Notes under the pieces: generated by a model
Databases searched by the model: none
Seen by the model: only the letters and a program-made list of their open reading frames with translations
What the model was told of the DNA's origin: nothing
Translations under genes and position numbers: made by a program
Source of the DNA: Nitrospirota bacterium
GTDB lineage: Bacteria; Nitrospirota; Thermodesulfovibrionia; Thermodesulfovibrionales; Dissulfurispiraceae
NCBI GenBank assembly: GCA_963790025.1
Contig: CAWBMP010000004.1
Span: forward strand, 288,001 to 352,000
Direction: 5' to 3'
Length of the DNA: 64,000 nucleotides
Part shown: positions 1 through 64,000 of the stretch, piece by piece
Numbering within the stretch: the first letter of the stretch is position 1
Layout of the letters: each line of letters opens with the position of its first letter

Positions 1-2829
1 CTCTGAAATACTTCCTTCAGGAAATCCGGCTATTGTAACTCTTCCATCTGCCTCCTTCAGCAGGACCATCATTTTGGGACTGACCGCGCCATACTCCGGT
101 TTAGGATAAACAAGGTAATTCGCGATGTCCTTATCAACATCAAAGTCGTTCAGTACAATGGTGTAGTCAAGGCCATTTCTTCTGAACGTCCTTTTGGGAA
201 TACCTGAACCGTAGGCGATATGTCCGCCGCCAGCTAGAACGACCATCTGGCCGTCTTTCCGAAAATCCGGGTTGTTGTTAAGAAAGTCATCAATCGCTTG
301 TGACATCGATTCATCCCAGAGTATTTGCGACTGGTAAAAAAAGTCAAATTTCATCCCATTTGCGCCGCTGTGTTTTTGGAAGACCTCATGCAGCCTCTCC
401 CTGTAGTCCTCATCAGAGAAATCCATTTGTGAAGGGATTACCCTTTTCTCCTCTTCAGAAAGTGAATCGATGCCCGCCTTTGAGACCTTATCCGTGATCT
501 CACGCTTCAAGTTAAGCGCAATTACAGGTATTCTTTCATCCCGTGCAAAGGTCAGGACCGGCCGATAAAGGTTATAGTCAAAACCCCACCTGCTAAAATA
601 TTCCGTGCCTTTCAGCATAGTCCTTTCATCGATAGTACCAGCTATATACTCGTCAAGCACTTTCTGGAAAGGCCTTTGAAACATCTCCATACCGATCGCT
701 GTGTTCTTATTTTTCCGATGCAGGGCCTTTATTACCTCCAGTTCCACAGTGTGATTTGAAAAGCGGTCATGGAACTCTCCCACATATACGATCTTCTTGC
801 CGGAAATACCCGGTATCACTTCGGCGAACGGTTTAACAGTTGAAACGTCAACGGCAAAAGTCTGATCTTTTTGCTCCACATTTATACCTCTTTCGGTTTC
901 TTCAACTTTTTTGAAAACATTCCTACCCTTGTCGAAAAGCAGAATGCTGTATTTGCCGTAGTGGAATATCTTCCCGAATGCCGCATCTACTTCCTCCCGG
1001 GATTTACCATCTATAATGCCAACCACATTGCGGCTGTTCCAGGGATTATGTCTGACCGTTACACTGAAACCCGCATCGGTCTTAATCTTTCCATAAAGCC
1101 GTTCAGCAACGTGGTTATCGTTGCCGAGAACAATCAGAGTCGTGAATTTCATATCGCTGTCCCTGATTTCGGAAGGCAGTTTTTCCACCCCTCCTTTTTC
1201 CCTGAAAGCCCTGATGACGGTGCTGTAAATTTCCTGATTTTTTACGGGAAGGACCATCACCGGTTTTTCAGCACCTATCATTCCCGCAACGACAGGGGGC
1301 AGTTCTTTCGTATCAAGCCTGCGGGCAACATCATACCTTTCGTCTATAACGACCTTTTCAGGCATGGCGCTCAGAGCGAGAGTGACAGGCGTTTTGATCT
1401 TATCGACGTGAACACTAAAGTGTTCCTCTTTGCCGCCGGGATAAAAAACCTCCAAAGGAAGTTCCAGTGTATACATCCCTGATTTCTGTTCTATGGTGAA
1501 CGAGGCTTCGTATTTGGAGCCATTGGGCTTCATATCAAATGCTTCGATGAAAAAGTCCGGTATCCCGGTGCCATCAACCCACTGCCTGAAAAACCATCCC
1601 CAGTCCTTTACGGAGTCTTTCTCAAAAATGCGCCTTATATCGTCCCATGAGGTCCTCTGAAAACGCCTCTCCCGCACAAGGTCCCGGAGCGCGTGGTTAA
1701 ATGCATCATCTCCCATTGCGCGCCGGAGCATATGGAAAACCATTGCAGCCTTTCCATAGCCGATCGCCTTCGACGAAAAATCGCTTCTTCCGATAAAATC
1801 CTTAAGAGGGAATTCGTTTGTTGGGTTTACGTAACTCTGATAATCTATCAGGATCTGCTTTCTGTATTCCCATCCCTTCCCTTTCTGCTCCTCATAAAGG
1901 TGATCTGCAAGATATGAAGTAAGCCCCTCGGCCCAGTTGCCTTTCTCATAATCAATATAAACGAGATTGCCCAACCATTGGTGCAGTATCTCATGTCCGA
2001 GCGAGGTCTCTACGATAAACGGAAGACGCACCACTTCCCGGCCAAGCAGCGTATAGGTAGGCATGGAATAGCCCGAGGAGAGAAAGTTCTCGACAATCGA
2101 GAACCGTTTGTAAGGAAATTTGCCGAGCATATCCTCATAAAGCCTGATGTATTTTTTTGCATGTTCGATGTAAGTACCGGCAAGAGACCGGTCTTCCCGG
2201 AAAAAATACGCATAGAGGTCGATTCCGTTTACAGTGTCCCTGACCTCAGCGTATTCCCTTGAGGCAATAAAGTTTATCCCTCCAACCGGGTGCGGAAAAT
2301 CGAAAGCGAATACAGCCGTTCCATTAATTACGGATTTCCTGATTTCCTCTGCCTCGGACAGGGCCGTGAAGCCTTCCGGCAGGGTCGCCCTCACGTCGTA
2401 AATACATAGATTGTTAATCAGGGGATACCATAATTCAGTAAGGGATATCCCCCTTTCATCAATAGTATTAGTGACCACTCCATAGTTGCTGTCGTGCCCT
2501 TCCCGCCCGCCTTTAAAAACACCCTCGTACACGATGACGATGTTGCCGTCACCAGCAGGGTAGAGCTTTAGAATGCCGTCACGCGCAGCCGCCTCGATCT
2601 TATTCCGACCGTTCCGGACCTCTTTAATTATCAGGTCCCCTGTGCGTATTACAAGTTCTTTGTGGGCAGGAGCATTAATAGTTGCAGTACCCAGAATCTT
2701 TGACTGGGAAATATCGAAGGAGACATCGAGTGAATATTCAGGATACTTCGGCGCTGATCGTTCAACAGCCTCCGACGTATGAGGGACCAGGAGAAACATT
2801 AAAACAGCTGCAAGCAGCAATCGTATCAT
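1..2829 (-). CDS. Exported M1-family zinc aminopeptidase fused to a ChaN (DUF399) domain and the start of a PDZ domain; 3' end runs off the window
   Basis: Not in the ORF track (no stop in window). Manual translation from ATG 2829: signal peptide MIRLLLAAVLMFLLVPHTSEA; gluzincin motif GHEILHQW...WAEGLT (~2010-1920); ChaN-type KIVYVGEFHD...IGMEMFQRPFQ...RWGFDYNLYRP (~795-560); PDZ-like GRVTIAGFPEGSISE at the edge. The spot-checked motifs are all in one frame. Confidence 0.9.
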   Translation of the reverse strand, partial: MIRLLLAAVLMFLLVPHTSEAVERSAPKYPEYSLDVSFDISQSKILGTATINAPAHKELVIRTGDLIIKEVRNGRNKIEAAARDGILKLYPAGDGNIVIVYEGVFKGGREGHDSNYGVVTNTIDERGISLTELWYPLINNLCIYDVRATLPEGFTALSEAEEIRKSVINGTAVFAFDFPHPVGGINFIASREYAEVRDTVNGIDLYAYFFREDRSLAGTYIEHAKKYIRLYEDMLGKFPYKRFSIVENFLSSGYSMPTYTLLGREVVRLPFIVETSLGHEILHQWLGNLVYIDYEKGNWAEGLTSYLADHLYEEQKGKGWEYRKQILIDYQSYVNPTNEFPLKDFIGRSDFSSKAIGYGKAAMVFHMLRRAMGDDAFNHALRDLVRERRFQRTSWDDIRRIFEKDSVKDWGWFFRQWVDGTGIPDFFIEAFDMKPNGSKYEASFTIEQKSGMYTLELPLEVFYPGGKEEHFSVHVDKIKTPVTLALSAMPEKVVIDERYDVARRLDTKELPPVVAGMIGAEKPVMVLPVKNQEIYSTVIRAFREKGGVEKLPSEIRDSDMKFTTLIVLGNDNHVAERLYGKIKTDAGFSVTVRHNPWNSRNVVGIIDGKSREEVDAAFGKIFHYGKYSILLFDKGRNVFKKVEETERGINVEQKDQTFAVDVSTVKPFAEVIPGISGKKIVYVGEFHDRFSNHTVELEVIKALHRKNKNTAIGMEMFQRPFQKVLDEYIAGTIDERTMLKGTEYFSRWGFDYNLYRPVLTFARDERIPVIALNLKREITDKVSKAGIDSLSEEEKRVIPSQMDFSDEDYRERLHEVFQKHSGANGMKFDFFYQSQILWDESMSQAIDDFLNNNPDFRKDGQMVVLAGGGHIAYGSGIPKRTFRRNGLDYTIVLNDFDVDKDIANYLVYPKPEYGAVSPKMMVLLKEADGRVTIAGFPEGSISE

Positions 2830-2915
2830 AATTACAATTATATACTATTTGCAGGCAGGCAGTTTTCCCTGGTCTGATATATAATTAAAGTAATTAAAAA
2901 GTGAGAGGTGATACG

Positions 2916-4034
2916 ATGTCAAAGGTCTTTTTTGCTACCGCACGTGTGGGAAAGTGGCGATACCGGGACAGTATGCCCGGAAAGCTGGAGCATCTTCTGC
3001 AGGAAGTCCGGCTTGCCGCCTACTTCGAGCCCGATGAATGGGTGGCAGTAAAAACGCATTTCGGCTCTGAAGGCGCTCACCGTGTCGTAAGGCCGGTATT
3101 TCTGGCAAAGGTCGTGGAATCACTCAAGGCTCTCAGGGCCAAACCATTCGTAACCGATACCGTAAGAATAAAGGGCCTGGACTACCTTGAAGTGGCCAAC
3201 AGAAACGGGATCAATCACCTTTCGGTCGGGGCCCCTGTCGTTATTGCCGATGGGCTTTATGGAAATGACAACATTATGGTAAAGGCAGGAGAAATACTGG
3301 GAGACATTGCCGTTGCATCTCTCATATATGATGTCCCGGCGATGGTAGTGTGCTCCCATGTGAAGGGGCATATCAATGCGGGATATGCAGGGGCCATAAA
3401 GAACATCGCAATGGGTGCTGTAAGCAGCAGCCATCGCCACTGCGGCTGGAAATGCGGACGCGGAGCCATGCACACAATAGGAGAGGGAAAGCTGGTGTGG
3501 GACGGCGATAAGTGCACCTTATGCTACCAATGTGAAGAGGTCTGTCCTCTGGATTGCATCGAATTTAAAGACAATATCCTCACCTACGATAACGAACGAT
3601 GCTGGCGTTGCGGCAGATGCACGAGGGTCTGTCCTGAAGGAGGACTGACACTTCCCGGCGATGATCAGCTTTTCATGAAATCGCTGGCCGAGTCGACTAA
3701 GGCGGTACTCGGCACATTCAAACCCAATAAAATCATCTATATAAATTTCCTCACCGAGATCCAGCCGGAGTGCGATTGCATGCCCGCGGCAGAGGTCCCC
3801 GTGATACAAGACCTGGGTATCCTTCTGTCCGATGATATTGTTGCTATCGAGCAGGCTTCCATTGATATGCTGATGAAAGCCAAACCACTGCCCTCATCGA
3901 TCGCTGATAGCGCAGAGATCAGGGACGGAGATGATATATTGCTAAAGCTCCACGATAAGCCATATATCATTCAGGTCGAAGAAGCTGAGCGGCTGGGGCT
4001 TGGGAGCAGGGATTATGAGTTGATCGAATTATAA
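2916..4034 (+). CDS. DUF362-domain protein with 2x[4Fe-4S] ferredoxin insert
   Basis: VAVKTHFG, SHVKGH...GAIKNIAMG, CxxCxxCxxxCP twice, PECDC; start moved to ATG 2916 after GAGGTG. Confidence 0.9.
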   Translation: MSKVFFATARVGKWRYRDSMPGKLEHLLQEVRLAAYFEPDEWVAVKTHFGSEGAHRVVRPVFLAKVVESLKALRAKPFVTDTVRIKGLDYLEVANRNGINHLSVGAPVVIADGLYGNDNIMVKAGEILGDIAVASLIYDVPAMVVCSHVKGHINAGYAGAIKNIAMGAVSSSHRHCGWKCGRGAMHTIGEGKLVWDGDKCTLCYQCEEVCPLDCIEFKDNILTYDNERCWRCGRCTRVCPEGGLTLPGDDQLFMKSLAESTKAVLGTFKPNKIIYINFLTEIQPECDCMPAAEVPVIQDLGILLSDDIVAIEQASIDMLMKAKPLPSSIADSAEIRDGDDILLKLHDKPYIIQVEEAERLGLGSRDYELIEL

Positions 4035-5270
4035 AACGAGAAAAGCGCACTTGAGATATTCGGTCTCGGGCATTGAGAGCAGGACAGGATGGTCCCGCCC
4101 TTGCGAACGCAGTTCCAAAACCCTTGCATTCCTTCCGGCATCCTTTGCCGCATGCTGCAGCATCTCAAAAAAGGCAGTTCTATCGACATGATGTGAGCAG
4201 GAGGATGTGGCAATGAGGCCGCCCTCCCCGATAATGCTCATGGCCATGGCATTTATCTCGCGGTATCCCCTCAGACCTTCTTTGAGCTTTGCCTTGCTTT
4301 TGACAAAGGCCGGGGGATCCAGAACAAGAAAATCATAAAGATGGCCTGAAGTAACCTCTCTCTTCAGGAAATTAAATACGTCCGCCTTCACAAATTCGCA
4401 TTTATCGGAAAGCCCATTCAGTCCGGCATTTCTCTTTGTCTGCTTAATTGCCGCCTCAGAGCTGTCAACAAAAGTAACATGGGCCCCCTTCCTGGCAAGG
4501 TGCAAGCCCCAGGCGCCGGAATAGCAGAAAAGGTCCAAACCCCTCCCGCCCCCACCTCGGATGGTCTGGCGACTTTCGGCTTGCAAACCCCTACTTCTGG
4601 CGGGGACCCCGTTACTGACAAGCCTGCTGAAGGCTATCCTGTTCTCTCTCTGGTCAAGAAAAAACCCGGTTTTTTGCCCTGAAAGCGGTTCCATCTCACT
4701 ATGAATGTCTTCCTCTGTAATCGACACAAAATCGCCGGGAGTGCCTTTAATCATGATCTTTTCGAGCGGGAGCCCCTCCAGCGTCCTGTTATGATTGTCA
4801 TTCTTCATAACAACCATTTCCGGTGACAGCATTTCATCAAGCAGCCCCAGCAAAAGGTCCCTATGCCGTTCCATGCCGGCAGTCAAAATCTGTACAACGA
4901 GACAGCCGGCATACCTGTCGACAATCAGGCCGGGGAGAAAGTCGCCCTCACTATAAACGAGTCGGCAGGAAGCGGATGAATCGGAACCGGGGGGCAAGAA
5001 ACGCTTTCTGTATAGCAGGGCATCCGAAATCCGGCCCCTGAAAAAATCGGCATTGATCTCCTCTCTCTGCCGCGTAAGCAGCCTGACAGCGATCAGAGAG
5101 TTCGGATTAATATACCCTATTCCAATAAACGCCTCTTGATTATCGTAAACTTCGACGAGGCTCCCTGGCTCGTGGCTGCGGGGACTCGATGACAGCTCAT
5201 TTGAAAAGATCCAGAGATGACCGGACAAAACCCTGCTTGTGCGTTTTAAGAAAATCTTCTCCATAGGCAT
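4029..5270 (-). CDS. rlmI: RlmI/RlmK-family 23S rRNA SAM-dependent methyltransferase (carries an in-frame repeat insertion)
   Basis: PUA-like GHLWIFSNE, SEGDFLPGLIVDRY, GQKTGFFLDQRENR, LDLFCYSG, LDPPAF, SSCSHH, PETEYLK. Confidence 0.9.
   Translation of the reverse strand: MPMEKIFLKRTSRVLSGHLWIFSNELSSSPRSHEPGSLVEVYDNQEAFIGIGYINPNSLIAVRLLTRQREEINADFFRGRISDALLYRKRFLPPGSDSSASCRLVYSEGDFLPGLIVDRYAGCLVVQILTAGMERHRDLLLGLLDEMLSPEMVVMKNDNHNRTLEGLPLEKIMIKGTPGDFVSITEEDIHSEMEPLSGQKTGFFLDQRENRIAFSRLVSNGVPARSRGLQAESRQTIRGGGGRGLDLFCYSGAWGLHLARKGAHVTFVDSSEAAIKQTKRNAGLNGLSDKCEFVKADVFNFLKREVTSGHLYDFLVLDPPAFVKSKAKLKEGLRGYREINAMAMSIIGEGGLIATSSCSHHVDRTAFFEMLQHAAKDAGRNARVLELRSQGRDHPVLLSMPETEYLKCAFLVL
4553..4611 (-). 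repeat. CGGGGTCCCC...GGTG dispersed element, copy inside rlmI
   Basis: Minus strand cggggtccccgccagaagtaggggtttgcaagccgaaagtcgc matches 34510-34552 at 35/43 nt by manual alignment. Confidence 0.8.
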
Positions 5271-6157
5271 ACTACAATCTTCCTTCCTGCTTCAGCCTGC
5301 CTATGATCTCCCTTATTCTGGGCAGAGATTCCAGCGCAGCCTTTCTCTCCTTCAAGAATGGCCTCATGGCGCTTATCAAAGTCGCTCGAGCCGATACGTC
5401 CTACTTTCGGCCTTATGACTACATCGGCCTTCGAAAGCTGAACATATGATATCTTTGAGTACATAATATTGACAGACTGAAGGATCGTGTCTATGGTGCC
5501 TTCCGGCAAGATAGTATCGAGATCGGAAGAGATATCCACCGCTATAACAATATCGGCGCCCATTTTTTTCGCGGCATCCACGGCAACGGGGCTAACTACC
5601 CCGCCATCAACATACATCTGGCCATCTATCTTCACCGGCCTGAATATGCCGGGTATCGTGCAGCTGGCCCTCACCGCGGTGCCTGTATTTCCACTGCCGA
5701 AGATCGTCTCCTGCCCGCTCTGAATGTTTGTGGCGACAGCATAAAAAGGTATCCGCAGCTTCTCGATAGGGGTATTCCTGACCATTTTGTTGACATATGT
5801 CTCAAGCAGTTCGCCTTTAATAAAGCCATTATCGGGAAAAGAGAGATCGGCAATGTCGGTCTTCTGCAGCCCTATTGCAATTTTCTGGAGCTGGAAGGCA
5901 TTAAAGCCGTACGCGTACAGACTGCCCACAAAACTGCCCGCACTGGTACCCACGATCATCTGAATGGGTATATTATTGGACTCAAGCACCTTGAGCACAC
6001 CTATATGGGCAAAGCCCCTTGATGCCCCAGCCCCGAGCACGACAGCCACCTTTGCCGGTTTCTGCTGCGGCTGGACAACCCCCTCCCTGGTAGGAGCACA
6101 GGACACTATGTTAAGCATCAAAACAAAAAGAATAACAACTATTCTCTTGAACTGCAT
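5246..6157 (-). CDS. Patatin-like phospholipase, lipoprotein; probable +1 frameshift near the 3' end (natural stop likely 5272)
   Basis: GAGASRG, GTSAG, DGG motifs; lipobox-like IVSC; AGGAGG before ATG 6157; alternative frame after 5343 reads KAALESLPRIREIIGRLKQEGRL-stop. Confidence 0.9.
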   Translation of the reverse strand: MQFKRIVVILFVLMLNIVSCAPTREGVVQPQQKPAKVAVVLGAGASRGFAHIGVLKVLESNNIPIQMIVGTSAGSFVGSLYAYGFNAFQLQKIAIGLQKTDIADLSFPDNGFIKGELLETYVNKMVRNTPIEKLRIPFYAVATNIQSGQETIFGSGNTGTAVRASCTIPGIFRPVKIDGQMYVDGGVVSPVAVDAAKKMGADIVIAVDISSDLDTILPEGTIDTILQSVNIMYSKISYVQLSKADVVIRPKVGRIGSSDFDKRHEAILEGEKGCAGISAQNKGDHRQAEAGRKIVVCLWRRFS

Positions 6158-6169
6158 ACATTTCCTCCT

Positions 6170-6268
6170 GAACATAACCCTTGTCCCAAGCACTCAAATC
6201 GCTTATGAGTTGCGTGTTGAGTGCCCGGCGATAATAATCGCTTTTGTCTTATTCGCAGAGTTATATTC
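6170..6268 (-). promoter_or_regulatory. Candidate structured 5' leader (three-stem junction) directly upstream of the patatin RBS
   Basis: GAAUAUAACUCU/AGGGUUAUGUUC closing stem, GCGAU-UAUU-AUCGC hairpin, CGGGCACUCAA/UUGAGUGCUUG hairpin; mismatches are G-U on the minus strand. Confidence 0.45.
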
Positions 6269-6402
6269 TATATTACTTCGTCTAAAAGCATCCAGCAATT
6301 CAACGAATTCAATAATTCATAATGAACATCCGATAATAAAAATAAAAGATCTACGGCAAAAACATCTGTTTTTCGCACGCTGATGGTAACAGGGAGGGGA
6401 CC

Positions 6403-6960
6403 ATGGGCCAGGTAATTCCACTACGGGACAAAAATAATATAAAAGCGGCATTCGAAGGCGATTTCACCAATATGCTTAAAGATGTGGCCGAGGTCAAAAG
6501 GGAGGCACTGGGTACGGAAGACAACAACATCTTTCACCTGAACGTGAGTTTCGAGGACTTGTTCAAGGCCAAAATAGGCTCATTTATTATAGACCACAGG
6601 CTTATGAATGCGGACCTGTTTCGCTGCAGCCTTTATGTGGCCCATGTCCTAGGTGAAACCCTTTCAAAAAAAATAACAAGCTTTTACATAACAGATTATT
6701 TGATCCGGGGTATCGAAGAGGAAGCGCCGGATATTTTAAAAGAAGGCGCCGACCTTTGTTGCATCCTCTGCATTTTTTTTGAAGAAAGGCGCAATTGGAG
6801 AATGACGCGTGCAGGGGATTATGTAAAAATGGGCATTCGACTGTATTCACTCTACTATTCAATGACACAGAAATTGATAGGATGGTGCATGAGCAGGAAT
6901 TTTGAAAATATTACCTCTATAACAAGAAGGTGCGTAGAGGATTTTGAGAGAAAGGGATAA
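6403..6960 (+). CDS. Hypothetical protein (185 aa, predicted helical)
   Basis: Strong RBS GGGAGGGG before ATG; long ORF in AT-rich DNA with no competing frame. Confidence 0.8.
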   Translation: MGQVIPLRDKNNIKAAFEGDFTNMLKDVAEVKREALGTEDNNIFHLNVSFEDLFKAKIGSFIIDHRLMNADLFRCSLYVAHVLGETLSKKITSFYITDYLIRGIEEEAPDILKEGADLCCILCIFFEERRNWRMTRAGDYVKMGIRLYSLYYSMTQKLIGWCMSRNFENITSITRRCVEDFERKG

Positions 6961-7012
6961 CTTGATATCCTTTATTGAGTCAAGTATAGACTAATGTTTT
7001 GGTAGAAAGCCT

Positions 7013-7050
7013 GACAAAGCTAAACCCTTTGCAAAAGGGGGGCGGAAAGC
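7013..7050 (+). ncRNA. Partial GEMM (c-di-GMP-I/cGAMP) riboswitch-like segment, 5' half only
   Basis: GACAAAGCTAAACC-CTTT-GCAA-AAGG-GGGGCGGAAAGC resembles the GEMM P2 stem with GNRA loop and GGAAAGC; no recognisable P3 follows. Confidence 0.45.
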
Positions 7051-7081
7051 GGGTAAAATATTTTGGGGAAAACATTTTGGT

Positions 7082-7110
7082 TTGACGTTAATGCCAAAGT
7101 GTCATATAAT
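7082..7110 (+). promoter_or_regulatory. Sigma70-type promoter for the candidate ncRNA
   Basis: TTGACG (7082-7087), 17 bp, TATAAT (7105-7110). Confidence 0.85.
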
Positions 7111-7115
7111 TAAAT

Positions 7116-7350
7116 TAGAGAGAGAGAATTTTCTCTAATTCTTTCTCCATGTATGGGTGTTTGATACGGGAGAAAGACGCCCCGAAAGGGGGAGAGAGGG
7201 CTGTAGAAGACAGCCCGTGGTTAGCTGACGGGAAGTACATTTCAGCAACTTATGGTATATCCGCCGGCCAGCCGAAGAGGTTACCGGAAGTTTCCGGCGA
7301 CCTTTAAAAAACGAGGTAGAAGGCTTAAGTGCCCTCTACCTTTTGTTTTT
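7116..7350 (+). ncRNA. Candidate stand-alone structured ncRNA (~235 nt, six hairpins plus terminator), family not recognised
   Basis: Bounded by promoter and intrinsic terminator; consecutive hairpins 7113-7140, 7140-7177, 7180-7191 (CCCC-GAAA-GGGG), 7198-7216, 7219-7273, 7275-7305; locally GC-rich within AT-rich flanks. Confidence 0.65.
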
Positions 7351-7353
7351 TTT
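7314..7353 (+). terminator. Intrinsic terminator
   Basis: AGGTAGAAGGC-ttaagt-GCCCTCTACCT followed by TTTGTTTTTTTT. Confidence 0.85.
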
Positions 7354-7370
7354 GGGGAGCGAATTGCCAG

Positions 7371-7399
7371 TTGCAAATATTAGAATATTGGCATATATT
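7371..7399 (+). promoter_or_regulatory. Possible sigma70 promoter for the 7620 gene
   Basis: TTGCAA, 17 bp, TATATT. Confidence 0.55.
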
Positions 7400-7434
7400 A
7401 TAGTTAGTAGCATGGGTATAAAAAGAGAACTTGA

Positions 7435-7597
7435 AGTACTACAGTCCATAAATACGGTGTAGCACCGAGAACTTCGATGCGCCGCGCCAGCGAGGCGCAG
7501 GACTGAGGCGTACCACTTGGTACGGCGAGGGACTGCAACAAAGCTGGAACTGATTCAGCGGCGATCGAATGAAACCGTATTTATGAACTGTAGTACT
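7435..7597. mobile_element. MITE-like element (163 bp) with 24-bp terminal inverted repeats
   Basis: AGTACTACAGTCCATAAATACGGT ... ACCGTATTTATGAACTGTAGTACT (1 mismatch); GC-rich core with TGAGGCGTAC-N6-GTACGGCG; no ORF. Confidence 0.8.
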
Positions 7598-7619
7598 AAA
7601 TATCAGGGAGGTGACTTAC

Positions 7620-7988
7620 ATGAAAGCTATTCTCGCTGCAGTGTTGGCGGTGCTGTTTATGGTTTTTCTTGCAAGTGTCGCCATTGCTGATGAGTTATAT
7701 CCTGTCAGGGTCTATGAGCAGTCTCCGGGACCAAATACCATTAGAGGTTCGGTAGTGTCTGTAGACCGGGAAGCAGGGCAGTTTATGGTGAAACCGACAA
7801 ATCTACCCACTCTGTTGCCTGGAGCAATGACACTCTCGACGGACAGTATGACAAAAGTGAAGATGTGTGGCAGCAGCAAGACTTTTGAAGATATAAAAGT
7901 CGGTGAGAAGGTGGAAGTTCAATATCAGTCTAAAGAATATGGCAAACCCATTGCTGAAGATATTAACGTCAGAACTAAAACATGTTGA
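7620..7988 (+). CDS. Small exported protein, probable OB-fold (DUF5666/DUF1344-like)
   Basis: Signal peptide ending AIA; IRGSVVSVD, FEDIKVGEKVEVQY, IAEDI patterns; GGAGG RBS. Confidence 0.75.
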   Translation: MKAILAAVLAVLFMVFLASVAIADELYPVRVYEQSPGPNTIRGSVVSVDREAGQFMVKPTNLPTLLPGAMTLSTDSMTKVKMCGSSKTFEDIKVGEKVEVQYQSKEYGKPIAEDINVRTKTC

Positions 7989-8012
7989 AGCGGACCTTTA
8001 GGCAGATAGACC

Positions 8013-8045
8013 GGCGCCGAAACTTTCGGCGCCTTTTTTATTTAT
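8013..8045 (+). terminator. Intrinsic terminator between convergent genes
   Basis: GGCGCCGAA-act-TTCGGCGCC then T-rich tail. Confidence 0.85.
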
Positions 8046-8053
8046 GCGTCACT

Positions 8054-9961
8054 TCAGGTGATCTCTTTGCTAAGCAGTATATCTGTTTTCACATGAGCCA
8101 TCGTATAAATCTCATTTAAATACTTGCTGATATCGACCTGCTGCCTGCCAATGTATGGTTTCAGGTAGTTAACTGAATGCTCAATCATCTTTTTATATAC
8201 AAGATCATTGAGGAAATATGATGGGAAATCAACTATGCAGTTGTTAAATGCCGAATATAACTGCTGGTCACTATAATCCATGAAATCAAATTTACTATAG
8301 GTCACAATTATCTTACTCTCAAAATCGCTCCACAACTTGATAAAGGCATTCATATGAATAGCAGGGAGTTTGAGGATGTCTTTAAAAATAATCAGATCGA
8401 AATAGGCAAAGTCTTTTAGATACCACTGATCGTCAGATAAGTTACTGCATGATATTACAATAAATGTCTTTGAATTCAGTCCAAATCCTTCAGAGTCAAT
8501 GATCTTGCCGAGAATAAAATGTGCATAAGAAGCGTCCTCATATCTTAACGCCATTCTTTTTAAATTCATAATGTTGAAATCCCTGAAAGCCTGCAGCAGA
8601 TATCCGAACCTTATGTCCCTGCCAAAGTAGTATATAGGATCAAATGAACTGGATGGCAAGGAAGGTCTTGCGAGATGTTCCTTAACGGCAAGGTTATTTG
8701 AAATAATCTTTGCCTCATTCACTGATTCATCAAGAAACTCAGCGATCTTTTTGTCATCCATTCCCTTGCCCTTGAGCCTTTTTGAGAGACTAAACCCGCT
8801 CTCGGCGTCTCTGTCCATAACGAAAACAACAGTGCGGAAGGTCAGGTATGCGATATAAGAAAAGACAAGTCCGTTCTTGGTAAGTTTTATTCTGATATCT
8901 TTTGGAAGGGAATAGTGCGGATTGAGTGTATTATGCGCCAGGACATAACCATTATAGAGTTCCTCAAAAGCCCCCAGGACCTTTTCAAAATGGTATTTGC
9001 CTATTTGAATCTGATCTGCCCCGAATAATGCCCTTTCGTATGACAGTGATACCTCTGAATATAACCTGAATGGGGATTTATAATACTTGTCCAGTATCCC
9101 GCTGCTTTCGCGTATCAACAGTTCGACCCCAACTGTCTCAGAGGAAAGAAGGGCGTCACCCTCGGGTTGAATATCGAAAAAACCAAAGAAACGGCACAAC
9201 TTTCTAAAAACTGCAGACTTTAGAATACTATAAGCCTCATAGTCCTCAAACATGGAGACGGCGTTCTTGGACTGGAAAAACCTTTTGTGACCATAGATAC
9301 GCAAAATCTCACGAACTTTAGTATGGCCCAGCCTGTTTATGGCAAAGTCAATACTCACTTTTTGAATTTTGATGCCGGCATCTGAACTTACCGCTTTTGC
9401 AATCATCATGTCCTTCAGTAAGGGCAAGCTTTCCTCTTTTTCCCTGGCAGTTCCTCCGTCTGGTTCTCCATCTTTTGCCTTTAACGCCTCCATATCTGTT
9501 CTTCTTTTTAATTCCTCCAGACTGGAGATATCATCTATATATGCCCCTATCTTTTTCATATTCGGCTCATGGCTGTCCATTTCCAGGATAAGATTCACCA
9601 TTTTGGTCAGGATCTCATCTTTTTTATATTGCTGGATGGCTTTTTCCGGTATGCTCATCTGAGGCGGCGCCAGCACTTCTTTTGGCTTTTTAATCCTCTT
9701 GACAATAAATGCAGGGTCGTTAAAGGCCCCTGAAAATTGCAAGCCGATAAAGTCGTTGTTTTCCCACCGCACCTCTGTTTTTATTTCCACGGTGGCGATG
9801 TTGAAGTTTAATGCCGGGATTTTGTTAGTAAAGCCGGTTGCTTTCCTTATCTTCAGGCCTTTTCTACTGACCTCAACAACGCTACCAATGCCTTCAACCG
9901 GGATCTCATCGATAATATATCTATCGCATTTTCTCCGGTTGAGCGGTTTTTTAGTTTCCAT
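8054..9961 (-). CDS. PilZ-domain protein with HDOD-like middle region and degenerate AAA+-like C-terminus
   Basis: N-terminal RRKCDR and EVSRKG PilZ motifs, EVRW...IGLQF; SIDFAINRLG...VREI HDOD-like motif. Confidence 0.7.
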   Translation of the reverse strand: METKKPLNRRKCDRYIIDEIPVEGIGSVVEVSRKGLKIRKATGFTNKIPALNFNIATVEIKTEVRWENNDFIGLQFSGAFNDPAFIVKRIKKPKEVLAPPQMSIPEKAIQQYKKDEILTKMVNLILEMDSHEPNMKKIGAYIDDISSLEELKRRTDMEALKAKDGEPDGGTAREKEESLPLLKDMMIAKAVSSDAGIKIQKVSIDFAINRLGHTKVREILRIYGHKRFFQSKNAVSMFEDYEAYSILKSAVFRKLCRFFGFFDIQPEGDALLSSETVGVELLIRESSGILDKYYKSPFRLYSEVSLSYERALFGADQIQIGKYHFEKVLGAFEELYNGYVLAHNTLNPHYSLPKDIRIKLTKNGLVFSYIAYLTFRTVVFVMDRDAESGFSLSKRLKGKGMDDKKIAEFLDESVNEAKIISNNLAVKEHLARPSLPSSSFDPIYYFGRDIRFGYLLQAFRDFNIMNLKRMALRYEDASYAHFILGKIIDSEGFGLNSKTFIVISCSNLSDDQWYLKDFAYFDLIIFKDILKLPAIHMNAFIKLWSDFESKIIVTYSKFDFMDYSDQQLYSAFNNCIVDFPSYFLNDLVYKKMIEHSVNYLKPYIGRQQVDISKYLNEIYTMAHVKTDILLSKEIT

Positions 9962-10188
9962 GCTCCGTTCCTCCCGTCAAAAAAAGCATCTAACGATCTT
10001 AAAACCCAAAGAGGCTATGGACAACTGCAATTCCAATATTGATTTAGCAAACAATTAATACTCAATTGTCAATAATTATGTATCAGCGGAGAAATAATAG
10101 CAATAACAAAATGACCACAACTAAAATCATTGTAACCAAAAAGGCAGGAGGACTGCTTTTTAGTTCGGTTACCCATTCACTTATCTAC

Positions 10189-11304
10189 TCATTTACCTTT
10201 AAAGAGATTCGTGCGCTTGTAAAAAAACGGTTTTAAAACCTTCAGTCCCACAACACCGGCCACAGGTTTGACCAGCCACGACGTAAAGCCCCTGCTCCCG
10301 AGGCATCGTTTACAGTAAGGATGCTCAAGTTTGTAATGCTTGAACCCTTCCATGATTTTCCCCAGCCTGTCAGATGAAAGTATCTCTTCTAGCGATGCTT
10401 CATTAAGGTTACCCACCTTCGTATTGCCGTCAAAATCCATACAACACAGCACCACGTCACCGTTGTAAAGGATGCCGAAGTGATCGCGCATTCCGAAACA
10501 GTAGCCGGCCCAGGCATCGCGTACTTTTTCATCACCAAATGCATGTCCCCAGTCATCCAGCACATAGGTTTCAAAAAATATGTCCGGGTACACCTCAACT
10601 ACATTCCATTTATAGGCTACGAGGCTTTTGATCGCCTTCATCGCTGAACTCCGCTCTTCGGGAGCAACCCCTAAAAGATCATAAATACGCCCGGCCCAAA
10701 ACTCGAACGTTTTTCTCAACTCTTCTGTGGACGAAATGACACGTACCGGTCCGGTCCTCTGCTCCATCGACTTTTTTCTGAACCTGGTATTCAAAAAACG
10801 GAATTTAAATACAGTGTCTTTATGTCTCTCATGATACGCATGGAAAAATTCAAGTATCCCTTCAAGATAGGATTCGAATGTCCTGGAACCGGCTTTCCTA
10901 TAAGCAAACGACCTCGCATCGGGCGTCTGGAGTGAAATATCGAGCTGGTGAAGCTCATAATCGAGTAGCCGCCTGCCTGTTTCACCGCCAAGTCCTGCCC
11001 CGTTGGTTGTAAGGCCTACCTTCATCTTTTCCCCGGCAGCGTGGTCCAGTATGTCGAAAAAATCCTTGTGCAGGGTGGGCTCGCCCATTACATGAAAGGT
11101 GATTTTTTCGCAGATCCCGTGGGTTTTCAGATCGGTTATGATATTCTTGGCAAGCTTTGTCTTCATATATCCGAATGGCCGTTTCATTTCAGACTTGGGG
11201 CAAAAGATGCAATTGAAATCACACACATTTGTCAGCTCGATGTGTACGCGCTTGAGCGGTATTTCAATATGCCCGAATTTTCCGGATGTCACCGATTTCT
11301 TCAC
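10189..11304 (-). CDS. Radical SAM protein with SPASM/twitch domain
   Basis: ELTNVCDFNCIFCP, GEPTLH, TTNG; C-terminal YCF...GDVVLCC.D...GNL...CKRC. Confidence 0.9.
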   Translation of the reverse strand: MKKSVTSGKFGHIEIPLKRVHIELTNVCDFNCIFCPKSEMKRPFGYMKTKLAKNIITDLKTHGICEKITFHVMGEPTLHKDFFDILDHAAGEKMKVGLTTNGAGLGGETGRRLLDYELHQLDISLQTPDARSFAYRKAGSRTFESYLEGILEFFHAYHERHKDTVFKFRFLNTRFRKKSMEQRTGPVRVISSTEELRKTFEFWAGRIYDLLGVAPEERSSAMKAIKSLVAYKWNVVEVYPDIFFETYVLDDWGHAFGDEKVRDAWAGYCFGMRDHFGILYNGDVVLCCMDFDGNTKVGNLNEASLEEILSSDRLGKIMEGFKHYKLEHPYCKRCLGSRGFTSWLVKPVAGVVGLKVLKPFFYKRTNLFKGK

Positions 11305-11397
11305 TGTTTATCAATCACCTTTGCCTGTTTTGATTTATTATAACTGTTCCCGGAAAATGGCGTACATCACCAGGGTATTTACCCTGCCCGTCTTAAA

Positions 11398-11427
11398 TTG
11401 AATATCGTTTCTTTCTTATGTTAGTAT
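11398..11427 (+). promoter_or_regulatory. Possible promoter of the formate dehydrogenase operon
   Basis: TTGAAT, 18 bp, TAGTAT with TGn extension. Confidence 0.4.
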
Positions 11428-11458
11428 AACGTTATTTCCGGAAAAGGAGCCTATAGTT

Positions 11459-13045
11459 ATGGAAGAAAAAATACAAGCCCTCATAAAGGCTTTCAGGGAC
11501 GGCGGAGGAAATGTCCTGTCCCTTATGCAAGACACGCAGGAAGCATTCGGTTATATCCCTGAAGAGGCTGTAAATATTTTTTCAAAAGAACTAAAAATTC
11601 CTGCAAGCAATTTCTATGGAGTTTCCACATTTTACAAGCAGTTTGATCTGCAACCCGGTATGGTCCATGGTACGTCCGATAACCAGGTTACCGGCTGCGC
11701 CCCTGCTGCCCAGGGGCAGACGACAGATAAGAAGCAGGTAAAAGTGCTGTTGTCCGTCTGCGGCATTATCGATCCTGAAGACATCGAAGCCTACCGGTCC
11801 GCGGGCGGCTACTCTGCAATTGAAAAAGCTTTGACTTCCATGACACCTGAAGAAGTGATCGACGTAATAAAAAAATCAGGACTGCTTGGCCGCGGGGGAA
11901 GCGGTTTTCCCACAGGCGTCAAATGGGAGGTCTGTCGCAATGCTCAAGCTGATCAGAAATACATAGTATGCAACACCGACGAAGGCGACCCTGGGGCATT
12001 CACGTACAGGGCCATTCTGGAAGGGAACCCGCACTCGGTCATCGAGGGCATGGCAATAGGCGCGTTTGCTATCGGCGCTACAAAGGGCTATGTTTATGTA
12101 CGCGGCGAATATCCCTTTGCCGTGCAGCGGCTGAAGAAGGCCATTGCATCGGCGCAGGAGAAAGGATACCTTGGCGTCAATCTTTTCAGTAAGGGGTTCG
12201 ATTTCGATATCACGATAAAGTTGGGCGCAGGCGCCTTTGTTTGCGGTGAGGAAACCGCGCTTATGGAGGCTATAGAGGGGCATCGGGGAATGTCGAGGGC
12301 AAAACCGCCCTTCCCTGTGCAACACGGGTTATGGGGAAAGCCCACTGTCGTGAACAACATCGAGACCCTGGCAAATGTCCCTTACATTATCGAGAAGGGA
12401 CACGACTGGTTTTCGTCATATGGAACCGAAAAATCAAAAGGCACTAAGCTCATCTCTCTTACCGGAAACTTAAAAAGCACCGGCTTGTTCGAAGTGCCGA
12501 TGGGCATTACCCTGAAAGAGATTATTTATGATATAGGCGGTGGGATGGAAGACGGCAAGACGCTGAAAGCTGTCCATATCGGAGGCCCTTTAGGAGGCTG
12601 CCTCACTGCCGACATGCTGGACGTCAAACTGGACTACGAGTCTCTTGAAAAAGCCGGTTCTTTTCTGGGGTCCGGCGGAATTATTGTACTCGATGAAAAC
12701 AGTTGCATGGTGGACATGGCAAAACGCTTTGTAACCTTTTCGCGGGACGAGTCGTGCGGCAAATGCGTGCCTTGCAGGATCGGTACCAAACGTCTCCTTG
12801 ATATGCTCGACAGGATAACTAAAGGGCTCGGCAGGGAGGGAGATCTCGAAATTATAGAGAAACTTGGCAACGACATGAAAGCCGCATCATTGTGCGGTCT
12901 TGGTCAAGGGGCCCCCAATCCAGTGCTCAGCACGCTCAAGCACTTCAGGGATGAGTACTTAACACATATAAAAGACAGGAAGTGCGTTGCTGACGTATGC
13001 AGTGACATCCAGCAGGAAGCAGAGGCTGTTTTAAACCTGATTTGA
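11459..13045 (+). CDS. NADH/FMN-binding NuoF-like subunit with fused NuoE N-terminal helical domain (FDH diaphorase subunit)
   Basis: QEAFGYIPEE...GVSTFY (NuoE N-term); SGLLGRGGSGFPTG, DEGDPG, GAGAFVCGEETAL, ESCGKCVPCR...SLCGLG. Confidence 0.9.
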   Translation: MEEKIQALIKAFRDGGGNVLSLMQDTQEAFGYIPEEAVNIFSKELKIPASNFYGVSTFYKQFDLQPGMVHGTSDNQVTGCAPAAQGQTTDKKQVKVLLSVCGIIDPEDIEAYRSAGGYSAIEKALTSMTPEEVIDVIKKSGLLGRGGSGFPTGVKWEVCRNAQADQKYIVCNTDEGDPGAFTYRAILEGNPHSVIEGMAIGAFAIGATKGYVYVRGEYPFAVQRLKKAIASAQEKGYLGVNLFSKGFDFDITIKLGAGAFVCGEETALMEAIEGHRGMSRAKPPFPVQHGLWGKPTVVNNIETLANVPYIIEKGHDWFSSYGTEKSKGTKLISLTGNLKSTGLFEVPMGITLKEIIYDIGGGMEDGKTLKAVHIGGPLGGCLTADMLDVKLDYESLEKAGSFLGSGGIIVLDENSCMVDMAKRFVTFSRDESCGKCVPCRIGTKRLLDMLDRITKGLGREGDLEIIEKLGNDMKAASLCGLGQGAPNPVLSTLKHFRDEYLTHIKDRKCVADVCSDIQQEAEAVLNLI

Positions 13046-13080
13046 GGTAAAAAAATCAAATATGTAGGCAGGGAGCAATA

Positions 13081-15762
13081 ATGATAAAGGCAACTATAGA
13101 CGGCAAAATAATTGAAGTTAAGGAAGGCACCACTGTTTTGGAAACAGCAAAGCTGCTGGGCATTTCAATACCAACGCTATGCCACCATCCCAAGCTGACC
13201 CCGACCGGCGGCTGCAGGCTCTGCATCGTTGAGATAAAGGGGTTTCAGCGGCCGGTCACATCGTGCACAACGCCGGTGACCGAGGGGATGGAAGTAACAA
13301 CATCATCCCCTCTCATCGCGGATTTGCGGAAGAGTATGCTCGACCTTATTCTTTCGGACCATCCGCTCGACTGCCCGAGATGTATACGTGGCGGCGACTG
13401 CCAGCTGCAGGATGTGGCTTTTTTATACGGGGCGAAAGAAAACAAGTTCCCGGGTGAAAGAAGGGAATACACAAAAATTGACATCAACCCCTTCATCTCA
13501 AGGGACATGGAAAAGTGCATTCTTTGCGAAAGGTGTGTCAAGATTTGTGATGAGGTGCAGGGTGTAGGGGCCATCGATATTGCTTACAAGGGCTTTAAAT
13601 CAAAGATATGTCCGCCATACGAAAACCCCCTTGATTGCGAATTTTGCGGTCAATGCGTATCCGTGTGTCCCACCGGCGCCCTTGCCGGAAAGATGTGGGA
13701 CCGCAAAGACAAGAGCTGTGATGAAAAACAGGTCGATACAGTCTGTCCTTATTGCGGCACAGGCTGCCATATCACGCTGCATGTGCAACAGGACAGAATC
13801 ACGAAGCGCGACAGGGTCATACGCGTAACTTCAAGAGATGACACCTGGAACAAGGGCTTGCTGTGTGTAAAAGGGAGGTTCGGTTACAAATTCATCAACA
13901 GTCCGGACAGGCTCACAAAGCCGCTTGTAAGGAAAAACGACCGCTTCGAAGAAGTTTCGTGGGAAGAGGCCTATGAATACACTGCAAAAAGGCTGAACGA
14001 GATAAAGGCCGCCTACGGTCCCGATTCAATCGGCGGGTTATCATCGGCCCGTTGCACAAATGAAGAAAATTATGCCTTTCAAAAAATGATAAGGGCCGCG
14101 GTGGGGACGAACAATGTCGACCACTGCGCCCGACTTTGACACGCGCCAACGGTGGCCAGTCTGGCTGCCATATTCGGCTCTGGCGCGATGACAAATTCCA
14201 TCGAGGAAATCGAAGGAATGGAAGTCATATTCATCATTGGCTCAAATACCAAAGAAACGCATCCGGTTATCGCCAACAGGATGATTAAGGCATACCGGAA
14301 GGGGGCGAAGATAATAATAGCCGACCCGCGTAACGTGCCGATGACCCGTTTTGCCGATACGGTACTGAACCTGCAACCTGGTACTGATATAGCACTGATC
14401 AACGGGATCGCCCATGTCATTATCAAGGAAGGGCTTGAGAATAAGACCTTTATCCAGGAAAAGACAGAGGGCTTTGAGGAATGGAAGAAATTGCTGGAGG
14501 AATATACTCCTGAATATGTAGAAAAAATAACCGGAGTGAGCCAGGAAAATATCATAAAGGCCGCACGTCTTTACGGCGGCTCCCGGAAGGCCGGCCTTTT
14601 CTACACCATGGGTATAACGCAGCATACCTGCGGCACAGATAATGTGGCCGCAGTTGCAAACCTGGTCACGCTCACTGGCAATATTGGACGGGAATCTACA
14701 GGGGTGAACCCTCTAAGGGGACAGAACAATGTCCAGGGGGCTTCGGATGCAGCCTGCCTGCCCTCTGTTTACCCGGGATACCAGAAGGCTGACGATCCCG
14801 ATATAAGGGCCAAATTTGAAAAGGCATGGGGAGTGCCGCTCGCCCCAAAATCAGGCCTGACAGCAACACAAATGATACCGGCAGCTCTCGAAGGGAAGAT
14901 AAAGGCACTCTATATAATGGGAGAAAACCCGGTCATTACCGATCCCAATACGCATCATACAGTTGACGCCCTCAACAAGCTCGCTTTTCTGGTTGTCCAG
15001 GATATCTTCCTGACAGAAACAGCCCAGCTTGCTGACGTAGTACTGCCTTCAACATGTTTTGCCGAAAAAGAAGGCACTTTCTCCAATACTGCGAGAAAGG
15101 TCCAAAGAGTAAGAAAGGCTGTTGATCCTCCTGGCGACGCCCGTTCCGACCTCTCCATCATCATGGAGATGTCACGCCGGCTCGGCTATCCAATGCACTA
15201 TAAATCTCCGGAGGACGTTCTGGTTGAGTTCGGCCAGGTATGGCCCAATCTTGCGGGGATAACGTACAAGCGTATCGACAAGGTCGGCATTCATTGGCCT
15301 TGCCCTGACAAGAATCATCCCGGCACCCCTTATCTCTACAAAGCGGGGTTCCCCGTAGGAAAGATACGTTTCTCTCCTATCATGTTCTCTCCACCGGCCG
15401 AGGTGACTGACAACGAGTATCCGTTTATCCTGACGACCGGAAGAAACCTGTACCAGTACCACTCCGGATCAATGACCAGACGGGTACCCGCAATCGAGGC
15501 CCATGCCGGCGAGCCTTATGTCGAAATCAGCGCCAAAGACAGCGGAAAGCTCCAGGTAAAGGATGGGGATATCTTGGCTGTCTCTTCCCGGCGCGGCACA
15601 ATAAGATTAAAAGCGAGGGTCACTTCGAAAGTCACGGAAGGTACGGTATTCATACCTATGCATTACGCCGAGGCCGCGGCAAATATGATTACAAACGACG
15701 CCCTCGATGCAAAGGTCAAAATACCTGAATACAAAGTTTGCGCTGTAAAAATAGAAAAGTGA
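13081..15762 (+). CDS. fdhA: Selenocysteine-containing formate dehydrogenase alpha subunit (893 aa; Sec at TGA 14137-14139)
   Basis: ORFs 13081-14139 and 14152-15762 are in the same frame and join as DHCARL-U-HAPTVASL; NuoG-like Fe-S N-terminus, CPYCGTGC, PLRGQNNVQG, PEYKVCAV. Confidence 0.95.
14151..14169 (+). promoter_or_regulatory. Bacterial SECIS hairpin
   Basis: GGTGGCCA-GTC-TGGCTGCC stem begins 11 nt after the in-frame TGA, with G in the apical loop. Confidence 0.8.
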
Positions 15763-15770
15763 AAAAAGAC

Positions 15771-15865
15771 AGGCTATAGACAATGGGCAATAGGCGATAG
15801 GAAAGAAATACAAAAAAGTAACAATTAGAGCTTTTTTATCTATAGCCTATAGCCAATCTCCTATT
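15771..15865. repeat. Inverted heptamer array (AGGCNAT / CTATAGC)
   Basis: aggctat agacaat gggcaat aggcgat - A/T-rich spacer - ctatagc ctatagc caatctc. Confidence 0.8.
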
Positions 15866-15878
15866 TTATTATATTATT

Positions 15879-16400
15879 ATGATTACTGGAAGACCTTTAT
15901 TTACTACTGAGCAGATACATGAGAAGGTAGCCGAAATGGCAGCGGCAATATCGCGCGACTATGCTGGCAAGGAAGTCCTTGCAATAGGCATACTGAAAGG
16001 CGCTTTTATGTTTTTTGCCGATATTATCAGAGCTCTGAAACTTCCTGTTACGACGGATTTTTTTATCGCATCGAGCTATTTTAAAACTGCTTCCACAGGC
16101 AATACGACATTACAATACGAACCGCGGGAGTCTGTCAAGGGAAAGAATATCCTCCTTATCGATGATATAGTTGATACAGGCCTGTCACTGAATTACATAA
16201 GGGAAATGCTCTTGTCCCGGGGACCTGAGAGTGTCAGGATTTGCGTCCTGCTCGACAAAAAAGAGAGACGCCTCATTCACGTGCCCTTGGATTACGTGGG
16301 TTTTGACATTCCCAATGAGTTCGTTGTCGGCTATGGCCTCGATTATGAAAACAAATACAGAAACCTGCCTTATATAGCAGTATTCAAGAAGGAAACATAA
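15879..16400 (+). CDS. hpt: Hypoxanthine phosphoribosyltransferase
   Basis: ILKGAFMFFAD, LLIDDIVDTGLSL, FVVGYGLDY..YRNLPYI. Confidence 0.95.
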   Translation: MITGRPLFTTEQIHEKVAEMAAAISRDYAGKEVLAIGILKGAFMFFADIIRALKLPVTTDFFIASSYFKTASTGNTTLQYEPRESVKGKNILLIDDIVDTGLSLNYIREMLLSRGPESVRICVLLDKKERRLIHVPLDYVGFDIPNEFVVGYGLDYENKYRNLPYIAVFKKET

Positions 16401-16403
16401 AAT

Positions 16404-16511
16404 AACGTTCAGCGTGGTGCGTACAGCGTTCCAGCGTTAAAAAAATGAAAAGATCAAAATATTTTGTAAATTCTTTGAACGCTGAACACAGTACGCTATA
16501 TGCTATAACGT
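16404..16511. repeat. Inverted heptamer array (AGCGTNC / GNACGCT)
   Basis: aacgttc agcgtgg tgcgtac agcgttc - spacer - gaacgct gaacaca gtacgct atatgct. Confidence 0.8.
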
Positions 16512-16526
16512 CTTTGGAGGGTTTTT

Positions 16527-16898
16527 ATGTATGAATTGATGATAGAAACTGGTTTTGCCTCGGCCCATCAGCTCAGGGGATATAAAGGCAAATGCGAGAA
16601 CATTCATGGTCATAATTGGAAAGTCCAGGTATATGTGACCACTGACCGTCTGAATGAAATCGACCTCGCCATCGACTTCCATGATCTGAAGCGGGTCACT
16701 AATGAAGTGATTACTCAACTCGATCATACATGTCTTAATGACATATTTCCCTTTACGGAGAGAAACCCGTCTTCTGAAAATATCGCGCGGTGGATATCCG
16801 ATTCATTACGGAAGAGGCTTGCAGAATACAAGGTGAATTTATCTGCCGTGACTGTTTGGGAATCCGAAAGCGCTTCAGCAACTTATTACGAAGAATAA
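16527..16898 (+). CDS. queD: 6-carboxy-5,6,7,8-tetrahydropterin synthase
   Basis: FASAHQL, KCENIHGHNW, LDHTCLN, NPSSENIA, VWES. Confidence 0.95.
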   Translation: MYELMIETGFASAHQLRGYKGKCENIHGHNWKVQVYVTTDRLNEIDLAIDFHDLKRVTNEVITQLDHTCLNDIFPFTERNPSSENIARWISDSLRKRLAEYKVNLSAVTVWESESASATYYEE

Positions 16899-16906
16899 TA
16901 GAAACA

Positions 16907-18241
16907 GTGGATAAGGTATTTGCAGAAAAAATGTTGGCCCTCGCCCTCGCCAGAGGCGCCGATGAAGCCGAAGTTTTTACTAAAAAATCGACAAACCTCG
17001 GAATCGAGGTCAAAGACCAAAAGATAGATACACTTGAGTCCTCCGTAACAGCTGGGTACGGTATCAGGGTGATAAAAAACAGACAACCCGGTTTCTCCTA
17101 CTCTACCGATCCCGTCGATATGTCTCGTGTTGTGGATACGGCTTTATCTGTAGCGCGGTATGCTGAGCCGGACGATTATCTTGGATTTCCTTTGTCGCGC
17201 CATGCCGGGGAGGTGTCGGTCTTCGATAGACGAATAGCCTCGATTACCGAGGATGAAGCAATAGGGCATGTCATGCTGATAGAAAAATCCGCCCTCGACA
17301 CTGACAGGCGAATTAAAAAGATCAGAAAAGCTGCGGGGAGTTTCGGCACGAGTGATACGTGCATTGTCAACTCAAAAGGGGTAGATGCCTGTTATAGCGC
17401 TTCAGGGTGTTCGGCACAGATCACAGTAGTCGCCGAGGAAGGCGCCGAAAGCCAGATGGGCTGGGACTACGAGGGGAGCAGATTTCTCGATGAGGTAGCG
17501 TTTGGCCGGGTTGGCGTCACTGCGGCCAAGAAAGCGCTGCAACTGTTGGGTGCCAAAAAAATTACCCCAATAAAGGGATTTATTCTTCTGGATAGTTCTG
17601 TTGCTTCGGACTTTCTCGGCATTTTCGCTTCCGCACTGTCGGCGGAAGCCGTTCAAAAGGGCAAATCCATGCTTGCAGGGAAAAAGGGAGAACAAGTGAT
17701 GAGCCCGCTGCTCAATATAATTGATAACGGTCTGCTCGACGGCAAGTTAGGCAGCAGGCCTTTCGACGGTGAAGGCGTGCCGACTATGAGCAAAGTCTTG
17801 ATTGAAAGGGGCTTACTGACAGGCTTCTTGTATAATACCTATACCGCGCGCAAAGAAGGTGTCCAGTCTACCGGAAACGCCGCAAGAGGCGGACCATCGG
17901 GGTCTCCCGGCGTAGGACCGACTAACCTTTATATGGAGCCGTCATCCAAAAAACACGCACTGGAGTTTGGAAAGCTTCTGGGAACAGTTGATAAAGGCCT
18001 TTATGTAATAGAGACCATGGGCATGCATACAGCGAATCCGGTATCAGGTGAATTCTCGGTTGGCGTATCAGGATTATGGATTGAAAATGGAGTAGTACGT
18101 TACCCGGTAAAAGAGGCGGTTATTTCCGGGACCATACTCGATTTGTTCAGGCAGGTCGTCATGGTTGGCGATGACTTGAGATTTTATGGTAACATAGGAA
18201 TCGCGTCTCTTTTGATTGAGGCAATAGATATAAGCGGATAA
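16907..18241 (+). CDS. pmbA: TldD/PmbA family protein (PmbA/TldE type)
   Basis: GADEAEVF, SRPFDGEGVP, STGNAARG, HTANPVSGEFS; start set to GTG 16907 after the queD stop. Confidence 0.9.
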   Translation: MDKVFAEKMLALALARGADEAEVFTKKSTNLGIEVKDQKIDTLESSVTAGYGIRVIKNRQPGFSYSTDPVDMSRVVDTALSVARYAEPDDYLGFPLSRHAGEVSVFDRRIASITEDEAIGHVMLIEKSALDTDRRIKKIRKAAGSFGTSDTCIVNSKGVDACYSASGCSAQITVVAEEGAESQMGWDYEGSRFLDEVAFGRVGVTAAKKALQLLGAKKITPIKGFILLDSSVASDFLGIFASALSAEAVQKGKSMLAGKKGEQVMSPLLNIIDNGLLDGKLGSRPFDGEGVPTMSKVLIERGLLTGFLYNTYTARKEGVQSTGNAARGGPSGSPGVGPTNLYMEPSSKKHALEFGKLLGTVDKGLYVIETMGMHTANPVSGEFSVGVSGLWIENGVVRYPVKEAVISGTILDLFRQVVMVGDDLRFYGNIGIASLLIEAIDISG

Positions 18242-18244
18242 AAT

Positions 18245-18322
18245 CAGGTAAAGGTATAGGCTAAGAAAATAAGAACACATACGTTGTGTTATTTTCTTAA
18301 CCTCAACCTTAACCTTTGCCTG
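18245..18322. repeat. Inverted hexamer array (AAGGTA / AACCTT)
   Basis: caggta aaggta taggct aagaaaataa ... ttattttctt aacctc aacctt aacctt tgcctg. Confidence 0.8.
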
Positions 18323-18341
18323 CTTTAAACGGAGGATATTA

Positions 18342-19499
18342 ATGGATTATTTCTTGACAGAGGAACAACTCATGATCCGTGATCTCGCACGGCAGATCGC
18401 AGAGGAAAAAGTCGTTCCGGTCAGAGCAGAACTCGATGAAAAAGGCGAGTATCCGTGGGAAATTATTAAAGTACTGGCCCAGTCGGATATGATCGGACTT
18501 TTCATCCCCGAAGAATACGGCGGCCTTGGTAAAGGCTGTCTTGAACTCTGCCTGGTTGTGGAGGAGCTGTCGCGGGCCTGTGTCGGTGTTTCGACAACAT
18601 ATGCCGCCAACGCCCTCGGGACATTTCCTCTCCTGCTTTTCGGTTCCGATGAGCAAAAGAAACAGTACTTGCCTGATATCGCAGTGGGCAAAAGGCTGGT
18701 TGCATTCGGTCTTACCGAGGCCAATGCCGGCAGCGATGCCGGAGGGATCCAGACTACCGCAAAGCTTGAGGGCAACGAATACATTTTAAACGGGACCAAG
18801 CAGTGGATCACAAACGGAGGAGAAGCCGAGATTTACACAATCATAGCCATTACCGACAAATCAAAAGGGCCGCGAGGGGCCTCTGCCTTTGTGGTTGAAA
18901 AGGGGACTCCCGGGTTCACCTTCGGAAAGAAGGAAAACAAGATGGGCATCAGGGCATCCTCGACAAGAGAGCTGATTTTCGATAACTGCAGGATCCCTAA
19001 AAACAATATTATCGCAAAAGAGGGAATGGGGTTTGTCGTTGCGATGAAAACGCTCGATCAATCGAGGACCGGTGTCGGAGCACAGGGCCTGGGCGTGGCA
19101 CAGGGTGCATTTGAAGAGGCGGTCAAGTTTGCCCGCGACCGGCACCAGTTCGGACACCCCATTATAAGCTTTCAGGCAATCCAGCACATGCTCGCCGATA
19201 TAGCGATGCAGATTGAGGCTGCACGCTCGCTGGTATATTCTGTTGCGCGGTATGTCGACAGCGGGGCAAAGGATTTATCAAAGGAATCTGCGATGGCAAA
19301 GACATTCGCTACCGACGTGGGGATGAAGGTGACCATTGATGCGTTGCAGATCATGGGCGGGGCCGGATACATGAAGGAATATCCCGTCGAAAAAATGATG
19401 CGTGACGCAAAAATACTCCAGATATACGAGGGCACCAATCAGATACAGAGGAATGTTATCGGTCAGGCCTTGATTAAAGAAGCCGCCAAGAAAAAGTAG
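18342..19499 (+). CDS. Acyl-CoA dehydrogenase (butyryl-CoA dehydrogenase-like)
   Basis: AFGLTEANAGSDA, LNGTKQWITNG, KMGIRAS, RDAKILQIYEGTNQIQR. Confidence 0.95.
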   Translation: MDYFLTEEQLMIRDLARQIAEEKVVPVRAELDEKGEYPWEIIKVLAQSDMIGLFIPEEYGGLGKGCLELCLVVEELSRACVGVSTTYAANALGTFPLLLFGSDEQKKQYLPDIAVGKRLVAFGLTEANAGSDAGGIQTTAKLEGNEYILNGTKQWITNGGEAEIYTIIAITDKSKGPRGASAFVVEKGTPGFTFGKKENKMGIRASSTRELIFDNCRIPKNNIIAKEGMGFVVAMKTLDQSRTGVGAQGLGVAQGAFEEAVKFARDRHQFGHPIISFQAIQHMLADIAMQIEAARSLVYSVARYVDSGAKDLSKESAMAKTFATDVGMKVTIDALQIMGGAGYMKEYPVEKMMRDAKILQIYEGTNQIQRNVIGQALIKEAAKKK

Positions 19500-19552
19500 C
19501 AAGGAATAAGGATCTTTACATCTTTATCCCTAATCCTTGATCCTTGCTGCCT
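19498..19552. repeat. Inverted heptamer array (NNNAAGG / NATCCTT) overlapping the ends of two convergent genes
   Basis: agcaagg aataagg at - spacer - atccct aatcctt gatcctt gctgcct; right arm encodes the Rrf2 tail GSKDQGLGIK. Confidence 0.7.
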
Positions 19553-19941
19553 TTTAGTCGCTCAAAATTATATTTTTTCAGAATTTTTCTGAAATCCTCT
19601 CGTATCTCAACCCATACCGGATGAATGGGGCAGTTGCTGCTGCGTCCGCAAAGCGCTTTATCAAGGGAGCACACATTCATTGCAACCTCGCCTTCTATCG
19701 CCTCCACTACATCAAGCAGGCTAACCTCAGCGGGAACCCGGGCAAGCCGAAAACCGCCTTTGACACCGCGAAATGATTTAACCAGCGAAGCACGGGCGAG
19801 CTTTTGCAGGATTTTAGCCAGAAAACTCTTGGGCACCTGCATTTCTCTGGCGATCTCGTCTATCATCGTTGTCCCTTCGCGTTTCCCTGAGAGGTATAAG
19901 ATACATCTGATAGCATAATCTGTTTCACGCGTAATTTCCAT
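19516..19941 (-). CDS. Rrf2-family transcriptional regulator with three C-terminal Cys
   Basis: MEITRETDYAIR, FLAKILQKL, SFRGVKGGFRLA, C-x6-C-x5-C; start trimmed to ATG 19941. Confidence 0.95.
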   Translation of the reverse strand: MEITRETDYAIRCILYLSGKREGTTMIDEIAREMQVPKSFLAKILQKLARASLVKSFRGVKGGFRLARVPAEVSLLDVVEAIEGEVAMNVCSLDKALCGRSSNCPIHPVWVEIREDFRKILKKYNFERLKGSKDQGLGIKM

Positions 19942-19958
19942 TTGATTATTATAACCTA

Positions 19959-20006
19959 AACCGTTGTAACCGTTCACCGTCAACTGTCAACGGTGAACGG
20001 TTAACA
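19959..20006. repeat. Inverted heptamer array / hairpin between cydB and rrf2
   Basis: Perfect 14-bp arms taaccgttcaccgt (19967-19980) / acggtgaacggtta (19990-20003), period 7. Confidence 0.8.
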
Positions 20007-20014
20007 TAGCTGTT

Positions 20015-21043
20015 TTAATACGCTTCCTTGTCACTCATGATCTCATCACCAGAGATGCTATGCCTGAAAATCCGGTATATCCATATTTGGTATGCAATAA
20101 CAACAGGGACAAACAGCAATGCCACTACTGTCATTATCTTGAGTGTGTATATACTCGACGAAGAGTTGAAGATGGTCAGGCTGTAACTGGAATCTATGCT
20201 GGAAGGGATAAGATTTGGATAGAGCCCTATCACGCCTGTAAACGTCACCATTACAATGGTAAGGCAGGAAGCGTAAAATGCAGTTAGATACTGCCCCCTG
20301 GACGCAAAAACCTTTATGCCGAGGAGGCTAAGCACCGCCAGGACGGGGACCAGGAGCCAAATAAGGTTTTTAAAGTAATTTGCGTACAGATGCGTAGCAA
20401 ACCAGGTATAAATCAAAAATGACACTGCGACCACAAGCAGCGGTATCCACACCCCGTTTGCAAAACGCCCTGCTCTTTCACTGAGGCTGTCTTTTGTCTT
20501 GACGGCAAGCCAGAGTGAGCCGTGCTCAAGAAAGAGCAGCACAAAAAAAACGCCGGTGAGCAGACCATACGGGTTCAGAAGGGAAAAGAGTGTCCCATGG
20601 TAACCGTTTCCGTCCATAGGGAGTCCCTCGAAAATATTGCCGAAGGCCACTCCAAACAGAAGCGCAGGCACAAAACTTCCTATAAATATTGCGGCGTCCC
20701 AAGTGCTTACCCATGCCTGGCTGTCGCCCTTTCCCCTGAATTCAAACGCCACTCCCCTGAAGATAAGAGCGAAAAGTATTAACAGCAGCGCCGAATAGAG
20801 ATAACTGAACATTAGCGCATAGGTGGTAGGAAAGGCCGCAAACGTTGCGCCGCCTGCGGTAATAAGCCATACCTCGTTGCCGTCCCAAACAGGCCCGATA
20901 CTGTTTATGATCACGCGCCTCTCCGTGTCATCCCTGCCGAGAAAGCGCTGCAATATTCCAACGCCGAAATCAAAACCATCGAGCATGAAATAAACCGCCC
21001 AGAGCACTCCCCAGAGTATAAACCACACTATTTGATATTCCAT
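20015..21043 (-). CDS. cydB: Cytochrome bd quinol oxidase subunit II
   Basis: LDGFDFGVG, IGPVWDGNEVWLI, RGVAFEFR; start ATG 21043. Confidence 0.97.
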   Translation of the reverse strand: MEYQIVWFILWGVLWAVYFMLDGFDFGVGILQRFLGRDDTERRVIINSIGPVWDGNEVWLITAGGATFAAFPTTYALMFSYLYSALLLILFALIFRGVAFEFRGKGDSQAWVSTWDAAIFIGSFVPALLFGVAFGNIFEGLPMDGNGYHGTLFSLLNPYGLLTGVFFVLLFLEHGSLWLAVKTKDSLSERAGRFANGVWIPLLVVAVSFLIYTWFATHLYANYFKNLIWLLVPVLAVLSLLGIKVFASRGQYLTAFYASCLTIVMVTFTGVIGLYPNLIPSSIDSSYSLTIFNSSSSIYTLKIMTVVALLFVPVVIAYQIWIYRIFRHSISGDEIMSDKEAY

Positions 21044-21044
21044 C

Positions 21045-22406
21045 TCACACCCTCCCCGTCCGTGACGATGCCATAAGTACCGACAGGTCATCGTCGGGAC
21101 CCTTTTTTGCATATTTGCTCAGCAGATAAATATCCACGAATGCCAGCATCCCGTAGACAAGAGTGAATCCCAGAAGGGATCCCCATACCTGAACAGGAGA
21201 AATGGCTTTTGAAACCGCGTCCGATGTCTTCAGTACTCCATATACTATCCATGGCTGCCTGCCGACCTCCGCAACGATCCATCCGAATTGGCCCGCAATG
21301 TATGGCAGCGGAAGCGCAAACAACATAAGTTTGAGAAAGGCCGGGTTGCTTTCCAGTTTGTCTCTCCTCGCAATAATCAATGCTATAGCAGTAAGAAGCA
21401 TGAAAAGCATACCAAGCACAGCCATCATCCTGAAGCTTAAAAAGGTGGGCAGCACCGGCGGACGCTCCTCTTTTTTAAATTCTTTGAGTCCCTTTATTTC
21501 TGCCTGACCATCGTGATATGCGAGCAGGCTCAGGAGATTCGGAATACCGGCAGTTTCTATGCTGTTCTTCTCATTAGCGACATCCGGAACCACAACAAGA
21601 TGATAAGGGACAGCCTTTTGCGTATTCCAGACAGATTCCATTGCGGCTAATTTGGTCGGCTGATACCTGGCAACTTGAGCGGCATGAAAATCTCCTGCGA
21701 TAAAAACCAGCAGAGAACTTGCCAGGCCGAAGGCCGCCGCCATTCTGAAGGAGGCCTTGAAAAACGGTACGTTGTTCTTTCGCAGCAAATGATACGCCGA
21801 TATGCCCATAACAAAAAAGGCGGCAACAACATAGCCTGAGAATAAGGTATGCAGGAATTTAGTCAGTCCGTAGCTGTTTTTCAACAGTGCGCTGAAATCG
21901 ACCATTTCAGCCCTGCCGTTCCTGAGGACATATCCGACAGGATGCTGCATCCAGCCGTTGGCAAGTAGTATCCATAATGCGGAAAGATTAGTGGCCAGGG
22001 CCACCAGCCATATCGAGAGCGCATGTACCTTCTTCGATACCTTGTTCCAGCCAAAAATCCACACCCCTATAAAGGAGGATTCCAGGAAAAATGCCACTGT
22101 CGCCTCAATGGCCAGCGGCGCCCCAAAAATATCACCCACATACTTTGAATACTCCGCCCAGTTCATGCCGAACTGGAACTCCATAGTAATGCCGGTTACT
22201 ACGCCCAGGGCAAAATTTATAAGGAACATTTTCCCCCAGAATTTGGTCATCTTGAGATACATAGCATCGTTTGTACTGACATACCGGCTTTCCATGTAGG
22301 CGACCATAATGGAAAGCCCGAGGGTCAGCGGCACAAAGATAAAATGAAACATTGCCGTAACCGCAAACTGCAGCCTGCTTAACGCCAGTGCATCCATAAC
22401 TTCCAT
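21045..22406 (-). CDS. cydA: Cytochrome bd quinol oxidase subunit I
   Basis: SRLQFA..FHFIFVPLTLG, EFQFGMNW, QPTKLAAME, AEVGRQPW. Confidence 0.97.
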   Translation of the reverse strand: MEVMDALALSRLQFAVTAMFHFIFVPLTLGLSIMVAYMESRYVSTNDAMYLKMTKFWGKMFLINFALGVVTGITMEFQFGMNWAEYSKYVGDIFGAPLAIEATVAFFLESSFIGVWIFGWNKVSKKVHALSIWLVALATNLSALWILLANGWMQHPVGYVLRNGRAEMVDFSALLKNSYGLTKFLHTLFSGYVVAAFFVMGISAYHLLRKNNVPFFKASFRMAAAFGLASSLLVFIAGDFHAAQVARYQPTKLAAMESVWNTQKAVPYHLVVVPDVANEKNSIETAGIPNLLSLLAYHDGQAEIKGLKEFKKEERPPVLPTFLSFRMMAVLGMLFMLLTAIALIIARRDKLESNPAFLKLMLFALPLPYIAGQFGWIVAEVGRQPWIVYGVLKTSDAVSKAISPVQVWGSLLGFTLVYGMLAFVDIYLLSKYAKKGPDDDLSVLMASSRTGRV

Positions 22407-22450
22407 CCTCCTTCTTCCCGCCGTGCTGCTTTACACGAGAAAATTTAATT

Positions 22451-22486
22451 AGGATAAAGCTTATCCTGTTTTAAAAATATTGTCAA
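22451..22486 (-). promoter_or_regulatory. cydAB promoter with overlapping palindromic operator
   Basis: Minus strand TTGACA (22486-22481), 17 bp, TAAGCT (22463-22458); palindrome AGGATAA-agc-TTATCCT at 22451-22467. Confidence 0.7.
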
Positions 22487-22595
22487 GTTAAATTTACTCT
22501 CAAGTAAAGGATAGCGCTTTTAATGATGAAAAGATAGATAGATGAAAAAAGGGAAAGGGCAAAAGAAAAATGGCAAAAAAATTAATTAAAAATCC

Positions 22596-24293
22596 TTAAA
22601 ATCTTCCGGAACGAATGATAGAGATAATGAGCCATATGCCCAGGAGAAACGCAAAACCGAATGCAGAAAGGGCCAGAAGAGAGAAACCGAAGATAGTGGG
22701 ACCGGCGCCGGAAGCATGCAGTATGGCTGAACTTAAAATCATGGCGCTCACAATCATGGCAAACGAAATGCGATTGCTTGAGCGGTCCATATCCTTTATG
22801 AATTCAGGCAGGTTGCTGTGATGCATCTTCAGATGTATATCGTCTTTCAGAATTTTTCTTATTATTTGTTTCATTTGTCGCGGGAAGATCGACAAGAAAT
22901 CTCCGAACTCCCCGACATTCTCTTTTGCCTTTTCATAGAACCTGGAAGGGCTGATCCGCTCCCGGATAAGTCTGGAGGCATAGGGCTCTGCGGCGGCTAT
23001 GAAATTGAACGCCGGATCAAGCTGCCGTCCTATGTTCTCAAGTATAAGCATCGCCTTGTTGATCAGCAGCAGGTCGGAAGGCATTTTTAAATTGTGCTTT
23101 ATAGCGAGATGGGTGACCATGTCCAGATAGAGGGCAAGATCGAGTTCCTGCAGGGTGAGATCGTAAAGCGGCTCCATAAAATCGACAAGGTCGGCCTTGA
23201 ATTCTCTTCTGAAGATTTCGATATCGGTGTGTTCGGGGACCATGCCGAGGGCCATATACTGCTCAATAAGGCGGTCGAAATCCTTGCGCATAAGGGCCAG
23301 GAACGTATTCGCCATCGTCTCCTTCATTTCATCGGAAACCCTCCCGACTATGCCGAAATCAACAAAGGCAATAGTGCCCGAGGGCATTACAATAATATTG
23401 CCGGGATGAGGATCAGCGTGGAAAAATCCGTCTTCGAGTATCTGTTTAAAAAAAGCATTGACCCCTGTTTCGGCAAGTTTACGCCTGTCGAACCCCATCC
23501 TGTCGATTTCCTCTATGTGGTCAATCCGTATGCCGTGTACGCGTTCCATCACAAGGGCTTTTTCCGTCACGTATTGCGTGTAAATTTTCGGAATATATAT
23601 GTCGGGTTTTTGTTCAAAATTTCTTTTGAACCGGGAACAATTTCTCCCTTCCTCTACGAAATCCAGCTCTTTTCTGATCGTCCTGGAAAATTCATCCACA
23701 ATGCCTATAGGATTAAAGAACCTGCTTTCAGAGACATACCTGTCCAACAGCCTGGCAATCGTAAAAAGAATGTTGATATCCGATTCGATCTGCTCACTGA
23801 TTCCTGGGCGCTGCACTTTCACGATGACGTCAGCGTCCCCGATAAGCGTGGCCCTGTGGACCTGGGCAATGGAAGCTGCGGCTACGGGATTTTCGTCAAA
23901 CATGCTGAAAATATTTTCGAGTGGGCGTTTGAACTCTCCCTCTATGATCTGTCTGGCCTCGGATGCAGGAAATGGCGGCACGTCGTCCTGGAGTTTTTTC
24001 AGCTCATCGGCAAAGGCCACAGAGATCAAATCTGGCCTCGAGGAAAGAAGTTGTCCCAGCTTTATAAAGCTGGGGCCCAGCTCGGCAAAGGCCATTCTGA
24101 GACGTTCAGGCACAGTCGGGCTCGTCAAGGCAGGCCATGCCCCGAACGACCGGAGACGCTTTTTGAAAGGGATATACCTGCCGAGGTGTATCTGTTCGAT
24201 TATCTGACCGAAACCGTGCTTGAGAAATACGTTTATTATACGCCGCAGTCTTTTTCCAGATTTATATGTGCGGGAAAACCCTGAGATATCCAC
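22596..24293 (-). CDS. ubiB: UbiB/AarF/ABC1 family atypical kinase
   Basis: LGPSFIKLGQ, AAASIAQVHRA, VKVQRP, GFFHADPHPGN, DFGIVG. Confidence 0.93.
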   Translation of the reverse strand: MDISGFSRTYKSGKRLRRIINVFLKHGFGQIIEQIHLGRYIPFKKRLRSFGAWPALTSPTVPERLRMAFAELGPSFIKLGQLLSSRPDLISVAFADELKKLQDDVPPFPASEARQIIEGEFKRPLENIFSMFDENPVAAASIAQVHRATLIGDADVIVKVQRPGISEQIESDINILFTIARLLDRYVSESRFFNPIGIVDEFSRTIRKELDFVEEGRNCSRFKRNFEQKPDIYIPKIYTQYVTEKALVMERVHGIRIDHIEEIDRMGFDRRKLAETGVNAFFKQILEDGFFHADPHPGNIIVMPSGTIAFVDFGIVGRVSDEMKETMANTFLALMRKDFDRLIEQYMALGMVPEHTDIEIFRREFKADLVDFMEPLYDLTLQELDLALYLDMVTHLAIKHNLKMPSDLLLINKAMLILENIGRQLDPAFNFIAAAEPYASRLIRERISPSRFYEKAKENVGEFGDFLSIFPRQMKQIIRKILKDDIHLKMHHSNLPEFIKDMDRSSNRISFAMIVSAMILSSAILHASGAGPTIFGFSLLALSAFGFAFLLGIWLIISIIRSGRF

Positions 24294-24305
24294 GTAGAAT
24301 AGCTG

Positions 24306-24647
24306 TTACTCTTTTTGCTCGTTTTGCTGTTTTTGCTCTATCTGAGCAATGTCTTCGAGCTTTCTGACACGTACAGAGAGGCTCTGCACCCTTATATTCA
24401 GCAGTTCCAGTTCTTCTTTAGTCGGAATATTTATTTTTTCGAGGGTTTTCGACATAACTTCGGAGAAATTCTTGTTCATGTCTGAGGTGCCTTTGTCAGC
24501 CTTATCAGACCATTCTTTCACCATTTTTGCGCCCTGTGATTCACTCAGTTCGCCTTTCCTGACAAGCTCATCTATAAATTCCTTTACCTTTTCCTGAACA
24601 CCGAATCCAGCGAGAACAGCATTACGCACCAGATCGAAGACCGTCAT
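24306..24647 (-). CDS. Phasin-like / UbiB-associated small coiled-coil protein
   Basis: LAGFG...IDELVRKGELS...PTKEEL...LE pattern; typical position upstream of ubiB. Confidence 0.75.
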   Translation of the reverse strand: MTVFDLVRNAVLAGFGVQEKVKEFIDELVRKGELSESQGAKMVKEWSDKADKGTSDMNKNFSEVMSKTLEKINIPTKEELELLNIRVQSLSVRVRKLEDIAQIEQKQQNEQKE

Positions 24648-27295
24648 GACATACCCCCCAACTTCTTTTTTACTATATCATAAACCGACTCAAGGGCTTT
24701 GTCCAGAATATCCATGCTCTCAAGGTTAGAAACCCCGCCCTGGGCCATTTCCGCTTTCCCTCCTCCCTTGCCGCCTACCTGAAGGGCTACATTTTTCAGC
24801 AGTTCTCCGGCGCTGAATGTGCCGGCAAGGTCTTTTGTCACCATTGCCAGCATCGCAGCCTGGTCACCCTTGCCGGAGGCCAGCACAATTACACCTGAAC
24901 CAAGCCTGTCCCTGACATTATCTGCAAATACCCTGAGGTCTTTCTGTTCAAGGCCGTCCACGCGGTATGAAAGGACTTTCACTCCCTGGATGTCCCGTAC
25001 CTTATCCATGACCCCCGATGAGTTCTGCGAGGCCGCTTTTGCCTTTAACGTTTCAATTTCCTTATCACTATCTTTTAAGTCGGAAAGCAATTTTTCGACC
25101 CTCTCACGGGGTTTGTCGGTTTTCAGCAGTTCAGCCAGGTCCCTTAGTTCATTGCTCCTCTGTCTCAAGAAATCGAAAGCAGCCATACCGGTAAACGCCT
25201 CTATTCTCCTTATGCCTGAAGCCACACTGCCTTCAGAAACAATAATAAAACTGCCTATATCGCCTGTTGTTTTGCAGTGGGTCCCTCCGCACAGTTCGGA
25301 ACTGAAGCCCGGTACTTTAACTATCCTGACCTTCTCGCCGTACTTCTCTCCGAAAAGAGCGATGACCCCTGATTTCAAGGCATTATGGATGTCGGCAATC
25401 TCTGTCTCGACTCTTATATTTTCGAGGATCTTCCCGTTGACCATGGATTCTATTGACTCTATCTCTTTTCTTTCAAGGGAATAGAAATGTGTAAAATCAA
25501 AACGCATCCTGTCCGGAGCTACATATGAACCAGCCTGTTTCACATGTTCTCCCAGAACTGTCCTCAAAGCCGTATGGAGGAGGTGGGTTACAGTATGATT
25601 ACGGGCAGTAGCTATACGAGTATTCCTGTCGACTGAGCCGTGCACCGCGTCCCACACCTTGAGAGTTCCGCTCTTGATCCTTACTACATGGGCGTGGAGA
25701 CCGACTTCTTTTTTAGTGCTGATAACCTCTGCCTCAATTCCCTCCGAGTAGATTATTCCTGTGTCACCAATCTGCCCCCCTGATTCTCCGTAAAAAGGCG
25801 TCTTGTCCAGGAATAGTTCGACCTCATCTCCAGCTGAAGCAACCGTGACGGCTTTTCCATCTTTCAGAATAGCCTTAACGGTCGATTCCGACTCAAGGGT
25901 CTCATATCCGATAAACTCCGTTTCCCCGATTTCCGAAGCAATCTCCCTGTAAATCGATGCAATCCCTTCATCCTCTCCAACCCAGGAAGCCCGTGCACGC
26001 TCCCTCTGGACTTCCATTTCCTTTTGGAAGCCGTTGTCGTCAATCAGGAGGTTATTATCCATAGCAATGTCCCGTGCAAGGTCCAAAGGGAACCCGAACG
26101 TGTCATATAATTTGAAGAGTTCTTCCCCTGGAATGATTTTGACGGATGTCTTCTTTAACTTGCCTATTATCTCGTCAAGAATTCTCATGCCCTGTTCCAG
26201 CGTCCTGGTGAACCGCTCCTCCTCGAACATCAGGACCTTGCCTGCACGTTCTCTTTCCCGGACCAGTTCAGGGTATACATCACCCATAGCCTCGGCAACG
26301 GAATCCATTAACCGGTACAGGACCGGACCTTCAAGCCCCAATAATTTTGCATGCCGCGAGGCCCTCCTGATAATACGCCTTAGAACATATCCGCGGCCTT
26401 CATTGGAAGGCATCAGCCCATCGGAAAGCAAAAAAGCCATTGACCGGACGTGATCCGCAATGACCCTTATCGACACGGTATCATCGGCATTGCCGCCGTA
26501 TGGTTTTCCCGTTACAGATACAATGGATGAGATTATGGGAGCAAAAATATCGGTGTCGAAATTATTATGCTTCCCTTGCAGCACAGCTGTAATCCTCTCC
26601 AGCCCCATGCCCGTATCGATGCTCGGCTTTGGAAGCGGGGAGAGCACACCGGATTCATCACGGCTGAATTGCATGAAAACAAGGTTCCAGAGTTCCAGAA
26701 ACCGGTCGCAGTCACACCCGATTTTACAGTCAGGCTTTCCACAGCCGACTTCCTCTCCCTGATCGATGATGATCTCCGAGCAGGGTCCGCAGGGGCCGGT
26801 ATCTCCCATTTGCCAGAAGTTGTCCCTGGCCCCAAGCCTGACAATCCTGTCCGGAGCTATATCAGTCAGCTCTCTCCACAAGGCTTCAGCCTCATCATCT
26901 TCGTGGTACACGGTGGCCCAAAGCTTATCCTTGGGAAGTTTGTACCATCCGGTGAGGAGTTCCCAGGCAAAAAGGACCGCGTCCTTTTTAAAATAATCTC
27001 CGAAAGAAAAATTCCCTAACATCTCAAAAAAGGTATGGTGCCGGGCCGTATGTCCCACATTCTCCAGATCGCTGTGCTTGCCGCCGGCACGCATACACTT
27101 CTGGCACGACACCGCTCTCGAAAAAGGCCTTTTCTCCTCTCCGAGGAACACCGACTTAAACTGCACCATCCCGGCATTGGTAAACAGCAACGTAGGGTCC
27201 TTGCTTGGTATGAGCGATGAGCTGCCGACCTTTGCATGCCCTTTGGAGATAAAGAAATCCAAAAAAGAATTCCTGATTTCCGAACTGTCCATCAT
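24644..27295 (-). CDS. alaS: Alanine--tRNA ligase
   Basis: DPTLLFTNAGM, RHHTFFEMLGNFSFGDYFK, IDTGMGLER, NHT..HLL, ELCGGTH. Confidence 0.99.
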   Translation of the reverse strand: MMDSSEIRNSFLDFFISKGHAKVGSSSLIPSKDPTLLFTNAGMVQFKSVFLGEEKRPFSRAVSCQKCMRAGGKHSDLENVGHTARHHTFFEMLGNFSFGDYFKKDAVLFAWELLTGWYKLPKDKLWATVYHEDDEAEALWRELTDIAPDRIVRLGARDNFWQMGDTGPCGPCSEIIIDQGEEVGCGKPDCKIGCDCDRFLELWNLVFMQFSRDESGVLSPLPKPSIDTGMGLERITAVLQGKHNNFDTDIFAPIISSIVSVTGKPYGGNADDTVSIRVIADHVRSMAFLLSDGLMPSNEGRGYVLRRIIRRASRHAKLLGLEGPVLYRLMDSVAEAMGDVYPELVRERERAGKVLMFEEERFTRTLEQGMRILDEIIGKLKKTSVKIIPGEELFKLYDTFGFPLDLARDIAMDNNLLIDDNGFQKEMEVQRERARASWVGEDEGIASIYREIASEIGETEFIGYETLESESTVKAILKDGKAVTVASAGDEVELFLDKTPFYGESGGQIGDTGIIYSEGIEAEVISTKKEVGLHAHVVRIKSGTLKVWDAVHGSVDRNTRIATARNHTVTHLLHTALRTVLGEHVKQAGSYVAPDRMRFDFTHFYSLERKEIESIESMVNGKILENIRVETEIADIHNALKSGVIALFGEKYGEKVRIVKVPGFSSELCGGTHCKTTGDIGSFIIVSEGSVASGIRRIEAFTGMAAFDFLRQRSNELRDLAELLKTDKPRERVEKLLSDLKDSDKEIETLKAKAASQNSSGVMDKVRDIQGVKVLSYRVDGLEQKDLRVFADNVRDRLGSGVIVLASGKGDQAAMLAMVTKDLAGTFSAGELLKNVALQVGGKGGGKAEMAQGGVSNLESMDILDKALESVYDIVKKKLGGMS

Positions 27296-27309
27296 AGCTC
27301 CCGCATTAT

Positions 27310-27936
27310 TTATTTTGCCAGCGGACCCGTAGCGTGGGCGACCCCCGACAGCTTCCCTTCACGGAAAATAAGCTTCGTCTGGCACAAAGTACCTGAATAA
27401 AGCCATTCCTCCCGGACAGGACCGGAACCTGCCTTGGCAAGCGCCCCGAACACCGAATCGGGTCCTCCCCATGCGTACCTAACTTGCTGACCCGTCATCC
27501 CGGAGACAACCTCTCCTTTGATGATGTTCTGTTGAATTTCGGGAGGAAAGGCCTTTATCTCCTCCATTGTGTATCTGACTGCGGGAGAGCCGTCACTGCT
27601 TTTCGTTCTTCCGGAGTCACTGATGGCAATGCCGAACAATTTCCCGTCACGAAAACTTAATTTTGTCCGGCAGCCCCCAAGGTAAGAATAAGTCCACTCA
27701 TAGCCGCTCTTGCCATCGGGGAGCTGGACAGCCGAATCTTCTTTGGGTCCTCCCCATGCATATCTGACCTGATGCGACGTCATCCCCGTGGAAATCTCTT
27801 CACGAATAATACTTTCCTGAATCTCCGGAGGATAGCTTTTTATCTCCTCGCCGGTATACCGCAATGGAGACGAGGAGCAACCGCCTGCAGCTAATGCAAT
27901 GACACATAATAGACAAAGCCATTTATTCACACTCAT
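27310..27936 (-). CDS. Lipoprotein with two tandem SmpA/BamE-like repeats
   Basis: Lipobox AGGC; RYT.EEIK..PPEIQ..I...E...GMT..QVRYAWGGP occurs twice. Confidence 0.75.
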   Translation of the reverse strand: MSVNKWLCLLCVIALAAGGCSSSPLRYTGEEIKSYPPEIQESIIREEISTGMTSHQVRYAWGGPKEDSAVQLPDGKSGYEWTYSYLGGCRTKLSFRDGKLFGIAISDSGRTKSSDGSPAVRYTMEEIKAFPPEIQQNIIKGEVVSGMTGQQVRYAWGGPDSVFGALAKAGSGPVREEWLYSGTLCQTKLIFREGKLSGVAHATGPLAK

Positions 27937-28406
27937 TCTCCTCCTTCAAAATATTTTTTCAGTGCCTCTCGTATCTCATCAGCAGTGAATCCCCTCCTCG
28001 AGAGCAATCCCCATAATCTTCTCTTCACAGTATTGTCACTGCAATTCCCCATTAATCTCAGCTTCTTTTCGACCAGCCGCCTTGCTGCGTCTCCATAATC
28101 CTCATCCCGGACAGTCGCAGTATTTATCATCTTCGCGGGGATGCCCCTCTTCAAAAGGTACCTTCTGACACCCTGTGCCCCCAAATGCCTCCTCTCTATG
28201 GCATCTCGCTTAAGCCGTTCAGCAAGCTTACTGTCATCAACAAATCCCTTTTCCTCTATACGAGCGAGAGTCTCGTCAACAATATTTTCCGGGAAGCCTT
28301 TCCCGGTCAGTTTCTGACGCATCTCGCTCATGCTTCTGTCCCTGTAGCCGAGAAGCTTGAGCGCATATTTCAATGCCTTGCCCGAAGTATCGTCCCCGGC
28401 ATCCAC
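27933..28406 (-). CDS. recX: Regulatory protein RecX
   Basis: ALKLLGYRDRS..E...KL, GFVDD, LSRRGF; immediately downstream of recA. Confidence 0.92.
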   Translation of the reverse strand: MDAGDDTSGKALKYALKLLGYRDRSMSEMRQKLTGKGFPENIVDETLARIEEKGFVDDSKLAERLKRDAIERRHLGAQGVRRYLLKRGIPAKMINTATVRDEDYGDAARRLVEKKLRLMGNCSDNTVKRRLWGLLSRRGFTADEIREALKKYFEGGE

Positions 28407-28413
28407 CGCCTGT

Positions 28414-29442
28414 CTATCTCCCGTTTTTTTCCGGCTCAGCAGACTGTACCCGCTTCAGATCGTATGCTTCAATTATTTTCTGCTCTATCTCGGCAGCCAC
28501 AGAAGGATTATTCTTCAGGTGTTCCCGTACATTGTCCCTTCCCTGCCCTATCCTGTTGCCGCCGTAACTGTACCACGCGCCGGCCTTTTCGATAATGCCC
28601 TTTTCGACCCCTAGATCGATAATCTCCCCAGCCTTTGAAACGCCTTCATTAAAATAGATATCAAACTCCGCCTGCCTGAACGGCGGTGCAACCTTGTTTT
28701 TGACAATCTTGACACGCACCCTTCCGCCAATGACCTCCTGACCGTCCTTGAGGTTGTCTATCTTCCTGATATCAAGCCTCATCGAAGCGTAAAACTTCAA
28801 GGCATTTCCGCCTGTTGTCGTTTCAGGATTTCCGAACATGACCCCTATTTTCATCCGTATCTGGTTGATGAAGATTATCGTTGTAAGAGATTTTGAAATG
28901 GCCGCTGTCAGTTTTCTCATGGCTTGGCTCATCAGCCGGGCCTGAAGGCCGGGAAGCGAATCACCCATGTCCCCTTCGATTTCCGCCTTCGGCACCAGGG
29001 CGGCAACAGAGTCCACCACCACTACGTCGACGGCCCCGCTCCTGACGAGAGTTTCAGCAACTTCAAGCGCCTGTTCACCTGTGTCGGGCTGTGATACGAG
29101 AAGGTCTTCCACATTAACGCCCAGCCTTGAGGCGTAATTGATATCAAGGGCATGCTCGGCATCTATAAATGCGGCGACGCCTCCTGTTTTTTGCGCCTCT
29201 GCTATAGCTTTGAGCGCAAGTGTAGTCTTTCCCGAAGACTCTGGCCCGTATATTTCAACTACCCTTCCCCTCGGAAAGCCGCCTATACCTGTAGCGATAT
29301 CCAGCGAGAGCGAACCCGTTGGTATTACCTGTATCCCTTCAGCAACCTGGCCTGCACCTAGACGCATTATGGCCCCTTTGCCGAAGTTTTTTTCTATCTG
29401 GGAAATTGCCATTTCCAGGGCTTTAACTTTATCTTTGTTCAT
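28414..29442 (-). CDS. recA: Recombinase RecA
   Basis: [45 protein letters not shown]. Confidence 0.99.
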
Positions 29443-29444
29443 TT

Positions 29445-30056
29445 TTAAACCTCCAAATTTAATTCCTGATTCGTAATTCCTAATTTAAAGCCGGCTACTT
29501 TTGAATACTCTGCACCGCCCGGTTTCAGCGTACTCTTCATGAGCAGAGTTTCATCAACTTTTATAGTACCAAAAACCGTATCTTTTAATGCTACCCATTC
29601 CCTTATTACCGCATCGAGACCATACCTGCTTACAGCCCTCCTCTCCACTCTCCCGATAGTCAGGTGGGGAGAAAACCGTCTTGTTTCCCTTTCAAACCCG
29701 AGTTCAGCCATCGATTGCTCAATATCACGGTTAAGAAGCTTCAGAGGTCCCGATTCATCTACACCCACCCAGAAAATATTGGGGCGGCGGAGGTCCGGAA
29801 ATCCTCCGGTGCCGCTTACGTTAAGGGCAAACCGGCCATGCTTCCCGCAAACCAGTGAAAGACTTTCTTGTATTTTGGGTACTATAGCTTCTCCGACCTC
29901 TCCCAGAAACTTCAATGTCAAATGGACATTATCCGGGGAAACCCATCGCACGTCTCTGGACAGGTCCCTCACTTTTTCTATTGCGCTGCCGATGGAATGC
30001 CGCACCTCGCAAGAGATATCGAGAGCGATAAAGCATCTCACGCAACTGTCCTCCAC
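29445..30056 (-). CDS. thpR: RNA 2',3'-cyclic phosphodiesterase (2H family)
   Basis: HLTLKFLG and PHLTIGR 2H motifs. Confidence 0.93.
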
Positions 30057-30493
30057 AGTTGCAGAAATAGATTGGTCATCAATCCAGCCGCGGCATCATC
30101 GAGCATAACACCCATCCCTCCGCTTACCGCCCGCTCAATACTTCTGATCGGAGACGGCTTTAGTATATCGAAAACCCTGAACAAAAAAAAGGCCGCAATC
30201 AAATAGCCAGCTGTATGCGGAAGAGAAAAGACAGAGATCATAAAACCTACAAATTCGTCGATCACAATGCGCCCGCTGTCATGTCCGAAAATGCCTTCGG
30301 CAGCGTGAGCACTTACCGTACCGATTACAAAAACCACAGCAATAAGAGCACCGAGCAGCGGCCTGTCAGGCTTAATAATCAGGATAAATAGCAAGGCCGC
30401 CATGCTGCCGAATGTGCCCGGAGCAAAAGGGATGTAGCCGATAAAAGATACCGTGGCAATAATTTTTATCACAAACCTGAAAAAAGAGTCCAT
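30038..30493 (-). CDS. pgpA: Phosphatidylglycerophosphatase A
   Basis: APGTFGS, DSGRIVIDE, FRVFDILKP, GVMLDD; start trimmed to ATG 30493. Confidence 0.95.
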   Translation of the reverse strand: MDSFFRFVIKIIATVSFIGYIPFAPGTFGSMAALLFILIIKPDRPLLGALIAVVFVIGTVSAHAAEGIFGHDSGRIVIDEFVGFMISVFSLPHTAGYLIAAFFLFRVFDILKPSPIRSIERAVSGGMGVMLDDAAAGLMTNLFLQLWRTVA

Positions 30494-30658
30494 TGCGTTG
30501 TATTCTATCATAAAATAGCGGTCAATCTGCAATTTGGAAGGGGAGTACTTGTTTCTTGACGCGATGAAACTACGAAGCAGTAGAGCGCGTGGCATGGCAA
30601 CTATATCGCGTGCCTTCTTCCATTTATATTTATTCTATCTTTCTGTTATAGTTAACAA

Positions 30659-31174
30659 ATGCAGGAAGAATTACTGGAAATTGTTGATAAAGACGGTACC
30701 CCTCTGGGTATCGCCACCCGGTCCTCAATACACGGCAGTCCTTCCCTGCTCCACAAGGTTGTCCATGTACTTGTATTTAACAGCAACGGCGAACTTCTCC
30801 TGCAAAAGCGGTCAATGAGCAAAGACATTGCGCCCGGCAAATGGGACACCTCTGTCGGAGGCCACTTATCGCCCGCCGAAGAGCAGTCTTTGGCAGCTCA
30901 TAGGGAAATGGAGGAGGAACTCGGTGTCGATGCGGACGATCTCATTTTCTTATACTCCTTTATCTATTCCAATACTTATGAGAGCGAGTTTGTTTATACA
31001 TACTACTGCATTAATGACGGCCCGTTTTTATTTAATGCAGAGGAAATAGACGCCATAAGATTCTGGAGTCTGGAAGAGATATGCAGTGCCCTGGGGACCG
31101 GCATTTTCAGCGGTCATTTCGAGGCTGAATTTATGAAGTATTTAGAATTTATCCAGCAGAAACATCAAAAGTAG
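30659..31174 (+). CDS. NUDIX hydrolase (IDI-1/YfcD-like)
   Basis: [19 protein letters not shown]...[18 protein letters not shown]. Confidence 0.9.
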
Positions 31175-31185
31175 GTAAGATTGCC

Positions 31186-31389
31186 GTGAAACGCGTGGTT
31201 TTCAATCAAAAAGGTGGCGTCGGCAAGAGTACGATCGCTTGCAACCTGGCAGCCATTGCTGCGACGCGCGGTGCACGCACGCTGGTGGTCGATCTCGACC
31301 CCCGCCGCAAACTGACCGACGAGTTCAGTCCGCTGTTCGATGCTATTATGCAAGGGCGAGAAGCAACCAGGAAAAAGAAAAGCGCCTGA
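31186..31389 (+). pseudogene. Internally deleted ParA/Soj-family ATPase remnant
   Basis: [11 protein letters not shown]alker A and VVDLDP, then a C-terminal-like helix and stop; only 67 aa. Confidence 0.8.
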
Positions 31390-31409
31390 TCCGAGTAGTG
31401 GTTCCGGTA

Positions 31410-32366
31410 CTACTTCACCACTGTTGCCATGTGCAGCACCTGCACCGGAATAGTTACACCGATTTTTTTTGCGGTCGTAATGTTCACCAGGAGATGAAAA
31501 CGTTCAGGACGGCTGGAGGGTATCTCATCCGGTTTCTTTCCATCAAGAATAGCCAGTGTTTTGACAGCAGCCATTCTCCCTAATTCTTTGTAGTCCGGGC
31601 CTATTCCCATAAAGGCCTTGGAATCACTCACCATTTCCGGGAGTGAGGCAACAGTAGGAATATGATGATCGTTTAGCTGCGGAATAATAATTTTCCCCCT
31701 GGACATGATAAAAGAATCAGCCGGAAAAAGCACTGCATCTAATTTTTCATTAAAAGCCTTCTGAACAGCAATGGGTATTGCCTTGTCGTCCTCAACAGGA
31801 ATAGGTATTAATGTATAATTATAGTCATCCTGAAATAACAACACTTCGGTAAGCTGAACTGCCGCATTCGGCTCCCTCGGGTTGTACATAAAGCCAAGGC
31901 GGTCAATGCGCAACACCTTGCGCATAGTGGTAAAAAGTCTTTCTATTGTAACGGCATTAGAAACCCCAGTCAAGTTGTTGCCTGAATGTCCCCAACTCTT
32001 GATTAGTCCGACTTCGACCGGCCGGGAGACGGCGTTGAACACAATAGGTGTGTTTTTGAATTTACCTTTTAGTACATCAGCAACCGTTGTTCCAAATGCA
32101 TAAATAACCATATATTTTTTGTATTCGAGGGATTGAATGATTTCGCTCAGTTTGTTCCTGTCTTGTTTTGCATCAATGACAGTGAACTGGAAGTGATACT
32201 TATCGGATTTCTTCAACCTGTCCTGATACGCTCTTTCCGCGTCTGTCATCCCGCGCCACAGGACCATGGCGATATTTATATTCTCTTTCGCCCATGATGG
32301 AACAGCGCCGACTGCAGTCAGCATCACGGCAATAAGCAAAACAGATAATCTTAGATGTAATTTCAT
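31410..32366 (-). CDS. ABC-transporter-type substrate-binding protein (ABC_sub_bind family)
   Basis: Signal peptide; PIVFNAVS.PV..GLI, GNNLTGVS, YNPRE.N, VNITTAKKIGVTIP. Confidence 0.88.
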   Translation of the reverse strand: MKLHLRLSVLLIAVMLTAVGAVPSWAKENINIAMVLWRGMTDAERAYQDRLKKSDKYHFQFTVIDAKQDRNKLSEIIQSLEYKKYMVIYAFGTTVADVLKGKFKNTPIVFNAVSRPVEVGLIKSWGHSGNNLTGVSNAVTIERLFTTMRKVLRIDRLGFMYNPREPNAAVQLTEVLLFQDDYNYTLIPIPVEDDKAIPIAVQKAFNEKLDAVLFPADSFIMSRGKIIIPQLNDHHIPTVASLPEMVSDSKAFMGIGPDYKELGRMAAVKTLAILDGKKPDEIPSSRPERFHLLVNITTAKKIGVTIPVQVLHMATVVK

Positions 32367-32524
32367 ACAGCCTCCACCGTATTTTGTCGACAATTGACCC
32401 GGGGCATATCTGCTTCTTATTTATTCCTGATTTGTGCCTATGTCGTCTTGGTCCCGTTCCCGCTCAGATACTGAAGCATAGCACTACACGGTCCTGATCA
32501 AACCGGATCCCGAGGCTTCTTTAA

Positions 32525-33001
32525 CTACCTAAGCATGGCGCACCCGATCACAAGGTCATCAATCCTCTCGAAATATGCAGTCCTGACTTCGATTTCATTT
32601 GACTTTGGCTTTCTAAGCCTATAATCAACCCAACCGCTTCCCTTTTTCTTGGCTACGGTAATAATCTCTTTGCGGAACAGTTTGCCATCTTCATCAGGCA
32701 CATCTGTGAGATTCTTCCCAACGAGGTGAGGAAGTGTAGAATTTGCCAGTGAAGTTCCCTTTAAATCGTAAGCAAATACGTGCATTGCCTTTGATCTATC
32801 CACAAACTTTCCATTGGGATTGTTAAATTCTTCAAGCGTTTTTTTCAGGGTGTTGACCTTATAGTAAGATATGGCTTTCTTGACCATAGCAATTGCCATC
32901 GCCTTTTTATCAGCCTTCTCCGCAGCAAGGCCGATACTTGCAAACATCATCAGCAAAGCAAACAACGCTGCTAATGCCGAACAGTTCATTATCTTTCTCA
33001 C
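32525..33001 (-). CDS. Stand-alone exported single Cache domain protein
   Basis: A.AMVKKA..Y, F..PNGKF, LVGKNL....D.DGK.F, GSGWVDY; signal peptide. Confidence 0.85.
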   Translation of the reverse strand: MRKIMNCSALAALFALLMMFASIGLAAEKADKKAMAIAMVKKAISYYKVNTLKKTLEEFNNPNGKFVDRSKAMHVFAYDLKGTSLANSTLPHLVGKNLTDVPDEDGKLFRKEIITVAKKKGSGWVDYRLRKPKSNEIEVRTAYFERIDDLVIGCAMLR

Positions 33002-33145
33002 AGGACACCCATTTTATTTATTTTCAAAACAACTCCCTGCATGTCATTTAATTGTCACTTTGTTCCGGCCCGCGTTATTATAGCACACTCAGAGTAGTAG
33101 ATGATCATTAATTTTCGTTCCTCTTTCTGCCTTCCTCTATCTTTT

Positions 33146-33781
33146 TCACACTCCCCGCTCTTCAGGACCATAAATATATTTGTGCAGTTGAAGATTGAGC
33201 CTGACCCGTAGCCGGTCCTCGAGTATCCATCGGGAGAGGTCCCCAGGTGAGAGGACCCCAAAAACAGGCGCCAACAGGATGGTGCAAATGCCGGATAATT
33301 CGTGCTTTCCTATAAAATCCCTCGTCCATTCATAGTCTCCTCTATCGGCAATAACAAATTTAAGTTCATCCTGCGGCTTTAACAGCCTTAGGTTCCCGGC
33401 CTCCAGCCTATCGGACATGGCACTCCCGGGAGTTTTAATATCCATAATTATTATCGCCCTGCGGTCAACCCTGCTGATGTTTACGCTTCCATTTGTCTCG
33501 ACCAACACCTTAAACCCGCTGTCGAGAAGCCTCTTTATGAGCGAAAATGCCTCCTCCTGCATCAGCGGCTCGCCACCGGTAATTTCAACAGTGTTTATCC
33601 CGTAAGAAACAGCTTGCTTAAAAACATCATCTTCGGTCATCTCCAGTCCTTCTTCATACGCATAGGCGGTATCACAATAAGCACACCGGAGATTACAGCC
33701 GCTCATCCTGATAAAAATACAGGGGATACCTGCATAGGTCGATTCACCCTGAATGCTGGTAAAAATTTCACAAATCTTCAT
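33146..33781 (-). CDS. queE: 7-carboxy-7-deazaguanine synthase (radical SAM)
   Basis: EIFTSIQGE, GCNLRCAYCDT, TGGEP, ETNG, QLHKYI. Confidence 0.93.
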   Translation of the reverse strand: MKICEIFTSIQGESTYAGIPCIFIRMSGCNLRCAYCDTAYAYEEGLEMTEDDVFKQAVSYGINTVEITGGEPLMQEEAFSLIKRLLDSGFKVLVETNGSVNISRVDRRAIIIMDIKTPGSAMSDRLEAGNLRLLKPQDELKFVIADRGDYEWTRDFIGKHELSGICTILLAPVFGVLSPGDLSRWILEDRLRVRLNLQLHKYIYGPEERGV

Positions 33782-33882
33782 ATTCAGACTTTATCATGTT
33801 CTGTTAAGGGTGGTCAAAATGTTACAATGACTTTACGGATATACATCAGTTCAGGGTGTTTGTGTCCGTAAAGGAGGAAACA

Positions 33883-34308
33883 ATGAATTTTTGGTCGAAA
33901 GTAAAAAGAGATTTGCAAAAAGGGGTCGATGACGGCTTGGCCTTTGTCAAGGAAGGTGCGGCAGTCGTTATCAAGAAAGCTGAGGAACTCACAGATGAAG
34001 GGAAAAGGCGTTATGTCCTTTACGAAATGAAGGCTAAGGTGCAAAAGGAAATCGCGGAACTCGGCGGACAGGTGTACGAAGTGAGCTCAACAATGAAAAA
34101 TCCCATGCTCGACAGCAAAGTAAAAGATATCACTGCCCGCATCAGGCGGCTTGAGACTGAAATACTTAAGCTTGAGGGCAAGCAGGCTCCAGCAAAAAAA
34201 GCTCCAGTAAAAAAGGGTGCGGCAAAAAAGACCGCAACAAAAAAAGCACCGGCAAAAAAAGCCGCCCCCCCAAAAGCTCCGCTCATGCCGTCAACAACAT
34301 CTAACTAA
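33883..34308 (+). CDS. Hypothetical coiled-coil protein with Lys/Ala/Pro-rich histone H1-like tail
   Basis: AAGGAGG RBS before ATG 33883; tail PAKKAPVKKGAAKKTATKKAPAKKAAPPK. Confidence 0.8.
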   Translation: MNFWSKVKRDLQKGVDDGLAFVKEGAAVVIKKAEELTDEGKRRYVLYEMKAKVQKEIAELGGQVYEVSSTMKNPMLDSKVKDITARIRRLETEILKLEGKQAPAKKAPVKKGAAKKTATKKAPAKKAAPPKAPLMPSTTSN

Positions 34309-34315
34309 TATAAAA

Positions 34316-34386
34316 GAAGAAAGTACAGGGGAAGTCTGTTTATCGGCGCATTGCACAGATAAACAGACTTCCCCTGTACTTTCTTC
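34316..34386. repeat. Perfect 29-bp inverted repeat (short member of the GAAAGT.CAGGG family)
   Basis: gaagaaagtacaggggaagtctgtttatc - 13 nt - gataaacagacttcccctgtactttcttc. Confidence 0.9.
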
Positions 34387-34509
34387 CTAAACTTTCTTTT
34401 ATAGGACGCTCCTATCAATAAACGCTGTTACTTAGGAAAAAGCTATTTGACACATAGATATCAAAACAGTATTAATTAAACATTGCACTCGAAGCATATA
34501 AGTTCACAG

Positions 34510-34567
34510 CGGGGTCCCCGCAAGAAGTGTGGGCTTCCAAGCCAAAAGGCACATACTTGTTGGGGTG
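34510..34567 (+). repeat. CGGGGTCCCC...GGGGTG dispersed hairpin element in the yedF leader
   Basis: ccccgcaag/cttgttgggg outer stem, gtgtg/cacat, inner ggctt/aagcc; homologous to 4553-4611. Confidence 0.8.
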
Positions 34568-34582
34568 GTGAAGGAGAACTCT

Positions 34583-35185
34583 ATGATAGTGGATGCGAGA
34601 GGTATGGGCTGTCCCAAACCGGTGTTGCTGGCCGAGAATGCCCTGTCCGGAATAGGTGAAGGCATTATTGATGTCTTGATTGATAACGAGGCATCTGTAA
34701 AAAATCTCATGCGTTTTGCTTCAAAAAACGGTTTTTATTCGGAGGATTCCAAAGAGGATGGGTACTGGAAGGTCCGGATCGTTAAAGGATATTCCTGCGA
34801 AGTGCCGGGCACTCAAATCGCCGGTGACCAGGGTGTTGAGAGCCCGGACAAAGATGTGCTGCTCATTATAGGATCTGATACGATCGGCAAAGACGAGACG
34901 TTGGGGAAAATTCTCATGAAGGGATTTTTTGAGACGATGAAACTGACCAAGGAGGTCCCCCATACCATTTTTTTCCTCAATACCGCTGTTAAACTAACCA
35001 CCATGGACCAGGAAATGATAGCTATTCTTCGTGACATTGAGAAAATGGGCGTGGAAATCTTTTCATGCGGGACTTGCCTTAAACACTACGATCTTGAAAA
35101 GTCCCTGATGATCGGCTACCGCGGCACAACAAATCATATAGTGGAAGGGATTAATACTTTCGACAAAACGGTCTGGATCGGATAA
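34583..35185 (+). CDS. yedF: Sulfurtransferase-like selenium metabolism protein YedF (TusA + DsrE domains)
   Basis: VDARGMGCPKPV; LGKILMKGFF, SCGTCL; AAGGAG RBS before ATG 34583. Confidence 0.9.
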   Translation: MIVDARGMGCPKPVLLAENALSGIGEGIIDVLIDNEASVKNLMRFASKNGFYSEDSKEDGYWKVRIVKGYSCEVPGTQIAGDQGVESPDKDVLLIIGSDTIGKDETLGKILMKGFFETMKLTKEVPHTIFFLNTAVKLTTMDQEMIAILRDIEKMGVEIFSCGTCLKHYDLEKSLMIGYRGTTNHIVEGINTFDKTVWIG

Positions 35186-35187
35186 AA

Positions 35188-35320
35188 CAGTAAGCAGCCT
35201 GCAGCAGACAGTAAGCAGCAAAAGAAAAAGACAAAAGAGTTATCTTATATTGTCCTTTGCTGCATACTGCTCACTGCCTATTTGTTTTCTGCTTACTTCT
35301 TACTGCTTACTTCTTACTGC
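35188..35320. repeat. Inverted heptamer array (CAGTAAG / CTTACTG)
   Basis: cagtaag cagcctg cagcaga cagtaag - spacer - catactg ctcactg ... cttactt cttactg cttactt cttactg; contains the ppdK stop. Confidence 0.85.
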
Positions 35321-38082
35321 TTTTTAAGCGCCGCTTGTGCCGCTGCGAACCGCGCTACAGGCACCCTGAAAGGAGAGCAACTTACATAATCAAGACCGAT
35401 TTTATGGCAGAATTCAACTGACTTCGGTTCTCCGCCATGTTCGCCGCATATTCCTATTTTCAGCTCTTTCTTGACATTCCTGCCCTTTTCCACAGCTATG
35501 CGCATAAATGAGCCCACCCCGACCTGGTCAATGGTAATGAAAGGATCCTCTTTCAATATTCCGTTCTCAATGTAGAAAGGCAGGAACCCTCCGGCATCGT
35601 CTCTGGATAATCCGTAAACGGTTTGAGTAAGGTCATTCGTTCCGAAAGAATAGAAATCGGCCTGTGTCGCAATATCGCCGGCAGTCATGCATGCGCGAGG
35701 CAATTCTATCATGGTCCCTACTGTATACGGGACTTTCACTTTATATGCTTTCAACACGCTGCTTGCAGTACAAACAGTGAGACGCCTGAGCAGTTCAAGT
35801 TCATTGACATGCCCGACGAGCGGAATCATGATCTCAGGTATCACTTTTACCTTTTCCCTGGTCAGCTCGCAGGCCGCTTCCATAATGGCCTGCACCTGCA
35901 TCTCGTATATTTCAGGATAGGTGACCCCGAGACGGCAGCCGCGGTGTCCGAGCATCGGATTAAACTCATGCAAAAACTTGTTCTTTACAACAAGCCGTTC
36001 GAAAGGAACATTCATGTCCAGGGCCAATTCGTGCAATTCTTCATCGGTACTGGGCAGAAATTCGTGGAGAGGCGGGTCGAGAAGCCTGATCGTGACCGGC
36101 AGGCCTGCCATGGCCTTGAAAATACCGATAAAATCGACCTTCTGGAAAGGCAGAAGTTTTGCCAGGGCCTTCTTTCTCCCTTCGACGGTATCGGAAAGAA
36201 TCATCTCCCGCACCGCTTTTATCCTGTCGGGACCGAAAAACATATGCTCTGTTCTGCATAGACCTATTCCCTGGGCGCCAAAATTTCTCGCAACAGCGGC
36301 ATCATTCGGCGTATCGGCGTTGGTCCTGACTTTTAAAGTCCTGAACAGGTCTGCCAACTTCATCATTTCCTTATACCAGGGATTGTTTTCAGGGTCAGCC
36401 GGCAATAACGGCAACTTTCCTTCATAAACACGGCCCTTCGTACCATTGAGCGTTATCCAGTCACCCTCCCTGATGGTCCTGCCGTTCACATGGATTTCTT
36501 TGTCAGCGGCATTAATCTGAAGTGCCGAAGCGCCCACAATACAGCATTTACCCCATCCCCTTGCAACGAGGGCCGCGTGGCTGGTCATTCCTCCCTTAGC
36601 CGTCAAAATGGCCTCAGCAGCATGCATACCGTGAACATCCTCGGGAGAAGTTTCATTTCTTACCAGTATGACTTTTTCTCCACGCTTAGCCCAGGCAGCG
36701 GCATCATCGGCACTGAACACCACCTTGCCAACCGCTCCGCCCGGACCTGCGGGAAGACCCTTCGCCACCTCAATTGCCTTTTTCTCCGCAACCGGATCCA
36801 CGCTCGGATGCAGAAGTTCATCGAACTGGTCAGGCTTCACGCGTAAAATAGCAGTTTCCCTTGTAATCAGCCTTTGTTTTGCCATGTCAACGGCCATGCG
36901 TATCGCTGCCTGGCCGGTGCGTTTTCCTACTCTTGTCTGGAGCATCCAAAGCCTTCCGTCCTCAATGGTAAATTCAATATCCTGCATGTCCGTGTAATGC
37001 CTTTCAAGCTTGTTCCTGATAGAAACCAACTCCTTATAGACTCGCGGCATTTTCTCTTCAAGGGAAGGAAGATGTTTGGTATCTTCTGTTTTTCCGGCAT
37101 TGTTCACCGGGTTAGGGGTCCTTATGCCTGCCACGACATCTTCACCCTGCGCATTGGGCAGCCATTCTCCGAAGAACGCGTTCTCCCCGGTAGCAGGATT
37201 TCTTGTGAAAGCGACTCCGGTGGCTGAATTTTCGCCGGTATTGCCGAAGACCATGGATTGGACACTGACTGCTGTGCCCCAGTCTTCTGGTATTTTCTCG
37301 ATCCTGCGGTAAGCAATGGCCCGCTTTCCCATCCACGACTGAAAAACCGCGCCAATACCGCCCCACAACTGCTCCTGGTGGTCATCAGGGAATTCCTTTT
37401 TAAGGGTATTTTTGATAATCACCTTGAACGTATCGCAGAGTTTTTTCAGGTCATCGACTGAAAGATCGGTATCGTTATTGTATCCTTTCTCCCTTTTCAC
37501 ACTTTCCAACGCATGCTCAAGCTTATGGCGAACGGCCTGTCCCTCAGCCGGCTCTATCCCGGCCGCCTTCTCCATTACCACATCTGAATACATCATCATC
37601 AGGCGTCGGTATGCGTCATAGATAAAGCGTTCATTATTGGTCTTTTTTATCAGACCCGGAATTGTTTTTGATGTCAGGCCCACATTCAGGACCGTTTCCA
37701 TCATGCCAGGCATCGAACTGCGGGCCCCCGAGCGCACCGATACAAGAAGGGGGTTTTCGGCGTTTCCAAATTTTTTGCCCAGGATTTTTTCCACTTTCCC
37801 CAGTGCGGCGTCAACCTGGGGCTTTAATTCAGAAGGATATTTCTTGTTGTCTTTGTAATAAAGCGTGCATACTTCAGTGGTGATCGTGAAACCGGGCGGG
37901 ACCGGAATGCCCAGATTGACCATCTCCGCAATATTGGCGCCCTTGCCACCCAGCAGGTTTTTCATCTCGGCCTTTCCGTCGGCCTTGCCTCCTCCAAAAA
38001 AATAAACGTACTTCTTCTTCGCAGTCTTTGCAACCGCAGCAGCTCGCGCACTCTTTTTTACATTCTTAACAACCGTTGCCAT
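35314..38082 (-). CDS. ppdK: Pyruvate phosphate dikinase
   Basis: LLGGKGAN, SVRSGA..SMPGMM, GGMTSHAA, GIGLCRTEHMF, GICGEHGG. Confidence 0.99.
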   Translation of the reverse strand: MATVVKNVKKSARAAAVAKTAKKKYVYFFGGGKADGKAEMKNLLGGKGANIAEMVNLGIPVPPGFTITTEVCTLYYKDNKKYPSELKPQVDAALGKVEKILGKKFGNAENPLLVSVRSGARSSMPGMMETVLNVGLTSKTIPGLIKKTNNERFIYDAYRRLMMMYSDVVMEKAAGIEPAEGQAVRHKLEHALESVKREKGYNNDTDLSVDDLKKLCDTFKVIIKNTLKKEFPDDHQEQLWGGIGAVFQSWMGKRAIAYRRIEKIPEDWGTAVSVQSMVFGNTGENSATGVAFTRNPATGENAFFGEWLPNAQGEDVVAGIRTPNPVNNAGKTEDTKHLPSLEEKMPRVYKELVSIRNKLERHYTDMQDIEFTIEDGRLWMLQTRVGKRTGQAAIRMAVDMAKQRLITRETAILRVKPDQFDELLHPSVDPVAEKKAIEVAKGLPAGPGGAVGKVVFSADDAAAWAKRGEKVILVRNETSPEDVHGMHAAEAILTAKGGMTSHAALVARGWGKCCIVGASALQINAADKEIHVNGRTIREGDWITLNGTKGRVYEGKLPLLPADPENNPWYKEMMKLADLFRTLKVRTNADTPNDAAVARNFGAQGIGLCRTEHMFFGPDRIKAVREMILSDTVEGRKKALAKLLPFQKVDFIGIFKAMAGLPVTIRLLDPPLHEFLPSTDEELHELALDMNVPFERLVVKNKFLHEFNPMLGHRGCRLGVTYPEIYEMQVQAIMEAACELTREKVKVIPEIMIPLVGHVNELELLRRLTVCTASSVLKAYKVKVPYTVGTMIELPRACMTAGDIATQADFYSFGTNDLTQTVYGLSRDDAGGFLPFYIENGILKEDPFITIDQVGVGSFMRIAVEKGRNVKKELKIGICGEHGGEPKSVEFCHKIGLDYVSCSPFRVPVARFAAAQAALKKQ

Positions 38083-38230
38083 CCAATCCCTCCAGCTCTA
38101 TGATTTAATATTTATAAGCGTGCGTATGGTCTCGTGCATTATATAGTAGAATACATTGGAAAAAGAAAAATTTCAACAAAACTGTAATAAAAGGACCGGC
38201 AGCGGCAGGCTGCTTCTCTACGCGCTGAAA

Positions 38231-39226
38231 CTACTTCGCTGTATTTATCGTCAGCCCATTGTATTCGATCAACCGCAGATCGTCCTCGTAGGTCCTGCCT
38301 GTAGTGGTAAGGTAATTTCCGGTGAGTATAGCATCGGCGCCTGCCATGAACACCATGGAATTGAATTCACCAAGCACCTGCAATCTGCCTCCACACACAC
38401 GTATTTGTTTGTCCGGCAAAATAAAGCGGTAAAGACTGATTATTCTAAGCGCCTCAAGGGGATGGAGATGTGCCTTTTCACCCAACCGGGTGCCTTTGAC
38501 CGGTATAAGAAAATTGATCGGTACAGAGTCAACACCCAGGTCCCTTAATGCAAAAGCCATTTCCACCCTATCGGTCCATGCCTCCCCGATGCCGAATATG
38601 CCTCCAGAGCATACCGAAAGCCCGGCAGAAAGCGCGTCCTCAATGGTACTAAGTTTGTCCTGATATGTATGGGTCCTGCAAATCTCCGGGAAAAACCTTT
38701 CGGATGTTTCAAGATTATGATGATACCGGACAAGGCCGCATTCCCTGAGATATGCCAGTTCCTCTTTGTTGAGAAGCCCGAGAGTGGCACAGGGCAAAAG
38801 ACCTATGCCACTGATGTCCTGAATCATGCCGCCTATCTTACCGAGTTCGTTTCTACCGACCTTTCTGCCGCTTGTAACGATGCAGAATCTCCTTACCCCG
38901 GCGCGTTTTGCCTCCACTGCCTTTTCAATTATTTTTCTTTTCTCCAGGAGAGGATAGACCGCGATGCCGGTCCCGGCCTTCGATGACTGGGCGCAGTACG
39001 AGCAGTCTTCAGAACACGCTCCTGATTTCGCATTGACAATAGCGCACAAATCGACACTGTCACCGCTGAAGCACTGTCGAATCCCGTTTGCCGCAGCAAA
39101 AAGATCGGCATCGGTATAATCAGCAACATCCTGTAACCCGCATATCCAAAGGGCATCAGCTGGAGTAATGGACCCTCCAGCGATCACCTTATCTCTCAGA
39201 GTTTCAATGCCGAAGCTCGAAATCAT
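38231..39226 (-). CDS. bioB: Biotin synthase
   Basis: NAKSGACSEDCSYCAQS, YHHNLET, VCSGGIFG, SVPINFL, GNYLTT. Confidence 0.97.
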   Translation of the reverse strand: MISSFGIETLRDKVIAGGSITPADALWICGLQDVADYTDADLFAAANGIRQCFSGDSVDLCAIVNAKSGACSEDCSYCAQSSKAGTGIAVYPLLEKRKIIEKAVEAKRAGVRRFCIVTSGRKVGRNELGKIGGMIQDISGIGLLPCATLGLLNKEELAYLRECGLVRYHHNLETSERFFPEICRTHTYQDKLSTIEDALSAGLSVCSGGIFGIGEAWTDRVEMAFALRDLGVDSVPINFLIPVKGTRLGEKAHLHPLEALRIISLYRFILPDKQIRVCGGRLQVLGEFNSMVFMAGADAILTGNYLTTTGRTYEDDLRLIEYNGLTINTAK

Positions 39227-39479
39227 CGAAGCCCTGAAATTGATTTTCCCAAATCAACTCTACCCCGGTAACATGCGAAGCAGGCGAACCCTGCTTGCAT
39301 TTCAGGATGGCCTGATCAATGACCTCCCGGTCCCCTTCAAAGACAGCCTCTACTCTGCCGTCAGGAAGGTTCCTTACCCATCCGCACAACCCCAATACGT
39401 CAGCGACATCACGGGTGAACCACCGGAAGTTCACTCCCTGCACTCGTCCCGATATATAAAGATGCGCCCTCGCCTTCAT
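39204..39479 (-). CDS. acyP: Acylphosphatase
   Basis: SGRVQGVNFR, GWVRNLPDGRVEA. Confidence 0.95.
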   Translation of the reverse strand: MKARAHLYISGRVQGVNFRWFTRDVADVLGLCGWVRNLPDGRVEAVFEGDREVIDQAILKCKQGSPASHVTGVELIWENQFQGFDDFELRH

Positions 39480-39504
39480 TTTAGAATTATACAATACTAA
39501 TAAA

Positions 39505-39679
39505 GAAAGTGCAGGGACAGACTGTTTATCGGAGCAACAGCACGGGTCTGCCGTGACGGGGGCGAGTGACGCCGGGCCCCAACAGCGAATAGGCAGGAAT
39601 AACGCTGCTGCTATATAAATTTGGCATTGGAAGGAAAGTAGCTTTAGCGCGCAGAGAAACAGTCCGTCCCTGCACTTTC
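39505..39679. mobile_element. MITE-like element (175 bp), 26-bp TIRs, long member of the GAAAGT.CAGGG family
   Basis: gaaagtgcagggacagactgtttatc / gagaaacagtccgtccctgcactttc (2 mismatches); four internal short hairpins. Confidence 0.75.
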
Positions 39680-39682
39680 CTT

Positions 39683-40390
39683 TTATTCTCCCAGATACGC
39701 CTTTTTGACAGCCTCGTTGTCCAATAGCTCTTCCCTGCTCCCATGCATGGTGACTATCCCTCCCTCAAGCACGTAACCGCGGCTGGACAGCTTCAATGCG
39801 GCCCTGGCGTTCTGTTCGACCAGAAGTATTGTAACACCTTCGCTGTTGATGTCCCTGATCGTCCTGAATATCCTGCTCACCATAATAGGGGCCAGCCCAA
39901 GCGATGGTTCATCCAGTAACAGGAGTTTCGGGTCCGACATCAGCGCCCTTCCAACAGCCAGCATCTGCTGCTCCCCACCGCTCAAGGTGCCACCTGTCTG
40001 TTCCCCGCGGTCTCTGAGGACCGGAAAGAGATCAAAAACCTTTTCCATCTGCTTTTTCACCCTCCCCCTCGCCAGTTGCAGAATAAAGGCGCCCATTTCC
40101 AGGTTTTCAATTACAGTCAAACGCGGGAATATCCTCCGTCCCTCCGGCACCTGGCATATGCCCTTTTCGACGATCCTGTGAGGAGCATTATCGTTTATCG
40201 CCTCTCCCTCAAAAACAATATTTCCGGCGTCCGGCTGCATGATCCCGGAAATGGTCATCAGTGTCGTCGTCTTGCCGGCGCCATTGCTGCCTATGAGACA
40301 GACAATCTCACCATTGTGTACCTCAATGTCTATCCCACGAATGGCCTTTATGGGGCCATATGACGCATGGACGCCGCTAAGCTTTAACAC
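39683..40390 (-). CDS. livF: Branched-chain amino acid ABC transporter ATP-binding protein
   Basis: GSNGAGKTT, VPEGRRIF, LSGGEQQML, LLDEPSLGLAP; start likely GTG 40390. Confidence 0.95.
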   Translation of the reverse strand: MLKLSGVHASYGPIKAIRGIDIEVHNGEIVCLIGSNGAGKTTTLMTISGIMQPDAGNIVFEGEAINDNAPHRIVEKGICQVPEGRRIFPRLTVIENLEMGAFILQLARGRVKKQMEKVFDLFPVLRDRGEQTGGTLSGGEQQMLAVGRALMSDPKLLLLDEPSLGLAPIMVSRIFRTIRDINSEGVTILLVEQNARAALKLSSRGYVLEGGIVTMHGSREELLDNEAVKKAYLGE

Positions 40391-41162
40391 CTGACTGCAC
40401 CGCCTCTCTTCCCAGGTATGCATCTATTACAAGCGGGTCGTTGCGCACCGCTTCGGGAATGCCTTCCGCAATTTTGACGCCGTGATCCAGAACGATAATC
40501 CACTCTGATATACCCATAACCAGTTTCATGTCGTGCTCTATTAGAACAATTGTTTTACCGAGATCTCTTATTTGCCCGATAAGCTTCATGACGTCCATGG
40601 TTTCGATCGCATTCATGCCCGCAGTCGGCTCATCGAGCAGCAGGAGTCTGGGCTCCGTAGCCAGCGCCCGCGCGATTTCAAGTCTCCTCTGGCTTCCATA
40701 GGAAAGATTACAGGCGGGTATGTGGGGAAAATCCTCCAGTCCCACAAATCCGACGTATTCAGCGGCCTTCTCAACTATGCACCGCTCCTTCCGCCTAAAG
40801 GCCCTGTCGTGCATCACAGCGCTAAACAGACCATAACGCATACGCACATGCTGGGCCACCATAACATTTTCAATGACCGTCATCTCAGGGAACAGTCGTA
40901 TGTTCTGAAAAGTTCGTGCAATGCCCAATCCGGTGACACGGTGTGGAGGCAGCTTAGATATTTCATGTTCCAGGAAATGTATTGAACCCCTGCCCGGACG
41001 CGTAATACCGGTGAGACAATTGAATAGCGTGGTTTTGCCGGCGCCGTTGGGCCCTATAATGCTGACAATAGCACCTTCCCTGATTTTGAAGCTGATATCC
41101 TCTATCGCCTTGATCCCGCCGAAATGTTTACTCACACCCCGCGTTTCTAAAATATGCACCAT
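40377..41162 (-). CDS. livG: Branched-chain amino acid ABC transporter ATP-binding protein
   Basis: GPNGAGKTT, GIARTFQNIRLF, LSYGSQRRLEIARAL, AYLG. Confidence 0.95.
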   Translation of the reverse strand: MVHILETRGVSKHFGGIKAIEDISFKIREGAIVSIIGPNGAGKTTLFNCLTGITRPGRGSIHFLEHEISKLPPHRVTGLGIARTFQNIRLFPEMTVIENVMVAQHVRMRYGLFSAVMHDRAFRRKERCIVEKAAEYVGFVGLEDFPHIPACNLSYGSQRRLEIARALATEPRLLLLDEPTAGMNAIETMDVMKLIGQIRDLGKTIVLIEHDMKLVMGISEWIIVLDHGVKIAEGIPEAVRNDPLVIDAYLGREAVQSGVKA

Positions 41163-42256
41163 TAATCCTCCACATGCAGCACGTTGCCGCTCTTTCGCAG
41201 GCTCTTCCCCAGCAATCCTTCGGGCTTGAATATCATCAGTAATACGAGACCGATTCCAAGCATTAGCATACGGTAAAGCTGCACGTCCCGCAATATCTCA
41301 GGTAACAATACAAGAATAAAAGCACCCAAAATCGCACCGTAGATATTGCCGATCCCTCCCAATATCACCATGCTCAAAATCAGCACCGACTCTCCAAAAG
41401 TAAAGCTCTCAGGCGATATAAACCGCATTTTTGCTGCAAAAAGCACTCCCGCTATGCCTGCCCAAAAGGTGCCGAATGCAAAGGCATACAGCTTATATCG
41501 TGTCGTGTTTATACCCATGGAGGCGGCGGCAATTTCATTCTCGCGCAACGCTATCCAGGCCCTTCCTATCCTCGACCGCTCAACCCGCCTGATAATAAAA
41601 ACCGACAAGAGGACAATCACAAGGACAAGATAATAGAAATACCGCAAATTGCTCAGCGGCAAACCAAACAAGAACGGAGGAGCAATGCCCGATATACCGT
41701 TTGGACCTTTGGTAACGCTGTCCCAGTTATTCAGCACCAATCGAAGTATCTCGCCGAAGCCGAGCGTAACAATAGCAAGGTAATCACCCCTCAGCCTTAA
41801 TGCAGGCACCGCAACGAGCAGTCCTGTGCATGCACTGCATGCCGCCGAGATCGGCAAAGCGGGCCAGAATCCGACCCCCAGTTTTGTGTTAAGGAGTCCA
41901 TAGGTATAAGCGCCGATTGCATAAAATGCGGCAAAGCCCAGGTTCAGGAGTCCGGCATATCCAACAATAACATTAAGACCGAGCGCAAGGAGAATATAGA
42001 TGCCCGACATTATGAGCACATCGACATAATAATTGCTTACCAGGAAAGGAACTGCAAGCGCCAGCATAAAAAAGACCGGGAGAACATAAGGCCGGAAAAC
42101 CGAAACAACTGTATAGAGATATTTAAAGGGGGAGGTCCCCTTACGCAAGAAACGGAAAACCGGGATGCCTGCCGCGATTATCAGGAACAGGACCGCTGCT
42201 GCCTTCAGCCCCTTGAAGGGCAGGAACAATAGCGCCGCCCACAAGGCAATTCTCAC
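41162..42256 (-). CDS. livM: Branched-chain amino acid ABC transporter permease
   Basis: LGLNVIVGYAGLL.LG, LRLRGDYLAIVTLGFGEI. Confidence 0.95.
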   Translation of the reverse strand: MRIALWAALLFLPFKGLKAAAVLFLIIAAGIPVFRFLRKGTSPFKYLYTVVSVFRPYVLPVFFMLALAVPFLVSNYYVDVLIMSGIYILLALGLNVIVGYAGLLNLGFAAFYAIGAYTYGLLNTKLGVGFWPALPISAACSACTGLLVAVPALRLRGDYLAIVTLGFGEILRLVLNNWDSVTKGPNGISGIAPPFLFGLPLSNLRYFYYLVLVIVLLSVFIIRRVERSRIGRAWIALRENEIAAASMGINTTRYKLYAFAFGTFWAGIAGVLFAAKMRFISPESFTFGESVLILSMVILGGIGNIYGAILGAFILVLLPEILRDVQLYRMLMLGIGLVLLMIFKPEGLLGKSLRKSGNVLHVED

Positions 42257-43152
42257 ACCTTTTCCTCCGAATGCCGCCCCATAATACCTGAAGGTTTTAT
42301 CAAAAGGATAATTATGAGAATTACAAAGGCATAGGCATCCTTATATTCGCTTGAAATATATGCAGCGCCTGTACTTTCTATAAGGCCGAGGATAAGACCG
42401 CCAAGCATGGCCCCGGGAATGCTTCCGATGCCGCCCAATACCGCTGCAGTAAAAGCCTTTATCCCCGCAACATACCCTATGTAATGATTGACCAATCCAT
42501 AGTAGGAGGCCACCATAACTCCGGCTACTGCTGCAAGTCCCGCACCGATGATAAAGGTAAGCGAAATAATGCTGTCAACGTTGATGCCGACCAGCGCCGC
42601 CATGGTCTTGTCCTGGGCAGTGGCCCTCATGGCCTTGCCCATGCGCGTTCTCTGAAACAAATGAAGGGAAATCATGAGCAAGGCGGACACTACAAGAATA
42701 ACTGCCTGAAGGGAAGTAATTTCTGCGTTCATGAAGTGCAGATGCTTTTCTCCAAAACGGTATGGGAACACCTTGTCCGTTGCACCCTGCGTAATCATGA
42801 CATAATTTTGAAGGAAGATCGAAACACCGATCGCGCTTATAAGGGGGCTCAATCTGGGAGCGTTTCTCAGAGGCTTATAGGCAACTTTTTCCATGGTAAA
42901 TCCGTAAGCAGAACAGAAAAAAACCGCCAAAACAACAGTCAGGAGCACAGCCAGCGGCATGCTGAAGGCGGTGAGACCGATGGAGGTAAAAATGCCGAGG
43001 AAAATAATGCCAAGATAAGCGCCGAGCATATAAATCTCCCCGTGGGCGAAGTTAATAAGTTCGAGGATGCCATATACCATGGTGTAGCCCAGGGCAATAA
43101 TGGCGTAAACGCTCCCAAGCGTCAAACCGTTAATGACTTGCTGGAGCAGCAT
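42253..43152 (-). CDS. livH: Branched-chain amino acid ABC transporter permease
   Basis: QQVINGLTLGSVYA.IALGYTMVYG, INFAHGE, KAFTAAVLGGIG; start ATG 43152. Confidence 0.95.
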   Translation of the reverse strand: MLLQQVINGLTLGSVYAIIALGYTMVYGILELINFAHGEIYMLGAYLGIIFLGIFTSIGLTAFSMPLAVLLTVVLAVFFCSAYGFTMEKVAYKPLRNAPRLSPLISAIGVSIFLQNYVMITQGATDKVFPYRFGEKHLHFMNAEITSLQAVILVVSALLMISLHLFQRTRMGKAMRATAQDKTMAALVGINVDSIISLTFIIGAGLAAVAGVMVASYYGLVNHYIGYVAGIKAFTAAVLGGIGSIPGAMLGGLILGLIESTGAAYISSEYKDAYAFVILIIILLIKPSGIMGRHSEEKV

Positions 43153-43259
43153 AGCATGAGATTGTAGCAAAAAGGCCGGAGTATTGTCATTTCTGTAATA
43201 ACTTAGTAACATCCTTATGTTAAGCTATTTATCAGTTTACCCATAGGAGGTAACAGAAG

Positions 43260-45011
43260 TTGCGCCGTTCATTTATCTCTCTAATTCTGCTTGCCTCCCT
43301 TTTGGCCGGCTACACCGCCAGTTATGCTGTATCTGACGATGATCCGGCAATACACGAGGCCGCAGAACGCCCAGTCCGCTGGAGTGACAGTCATGTTGCC
43401 TCAGGCACCACTCCTGATTCACATATCCACATAAAAATTCTTGCCATCAATGACTTTCACGGCCACCTGTCTGAAGGACGCATCATCGGCAACCGTCGGG
43501 CAGGCGGGGCTGCTGTACTGACATCATACCTTAAGGCGGCTGAAAGGGGCATAGAATACAGAACAATCATAGTGCATGCCGGTGATCACGTGGGAGCTTC
43601 TCCCCCGGTCTCTGCCCAGCTCAAAGATGAGCCTTCGATCATGTTCATGAACACACTTGCAAATAAACATTGTTCAAGTGGAGACCGGTCAGCCGAAAGG
43701 TGTAATATGGCCGCCACGATAGGGAACCACGAATTCGATAAAGGAGTGCCTGAAATGATGCGCCTCATATACGGAGGTAATCATCCTGAGGGTCCATTTC
43801 TTGAGGACCCCTGGCGCGGGGCTTTGTTTCCTTATGTGGTGTCAAATGTCGTAGATACAAAAACAGGAAGGCATATCCTGCCTCCATATGTTATAAAGAA
43901 TGTAAATGGCATTCGTATTGCCTTTATAGGCGTTGTGCTCAAAGACACGCCTTCCATTATATCTGCCTCTGCATCAGCAGGTCTTACTTTTCTTGATGAG
44001 GCAGGGTCCGTAAACAAATATATTCCCGAATTCAGGGCCAAACATGTGGAGGCTGTCATTGTGCTGATACATCAGGGAGGCTACCAGTCTTCATACCGGG
44101 GCGCAACACTGTCCGGACAAACTGTCGAGGGTCCCATTACCGATATAGTCTCACGCCTGGATGATAAAGTAGACATTGTCATATCCGGTCATACACACAC
44201 ATTTATCAATGCCCTTTTGAAAAATAAACGCGGCAAAGACATCCTGGTTACCCAGGCTTTTTCCTACGGTACTGCCTACGCTGATATCGATCTTGACATA
44301 GACCGCAACACGAAAAGAATTATCGGGAAGTCGGCTTCCATTGTCACCACTTATGACGATGCAGGCCCGGGGTTGACTCCAGACCCGGCAGTTTCAAAGC
44401 TCGTGGCAGCGGCTGAAGCAAAAGTGGGACCTCTGGTCCATCGCGTCATAGGACAGACATTAACAGAGATTACCGGCACACAGAACAGTGACGGGGAATC
44501 GGCACTCGGCAATCTGATTGCCGATGCCCAGAGGGCAGCTTATGACGCCGATTTCGCCTTTACGAACCCTGGCGGGATACGCGACGATATACATGCAGGA
44601 CCCGTTACATGGGGGCAACTCTACAGCGTGCAGCCATTCAACAATTATATGGTCAGGATGAATCTTACAGGCAGACAGATCTATGAGCTGTTAAATGAGC
44701 AGTGGCTTGATCAACCGCATCCGCGCATGCTCCAGATCTCGGGTCTCACTTACACGTGGGACAGTACGCTTCCGGCGGGCAAAGGCGTTGCAGAAATACG
44801 CCGTAACGGCAGGCCGATTGATCCTGCTTTGGTTTACACCGTAGTTGTGAACAGCTTTCTCGCCGGTGGGGGGGATAATTTCAAGGTCCTCGCCAGGGGG
44901 ACAAACCGGACAACAGGAATTATCGATCTTGACGCACTTGTGAACTATATCCGGAAATTGCCGCAGCCTTTTTCAGCACAGATAACCGGAAGGATCAAGA
45001 AAATCAAGTAA
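43260..45011 (+). CDS. Exported bifunctional metallophosphatase / 5'-nucleotidase
   Basis: NDFHG, AGD, GNHEFD, SGHTH, NPGGIR, QPF.N, GGD; signal peptide. Confidence 0.93.
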   Translation: MRRSFISLILLASLLAGYTASYAVSDDDPAIHEAAERPVRWSDSHVASGTTPDSHIHIKILAINDFHGHLSEGRIIGNRRAGGAAVLTSYLKAAERGIEYRTIIVHAGDHVGASPPVSAQLKDEPSIMFMNTLANKHCSSGDRSAERCNMAATIGNHEFDKGVPEMMRLIYGGNHPEGPFLEDPWRGALFPYVVSNVVDTKTGRHILPPYVIKNVNGIRIAFIGVVLKDTPSIISASASAGLTFLDEAGSVNKYIPEFRAKHVEAVIVLIHQGGYQSSYRGATLSGQTVEGPITDIVSRLDDKVDIVISGHTHTFINALLKNKRGKDILVTQAFSYGTAYADIDLDIDRNTKRIIGKSASIVTTYDDAGPGLTPDPAVSKLVAAAEAKVGPLVHRVIGQTLTEITGTQNSDGESALGNLIADAQRAAYDADFAFTNPGGIRDDIHAGPVTWGQLYSVQPFNNYMVRMNLTGRQIYELLNEQWLDQPHPRMLQISGLTYTWDSTLPAGKGVAEIRRNGRPIDPALVYTVVVNSFLAGGGDNFKVLARGTNRTTGIIDLDALVNYIRKLPQPFSAQITGRIKKIK

Positions 45012-45027
45012 AAACCTCCAACTTTTT

Positions 45028-45948
45028 TTACTTTTTACTTAAATAACTTTCAGGGTTTTCCGTTATGCACTTCATTATCATGTCTTTGGCCAATCCAGTT
45101 TCTATCAGCCTCGATGCTGCCTCGGGTATGCTCATACTGCCCCCTATAAGAGTCCCATTTCTGTCGGTAACGCCCTGAACAGGCATTCTCGTTTTTGACT
45201 CACGCACCGAATCAGACACGATTATTATTCTTGAGGGATTTTTTACTTTGAATATCAAGCCAATTGTTGCGCAGTGCAGATGGTTGGGATCAGCAATGAC
45301 TTCAATATAGACCTCCCGGTTGTGAAGTCCGAATCCGGCAATCCCCGGCTCGCGGTGGTGAAATGAACGCATCGCATTAAATATATGCGTGATGCCATGT
45401 GCGCCTGCGTTAAACCCTCTCTCCGCCTCACTGTATGTAGCATCCGAGTGTCCCATGCTCGGAATAATCCCCCTATCAGCTATCTTCTTTATTAACCCTG
45501 CCGCGCCGTTCATTTCAGGTGCAATGGTGATGATTTTTACCATCTCCTCAAATCCCTCAATAAGCTCCTGCAAATAATATTCCGTAGGCTCCAGGAACAC
45601 CATTGCATTCAAAGAGCCGCATTTTGAGAAATTCAGAAATGGACCTTCAAGGTGCACTCCGGCAATCCTGGATGCTTCGTGGAAAACAGCCGGGGTGTCC
45701 TTTTCCCGTACTCTGAGGCTTCTGTCTTCTGTCTGTCTTCTGCCCTCCGATTTCTGCTTCTCCATCGCCTTCCTGACGACTTCCATATTCTGCCTCATGA
45801 CTTTTATCGTTGAAGGGTATATGGTGGGGACAATTTCAGAAACGCCAAGCAAGCCCTGAATATCCGCCATTGCGAGAATATGCTCCTTGTCGGCAGTCCG
45901 CGTGTCGTACCCGCCAATGCCGTGTGTATGCACATCGATAACTTTCAT
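45028..45948 (-). CDS. nagA: N-acetylglucosamine-6-phosphate deacetylase (short form)
   Basis: IDVHTHG, GVHLEGPF, TIAPE, GHSDA, THIFNAM, VSD. Confidence 0.9.
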   Translation of the reverse strand: MKVIDVHTHGIGGYDTRTADKEHILAMADIQGLLGVSEIVPTIYPSTIKVMRQNMEVVRKAMEKQKSEGRRQTEDRSLRVREKDTPAVFHEASRIAGVHLEGPFLNFSKCGSLNAMVFLEPTEYYLQELIEGFEEMVKIITIAPEMNGAAGLIKKIADRGIIPSMGHSDATYSEAERGFNAGAHGITHIFNAMRSFHHREPGIAGFGLHNREVYIEVIADPNHLHCATIGLIFKVKNPSRIIIVSDSVRESKTRMPVQGVTDRNGTLIGGSMSIPEAASRLIETGLAKDMIMKCITENPESYLSKK

Positions 45949-45966
45949 AAGGGTATATTATCACAC

Positions 45967-46068
45967 GGTAAAAGGTGAAAGGTAAAAGATAAAGGGTTAA
46001 AGGCAAAACAATAATAAAATAAAAACTTCTGTGTTTCTTCTTTTACCTTTGACCTTTGACCTTTTGCT
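45967..46068. repeat. Inverted heptamer array (GGTAAAA / TTTNACC)
   Basis: ggtaaaa ggtgaaa ggtaaaa gataaag ggttaaa ggcaaaa - spacer - ttttacc tttgacc tttgacc ttttgct. Confidence 0.85.
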
Positions 46069-46110
46069 CTTGCGGTTATGTTTTGCTATAGTTAGTTATA
46101 AAACACATAC

Positions 46111-46866
46111 ATGGAGGAAACAGTGGTTGTTTTTGGAAAATGGACAAGGGACTCCCTGGAGGATATTCTGCGTGAGTCATCCTCATACAGTACACCGGGG
46201 CAACGCATACAGTATCTTTCATCTTTTTTCCTGGGTGTTGCTTATAAAGAGTCGACCCTGATCGGCGACATCGGCACACCGGAAATGCTGGTAATTAATC
46301 TTCAGGAAGTCGACTGCATTACCTTCATCGAGTACATCGAAGCTATGCGCCTGTCGGGCTCGTTTGAGGACTTTGAAAGAAAACTGAAGAAAATAAGATA
46401 CCGTTCCGGGAAGGTCGCCTTTACCGCAAGAAAGCACTTCTTCACGGACTGGAGTGAATTTAACAGGGATTATGTCGACGATGTCACAAGACATATAGGG
46501 GGCCGCAAAACAATACGCATCCGCAAACAATTGAATATCAGGGAGGACGGGACAGCCTTTCTCTATGGCATTAAACCATGCGAGCGTGAAATCGCCTATA
46601 TACCTTCCGACGCACTGGCCGATGAACGTGCTGACGCCCTTGCAGATTCGGTCCTTGATACTCTGCAGACCGGTGACTATATAGGTATTTACTCGGGCAC
46701 GCCCGGTCTTGATGTGTCACATGCGGGCATATTCATCAAAGACGGAGCCAAGGCATATCTGAGGCATGCCTCAGCCGTAAAAGAGCAGAGGAAAGTGATC
46801 GACCAGGATTTTAAAAACTACATGACTGCCAAACCCGGGATTGTTGTACTCAGACCAAAAAGTTAG
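46111..46866 (+). CDS. DUF1460 family N-acetylmuramoyl-L-alanine amidase-like protein (NlpC/P60 superfamily)
   Basis: FLGVAY...TL, DCITFIE, RYR.G, RKHFFTDW, GLDVSHAG, LRHAS. Confidence 0.88.
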   Translation: MEETVVVFGKWTRDSLEDILRESSSYSTPGQRIQYLSSFFLGVAYKESTLIGDIGTPEMLVINLQEVDCITFIEYIEAMRLSGSFEDFERKLKKIRYRSGKVAFTARKHFFTDWSEFNRDYVDDVTRHIGGRKTIRIRKQLNIREDGTAFLYGIKPCEREIAYIPSDALADERADALADSVLDTLQTGDYIGIYSGTPGLDVSHAGIFIKDGAKAYLRHASAVKEQRKVIDQDFKNYMTAKPGIVVLRPKS

Positions 46867-46926
46867 GCAATAGGCAATGGGCCACAGTTAAAAAAAATAA
46901 AACTGTGGCCCATTGCCTATTGCCTA
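46864..46926. repeat. Perfect 26-bp inverted repeat with heptamer units (TAGGCAA); likely bidirectional terminator
   Basis: taggcaataggcaatgggccacagtt - A-rich loop - aactgtggcccattgcctattgccta; both outer ends are TAG stop codons of the convergent genes. Confidence 0.9.
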
Positions 46927-48165
46927 TGGCCTGACTTTGCCTATGGCCGCAATGTCGTCTCTCATCCACCACAGAAGTAAGAGTCCAGGGACCGCAGATA
47001 TTGTAGCCAGCAAAAAGAAATGGGCCCAGCCCACCGTTTCAACAACGTATCCTGATGAGGGCGCTATAAATATTCTACCCAGTGCCGCGAGCGATGACAG
47101 CAAGGCATACTGGGTTGCACTATATCTCTGATTGCATAGTGCCATAAGAAGAGAAACAAATGCCGCCGTTCCCATGCCGCCGCAAAGATTCTCAAAGGCG
47201 ACGGCAACGATCATCACCGGATAGCTCTTGCCTGCCAATGCGAGCACCATAAACGACAGGACAGATACCGCCTGCAGTATGCCGAATGTCATAAGCGATT
47301 TATATAGCCCGAGCCGCACCATAAGCGTACCTCCAAACAACGCGCCGATTATCAGTGAAACCAGGCCCAATCCCTTATTTATCGCACCCACATCGGTAGG
47401 AGAAAACCCGAGTCCTCTTATAAGGAACGCAGTCGTCATAGTCCCTGCATATGCATCACCGATTTTATACAACACAATTACCAGGAGGAGCGCAAAAGCC
47501 GAGGGGCGTGAGAAGAAATCTTGAAGCGGTCCCCACGCCGCCTCGCGAACACTTTTAGGCGGGGTTATTTTCTCATCGGGCTCCGGACCCATGGCAGTTG
47601 CAGCCATGCCCGCAACCATTATCAATGACATAAGAAGATACGTATAGCGCCAGCCTATTCTGTCTGAAAGGATAAGCGCAACTGCGCCGGACACAATCAT
47701 CGCTATCCGGTAGCCCATAACAAAAACTGCGGCCCCTATACCAAGCTCCTTCTCATGCAGCACATCGGTCCGATATGCATCAACAACGATATCTTGTGAT
47801 GCCGATGCAAAAGCGACGACTGCCGCTAAGGCCCCCATTGCAAGAGGGTACTGCCGTGGAGAACTGAAGGCCATTGCAGCGATGCCCCCAATTAGGCATA
47901 ACTGTGCAATAAGTATCCAACCTCTCCTTCTACCCAGCCATGGCGGTATAAACCGGTCCATAACGGGCGACCAGATGAACTTCAATGTGTACGGAAGTCC
48001 TACGAGCGCGAAAATACCGATAGTACGCAGGTCCACTCCGGCAACCGCCATCCACGCCTGCAATGTTCCGCCGGTCAGCGCGAGCGGAAGGCCCGAGGAA
48101 AATCCGAGCAGCATGACAGTTGCAATGCGGCGGCTGTGAAATACCTGAAGATATTTATTAAACAT
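46924..48165 (-). CDS. ampG: Muropeptide MFS permease AmpG
   Basis: LLGFSSGLP, LPYTLKFIWSP..DR, LGRRRGW, SASQDIVVDAYR, SATQYALLSS. Confidence 0.95.
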   Translation of the reverse strand: MFNKYLQVFHSRRIATVMLLGFSSGLPLALTGGTLQAWMAVAGVDLRTIGIFALVGLPYTLKFIWSPVMDRFIPPWLGRRRGWILIAQLCLIGGIAAMAFSSPRQYPLAMGALAAVVAFASASQDIVVDAYRTDVLHEKELGIGAAVFVMGYRIAMIVSGAVALILSDRIGWRYTYLLMSLIMVAGMAATAMGPEPDEKITPPKSVREAAWGPLQDFFSRPSAFALLLVIVLYKIGDAYAGTMTTAFLIRGLGFSPTDVGAINKGLGLVSLIIGALFGGTLMVRLGLYKSLMTFGILQAVSVLSFMVLALAGKSYPVMIVAVAFENLCGGMGTAAFVSLLMALCNQRYSATQYALLSSLAALGRIFIAPSSGYVVETVGWAHFFLLATISAVPGLLLLWWMRDDIAAIGKVRP

Positions 48166-48176
48166 AGGCAAAGACA

Positions 48177-48260
48177 GGTAAAAAGTTAAAAGTAAGGAAA
48201 AAAATTTGTTTACTTTGTTTTCATTACTTTTTACTTCTTACCTTTTACTTTCTACTTCTA
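48177..48260. repeat. Inverted heptamer array (AGTAAAA / TTTACTT)
   Basis: ggtaaaa agttaaa agtaagg - spacer - attactt tttactt cttacct tttactt tctactt. Confidence 0.8.
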
Positions 48261-48512
48261 TTGTGTTTCATTCATCTCTTTGAAAAGCTCCTTTAAAACC
48301 TCCTCTATTTCCTGGTAGGTCATCCATCCCCTGTCAAAAAATATGCTCCCTATGACCCTGTGACGATTTCCGCAAAGATCATCATCGACCTGTTCCGACA
48401 GCGCTAATTTGAGCTGTTCCGGCGTTATAAAACCCATATCCACTGCTGTCTTGCCGAATCTGGGACAGAGTTGTTTCGTAATCCCCCTTTCACTGCTCTC
48501 TTTCATTGACAT
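48258..48512 (-). CDS. Stand-alone MshEN-like (T2SSE_N) putative c-di-GMP-binding protein
   Basis: RFGKTAVDMGFITPEQLKLALSEQ ... RVIGSIFFDRGWMTYQEIEEVL; GGGGAGG RBS before ATG 48512. Confidence 0.75.
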   Translation of the reverse strand: MSMKESSERGITKQLCPRFGKTAVDMGFITPEQLKLALSEQVDDDLCGNRHRVIGSIFFDRGWMTYQEIEEVLKELFKEMNETQ

Positions 48513-48537
48513 TCCTCCCCTGCATACAGATAAAAAA

Positions 48538-48635
48538 TTAACCACGGAGTTCACGGAGAAATGCTCTGGGCACTCCGTAAGAATTTATATGGCTTGTTTA
48601 TATCAAAGGATTCCTCTGTGCACTCTGTGGTTTAA
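48538..48635. repeat. Inverted nonamer array (CACGGAGTT / CTCTGTGCA)
   Basis: ttaaccacggagttcacggag - spacer - ctctgtgcactctgtggtttaa. Confidence 0.75.
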
Positions 48636-48653
48636 TCTTTTATCTTTGGTCTT

Positions 48654-50150
48654 TCACCTCCGAATACCAAGTTTGACCGGAAGCCGCCCCATAAAATCAA
48701 TTTCACTTTTCAGGCACTTTATCACAGCCTCTTGTACCCGATACGTCGGCTCGTAAGCCGCGATTAGTATATCAGCTTCTCCAAAATAGCGCAAAACATA
48801 AGGGCTGCCGAAAGAGACAACTATAGACTTTTTTGAGCGCTTTATCAGTCGGGATATCTTCTCTCTGTCCTTTCCGGTAAGCCCCGAATTCCCTTTCCAG
48901 GCGGCAACGCTCGTAAATAGCGCAAAAAGCAACGTCTCATCTCTCATAGCATCTATATCGCCTGGACTGGAGAACACCCGCAGATGGTCCTTAAGCGGTA
49001 ATGACGATAAAGGCGATGGGTCTCCTGCAATGATAAGCCGGACATCTCTTTTTTCATTTAACGGCAGCATCCCCGGCGTATGCTTAACAAGCGTAATTGA
49101 CCTGCCAGCAATGGAGGATGACAGCAGCCGGTTGCCGTCGTAGTCAGGTCCTCCTCCCACTATACGCTCCAGGCGTTCTTTTGCTTTTACAATGCGGCCT
49201 ACTGCATTGTCTATCGTCTTCTCTTGCACTTCTCCCGATGCAACCGCAGACCGCAACCGGCTTACCGCAGCATCAGCGTCGGCAGGATGGAGCAGAATGT
49301 CCGTCCCCGCATTTATGCACTTGACAGGAGCATCCTGCGCGTTACCCAGAGCATGCATATCAAGCGCATCAGTCAGTATGAGACCCTTAAAGCCGAGTTC
49401 CTCCCGCAGTAGGTCATGCATAATCTTTTTTGAAAAAGTCGCAGGCATATCGTCAATGGAGGGAACTGCCAGATGCCCGATCATTATGCTGCTGACGCCG
49501 GTTTCTATGGCCTTGATAAAAGGAACAAGGTCAACACCCTGTAAGTCTTCTTTTGACTTTTTAATGACCGGCAGCGCAATATGTGAATCAATGGCCGTAT
49601 CCCCATGACCGGGGAAATGCTTGGCACAACTGATCAGTCCTGTGCGCTCCAGCGCCCTGATATATTCCGAGCCGAACCATGACACGGTTTCAGGGTCATC
49701 AGAAAAAGCCCTCGTACATATTATGGGGTTATCAGGCTCCTGATTGACATCCAAAACAGGAATAAGCGGCATATTGATTCCATTATCAATCGCCTCATCA
49801 GCGACACCTTTGAGGGCATCTTCCAGGAGCAGCGCGTCTTCGGAATTCCCACGGTCCAGCGCCGCAGCCATTGCCATCGGGCAGGGAAGCACAGAGGCCC
49901 CTTTTATTTGCTGTCCTGCGCCCCTTTCAATATCAGAGGCAATAAACAATGCAATATCGGCAAGGGATTGAAGTTCACGTATAAAATCCCCTATTTCACC
50001 CCTTGTGCCTCCGAAAACGATAAATCCGCCGATACCTTTTTTTACAAGGGATGTAAGCCTGCTCCGATAGGAGGCGTTATGGATGTCGTCCCCGTTGAGT
50101 CTGCTGATAACAAGTTGATAGAGCCGCTTTTCAAGAGTATCAGGTTTCAC
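48654..50150 (-). CDS. nagZ: GH3 beta-N-acetylhexosaminidase
   Basis: ASDIERG, KHFPGHGDTAIDSH, LILTDALDM. Confidence 0.92.
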   Translation of the reverse strand: MKPDTLEKRLYQLVISRLNGDDIHNASYRSRLTSLVKKGIGGFIVFGGTRGEIGDFIRELQSLADIALFIASDIERGAGQQIKGASVLPCPMAMAAALDRGNSEDALLLEDALKGVADEAIDNGINMPLIPVLDVNQEPDNPIICTRAFSDDPETVSWFGSEYIRALERTGLISCAKHFPGHGDTAIDSHIALPVIKKSKEDLQGVDLVPFIKAIETGVSSIMIGHLAVPSIDDMPATFSKKIMHDLLREELGFKGLILTDALDMHALGNAQDAPVKCINAGTDILLHPADADAAVSRLRSAVASGEVQEKTIDNAVGRIVKAKERLERIVGGGPDYDGNRLLSSSIAGRSITLVKHTPGMLPLNEKRDVRLIIAGDPSPLSSLPLKDHLRVFSSPGDIDAMRDETLLFALFTSVAAWKGNSGLTGKDREKISRLIKRSKKSIVVSFGSPYVLRYFGEADILIAAYEPTYRVQEAVIKCLKSEIDFMGRLPVKLGIRR

Positions 50151-51016
50151 CTTTTTATTTCCAAACTTTTGTCGTAGAGTTCTTTCCTGCTGAGGCCGTA
50201 TTCCTCAGCAACAATTTTTACCGCCTCTTTTCGGCCCCTTCCCTTTTTCATCAGGGTCCTGATTTCGCTTACTGCTTCTTCCATTCTCACTACAAAAAGT
50301 CCCTGACCTTCAGGAGACCCCGCCATTGTCATGCCCTCTTTCCGGTCTCCTTCTACAAGTATTACATATTCACCCGCTGTTGTAAGTTGCTCAAGTGCTT
50401 CCCGCACAGCAGCAAGCCCACCCCGCACCGTACCCTCATGCAGTTTTGTAATTTCCTTTACAACCGCGGCCTCGCGGGGCCCGAAGATTGCCTCCATGTC
50501 CAAAAGCGCGGCGATCAAACGGTGAGGGGCCTCATAAAAAACAAGGGTCCTGGATTCATGTTTAAGCCCGGCAAGTTTTTTTTGCCGCTGGACCGTCTTT
50601 GACGGGAGAAAACCTATAAAAGTGAATTCCTCGGTGGGGAGTCCCGAGATAGAAAGAGCGGCAATGAGAGCGGACGGCCCTGGGATGGGAAAGACTGCAA
50701 GCCCCTCCTCAATGGCCCTCTTGATAACAACGGCGCCGGGATCGGAAATCCCGGGGGTCCCCGCATCCGAAACGACCGCAACCGAGAATCCTGCCCGGAG
50801 TTTTGAGATGATTTCTTCGGCTTTGGTCTTTTCCCGCTCGGACCAGTAGCTTAGCAGCGGTTTCCTTATGCCATAGGAATTGAGGAGCTTCAGCGAATGC
50901 CTCGTATCCTCCGCCGCTATATAATCCACCTCCTTAAGTATCCTCAACGCCCGGAGCGTTATATCCTCGAGGTTGCCTATCGGTGTTGCAACAATATAGA
51001 GCGTTCCATCCGGCAA
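50147..51016 (-). CDS. rsmI: 16S rRNA (cytidine1402-2'-O)-methyltransferase
   Basis: LYIVATPIGNLEDITLRAL, AAEDTR, SDAGTPGISDPG, FYEAPHR. Confidence 0.97.
   Translation of the reverse strand: MPDGTLYIVATPIGNLEDITLRALRILKEVDYIAAEDTRHSLKLLNSYGIRKPLLSYWSEREKTKAEEIISKLRAGFSVAVVSDAGTPGISDPGAVVIKRAIEEGLAVFPIPGPSALIAALSISGLPTEEFTFIGFLPSKTVQRQKKLAGLKHESRTLVFYEAPHRLIAALLDMEAIFGPREAAVVKEITKLHEGTVRGGLAAVREALEQLTTAGEYVILVEGDRKEGMTMAGSPEGQGLFVVRMEEAVSEIRTLMKKGRGRKEAVKIVAEEYGLSRKELYDKSLEIKR
50281..50329 (-). repeat. Short CGGGGTC.CC...GTG element with 7-bp flanking near-direct repeat inside rsmI
   Basis: Minus strand acaatgg-[cggggtctcctgaaggtcagggactttttgtagtg]-agaatgg; 35+7=42 nt, in frame. Confidence 0.6.
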
Positions 51017-51022
51017 CGAATA

Positions 51023-51496
51023 CTACCGTTTTACCAGCGTGTCCTTAAAAACATTAAGCCACATGATATGGCTCTTTTCTTCGTTGATAATCTCGTCTAC
51101 AAGCTCCTTTTCGCGCACCACATCCCTGACCCCGTAAAAGTACAGAAGAGTCTCTTTCTCAAATCCGAGGGCATAATCAACTGCCTCGCTTACATTCTTG
51201 ATGCGGTCCATCGATGGAATTGATTTATCTTTACCCAAGAAAAACTGCGATTCGACGATTGCGCGCAGATAAGGGGATATCTCCTCCCATTTTTCCGGGA
51301 CCTCATCTCCTACCATATCCCTAAGGTCGGCATACGTTTTTTCGTGTCTTAATTCCTTTTGTGCCAGTACGCCGAAAAGCTTCGTCAGCTTCTGGTCCTC
51401 TTTAAAACGGGCCGCCATTTCCGTATAGTATTGATAACCCAATTTTTCGGTTTGTACCGCCTGCTCAAGTACCTCGCGAATGTTATAGTTCTCCAC
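51023..51496 (-). CDS. Ferritin-like / rubrerythrin-family di-iron protein
   Basis: E..G..YY, ELRH, E...L.FY, EEKSH. Confidence 0.9.
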   Translation of the reverse strand: MENYNIREVLEQAVQTEKLGYQYYTEMAARFKEDQKLTKLFGVLAQKELRHEKTYADLRDMVGDEVPEKWEEISPYLRAIVESQFFLGKDKSIPSMDRIKNVSEAVDYALGFEKETLLYFYGVRDVVREKELVDEIINEEKSHIMWLNVFKDTLVKR

Positions 51497-51516
51497 AATT
51501 CCACCTCCAAAAAAAT

Positions 51517-51610
51517 AAGTAAAAAGTCAAAAGTGAGACGAAACAAATGACATTTTCTTTTATTCCTTTTTTTACTTTTTAGTTTTTACTTTTAACTTGT
51601 TTTTTTACTT
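51517..51610. repeat. Inverted heptamer array (AAGTNAA / TTTACTT)
   Basis: aagtaaa aagtcaa aagtgag - spacer - tttactt tttagtt tttactt ttaactt. Confidence 0.75.
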
Positions 51611-51898
51611 GTCTGCTTCCAGCAGCTTTCTCAGACGACTGTCCGCCCTGACTATATCATCTGCATTGTCTCCGGTGATGTCCCACTGGTATTCTCCTTT
51701 TGCGCTGCGGTGCAGTTTGATCTTTACCGGCTTTCGCGGCTTTATCTGTGAGATATCGTGATTTCTGCTGAACTGTAATGCAGGTTTCTTTTCATTTTCC
51801 GCAGCATGGACAATACAAGGACAGGAAAAGATATTAAAGACTGACAAAAAAAACATAATACTGATAATAAACAGAGTATTCCTATTTTTTTTAGACAT
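51605..51898 (-). CDS. Small exported hypothetical protein
   Basis: Hydrophobic N-terminus; start overlaps the nadE stop (translational coupling). Confidence 0.7.
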   Translation of the reverse strand: MSKKNRNTLFIISIMFFLSVFNIFSCPCIVHAAENEKKPALQFSRNHDISQIKPRKPVKIKLHRSAKGEYQWDITGDNADDIVRADSRLRKLLEADK

Positions 51899-53679
51899 TA
51901 CCGGCTCCTATACCTGTTGGTTATGGGGAATCTCCTGTCCCTGCCGAATGCCCGGGGAGTGATCTTTATGCCGGGCGGAGACTGTCGCCTTTTATACTCG
52001 CTGAAATCAACCATGCGTATGACCCTTTTTGTGTCCTCCACCGGACAATTCGGGTTGAGAGTAATGATCTCGTCGAAACTTTTGTCCTCCTCGATATATT
52101 GCTTCAAGACCGGATCAAGTATATCGTAAGGAGGCAGCGTATCTGTATCTCTTTGGTCAGGCTTCAATTCCGCTGAAGGCGCCCTGGTAATGACCCTTTC
52201 GGGGATTACCATTCTGCCCGCTTCCAGATTTTTCCATTTGCACAGCCGGTAGACCAGTGTTTTCGGGACGTCTTTTATGACAGCAAACCCTCCGGCCATG
52301 TCCCCGTAGAGTGTGGCATAGCCCACGCTCATCTCAGACTTGTTTCCGGTGGTGAGCACAAGCCACCCGAATTTATTTGAAAAGGCCATGAGCAGGTTCC
52401 CCCTGATTCTGGCCTGGAGGTTCTCTTCAGTACTGTCAGAAGACATTTTTTGAAAGTATGGTCTCAGGGTCTCCAGGTACGAATCAAATACTGCGGCAAT
52501 CGGGATTTCAATCAACTTTATACCGAGATGTCCTGCAAGTTCCTGAGAATCTTCCTTGCTTTCCCGCGAGGTGTATGGCGAAGGCATAAACACACCTGTA
52601 ACATTATCTCCACCAACAGCATCAACCGCAATGGCAGCGACAAGAGCGGAATCGATCCCACCGCTCAAACCGATACAAACATTGACAAACCCATTCTTGT
52701 GAACATAATCCCTGGTCCCAAGGACCAGCGCCCTGTATACCTCCTCCTCTATCACCTCCGGAGCGCGGAAGCCCTGAAGCGCGGAACTTGCACTATGAAA
52801 GCCTTTTCCTTCCGCGCTTCCCCTCTTCCGGGCCTCTGCTCTTCCGGACTTTCCTGTTATTGTGATTTTCTCGACCACGTCCGGTTGCAAATCAAAGACC
52901 TGTTGCCTTCTTGTCGGCTCATGAAGGCGCCTGATGAAAACCGCGTCCAGGTCCAGATCAACCATGATCACGTCCTCTTCGAACTGTTTACCTTCGGCAA
53001 TTATTTCGCCGTTCTGGTCCACTACGAAACTTTGTCCATCGAACACCAGTTCATCCTGTCCTCCCACGGTATTCAAATATGCGATGATAACACTGTTATC
53101 ATAAGCGCGTGTAGACAGCATTCTCTTTCTGAATCCGCCTTTGCCGATATGGTAAGGGGAAGCGTTGATATTGATAATAAATTCAGCGCCTGCCAGCGCC
53201 TGTACAGTGCTCGGTCCGCCAGCATACCAGATATCCTCGCAAATGGTAACGCCGAACAAATAATCTTCCATTTGGTATACCGCATATCTGCTGCCTGCCT
53301 GGAAGTATCTAAACTCGTCGAAAACGCTGTAATTCGGCAAATGCATCTTATGATAAACATCTACAAGCCGCCCTTTGTGCATGACTGCAGCGGCATTAAA
53401 TATATCATCCCTCCTGTCCACAAACCCGGTTATTACCACTGCATCGCGGGTGCTATCCTGGATTTCCTTGAGCGCGGCAAGTGTATCCTGAATGAACTGA
53501 GGCTTTAAGAGAAGGTCTTCAGGGGGATAGCCGGTCAGCGCAAGCTCAGGGAATACAATGATATCGGGGGAGTACTCTCCGACCGTTTCAACATACCCCA
53601 TGATCTTCTTTACATTGCCGTTCAGGTCACCCACTGTGGGGTTGATCTGGCATAAAGCAATACGGACCGTCTTCATCAA
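51898..53679 (-). CDS. nadE: Glutamine-dependent NAD+ synthetase
   Basis: FPEL..GYPPEDL, ICEDIW, LSGGIDS, ENLQARIRG, TGNKSE, PSAEL, EYKRRQ. Confidence 0.97.
   Translation of the reverse strand: MMKTVRIALCQINPTVGDLNGNVKKIMGYVETVGEYSPDIIVFPELALTGYPPEDLLLKPQFIQDTLAALKEIQDSTRDAVVITGFVDRRDDIFNAAAVMHKGRLVDVYHKMHLPNYSVFDEFRYFQAGSRYAVYQMEDYLFGVTICEDIWYAGGPSTVQALAGAEFIININASPYHIGKGGFRKRMLSTRAYDNSVIIAYLNTVGGQDELVFDGQSFVVDQNGEIIAEGKQFEEDVIMVDLDLDAVFIRRLHEPTRRQQVFDLQPDVVEKITITGKSGRAEARKRGSAEGKGFHSASSALQGFRAPEVIEEEVYRALVLGTRDYVHKNGFVNVCIGLSGGIDSALVAAIAVDAVGGDNVTGVFMPSPYTSRESKEDSQELAGHLGIKLIEIPIAAVFDSYLETLRPYFQKMSSDSTEENLQARIRGNLLMAFSNKFGWLVLTTGNKSEMSVGYATLYGDMAGGFAVIKDVPKTLVYRLCKWKNLEAGRMVIPERVITRAPSAELKPDQRDTDTLPPYDILDPVLKQYIEEDKSFDEIITLNPNCPVEDTKRVIRMVDFSEYKRRQSPPGIKITPRAFGRDRRFPITNRYRSR
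52760..52850. repeat. Inverted octamer array inside nadE (AAGCGCGG / CTTCCGNG)
   Basis: gagcgcgg aagccctg aagcgcgg - spacer - cttccgcg cttcccct cttccggg cctctgct cttccgga. Confidence 0.75.
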
Positions 53680-53792
53680 AAATCCTCACTCTTTCGTAGT
53701 GCGGTACTTCTCGCAATTTCAATTTTAGCACATTTCTCGTTTGTCTTTCGCCTATTGCCTATTGCCCGCCTTAATTATGATACAATTCCTGC

Positions 53793-54590
53793 ATGTGGAA
53801 TGTGCGCATAAGGGCTTCCAGAAAAGTCGGTGCCCGGGACCTCCATATATCCGGGGCGGAAGGACTCTATGAAAATGGTGAATTGGCCGGAACAATATCC
53901 GCTTATGTCAGGAGAGTACTTGAGCATACGAGGGGAGTACCCGATAAAATTAGTCTCACAATCGAATCTATAGAGCGAAAACCTGCGACCGTTCCCTTGT
54001 TGCGGGTAACAACACTTCAGAACGCCTCGCCTGACAGGGCGCATGCGATCATTTCAGAACTTTTGAAAAGCATTGGAATATCGAGGCGTGCAGTAACTGC
54101 TGCTGAAAAAGTTTTGACCTCGCCGCGGGTAATGCGCGGCGCGTCCCTGATAACAGCAAAGGCGGGCCTCCGTATCGAGCCGGACAAAAAGCGCGGAGTC
54201 AGGGTATCGAGGTTGGGAATAGAACCGGGCGAAAGAAAAAAGCTGGCACTGAGGCTTTCGCGAATGCAGATAAATACAGCGACGGTAAGGGAGGCCCTTA
54301 TCCTGGCGTCAAAAGCAACCTCATCCCCGGACATCCTTGCCGAATTGTGCATTTCCGACGATCCGGATTATACAACAGGATACCTGGCAAGCACCAAAAC
54401 AGGCTATGTCCGAATACCGAACATAAAAAAGCGGGGCGCTATGCATGGAGGCAGGGTTTTCTTTATCAGGGAAGGCGCAGAGCGCGACGCTATAATAGAC
54501 TACCTGGAAAAAGAACCGATATTAGTCTACAACACTACGACAGGTAAAGGTAAAGGTTACGGTAAAGAAAAAAAGATAAACAATAGATAA
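53793..54590 (+). CDS. bioW: 6-carboxyhexanoate--CoA ligase (pimeloyl-CoA synthetase)
   Basis: RIRAS...HISGAE, MRGA, RGVRVS, EAL.LASK, ELCISDDPDYTTGY, GGRVFF. Confidence 0.93.
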   Translation: MWNVRIRASRKVGARDLHISGAEGLYENGELAGTISAYVRRVLEHTRGVPDKISLTIESIERKPATVPLLRVTTLQNASPDRAHAIISELLKSIGISRRAVTAAEKVLTSPRVMRGASLITAKAGLRIEPDKKRGVRVSRLGIEPGERKKLALRLSRMQINTATVREALILASKATSSPDILAELCISDDPDYTTGYLASTKTGYVRIPNIKKRGAMHGGRVFFIREGAERDAIIDYLEKEPILVYNTTTGKGKGYGKEKKINNR

Positions 54591-54634
54591 TTCTGTTTTT
54601 GGCTTTCCTGTGCCTATACCTTTACCTATACCTT
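54541..54634. repeat. Inverted hexamer array (AAGGTA / TACCTT), left arm translated as the BioW tail
   Basis: caggta aaggta aaggtt acggta - spacer - tgccta tacctt taccta tacctt. Confidence 0.8.
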
Positions 54635-54654
54635 CTTTTTTTGAGAGGTGTCAT

Positions 54655-55626
54655 TTGGCTGAGAAAATTATTCTTATCGGGAACCCCATAGCAGGCGGGG
54701 GGGCGGGGTCCAAGATTAAAAAGGCCTCCGATCTCCTCGTAAAAAAAGGATACGACACAAGGCTTATGTTCACCGGCAAAAAAGGTGATGCCGAGGCTTT
54801 CGCCAGAGGTATTACAGCCCAGCCCGTGCGGCTGGTCATTGCCGCCGGCGGCGACGGTACCTATAACGAAGTAGCCAATGGCCTGGTCCGGTCAAATATC
54901 CCCATGGCAATACTCCCCCTGGGCACCAGTTCGGTACTTGCTCGGGAGCTGCATATTCCCCTCACAGTAAAAAAGGCGCTGGAAATTGCCCTAAGCGGCA
55001 ATGTACGGACAGTACATCTCGGCAAGATCACATTTATATCTCATAGCTCATCGCCTGCTGCTCATAAAAATAACGGCAATATATCAAAGGACACGGTCAC
55101 TCGTTATTTTCTCCTGATGACCGGTATAGGTTTCGATGCCGAAGCGGTCTTCGGCGTTAATGAAATGATAAAAAAATTCACCGGCAAAGTCGCGTATTTC
55201 TTGAGCGGACTTAAAGTACTGGCGCATTATGACCCCGGCTTAATAACACTTTCGATCAAACACGATTCATCAGACGCCGGACCGACGCGGGAAATCTCAG
55301 CGTACGCTGTAATCATCGGCAAGGCATCCCGTTACGGCGGCACTTTCAGGGCAACTCCCGATGCACGGCTATCCGAGCCCTATTTTTATGTTTTTGCTAC
55401 ACATAAAAATAACAGAAGCGCCCTCTTCCGTTACGTGACCGGGGTCATGAGCGGAAAACATATCGCCTTCAGCGATATCAGCTATTTGAAAGCCGCAGAA
55501 ATTGTCGTGGGAGGTGAAGCCCCCGTGCAGATCGACGGTGATTATGAAGGGACGACGCCTGCAAAAATAGAAATAGAAAAAGACGCCCTCAGCCTGGTAA
55601 CTGCCCCGGAGTTCACGCAAATATAA
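54655..55626 (+). CDS. YegS/diacylglycerol kinase family lipid kinase
   Basis: NPIAG, GGDGTYNEV.NG, LPLGT, GIGFDA, QIDGD; start likely TTG 54655 after GAGGTG. Confidence 0.92.
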   Translation: MAEKIILIGNPIAGGGAGSKIKKASDLLVKKGYDTRLMFTGKKGDAEAFARGITAQPVRLVIAAGGDGTYNEVANGLVRSNIPMAILPLGTSSVLARELHIPLTVKKALEIALSGNVRTVHLGKITFISHSSSPAAHKNNGNISKDTVTRYFLLMTGIGFDAEAVFGVNEMIKKFTGKVAYFLSGLKVLAHYDPGLITLSIKHDSSDAGPTREISAYAVIIGKASRYGGTFRATPDARLSEPYFYVFATHKNNRSALFRYVTGVMSGKHIAFSDISYLKAAEIVVGGEAPVQIDGDYEGTTPAKIEIEKDALSLVTAPEFTQI

Positions 55627-55749
55627 AGGTTTCGTAAAAAGCTCCATAGGCAAGGCGCGCAAATCCTGACGAATGAGTCGTACTTTGGTGTACGTCGCAG
55701 TGAGGAGGGATGCAGCGCAACGCAGATTATGGACTTTTTACGAAACCTC
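55626..55749. mobile_element. MITE-like element (~124 bp) with perfect 15-bp TIRs, flanked by TA
   Basis: aggtttcgtaaaaag (55627-55641) / ctttttacgaaacct (55734-55748); core TGAGTCGTAC-N7-GTACGTCG. Confidence 0.85.
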
Positions 55750-56582
55750 TACATGTAGCCGAGTTCTCGCAGGTGCTCCATAACCTTCTCTTTTTCCTGT
55801 CCCCGTCCCACTCTTTCCGGAGTGTGCTCCAGGTCCTGCATCCACGCCGGAACATCACTATTTCTTCCCGTAGAACACCTGGCGCCGAGAGAACGATAAC
55901 CAAGTTTATAAAGTTTATTGTGCGGAATGTCATTTTTGGAAATAGTAATCCATATATCGCGTTCGCTGAGGTGAAGGACAGGGTGCACCCTCATATGATC
56001 AGGCTTTGTGCGAGGACTGAAAAACTCTTCACTTTTTCTAGCTTCGTGTTCGTCCCACCGTATGGCGGTGGAAAGGGCCTTTACTTTATTCTTAACAATA
56101 AATTCCCTCAGGGGGACGGTTTTCATCAAATGATTGCACACTTCAGAATCAGGCATGAAATGAAATTGAGGTTTATTAAAATCATCTTCTTTAAGAGCAA
56201 GCTGATTGCTTTCGTTAAGATCAGACACCTTTACTATATCGCCGACAGTGGAAACTTTTGAAATAACATCTTCATTCTTGATAAAGATAATATCCAATGA
56301 CCATAATTCTTTTATGTAATTGACAAATTCCAATATTTCATCAAATACATCTCCTTCGTCAATAAATACACACTTGGGCAGTTTTATGCCGAACTCTTCG
56401 CAAACCTGTTTGTATATCCAAATCGAGGTTGTACTGTCTTTTCCTCCTGTCATGGCAATTGCCATATTTTCAGGCTTGAAGCGATCAATCGCTTCCTTGA
56501 TTACCTCTTTTGATACGTTGATCTTTTCTTCGTTGCTCAACGAACCCAGTATCGAATGAAGCTGGCCCATTTCAGGAATCAT
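55749..56582 (-). CDS. PAPS reductase family protein (CysH/CysD-like)
   Basis: TGGKDS PP-loop, CNHLMKTVPL, AIRWDE...R, RVHPVL, LY.LGYRSLG, ER.GR...KE. Confidence 0.88.
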   Translation of the reverse strand: MIPEMGQLHSILGSLSNEEKINVSKEVIKEAIDRFKPENMAIAMTGGKDSTTSIWIYKQVCEEFGIKLPKCVFIDEGDVFDEILEFVNYIKELWSLDIIFIKNEDVISKVSTVGDIVKVSDLNESNQLALKEDDFNKPQFHFMPDSEVCNHLMKTVPLREFIVKNKVKALSTAIRWDEHEARKSEEFFSPRTKPDHMRVHPVLHLSERDIWITISKNDIPHNKLYKLGYRSLGARCSTGRNSDVPAWMQDLEHTPERVGRGQEKEKVMEHLRELGYM

Positions 56583-56749
56583 AATATATTATACCTTCCT
56601 TCTTTTGTCTGCTGCCTATCACCATAAAGTTTAAAGTCAATCGGCAAAGATTGTCAAGCATTTCTATGCGCGCATATTCACTACTTACCTCCTTCTTTCT
56701 ACCTTTACCTGTGTCTTCCGGTTCAAATTCCGGCTTCTTCAAAGGGCTC

Positions 56750-56778
56750 TTGATTAATACAAAATTATTGTTTAAAAT
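56750..56778 (+). promoter_or_regulatory. Possible sigma70 promoter of the por operon
   Basis: TTGATT, 17 bp, TAAAAT, 50 bp upstream of the porC ATG. Confidence 0.55.
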
Positions 56779-56827
56779 ATTAGACTTGCAGGGAATTTTT
56801 TTTGCATCATGCACGAAGGGAGGGGAA

Positions 56828-57403
56828 ATGGCTGAAACTTTAGAAATAAGATGGCATGGCAGAGGCGGCCAGGGTACGGTTACAGGCGCTAAAGTATATG
56901 CTGAAGCGTGTCTCAGCAGTGGAAGACATGTTCAGGCATTTCCTGAATACGGGCCTGAAAGGTCGGGAGCTCCTGTAAGGGCTTTTAACCGTGTAAGCTC
57001 AAAAGAAATCAGAGTGCACTGTCCTGTCCTGAGACCCAATGTAGTAATTGTTGTGGACGCAACATTGCTGGATGCGATTGATGTAACGGAAGGCGCTCCG
57101 GACAATGCAATGTTCCTGATCAACACCCCCAAAGATCCAGGGGAGATCAGGAAAAAACTCAAGGTAAAAGCCACGCAGAAGATCTTTACCGTCGATGCTA
57201 CGGGAATAGCCATTGACAACATCGGAAAGGCGATGCCCAATGCCGCTTTGGTCGGCGCACTGGGGAAAGTGGTTGAGATGACAAGTTTTGACGCTATTCA
57301 TGAAAGCGTAAGAAAAAGTTTTGGAAAAAAGTTTTCTCAAAAAATAATAGTCGGCAACCTTTACGCCTTGCAGACTGGCTACAAGGAGGTAAAGGAAGGA
57401 TGA
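56828..57403 (+). CDS. porC: Pyruvate:ferredoxin oxidoreductase gamma subunit
   Basis: EIRWHGRGGQG, QAFPEYGPERSGAPV; ATG 56828 after GGAGG. Confidence 0.93.
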   Translation: MAETLEIRWHGRGGQGTVTGAKVYAEACLSSGRHVQAFPEYGPERSGAPVRAFNRVSSKEIRVHCPVLRPNVVIVVDATLLDAIDVTEGAPDNAMFLINTPKDPGEIRKKLKVKATQKIFTVDATGIAIDNIGKAMPNAALVGALGKVVEMTSFDAIHESVRKSFGKKFSQKIIVGNLYALQTGYKEVKEG

Positions 57404-57696
57404 AACTAAAAGGGTGGAAAGATTTGACGCCCGGTGCAGTAATTATCGAACCGGGCAATTCAGTTAAGTTTAAGACGGGTTCCTGGAGGGCTTTCAGGCC
57501 TGAATGGATCGAGGACAACTGTATTCACTGTCTGTTTTGCTGGGCCTATTGCCCTGATATGGCTGTCAAGGTCAAAGACGGCAAAAGGGTCCAATTCGAT
57601 TATGACGCCTGTAAAGGATGTGGAATATGTGCTCTTGAGTGTCCCGGTAAAAGAGGCAACAAGGCTATTGTCATGAAAGAGGAGGGGAAAAAATGA
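57400..57696 (+). CDS. porD: Pyruvate:ferredoxin oxidoreductase delta subunit
   Basis: KTGSWR..RP, CIHCLFCWAYCP, CKGCGICALECP. Confidence 0.95.
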   Translation: MKLKGWKDLTPGAVIIEPGNSVKFKTGSWRAFRPEWIEDNCIHCLFCWAYCPDMAVKVKDGKRVQFDYDACKGCGICALECPGKRGNKAIVMKEEGKK

Positions 57697-58877
57697 CGCG
57701 AGCTACTGTTGCTGTTACAGGAAATGAAGCTGTTGCAGAGGCCCTCCGGCAGGTAAACCCCGATGTCAGTGCAGCATATCCCATTACCCCTGCAACCGAC
57801 ATCATGCAGCGGTTTACGGGTTTCGTGTCCAACGGAGAGGTCAAAACGGAAATGCTCCTTGTCGAGAGCGAACACAGCGCAATGAGTGCCTGTATAGGGG
57901 CGTCAGCTGCCGGCGGCAGGGTCATGACCGCAACCTCTTCCCAGGGGCTGGCCCTGATGTGGGAGGAGTTGTTCATTGCCTCAGGCCTCCGTCTTCCCAT
58001 TGTCATGTCTTTGGTAAACAGGGCGCTTTCCTCGCCTTTAAATATTCACTGCGACCATTCCGACGGCATGGGAGCGCGCGACTGCGGATGGATACAATTA
58101 TGGTGCGAGAATGCCCAGGAAGCTTACGACAATGTCATACAGGCATTCAACATTGCGGAACACATGGCTATACGGCTTCCTGTAATGGTATGTCTCGACG
58201 GCTTTATAATAAGCCATTCGATAGAAAGCATGAAATATATTGACGATGAGGCGGTAAGGAATTTTGTCGGAGATTTTAACCAGGTCCATCCTCTTCTTGA
58301 CATGGAGCATCCTGTGAGCTACGGCCCGCTGATCCTGACCGATTACTATATGGAATACAGGAGGGCCCATGCCAGTGTTATGTCAAAGGTCAAGCATGCC
58401 GTCCTCGATGCGGCCCTGGATTTCGAAAGGATTTCAGGCAGAAAATATGGTTTATTTGAAAGCTACCGGCTCGAAGATGCCGAGATAGGAATGGTCATTC
58501 TCAATTCCGCTGCCGGGACCACAAAGGATGTAATCGATGATTTCAGGGACCGGGGCATCAAGGCCGGACTTTTAAAGCCTAGGTTGTTCAGGCCTTTCCC
58601 ATATGAAGAGGTTGGAGAGGCGCTCAAACACCTGAAGGCCATTTGTGTAATGGACAGGGCGGATGCCTGGGGCGCCTCTTACGGACCATTATTTATGGAG
58701 ATCGCGTCTTGCCTTAATCCCTATAAGGACCGGCCTGTACTGATAAACAAGATATACGGACTGGGCGGCAGGGATTACCTACCCGAAAATGCGGAACTTG
58801 TCCTGGATGAACTTGTGGAGATTGCGAGTACGGGAACTGTGAAAACCTTCAAGGAATATATTGGAGTAAGGGAGTAA
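57693..58877 (+). CDS. porA: Pyruvate:ferredoxin oxidoreductase alpha subunit
   Basis: AYPITP, VESEHSAMS, TATSSQGL, YGLGGRD. Confidence 0.95.
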   Translation: MTRATVAVTGNEAVAEALRQVNPDVSAAYPITPATDIMQRFTGFVSNGEVKTEMLLVESEHSAMSACIGASAAGGRVMTATSSQGLALMWEELFIASGLRLPIVMSLVNRALSSPLNIHCDHSDGMGARDCGWIQLWCENAQEAYDNVIQAFNIAEHMAIRLPVMVCLDGFIISHSIESMKYIDDEAVRNFVGDFNQVHPLLDMEHPVSYGPLILTDYYMEYRRAHASVMSKVKHAVLDAALDFERISGRKYGLFESYRLEDAEIGMVILNSAAGTTKDVIDDFRDRGIKAGLLKPRLFRPFPYEEVGEALKHLKAICVMDRADAWGASYGPLFMEIASCLNPYKDRPVLINKIYGLGGRDYLPENAELVLDELVEIASTGTVKTFKEYIGVRE

Positions 58878-58878
58878 T

Positions 58879-59841
58879 ATGACGACACCTATAAGTTTAA
58901 AAGAACTTTCAAAAAAAGAGGATTTATTCGTTTCCGGCCACAGGATGTGCGCCGGCTGCGGTGCTCCGATCATAGTTAAAATGGTACTCCTTGCATCTGA
59001 ATATCCTGTGGTTGCCGCTTCTGCGACAGGTTGTCTCGAGGTTTCATCCTGCATATCCGAATTTACCTCATGGAAGGTACCCTGGATACACAATGCTTTT
59101 GAGAACGCCGCTGCCACCCTTTCAGGTGTGGAGACTATGTTCAAGTCACTAAAAAAACAGGGGAAGATTGACAAGGATGTAAAGTTTATCGCATTCGGAG
59201 GAGACGGAGGCACATATGATATAGGATTTCAGAGCCTTTCCGGGGCCATGGAGAGGGGAAATGACATTCTTTATGTCTGCTATGACAACGGCGCCTACAT
59301 GAACACCGGCATTCAGCGTTCAAGTGCAACCCCGTTCGGCGCCGACACAACCACTTGCCCGTCAGGGGACGTGATTCCCGGAAAGCTTCAGGACAGGAAA
59401 GACCTTACAAGGATCATAGCGGCTCACGGAGTGCCGTATGTTGCCCAGGCATCGCCGAGCCAATGGTCGGACCTCGTAAAAAAGGTCCAGAAGGCTTTGG
59501 ATATTAAGGGCCCAAAATTTATGAACATAATAGCACCCTGCAACCGCGGCTGGAGATCGAGGACCGACGATGCCATACTTTTAAGCAGGCTTGCAGTCGA
59601 GACCTGCTACTGGCCCCTATATGAGATCGAAAACGGCGTCACGCGAGTTACGCTTAAACCCAAAGTGATAAAACCCCTTGTGGATTTTCTCAAACCACAG
59701 GGACGGTTCAAGCATATGTTCGCTCCCGGCAATGAATGGATGCTGAAACAGGCCCAGGAGGGTGTTGACAAGGTATGGCAAAGGCTTTTGAAAGACGAAC
59801 AATGCAGCGCGCCTAAAGAGGCATCTGCTAAAAAACAATAG
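58879..59841 (+). CDS. porB: Pyruvate:ferredoxin oxidoreductase beta subunit
   Basis: GHRMCAGCG, TGCLEV, GGDGGTYDIG, YDN.AYMNTG.QRS. Confidence 0.95.
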   Translation: MTTPISLKELSKKEDLFVSGHRMCAGCGAPIIVKMVLLASEYPVVAASATGCLEVSSCISEFTSWKVPWIHNAFENAAATLSGVETMFKSLKKQGKIDKDVKFIAFGGDGGTYDIGFQSLSGAMERGNDILYVCYDNGAYMNTGIQRSSATPFGADTTTCPSGDVIPGKLQDRKDLTRIIAAHGVPYVAQASPSQWSDLVKKVQKALDIKGPKFMNIIAPCNRGWRSRTDDAILLSRLAVETCYWPLYEIENGVTRVTLKPKVIKPLVDFLKPQGRFKHMFAPGNEWMLKQAQEGVDKVWQRLLKDEQCSAPKEASAKKQ

Positions 59842-59867
59842 CAAAGAGTTGTCAATAAGACAAAAAG

Positions 59868-59905
59868 AGTGCCCTTGCAGGAATTCCTGCAAGGGCACTT
59901 TGTTT
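59868..59905. terminator. Bidirectional terminator between porB and rne
   Basis: 32-bp perfect palindrome agtgcccttgcaggaattcctgcaagggcact with A-rich 5' and T-rich 3' flanks. Confidence 0.85.
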
Positions 59906-59923
59906 ATTGCACACAGCGACAAT

Positions 59924-61435
59924 CTACTCCACTTCTGCTCCGGCCTCTTTTTCGGCTGCCACCTCTTTATTTACCACTTCGATGGAATATTGCCCTCCGG
60001 GAAGTTTCACATCGCCGTTGACGTTTATAGTCATATGGAACGATCTTTCGATCCCAACAATAACATCACGTTTCGCATTCATGAGGTAGTTCGCGCTTTC
60101 GACGGGAAGACGGCAATCTATGCTTTTGACAGTACCGGACGATGCCTTGGTGTGCATCTCCCTGAGGGCAGCGATTGCAACAGCCATATCAGACCTCACT
60201 ATGCCGGCGCCGCCACAGGACTCGCAAGCGGTATTCATAGTGTCGAGATATGCGGGCCGAAGCCGTTCCCTTGTCATTTCCACAAGGCCGAAGCGTGATA
60301 TTTCAGTTATATCGAAATGGGCCTTGTCAGCGCTTAAAGCATTTATCAAGCTCTGCTCCAGGTCACGTCTGTTTTTTGCGGAAGCCATATCAATAAAATC
60401 TACTACGATCAGCCCTCCTATATCGCGCAGGCGAAGCTGACGCGCAATTTCCTGCGCAGCTTCAAGGTTCGTTTTCAATGCCGTTGATTCCACATTCTCT
60501 TCTTTTCTGCTTCTGCCCGAGTTGACGTCGATTGCTGTAAGCGCCTCGGTTTTATCAAATACAAGGTATCCCTGTGAGGGGAGTTTTACAAACCGGTCAT
60601 TAATTTTTGCAATCTGCGCCTCGATCATGTGATTGGCAAAAATAGGCCGTTTTTCCTTATAGAATTTAATATTGATTTTGCGCCACGGCACCGTCCTTCG
60701 CAAGAAATCCTTGGTTTTCCGGAATGCCTCCCCATCATCGATAAGCACTTCCGCAACGTCGGCGGTCAAATAGTCCCTGACTGTCCGGACCGCTATATCC
60801 TGCTCTTTATAAATAAGCGCCGGCGCTGAAGACTTTTCTGCTTCGGTCTGAATCCTGTTCCAGAGCCTGGTGAGGTATTTAAGATCGTTGGGAAGCTCGT
60901 CGCCCGATATGTCACCAGAGGCAGTTCTGAGTATAAACCCCATGTCCTCAGGCAGTTTAAGCGAGTTGAACATTTCCTTAAGCCGGTCCCTGTCCTCCCT
61001 GTCCTCTATCTTTCTCGATATGCCGACCCTTTTCTGCCCCGGCATCATCACAATGTACCTGCCGGGAATGGATATATAGGTAGTTAAACTCGCCCCTTTC
61101 GTGTCCCGTTCGTCCTTCTCAACCTGGACAATTACTTCCTGTCCCTTTGATAATACATCCTGCACGCGCGCCCTCTTTCCTTCCTTCTTGTTCTGGAAAT
61201 ATCGGGGCTGTATCTCCCGCATCTGGAGAAAGCCCTGTTTCCTGGCCCCGAAGTCCACAAACGCAGCCTGGAGCCCAGGTTCCACGCGGGCGATCACTCC
61301 TTTATATATATTGCCTCTAAGATTCACCTTGGAAGAAAATTCCACATAAAAATCCACGAGAGTGTCGCCCTCTACAATCGCTACCCTTTTTTCTTCAGGA
61401 TACAGCGCGTTTATTAATATCTTCTTTTTCATCAT
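59924..61435 (-). CDS. rne: Ribonuclease E/G family endoribonuclease (catalytic domain, no long C-terminal scaffold)
   Basis: GNIYKG, LQAAFVD, TEALTAIDVNSG, RQLRLRDIGGLIVVDFIDM, CxxC. Confidence 0.93.
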   Translation of the reverse strand: MMKKKILINALYPEEKRVAIVEGDTLVDFYVEFSSKVNLRGNIYKGVIARVEPGLQAAFVDFGARKQGFLQMREIQPRYFQNKKEGKRARVQDVLSKGQEVIVQVEKDERDTKGASLTTYISIPGRYIVMMPGQKRVGISRKIEDREDRDRLKEMFNSLKLPEDMGFILRTASGDISGDELPNDLKYLTRLWNRIQTEAEKSSAPALIYKEQDIAVRTVRDYLTADVAEVLIDDGEAFRKTKDFLRRTVPWRKINIKFYKEKRPIFANHMIEAQIAKINDRFVKLPSQGYLVFDKTEALTAIDVNSGRSRKEENVESTALKTNLEAAQEIARQLRLRDIGGLIVVDFIDMASAKNRRDLEQSLINALSADKAHFDITEISRFGLVEMTRERLRPAYLDTMNTACESCGGAGIVRSDMAVAIAALREMHTKASSGTVKSIDCRLPVESANYLMNAKRDVIVGIERSFHMTINVNGDVKLPGGQYSIEVVNKEVAAEKEAGAEVE

Positions 61436-61734
61436 TGATCCGGGTTCTCCTTTCTTTCATTATCCGCAAATTCATTTTTATTCGAGTCTCGCTCGTTATA
61501 TACCAGTTGCAGCGCTTCGCTCAGTAGGATTTCGGGGAACCTTACAGTTGCCTCAATAACGTCCCCGATCGGGTAATCAACGAAATGCCTGTCAGGATAA
61601 ACAATCCTTATGAATGGGCGTTTCAAAATATGGCAGCGTTTAACACGTCCGCTCCGGTCTGGGAAAGTAATTATTATGTTTTCGGGGTCCTCCTCAAGAC
61701 CATAACGGGCGATAAGCTCTTTAATCCCTTCCAC
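61432..61734 (-). CDS. Hypothetical protein
   Basis: 100-aa ORF exactly filling the gap between two co-oriented genes, ATGA overlap with rne. Confidence 0.7.
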   Translation of the reverse strand: MEGIKELIARYGLEEDPENIIITFPDRSGRVKRCHILKRPFIRIVYPDRHFVDYPIGDVIEATVRFPEILLSEALQLVYNERDSNKNEFADNERKENPDQ

Positions 61735-61740
61735 TTTATC

Positions 61741-62775
61741 TCACAACCTTATGTCGTTTATTGCATCTATGAACTTTCTCAGTCTGCCGAAGTCTCTACG
61801 GTTAAAATCAACAACAAGTCTCGGCAAATCGGCAAGCGTATCCTCATCAGCCTCCTCGGGGAGAGCACCTGAGAGGAATATATCTCCTCCTGGGATCAGC
61901 ATGTCGGAAAAGCGGTCCTTTAACTCTTTAACTGCCCGGGGACTCAGCGCTGAAGCGAGTCTGACCACTAATTTTTTCTCCACATACCGCTGGCTATGAT
62001 AGCGGCGGTAGAACCTTTTTATGCATGCAATCGCATCATTAACGGAATTGGCCTGTTCAAAAAGGTCAAAATCAGACGGGCTTAGATATCCCCCTGCCAG
62101 CAATTCATCTTCCATAAACTTCTGCCACCTGGACCAGTATGTACCGCCCGGCACATCAACGAGCACAAGCGGCATGGGATTACGCTTCCCCGTCTGAATC
62201 AGGGTAAGCGTTTCCATCGCCTCATCAAGCGTGCCGAACCCGCCGGGGAAGAGCGCAACAGCACAGCTTTCCTTCAGAAATGCCACCTTGCGGTTGAAAA
62301 AATATTTGTACGTAATAAGCCGCGGGTTGCCCTCGAGAGCCGGGTTTGGGCTTTGTTCAAAAGGAAGGCGTATATTTACACCGAAGGAATATTCCGGACC
62401 GGCCCCTTCGTTGACCGCCTGCATAATCCCGCCTCCTCCTCCGGTTATTACCATATATCCTTTCTCGGAGAGCCTTAGTCCGAAAAGCTGTGCCATGTGG
62501 TATACAGCCTCGTCCGGACTCGTTCGGGCAGACCCAAATACCGTTACCTTTCTTACGCACCGGTAAGGGCCGAAGACCTTCGAGGTAAACCTCATCTCTT
62601 TAAGCGTGGTATTCATCAGTTTCAGGTCCGCCCTCATGCCGTTTTCATTCCCTGCCTTGAGCGCAGCTATGATCATTTCCCGCACCAAGTCCGGATGGTG
62701 CACGCCAACCATCTTCATAAGCTGCTCAACAGCCTCATCTACGGGACCGTTCGTCATGGTAAAGTGAAGGCTCAT
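61741..62775 (-). CDS. LOG family nucleotide monophosphate nucleosidase, long form
   Basis: VFGSAR, TGGGGGIM, YFFNRK, FPGGFGTLDE. Confidence 0.92.
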   Translation of the reverse strand: MSLHFTMTNGPVDEAVEQLMKMVGVHHPDLVREMIIAALKAGNENGMRADLKLMNTTLKEMRFTSKVFGPYRCVRKVTVFGSARTSPDEAVYHMAQLFGLRLSEKGYMVITGGGGGIMQAVNEGAGPEYSFGVNIRLPFEQSPNPALEGNPRLITYKYFFNRKVAFLKESCAVALFPGGFGTLDEAMETLTLIQTGKRNPMPLVLVDVPGGTYWSRWQKFMEDELLAGGYLSPSDFDLFEQANSVNDAIACIKRFYRRYHSQRYVEKKLVVRLASALSPRAVKELKDRFSDMLIPGGDIFLSGALPEEADEDTLADLPRLVVDFNRRDFGRLRKFIDAINDIRL

Positions 62776-63070
62776 TTATTCATTCCCTCATCCCCATTTC
62801 CCGGGCGGGCTTTGAGGTCATCAAAAGAAAAAACATCAGGTTCGGATTTCATCAGCCAGTATTTTTTCGGCATGCTCACCTTTTAAGCGGACTTCTCATA
62901 ACACAGCTTTAAGAATATCATATATTCTACCCTAAAACATGTTAAGCCGCCAATCCTGTCAATTGCTTCGCTATGAATTACTTGCATTTTTGTGACATTT
63001 ACATTTACATTAAAATAGCGTTGAGGTAACATAAACTTGTTGCATAAACATCTTTGCCAGGAGGTCATCC

Positions 63071-64000
63071 ATGAAAAACAAGTTGCAGGTCCGTCTTATT
63101 TCTCAAATAATTATGTTATTGGCCGGCAGTTTCTTTTTGTTTGCAACCAGTGTCTTTGTTTTTGCCGAAGATGTGGTGAAGATCGGATTGAATTACCCTG
63201 CGACAGGTCCTTACGAAAGACAGGGAATAGATGAGAAGAGGGCCGCTGATATTGCGGTTGAAGAGATTAACGCAGCGGGCGGCATCCTGGGAAAAAAAAT
63301 ACAACTTGTTTACAGGGATTCAAAGGCCAATGCAAAAATTGCAAAAGAAAATGCGATTGAGCTTTTCGATAAGGAAGGCGTGCAGATGTTGTTCGGCGGC
63401 TCATCAAGCGCTGAGGCCATTGCCGATGGAAAGGTTGCCCTGGCAAAAAACAAAATCTTTTTCGGCACCTTAACTTACGCTACTGCTACAACCCAGGAAG
63501 AAGGCCACAGGCATATATTCAGAGAGAGTTATGACTCGTATATGGCAGCAAAGGCCCTGGCGCCTTACCTGAATCAAAATTTTGGCGGCAAGAAATATTT
63601 CTACGTTACCTCTGATTATATCTGGGGATGGACCACCGAAGACGCCATGAGAAAGTTTACGAATACAACTGACAAGGCCGTAAATGCTTCAGTCTTGACG
63701 AGGCTTGGCTCTCCGGACTTTAAGGACGCGTTGAGTGCGGCCAAGGAGAGCAATGCCCAGGTCCTGGTCCTCGTCCTTTTCGGCCACGACATGGAGATAG
63801 GAGTAAAGCAGGCTTACGAGATGGGACTGAAAAAGACCATGCAGATTGTAGTTCCAAACCTCACCCTCGATATGGCGGCCGGCGCAGGTCCGGAGGCAAT
63901 GGAGGGAATTCTCGGCGCAACCCCATGGTACTGGGACGTTCCATTTAAATTCAACTATCCTAAGGGGATTGCCTTTGTAAAGAAATTCGAGGACCAATAT
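63071..64000 (+). CDS. Periplasmic substrate-binding protein (branched-chain amino acid/LivK-like); 3' end runs off the window
   Basis: Not in the ORF track; GGAGG then ATG 63071; signal peptide then VKIGLNYPATGPY...AVEEINAAGGILGKKIQLVYRD, GGSSS, DYIWGW. Confidence 0.9.
   Translation, partial: MKNKLQVRLISQIIMLLAGSFFLFATSVFVFAEDVVKIGLNYPATGPYERQGIDEKRAADIAVEEINAAGGILGKKIQLVYRDSKANAKIAKENAIELFDKEGVQMLFGGSSSAEAIADGKVALAKNKIFFGTLTYATATTQEEGHRHIFRESYDSYMAAKALAPYLNQNFGGKKYFYVTSDYIWGWTTEDAMRKFTNTTDKAVNASVLTRLGSPDFKDALSAAKESNAQVLVLVLFGHDMEIGVKQAYEMGLKKTMQIVVPNLTLDMAAGAGPEAMEGILGATPWYWDVPFKFNYPKGIAFVKKFEDQY

Follow-up and report, generated by a model that had tools for sequence, protein, structure and literature searches.

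A candidate orphan small RNA gene, plausibly in the shell of a decayed riboswitch, in a Nitrospirota genome

Small RNAs, orphan riboswitches and the locus

Small RNAs (sRNAs) of the Hfq and ProQ type are 200-250 nt long and combine a sigma-70 promoter of their own with a 5' hairpin, an A/U stretch and a U-tailed terminator. Protein-sponge RNAs of the CsrB/RsmZ type carry many hairpins in succession. EutX and Rli55 are riboswitch-gated sequestering sRNAs, built from an AdoCbl aptamer and ANTAR-type dual hexaloop hairpins. Comparable systems also occur among the c-di-GMP riboswitches. Bdellovibrio merRNA is reported to be a 445-nt noncoding RNA that contains a c-di-GMP riboswitch and has no conserved downstream ORF (PMC3627812), and c-di-GMP riboswitches are reported as the class that most frequently lacks a sense-strand target gene (PMC9943018).

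The DNA analysed here, hereafter the window, is a stretch of 64,000 nt from a Nitrospirota bacterium of the Dissulfurispiraceae (GCA_963790025.1, contig CAWBMP010000004.1, positions 288,001 to 352,000). Our subject is a 650-nt spacer within it, between a 185-aa gene (6403-6960, +) and a gene for a 125-aa secreted protein (7611-7988, +), the ATG of which is preceded by the Shine-Dalgarno sequence GGGAGG. From this single sequence we predict that 7117-7353 (+) is an independently transcribed noncoding RNA of ~235 nt, a tentative reading to which we give somewhat less than an even chance. Literature searches found no work on small RNAs in the Thermodesulfovibrionales/Dissulfurispiraceae among the matches listed, as far as the retrieved records describe their contents.

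The candidate RNA has all the parts of a promoter-to-terminator sRNA and no credible ORF, but no family can be assigned to it, and very little of it is single-stranded (74/241 nt are unpaired in the minimum free energy (MFE) fold of 7113-7353). Like CsrB/RsmZ it consists of consecutive hairpins; unlike them, it is not enriched in GGA motifs (four, against a mean of 4.96 in shuffles) and has none in a hairpin loop, and we rejected a CsrA sponge for this reason. With EutX and Rli55 it shares the order of aptamer, structured noncoding RNA and terminator, although no ANTAR-type dual hexaloops were seen by eye. The likeness to merRNA lies in an aptamer of the c-di-GMP-I clan followed by structured RNA with no conserved ORF, apparently restricted to one lineage. 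In the window, however, the aptamer is sub-threshold and its 3' half probably degenerate, and the main transcript, begun at the strong internal promoter, would lack the aptamer.

The structured block and its borders

The features of the block, its borders and the next promoter-like site are as follows; shuffle counts give the number of shuffled sequences that fold as well.

7082-7110 (+): near-consensus sigma-70 promoter, TTGACG-17-TATAAT, 11/12 match
7113-7140 (+): hairpin 1, A/U- and GA/UC-rich, at the predicted 5' end; -9.7 kcal/mol, z -3.0, 1/200 shuffles
7114-7123/7130-7139 (+): helix of hairpin 1, with 2 G-C pairs only
7140-7177 (+): hairpin 2, UCUUUCUCC/GGAGAAAGA and an inner stem; -15.8 kcal/mol, z -4.5, 0/200 shuffles
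7149-7307 (+): 52-codon ORF spanning the hairpins, no purine-rich Shine-Dalgarno sequence upstream
7180-7191 (+), folded as 7178-7193: hairpin 3, CCCC-GAAA-GGGG; -8.0 kcal/mol, z -1.3, 27/200, not significant
7198-7216 (+), folded as 7196-7218: hairpin 4, GGGCUGU/ACAGCCC; -12.6 kcal/mol, z -5.4, 0/200
7218-7274 (+): 57-nt "long G-U stem" with a 16-nt apical loop; -15.9 kcal/mol, z -0.94, 29/200, not significant
7276-7305 (+), folded as 7275-7306: hairpin 6, AGAGGUU-ACCGGA...UCCGG-GACCUUU; -16.4 kcal/mol, z -4.6, 0/200
7306-7353 (+): bidirectional intrinsic terminator, an A tract, an 8+3 bp stem, then UUUUGUUUUUUUU; -19.9 kcal/mol, z -5.0, 0/200
7371-7399 (+): promoter-like site before the 125-aa gene, TTGCAA-17-TATATT, 9/12, weak

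The locus thus has the generic layout of an sRNA gene, in which a promoter-like site, an ORF-poor structured block and a terminator stand in the right order on the same strand. Only two sites on both strands of the window match the promoter consensus at 11/12 positions, 7082-7110 (+) and 52682-52709 (+); the latter lies antisense within an NAD-synthase ORF and is probably a chance match. By our own arithmetic, equal base frequencies would give ~0.85 such sites per 128 kb, so that position, and not the match alone, is informative for 7082-7110. The match by itself is no proof, and the weight of the promoter evidence comes from its placement directly before hairpin 1, at a distance of 3-7 nt, which we count in favor of an sRNA gene. 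Standard promoter geometry would place the transcription start at ~7117-7118 (A7117 or G7118).

The block itself folds far better than shuffled sequence. On the + strand, 7113-7353 reaches an MFE of -99.4 kcal/mol (z -7.46), and none of 200 dinucleotide shuffles is as good; the - strand reaches -90.5 kcal/mol (z -7.82). The advantage of the + strand is 8.9 kcal/mol, and its fold contains 11 G-U pairs against 6 on the - strand, a ratio only slightly above the 1.46 expected from base composition (GxU/AxC). Among 533 frames of 240 nt, of which this one was added in its own register and the others lay on a 120-nt grid, it is the most stable + strand frame for its GC content (z -4.43). Elsewhere in the window, strong folds come from lone, long terminator hairpins that separate convergent genes (34316-34390, 46866-46930), and the multi-hairpin layout is unique within the 64 kb. 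From 7113 on, the hairpins follow each other with hardly any linker; there are seven in 7113-7353, and five of them are individually significant, each beating at least 199 of 200 shuffles.

These results bear on an earlier note on the same DNA, made from the sequence alone, which had described a stand-alone multi-hairpin RNA. Its near-perfect sigma-70 promoter is present with 11 of 12 positions matching, as is the strong intrinsic terminator that it saw closing the unit (z -5.0 at 7306-7353, with 12 U in 13 bases on the + strand). Its back-to-back hairpins all lie where it had placed them, but the GAAA-capped one is not significant on its own (27/200 shuffles). The "long G-U stem" that it drew at 7219-7273 is no better than shuffled sequence (z -0.94, 29/200), and 7218-7274 is best treated as weakly structured. 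Nor does the "separate promoter" that it assigned to the next gene hold up: with 9/12 positions at 7371-7399, it is one of 3 such sites in 1.7 kb, where shuffles give 3.0, and is no better than chance.

The terminator differs between the strands. A simple scan lists it on the - strand only, where the stem has 11 contiguous pairs and is followed by CGTTTTTTAA. The + strand stem is interrupted by an A.C mismatch, which leaves 8+3 pairs, but the U run is much longer there (12 U in 13 bases after the stem). We count the better stem of the - strand against an sRNA gene on the + strand. A 9-nt repeat, TTTTGGGGA, was seen by eye at 7061 and 7350.

No family can be claimed for the candidate RNA, and a second member was not found in the sequences searched; neither "abundant" nor "family", as the earlier note had put it, is supported. 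Rfam 15 gives no match at gathering scores anywhere in the 64-kb window. At E <= 10 on 6900-7700 there is only noise over 7113-7353 (a trypanosomatid snoRNA, atpB and an sraA-like terminator match), and none of 6S, tmRNA, SRP, RNase P and tRNA appears. ARAGORN finds one tRNA-Arg in the window, at 27363-27459, and no tmRNA. The Rfam comparison that the earlier note had suggested thus returns no known family over 7113-7353, and its judgement that the layout fits neither tRNA, 6S, SRP, tmRNA nor RNase P agrees with both programs there. A second copy of 7113-7353 is absent from the window, from 32 loci of related genomes and from plasmid and phage collections; the scattered DNA repeat that the note had considered is excluded as far as these collections reach, and repeated extragenic palindromes or a MITE-type repeat were rejected on the same single-copy finding.

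The 32 related loci come from a search of genome contigs anchored on a convergent gene for a 635-aa protein. None of them carries the 125-aa or the 185-aa flanking gene; they are not syntenic, and the orthologous spacer is absent from the set, so that negative searches against it are no evidence against conservation. In these non-syntenic loci, blastn with the RNA, the aptamer region and the downstream leader reached best E values of 0.26-0.92, and nhmmer gave nothing at E <= 1. A single-sequence covariance model, R1 (7113-7306, 194 positions, 64 pairs), recovered only itself and a match in locus L021 at E 1.1. The flanking genes have relatives, in 8 homologue clusters for the 125-aa gene and in 40, with identity up to 94%, for the 185-aa gene. 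A search for targets of 7218-7274 among 53 translation-start regions of the window gave a best duplex of -40.6 kcal/mol, which 30% of shuffled seeds equalled.

The earlier note had also called the neighbourhood "c-di-GMP-flavoured". Pfam finds no GGDEF, EAL, HD-GYP or PilZ domain in 50 window ORFs, the 52-codon ORF aside; the 50 do not include the ORF at 1-2829 (-), a few nested ORFs or the Nuo/Fdh-like genes at 11459-15762. Homologues of the convergent 635-aa protein form 54 clusters, from Nitrospirota and Desulfobacterota-type MAGs, and in its N-terminal 90 residues the motifs RxxDR and ExSxxG are invariant in 16 relatives. Pfam and PDB sequence searches were negative. The AlphaFold model of the N-terminal domain is modest (pLDDT 63.5), and a PDB search with the model returns mainly PilZ domains at weak scores (E 0.011-0.6, TM 0.4-0.5). 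What remains of the claim is this weakly PilZ-like predicted fold, and a c-di-GMP flavour of the neighbourhood appears plausible but thin. Other kinds of element were considered for the spacer and rejected: a replication origin, as 6900-7700 contains no DnaA box with <=1 mismatch, and transposon ends, a target-site duplication or an UP element, for which nothing convincing was seen by eye and there are no terminal inverted repeats.

An aptamer-like element upstream

Two further features lie between the stop codon of the 185-aa gene and the block.

6962-6990 (+): promoter-like site, TTGATA-17-TATAGA, from which the aptamer-like element could be transcribed (read from the sequence)
7010-7099 (+): c-di-GMP-I-clan (GEMM-I-like) aptamer-like element, 3' half probably degenerate; sub-threshold match to RF03167

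The aptamer-like element, which the earlier note did not mention, scores 34 bits against c-di-GMP-I-GGC (RF03167, clan CL00126), for which the gathering score is 59; the E value is 4.3e-6 in a search of 801 nt and 3.4e-4 in the whole window. The match covers P1, a GNRA-capped P2 and the junction nucleotides, and the P2 and junction columns have high posterior probability. P3 has 33 positions in the covariance model; the alignment passes over 43 nt there instead. When the P1, P2 and P3 pairs of the family are forced on 7010-7099, the fold has -5.2 kcal/mol, versus an MFE of -26.8 kcal/mol. A competing hairpin lies at ~7072-7102, and the 3' half of the element is A/U-rich and weak. Judged from this alignment, the resemblance to the clan is real, yet below membership.

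Rfam scans of the 32 related loci found a sole bona fide member, at 1964-2047 (-) of locus L019 (62.6 bits against the gathering score of 59). This aptamer alone folds stably (-30.6 kcal/mol), with TTGATA-17-TATAGT upstream of it and a G+C-rich terminator with eight U, a Shine-Dalgarno sequence and a two-CW-domain gene following. The window's TTGATA (6962-6967) and TATAGA (6985-6990) align to the hexamers of the L019 unit at equal spacing; TATAGA is without the final T, hence the promoter scan did not list it. The two elements also have in common a core of P1-5', P2 and junction, AAAC-N14-GGGCGSAAAGC, which occurs only in the window and in L019, that is, in 2 of 33 sources (441,847 bases), and at the 3' end ...GCC..AGT is similar in both.

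Downstream of this shared part the two units differ. Where L019 continues into its terminator, Shine-Dalgarno sequence and two-CW-domain gene, the window continues into a new promoter and ~240 nt of hairpins, with no two-CW gene. The -35 hexamer of the promoter at 7082-7110 stands at the position of L019's conserved 3' junction and overlaps the aptamer-like element, so that the sRNA unit may not be truly stand-alone. At the position of the L019 terminator the window has hairpin 1, with its 2 G-C pairs, and a U-rich tract, and the first gene with a Shine-Dalgarno sequence 3' of the element begins at 7611. A remnant of a two-CW gene was looked for 3' of the element and rejected, as nothing similar occurs in the window.

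On this comparison, the region looks like a riboswitch unit with a decayed sensor, in which a new transcription unit occupies the site of the former expression platform and gene. Most likely the 5' half of the aptamer survives at 7010-7050, and the degenerated 3' half carries the -35 hexamer. In other words, an orphan sRNA gene in the shell of a decayed riboswitch is a plausible description of the locus.

Alternative readings and a proposed course of events

Several other explanations can be given for the same features. It is unlikely, but deserves some weight, that there is no dedicated RNA gene at all and that the promoter match is due to chance, the region being either the 3' UTR and terminator of the 185-aa gene or a leftover from the rearrangement of a riboswitch leader. 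The terminator scan finds nothing between the stop codon at 6960 and 7306, so that the region of the candidate RNA could be the 3' UTR of that gene; the window's only other 11/12 promoter match is clearly spurious, long stable intergenic hairpins are used elsewhere in the genome (34316-34390, 46866-46930), and the homologue search was empty in the 32 non-syntenic loci and the plasmid and phage collections. Five unrelated, individually significant hairpins and a terminator nevertheless go far beyond the needs of termination, structured intergenic sites elsewhere in the window consist of one hairpin each, and the promoter coincides exactly with the 5' edge of the block. The hairpins could also belong to a long leader, with 7082-7110 driving the 125-aa gene and 7113-7353 acting in cis as an attenuator whose terminator is read through on a signal. 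That gene follows 260 nt further on in the same orientation, and the intervening site at 7371-7399 would not stand in the way, being no better than chance. Cyclic-dinucleotide riboswitches often control small secreted proteins, and the 125-aa protein is of this type. This arrangement is very improbable, however, since no anti-terminator complementary to the 5' arm of the terminator was seen by eye, the interval from the terminator to the 125-aa gene already holds another leader, a separate rod-like one (7404-7605, z -8.0), and the terminator is strong, with its 12-U tail. The least probable of the readings considered is that the ORF at 7149-7307 is translated and the hairpins are mRNA structure. 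The 52-codon ORF without a Shine-Dalgarno sequence that the earlier note had pointed out does span the unit, and a public protein collection lists it as a protein (P0063). Its codon log-likelihood of 0.165 bits per codon is near that of the 125-aa gene (0.147), at the 20th percentile of real in-frame 52-codon chunks and above 90% of 160 spurious nested ORFs, the remaining 10% of which reach it. On the other side, its ATG at 7149 is buried inside hairpin 2, it lacks a Shine-Dalgarno sequence, and it belongs to no Pfam or NCBIfam family. Among 1.84 billion representative proteins it matches only itself and P0064, a 549-aa repeat protein in which a single stretch gives 25 bits (pairwise E 6e-5); we rejected P0064 as a homologue, as a chance similarity amplified sixfold by six repeats. 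Judged from these comparisons, translation of the ORF is unlikely.

A different alternative keeps the noncoding RNA but begins it further upstream. The transcript would start at ~6997, span ~355 nt and include a functional cyclic-dinucleotide aptamer at 7010-7099 ahead of the hairpins and the terminator, so that its length, fold or stability depended on a ligand; such an RNA could coexist with a shorter isoform of 235 nt. Bdellovibrio merRNA is a reported precedent (PMC3627812), and a missing sense-strand target gene is reported to be commoner in this riboswitch class than in any other (PMC9943018). Within the locus, this reading draws on the aptamer-like match at E 3.4e-4 for the window, on the alignment of the promoter hexamers and the 5' half with a bona fide unit (L019, 62.6 bits against 59), and on hairpin 1 with the U-rich UUCUUUCU at the position of the L019 terminator. 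In addition, when 6995-7360 is folded as one piece, the aptamer core is paired with 7255-7275 and ~9 kcal/mol is gained over the two parts folded apart. Yet the score of 34 is far below the gathering score of 59, the model skips all of P3, and the forced family pairs cost ~21 kcal/mol relative to the MFE. Hairpin 1, with 2 G-C pairs, is a poor terminator; complementarity between P1 and an anti-terminator is visible in L019, but none was seen here by eye; and the upstream -10 hexamer is without the conserved final T. We regard a functional aptamer of this kind as rather improbable. A bolder version, to which we would give a lower standing still, holds that 6997-7353 is a new type of cyclic-dinucleotide-responsive noncoding RNA in Nitrospirota, in which a GEMM-I-like aptamer with an unusual A/U-rich P3 gates or refolds a 240-nt multi-hairpin effector. 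It would respond to c-di-GMP or cGAMP along the lines of merRNA or EutX, and the 3' half of the aptamer would at the same time provide the promoter for a short, constitutive isoform without a sensor.

Our preferred reading remains the orphan sRNA gene, and for it we propose the following course of events. The gene would sit where a c-di-GMP-I-type unit, consisting of promoter, aptamer, terminator and gene, would carry its expression platform. Transcription would start from the promoter at 7082-7110, at about A7117 or G7118, and the 5' end would fold immediately into hairpin 1, which may shield the RNA from 5'-end-dependent decay. A protective 5' hairpin would be meaningful in this organism, because the window contains an RNase E/G gene (59927-61435). 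Four further stable hairpins and the U-tailed terminator hairpin would yield a compact, nuclease-resistant RNA that ends at 7353. We hypothesize that this RNA acts in trans as a regulator. The weakly paired 7218-7274 with its 16-nt loop, or the hairpin loops, may contact targets or a protein, and the A/U stretch and the terminator may form a chaperone-binding 3' module.

As a single-sequence prediction, the candidate has its present value as a well-defined target for RNA-seq and comparative follow-up. If real, it would be one of the first candidates for a regulatory RNA from the Thermodesulfovibrionales/Dissulfurispiraceae branch of the Nitrospirota, and the shell of a decayed riboswitch unit would here have been taken over by an RNA gene. 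Should the aptamer still bind a ligand, the locus would hold the second riboswitch of the c-di-GMP class, after that of Bdellovibrio merRNA, to be part of a noncoding RNA and not of an mRNA leader.

The rod-like leader of the 125-aa gene

The gene for the 125-aa secreted protein (7611-7988, + strand) is preceded by a leader that folds into a single structure.

7404-7625, + strand: rod-like 5' leader of the 125-aa gene, a single long rod when folded

The rod leading into the gene has a predicted minimum free energy of -86.6 kcal/mol (z -8.0). Its closing stem is made by the arms of a 24-nt inverted repeat, 7435-7458 and 7574-7597, which are 96% complementary; the Shine-Dalgarno sequence of the 125-aa gene lies 8 nt past the end of the rod. 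Rfam gave no match to the rod, and no further copy of 7404-7625 was found in the window or in the related loci. It may represent an inserted MITE-like element; alternatively, the leader could regulate the gene in cis. In the homologue tables of the 125-aa and the upstream 185-aa gene, two longest-contig values recur, 1003 and 664. On a contig of the first size the spacer between the two genes in a relative would measure no more than 76 nt, but one of the second size is too short to encode both proteins, so the coincidence carries no weight.

The convergent 635-aa gene

8054-9961, - strand: conserved hypothetical protein of 635 aa, with 54 homologue clusters

The N-terminal domain of this protein, which is not recognised by Pfam, carries invariant RxxDR and ExSxxG motifs, and its predicted fold weakly retrieves PilZ domains (E 0.011-0.6). 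At the 3' end of the gene, the T run at hairpin 8013-8033 is confined to the + strand. Transcription of the 635-aa gene would therefore reach no terminator with a U tail until the - strand face (7341-7304) of the terminator that closes the candidate sRNA unit. The transcript may thus carry a lengthy 3' UTR that runs antisense to the gene for the 125-aa protein, within 7304-8054.

A riboswitch unit at a related locus

L019, one of the loci collected with the 635-aa gene, comes from a related Thermodesulfovibrio-like MAG.

L019 1552-2100, - strand: c-di-GMP-I-GGC riboswitch unit, bona fide at 62.6 bits

The riboswitch has the promoter TTGATA-17-TATAGT upstream, is followed by a classic terminator and controls the gene for a two-CW-domain protein (NF045718, E 1.6e-29). 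Judged by eye, the top of the terminator appears complementary to the P1 3' strand, which suggests that this riboswitch would be an OFF switch.

Terminators and a probable selenoprotein gene elsewhere in the window

34316-34390 and 46866-46930: two very long hairpins with near-perfect pairing, between convergent genes
13081-15762, + strand: formate-dehydrogenase-like gene interrupted by an in-frame TGA

The two hairpins act as bidirectional terminators. They account for the sub-threshold Rfam matches to miRNA precursors (mir-1303 at 46859-46926); the sub-threshold MIR408 match (35185-35300) falls in a further purine/pyrimidine-repeat spacer. The TGA that splits the formate-dehydrogenase-like gene (14137-14139; context ...HCARLUHAPT...) lies within a sub-threshold SECIS_3 match at 14134-14192 (45.9 bits against a gathering threshold of 63), and the product of this gene is probably a selenoprotein.
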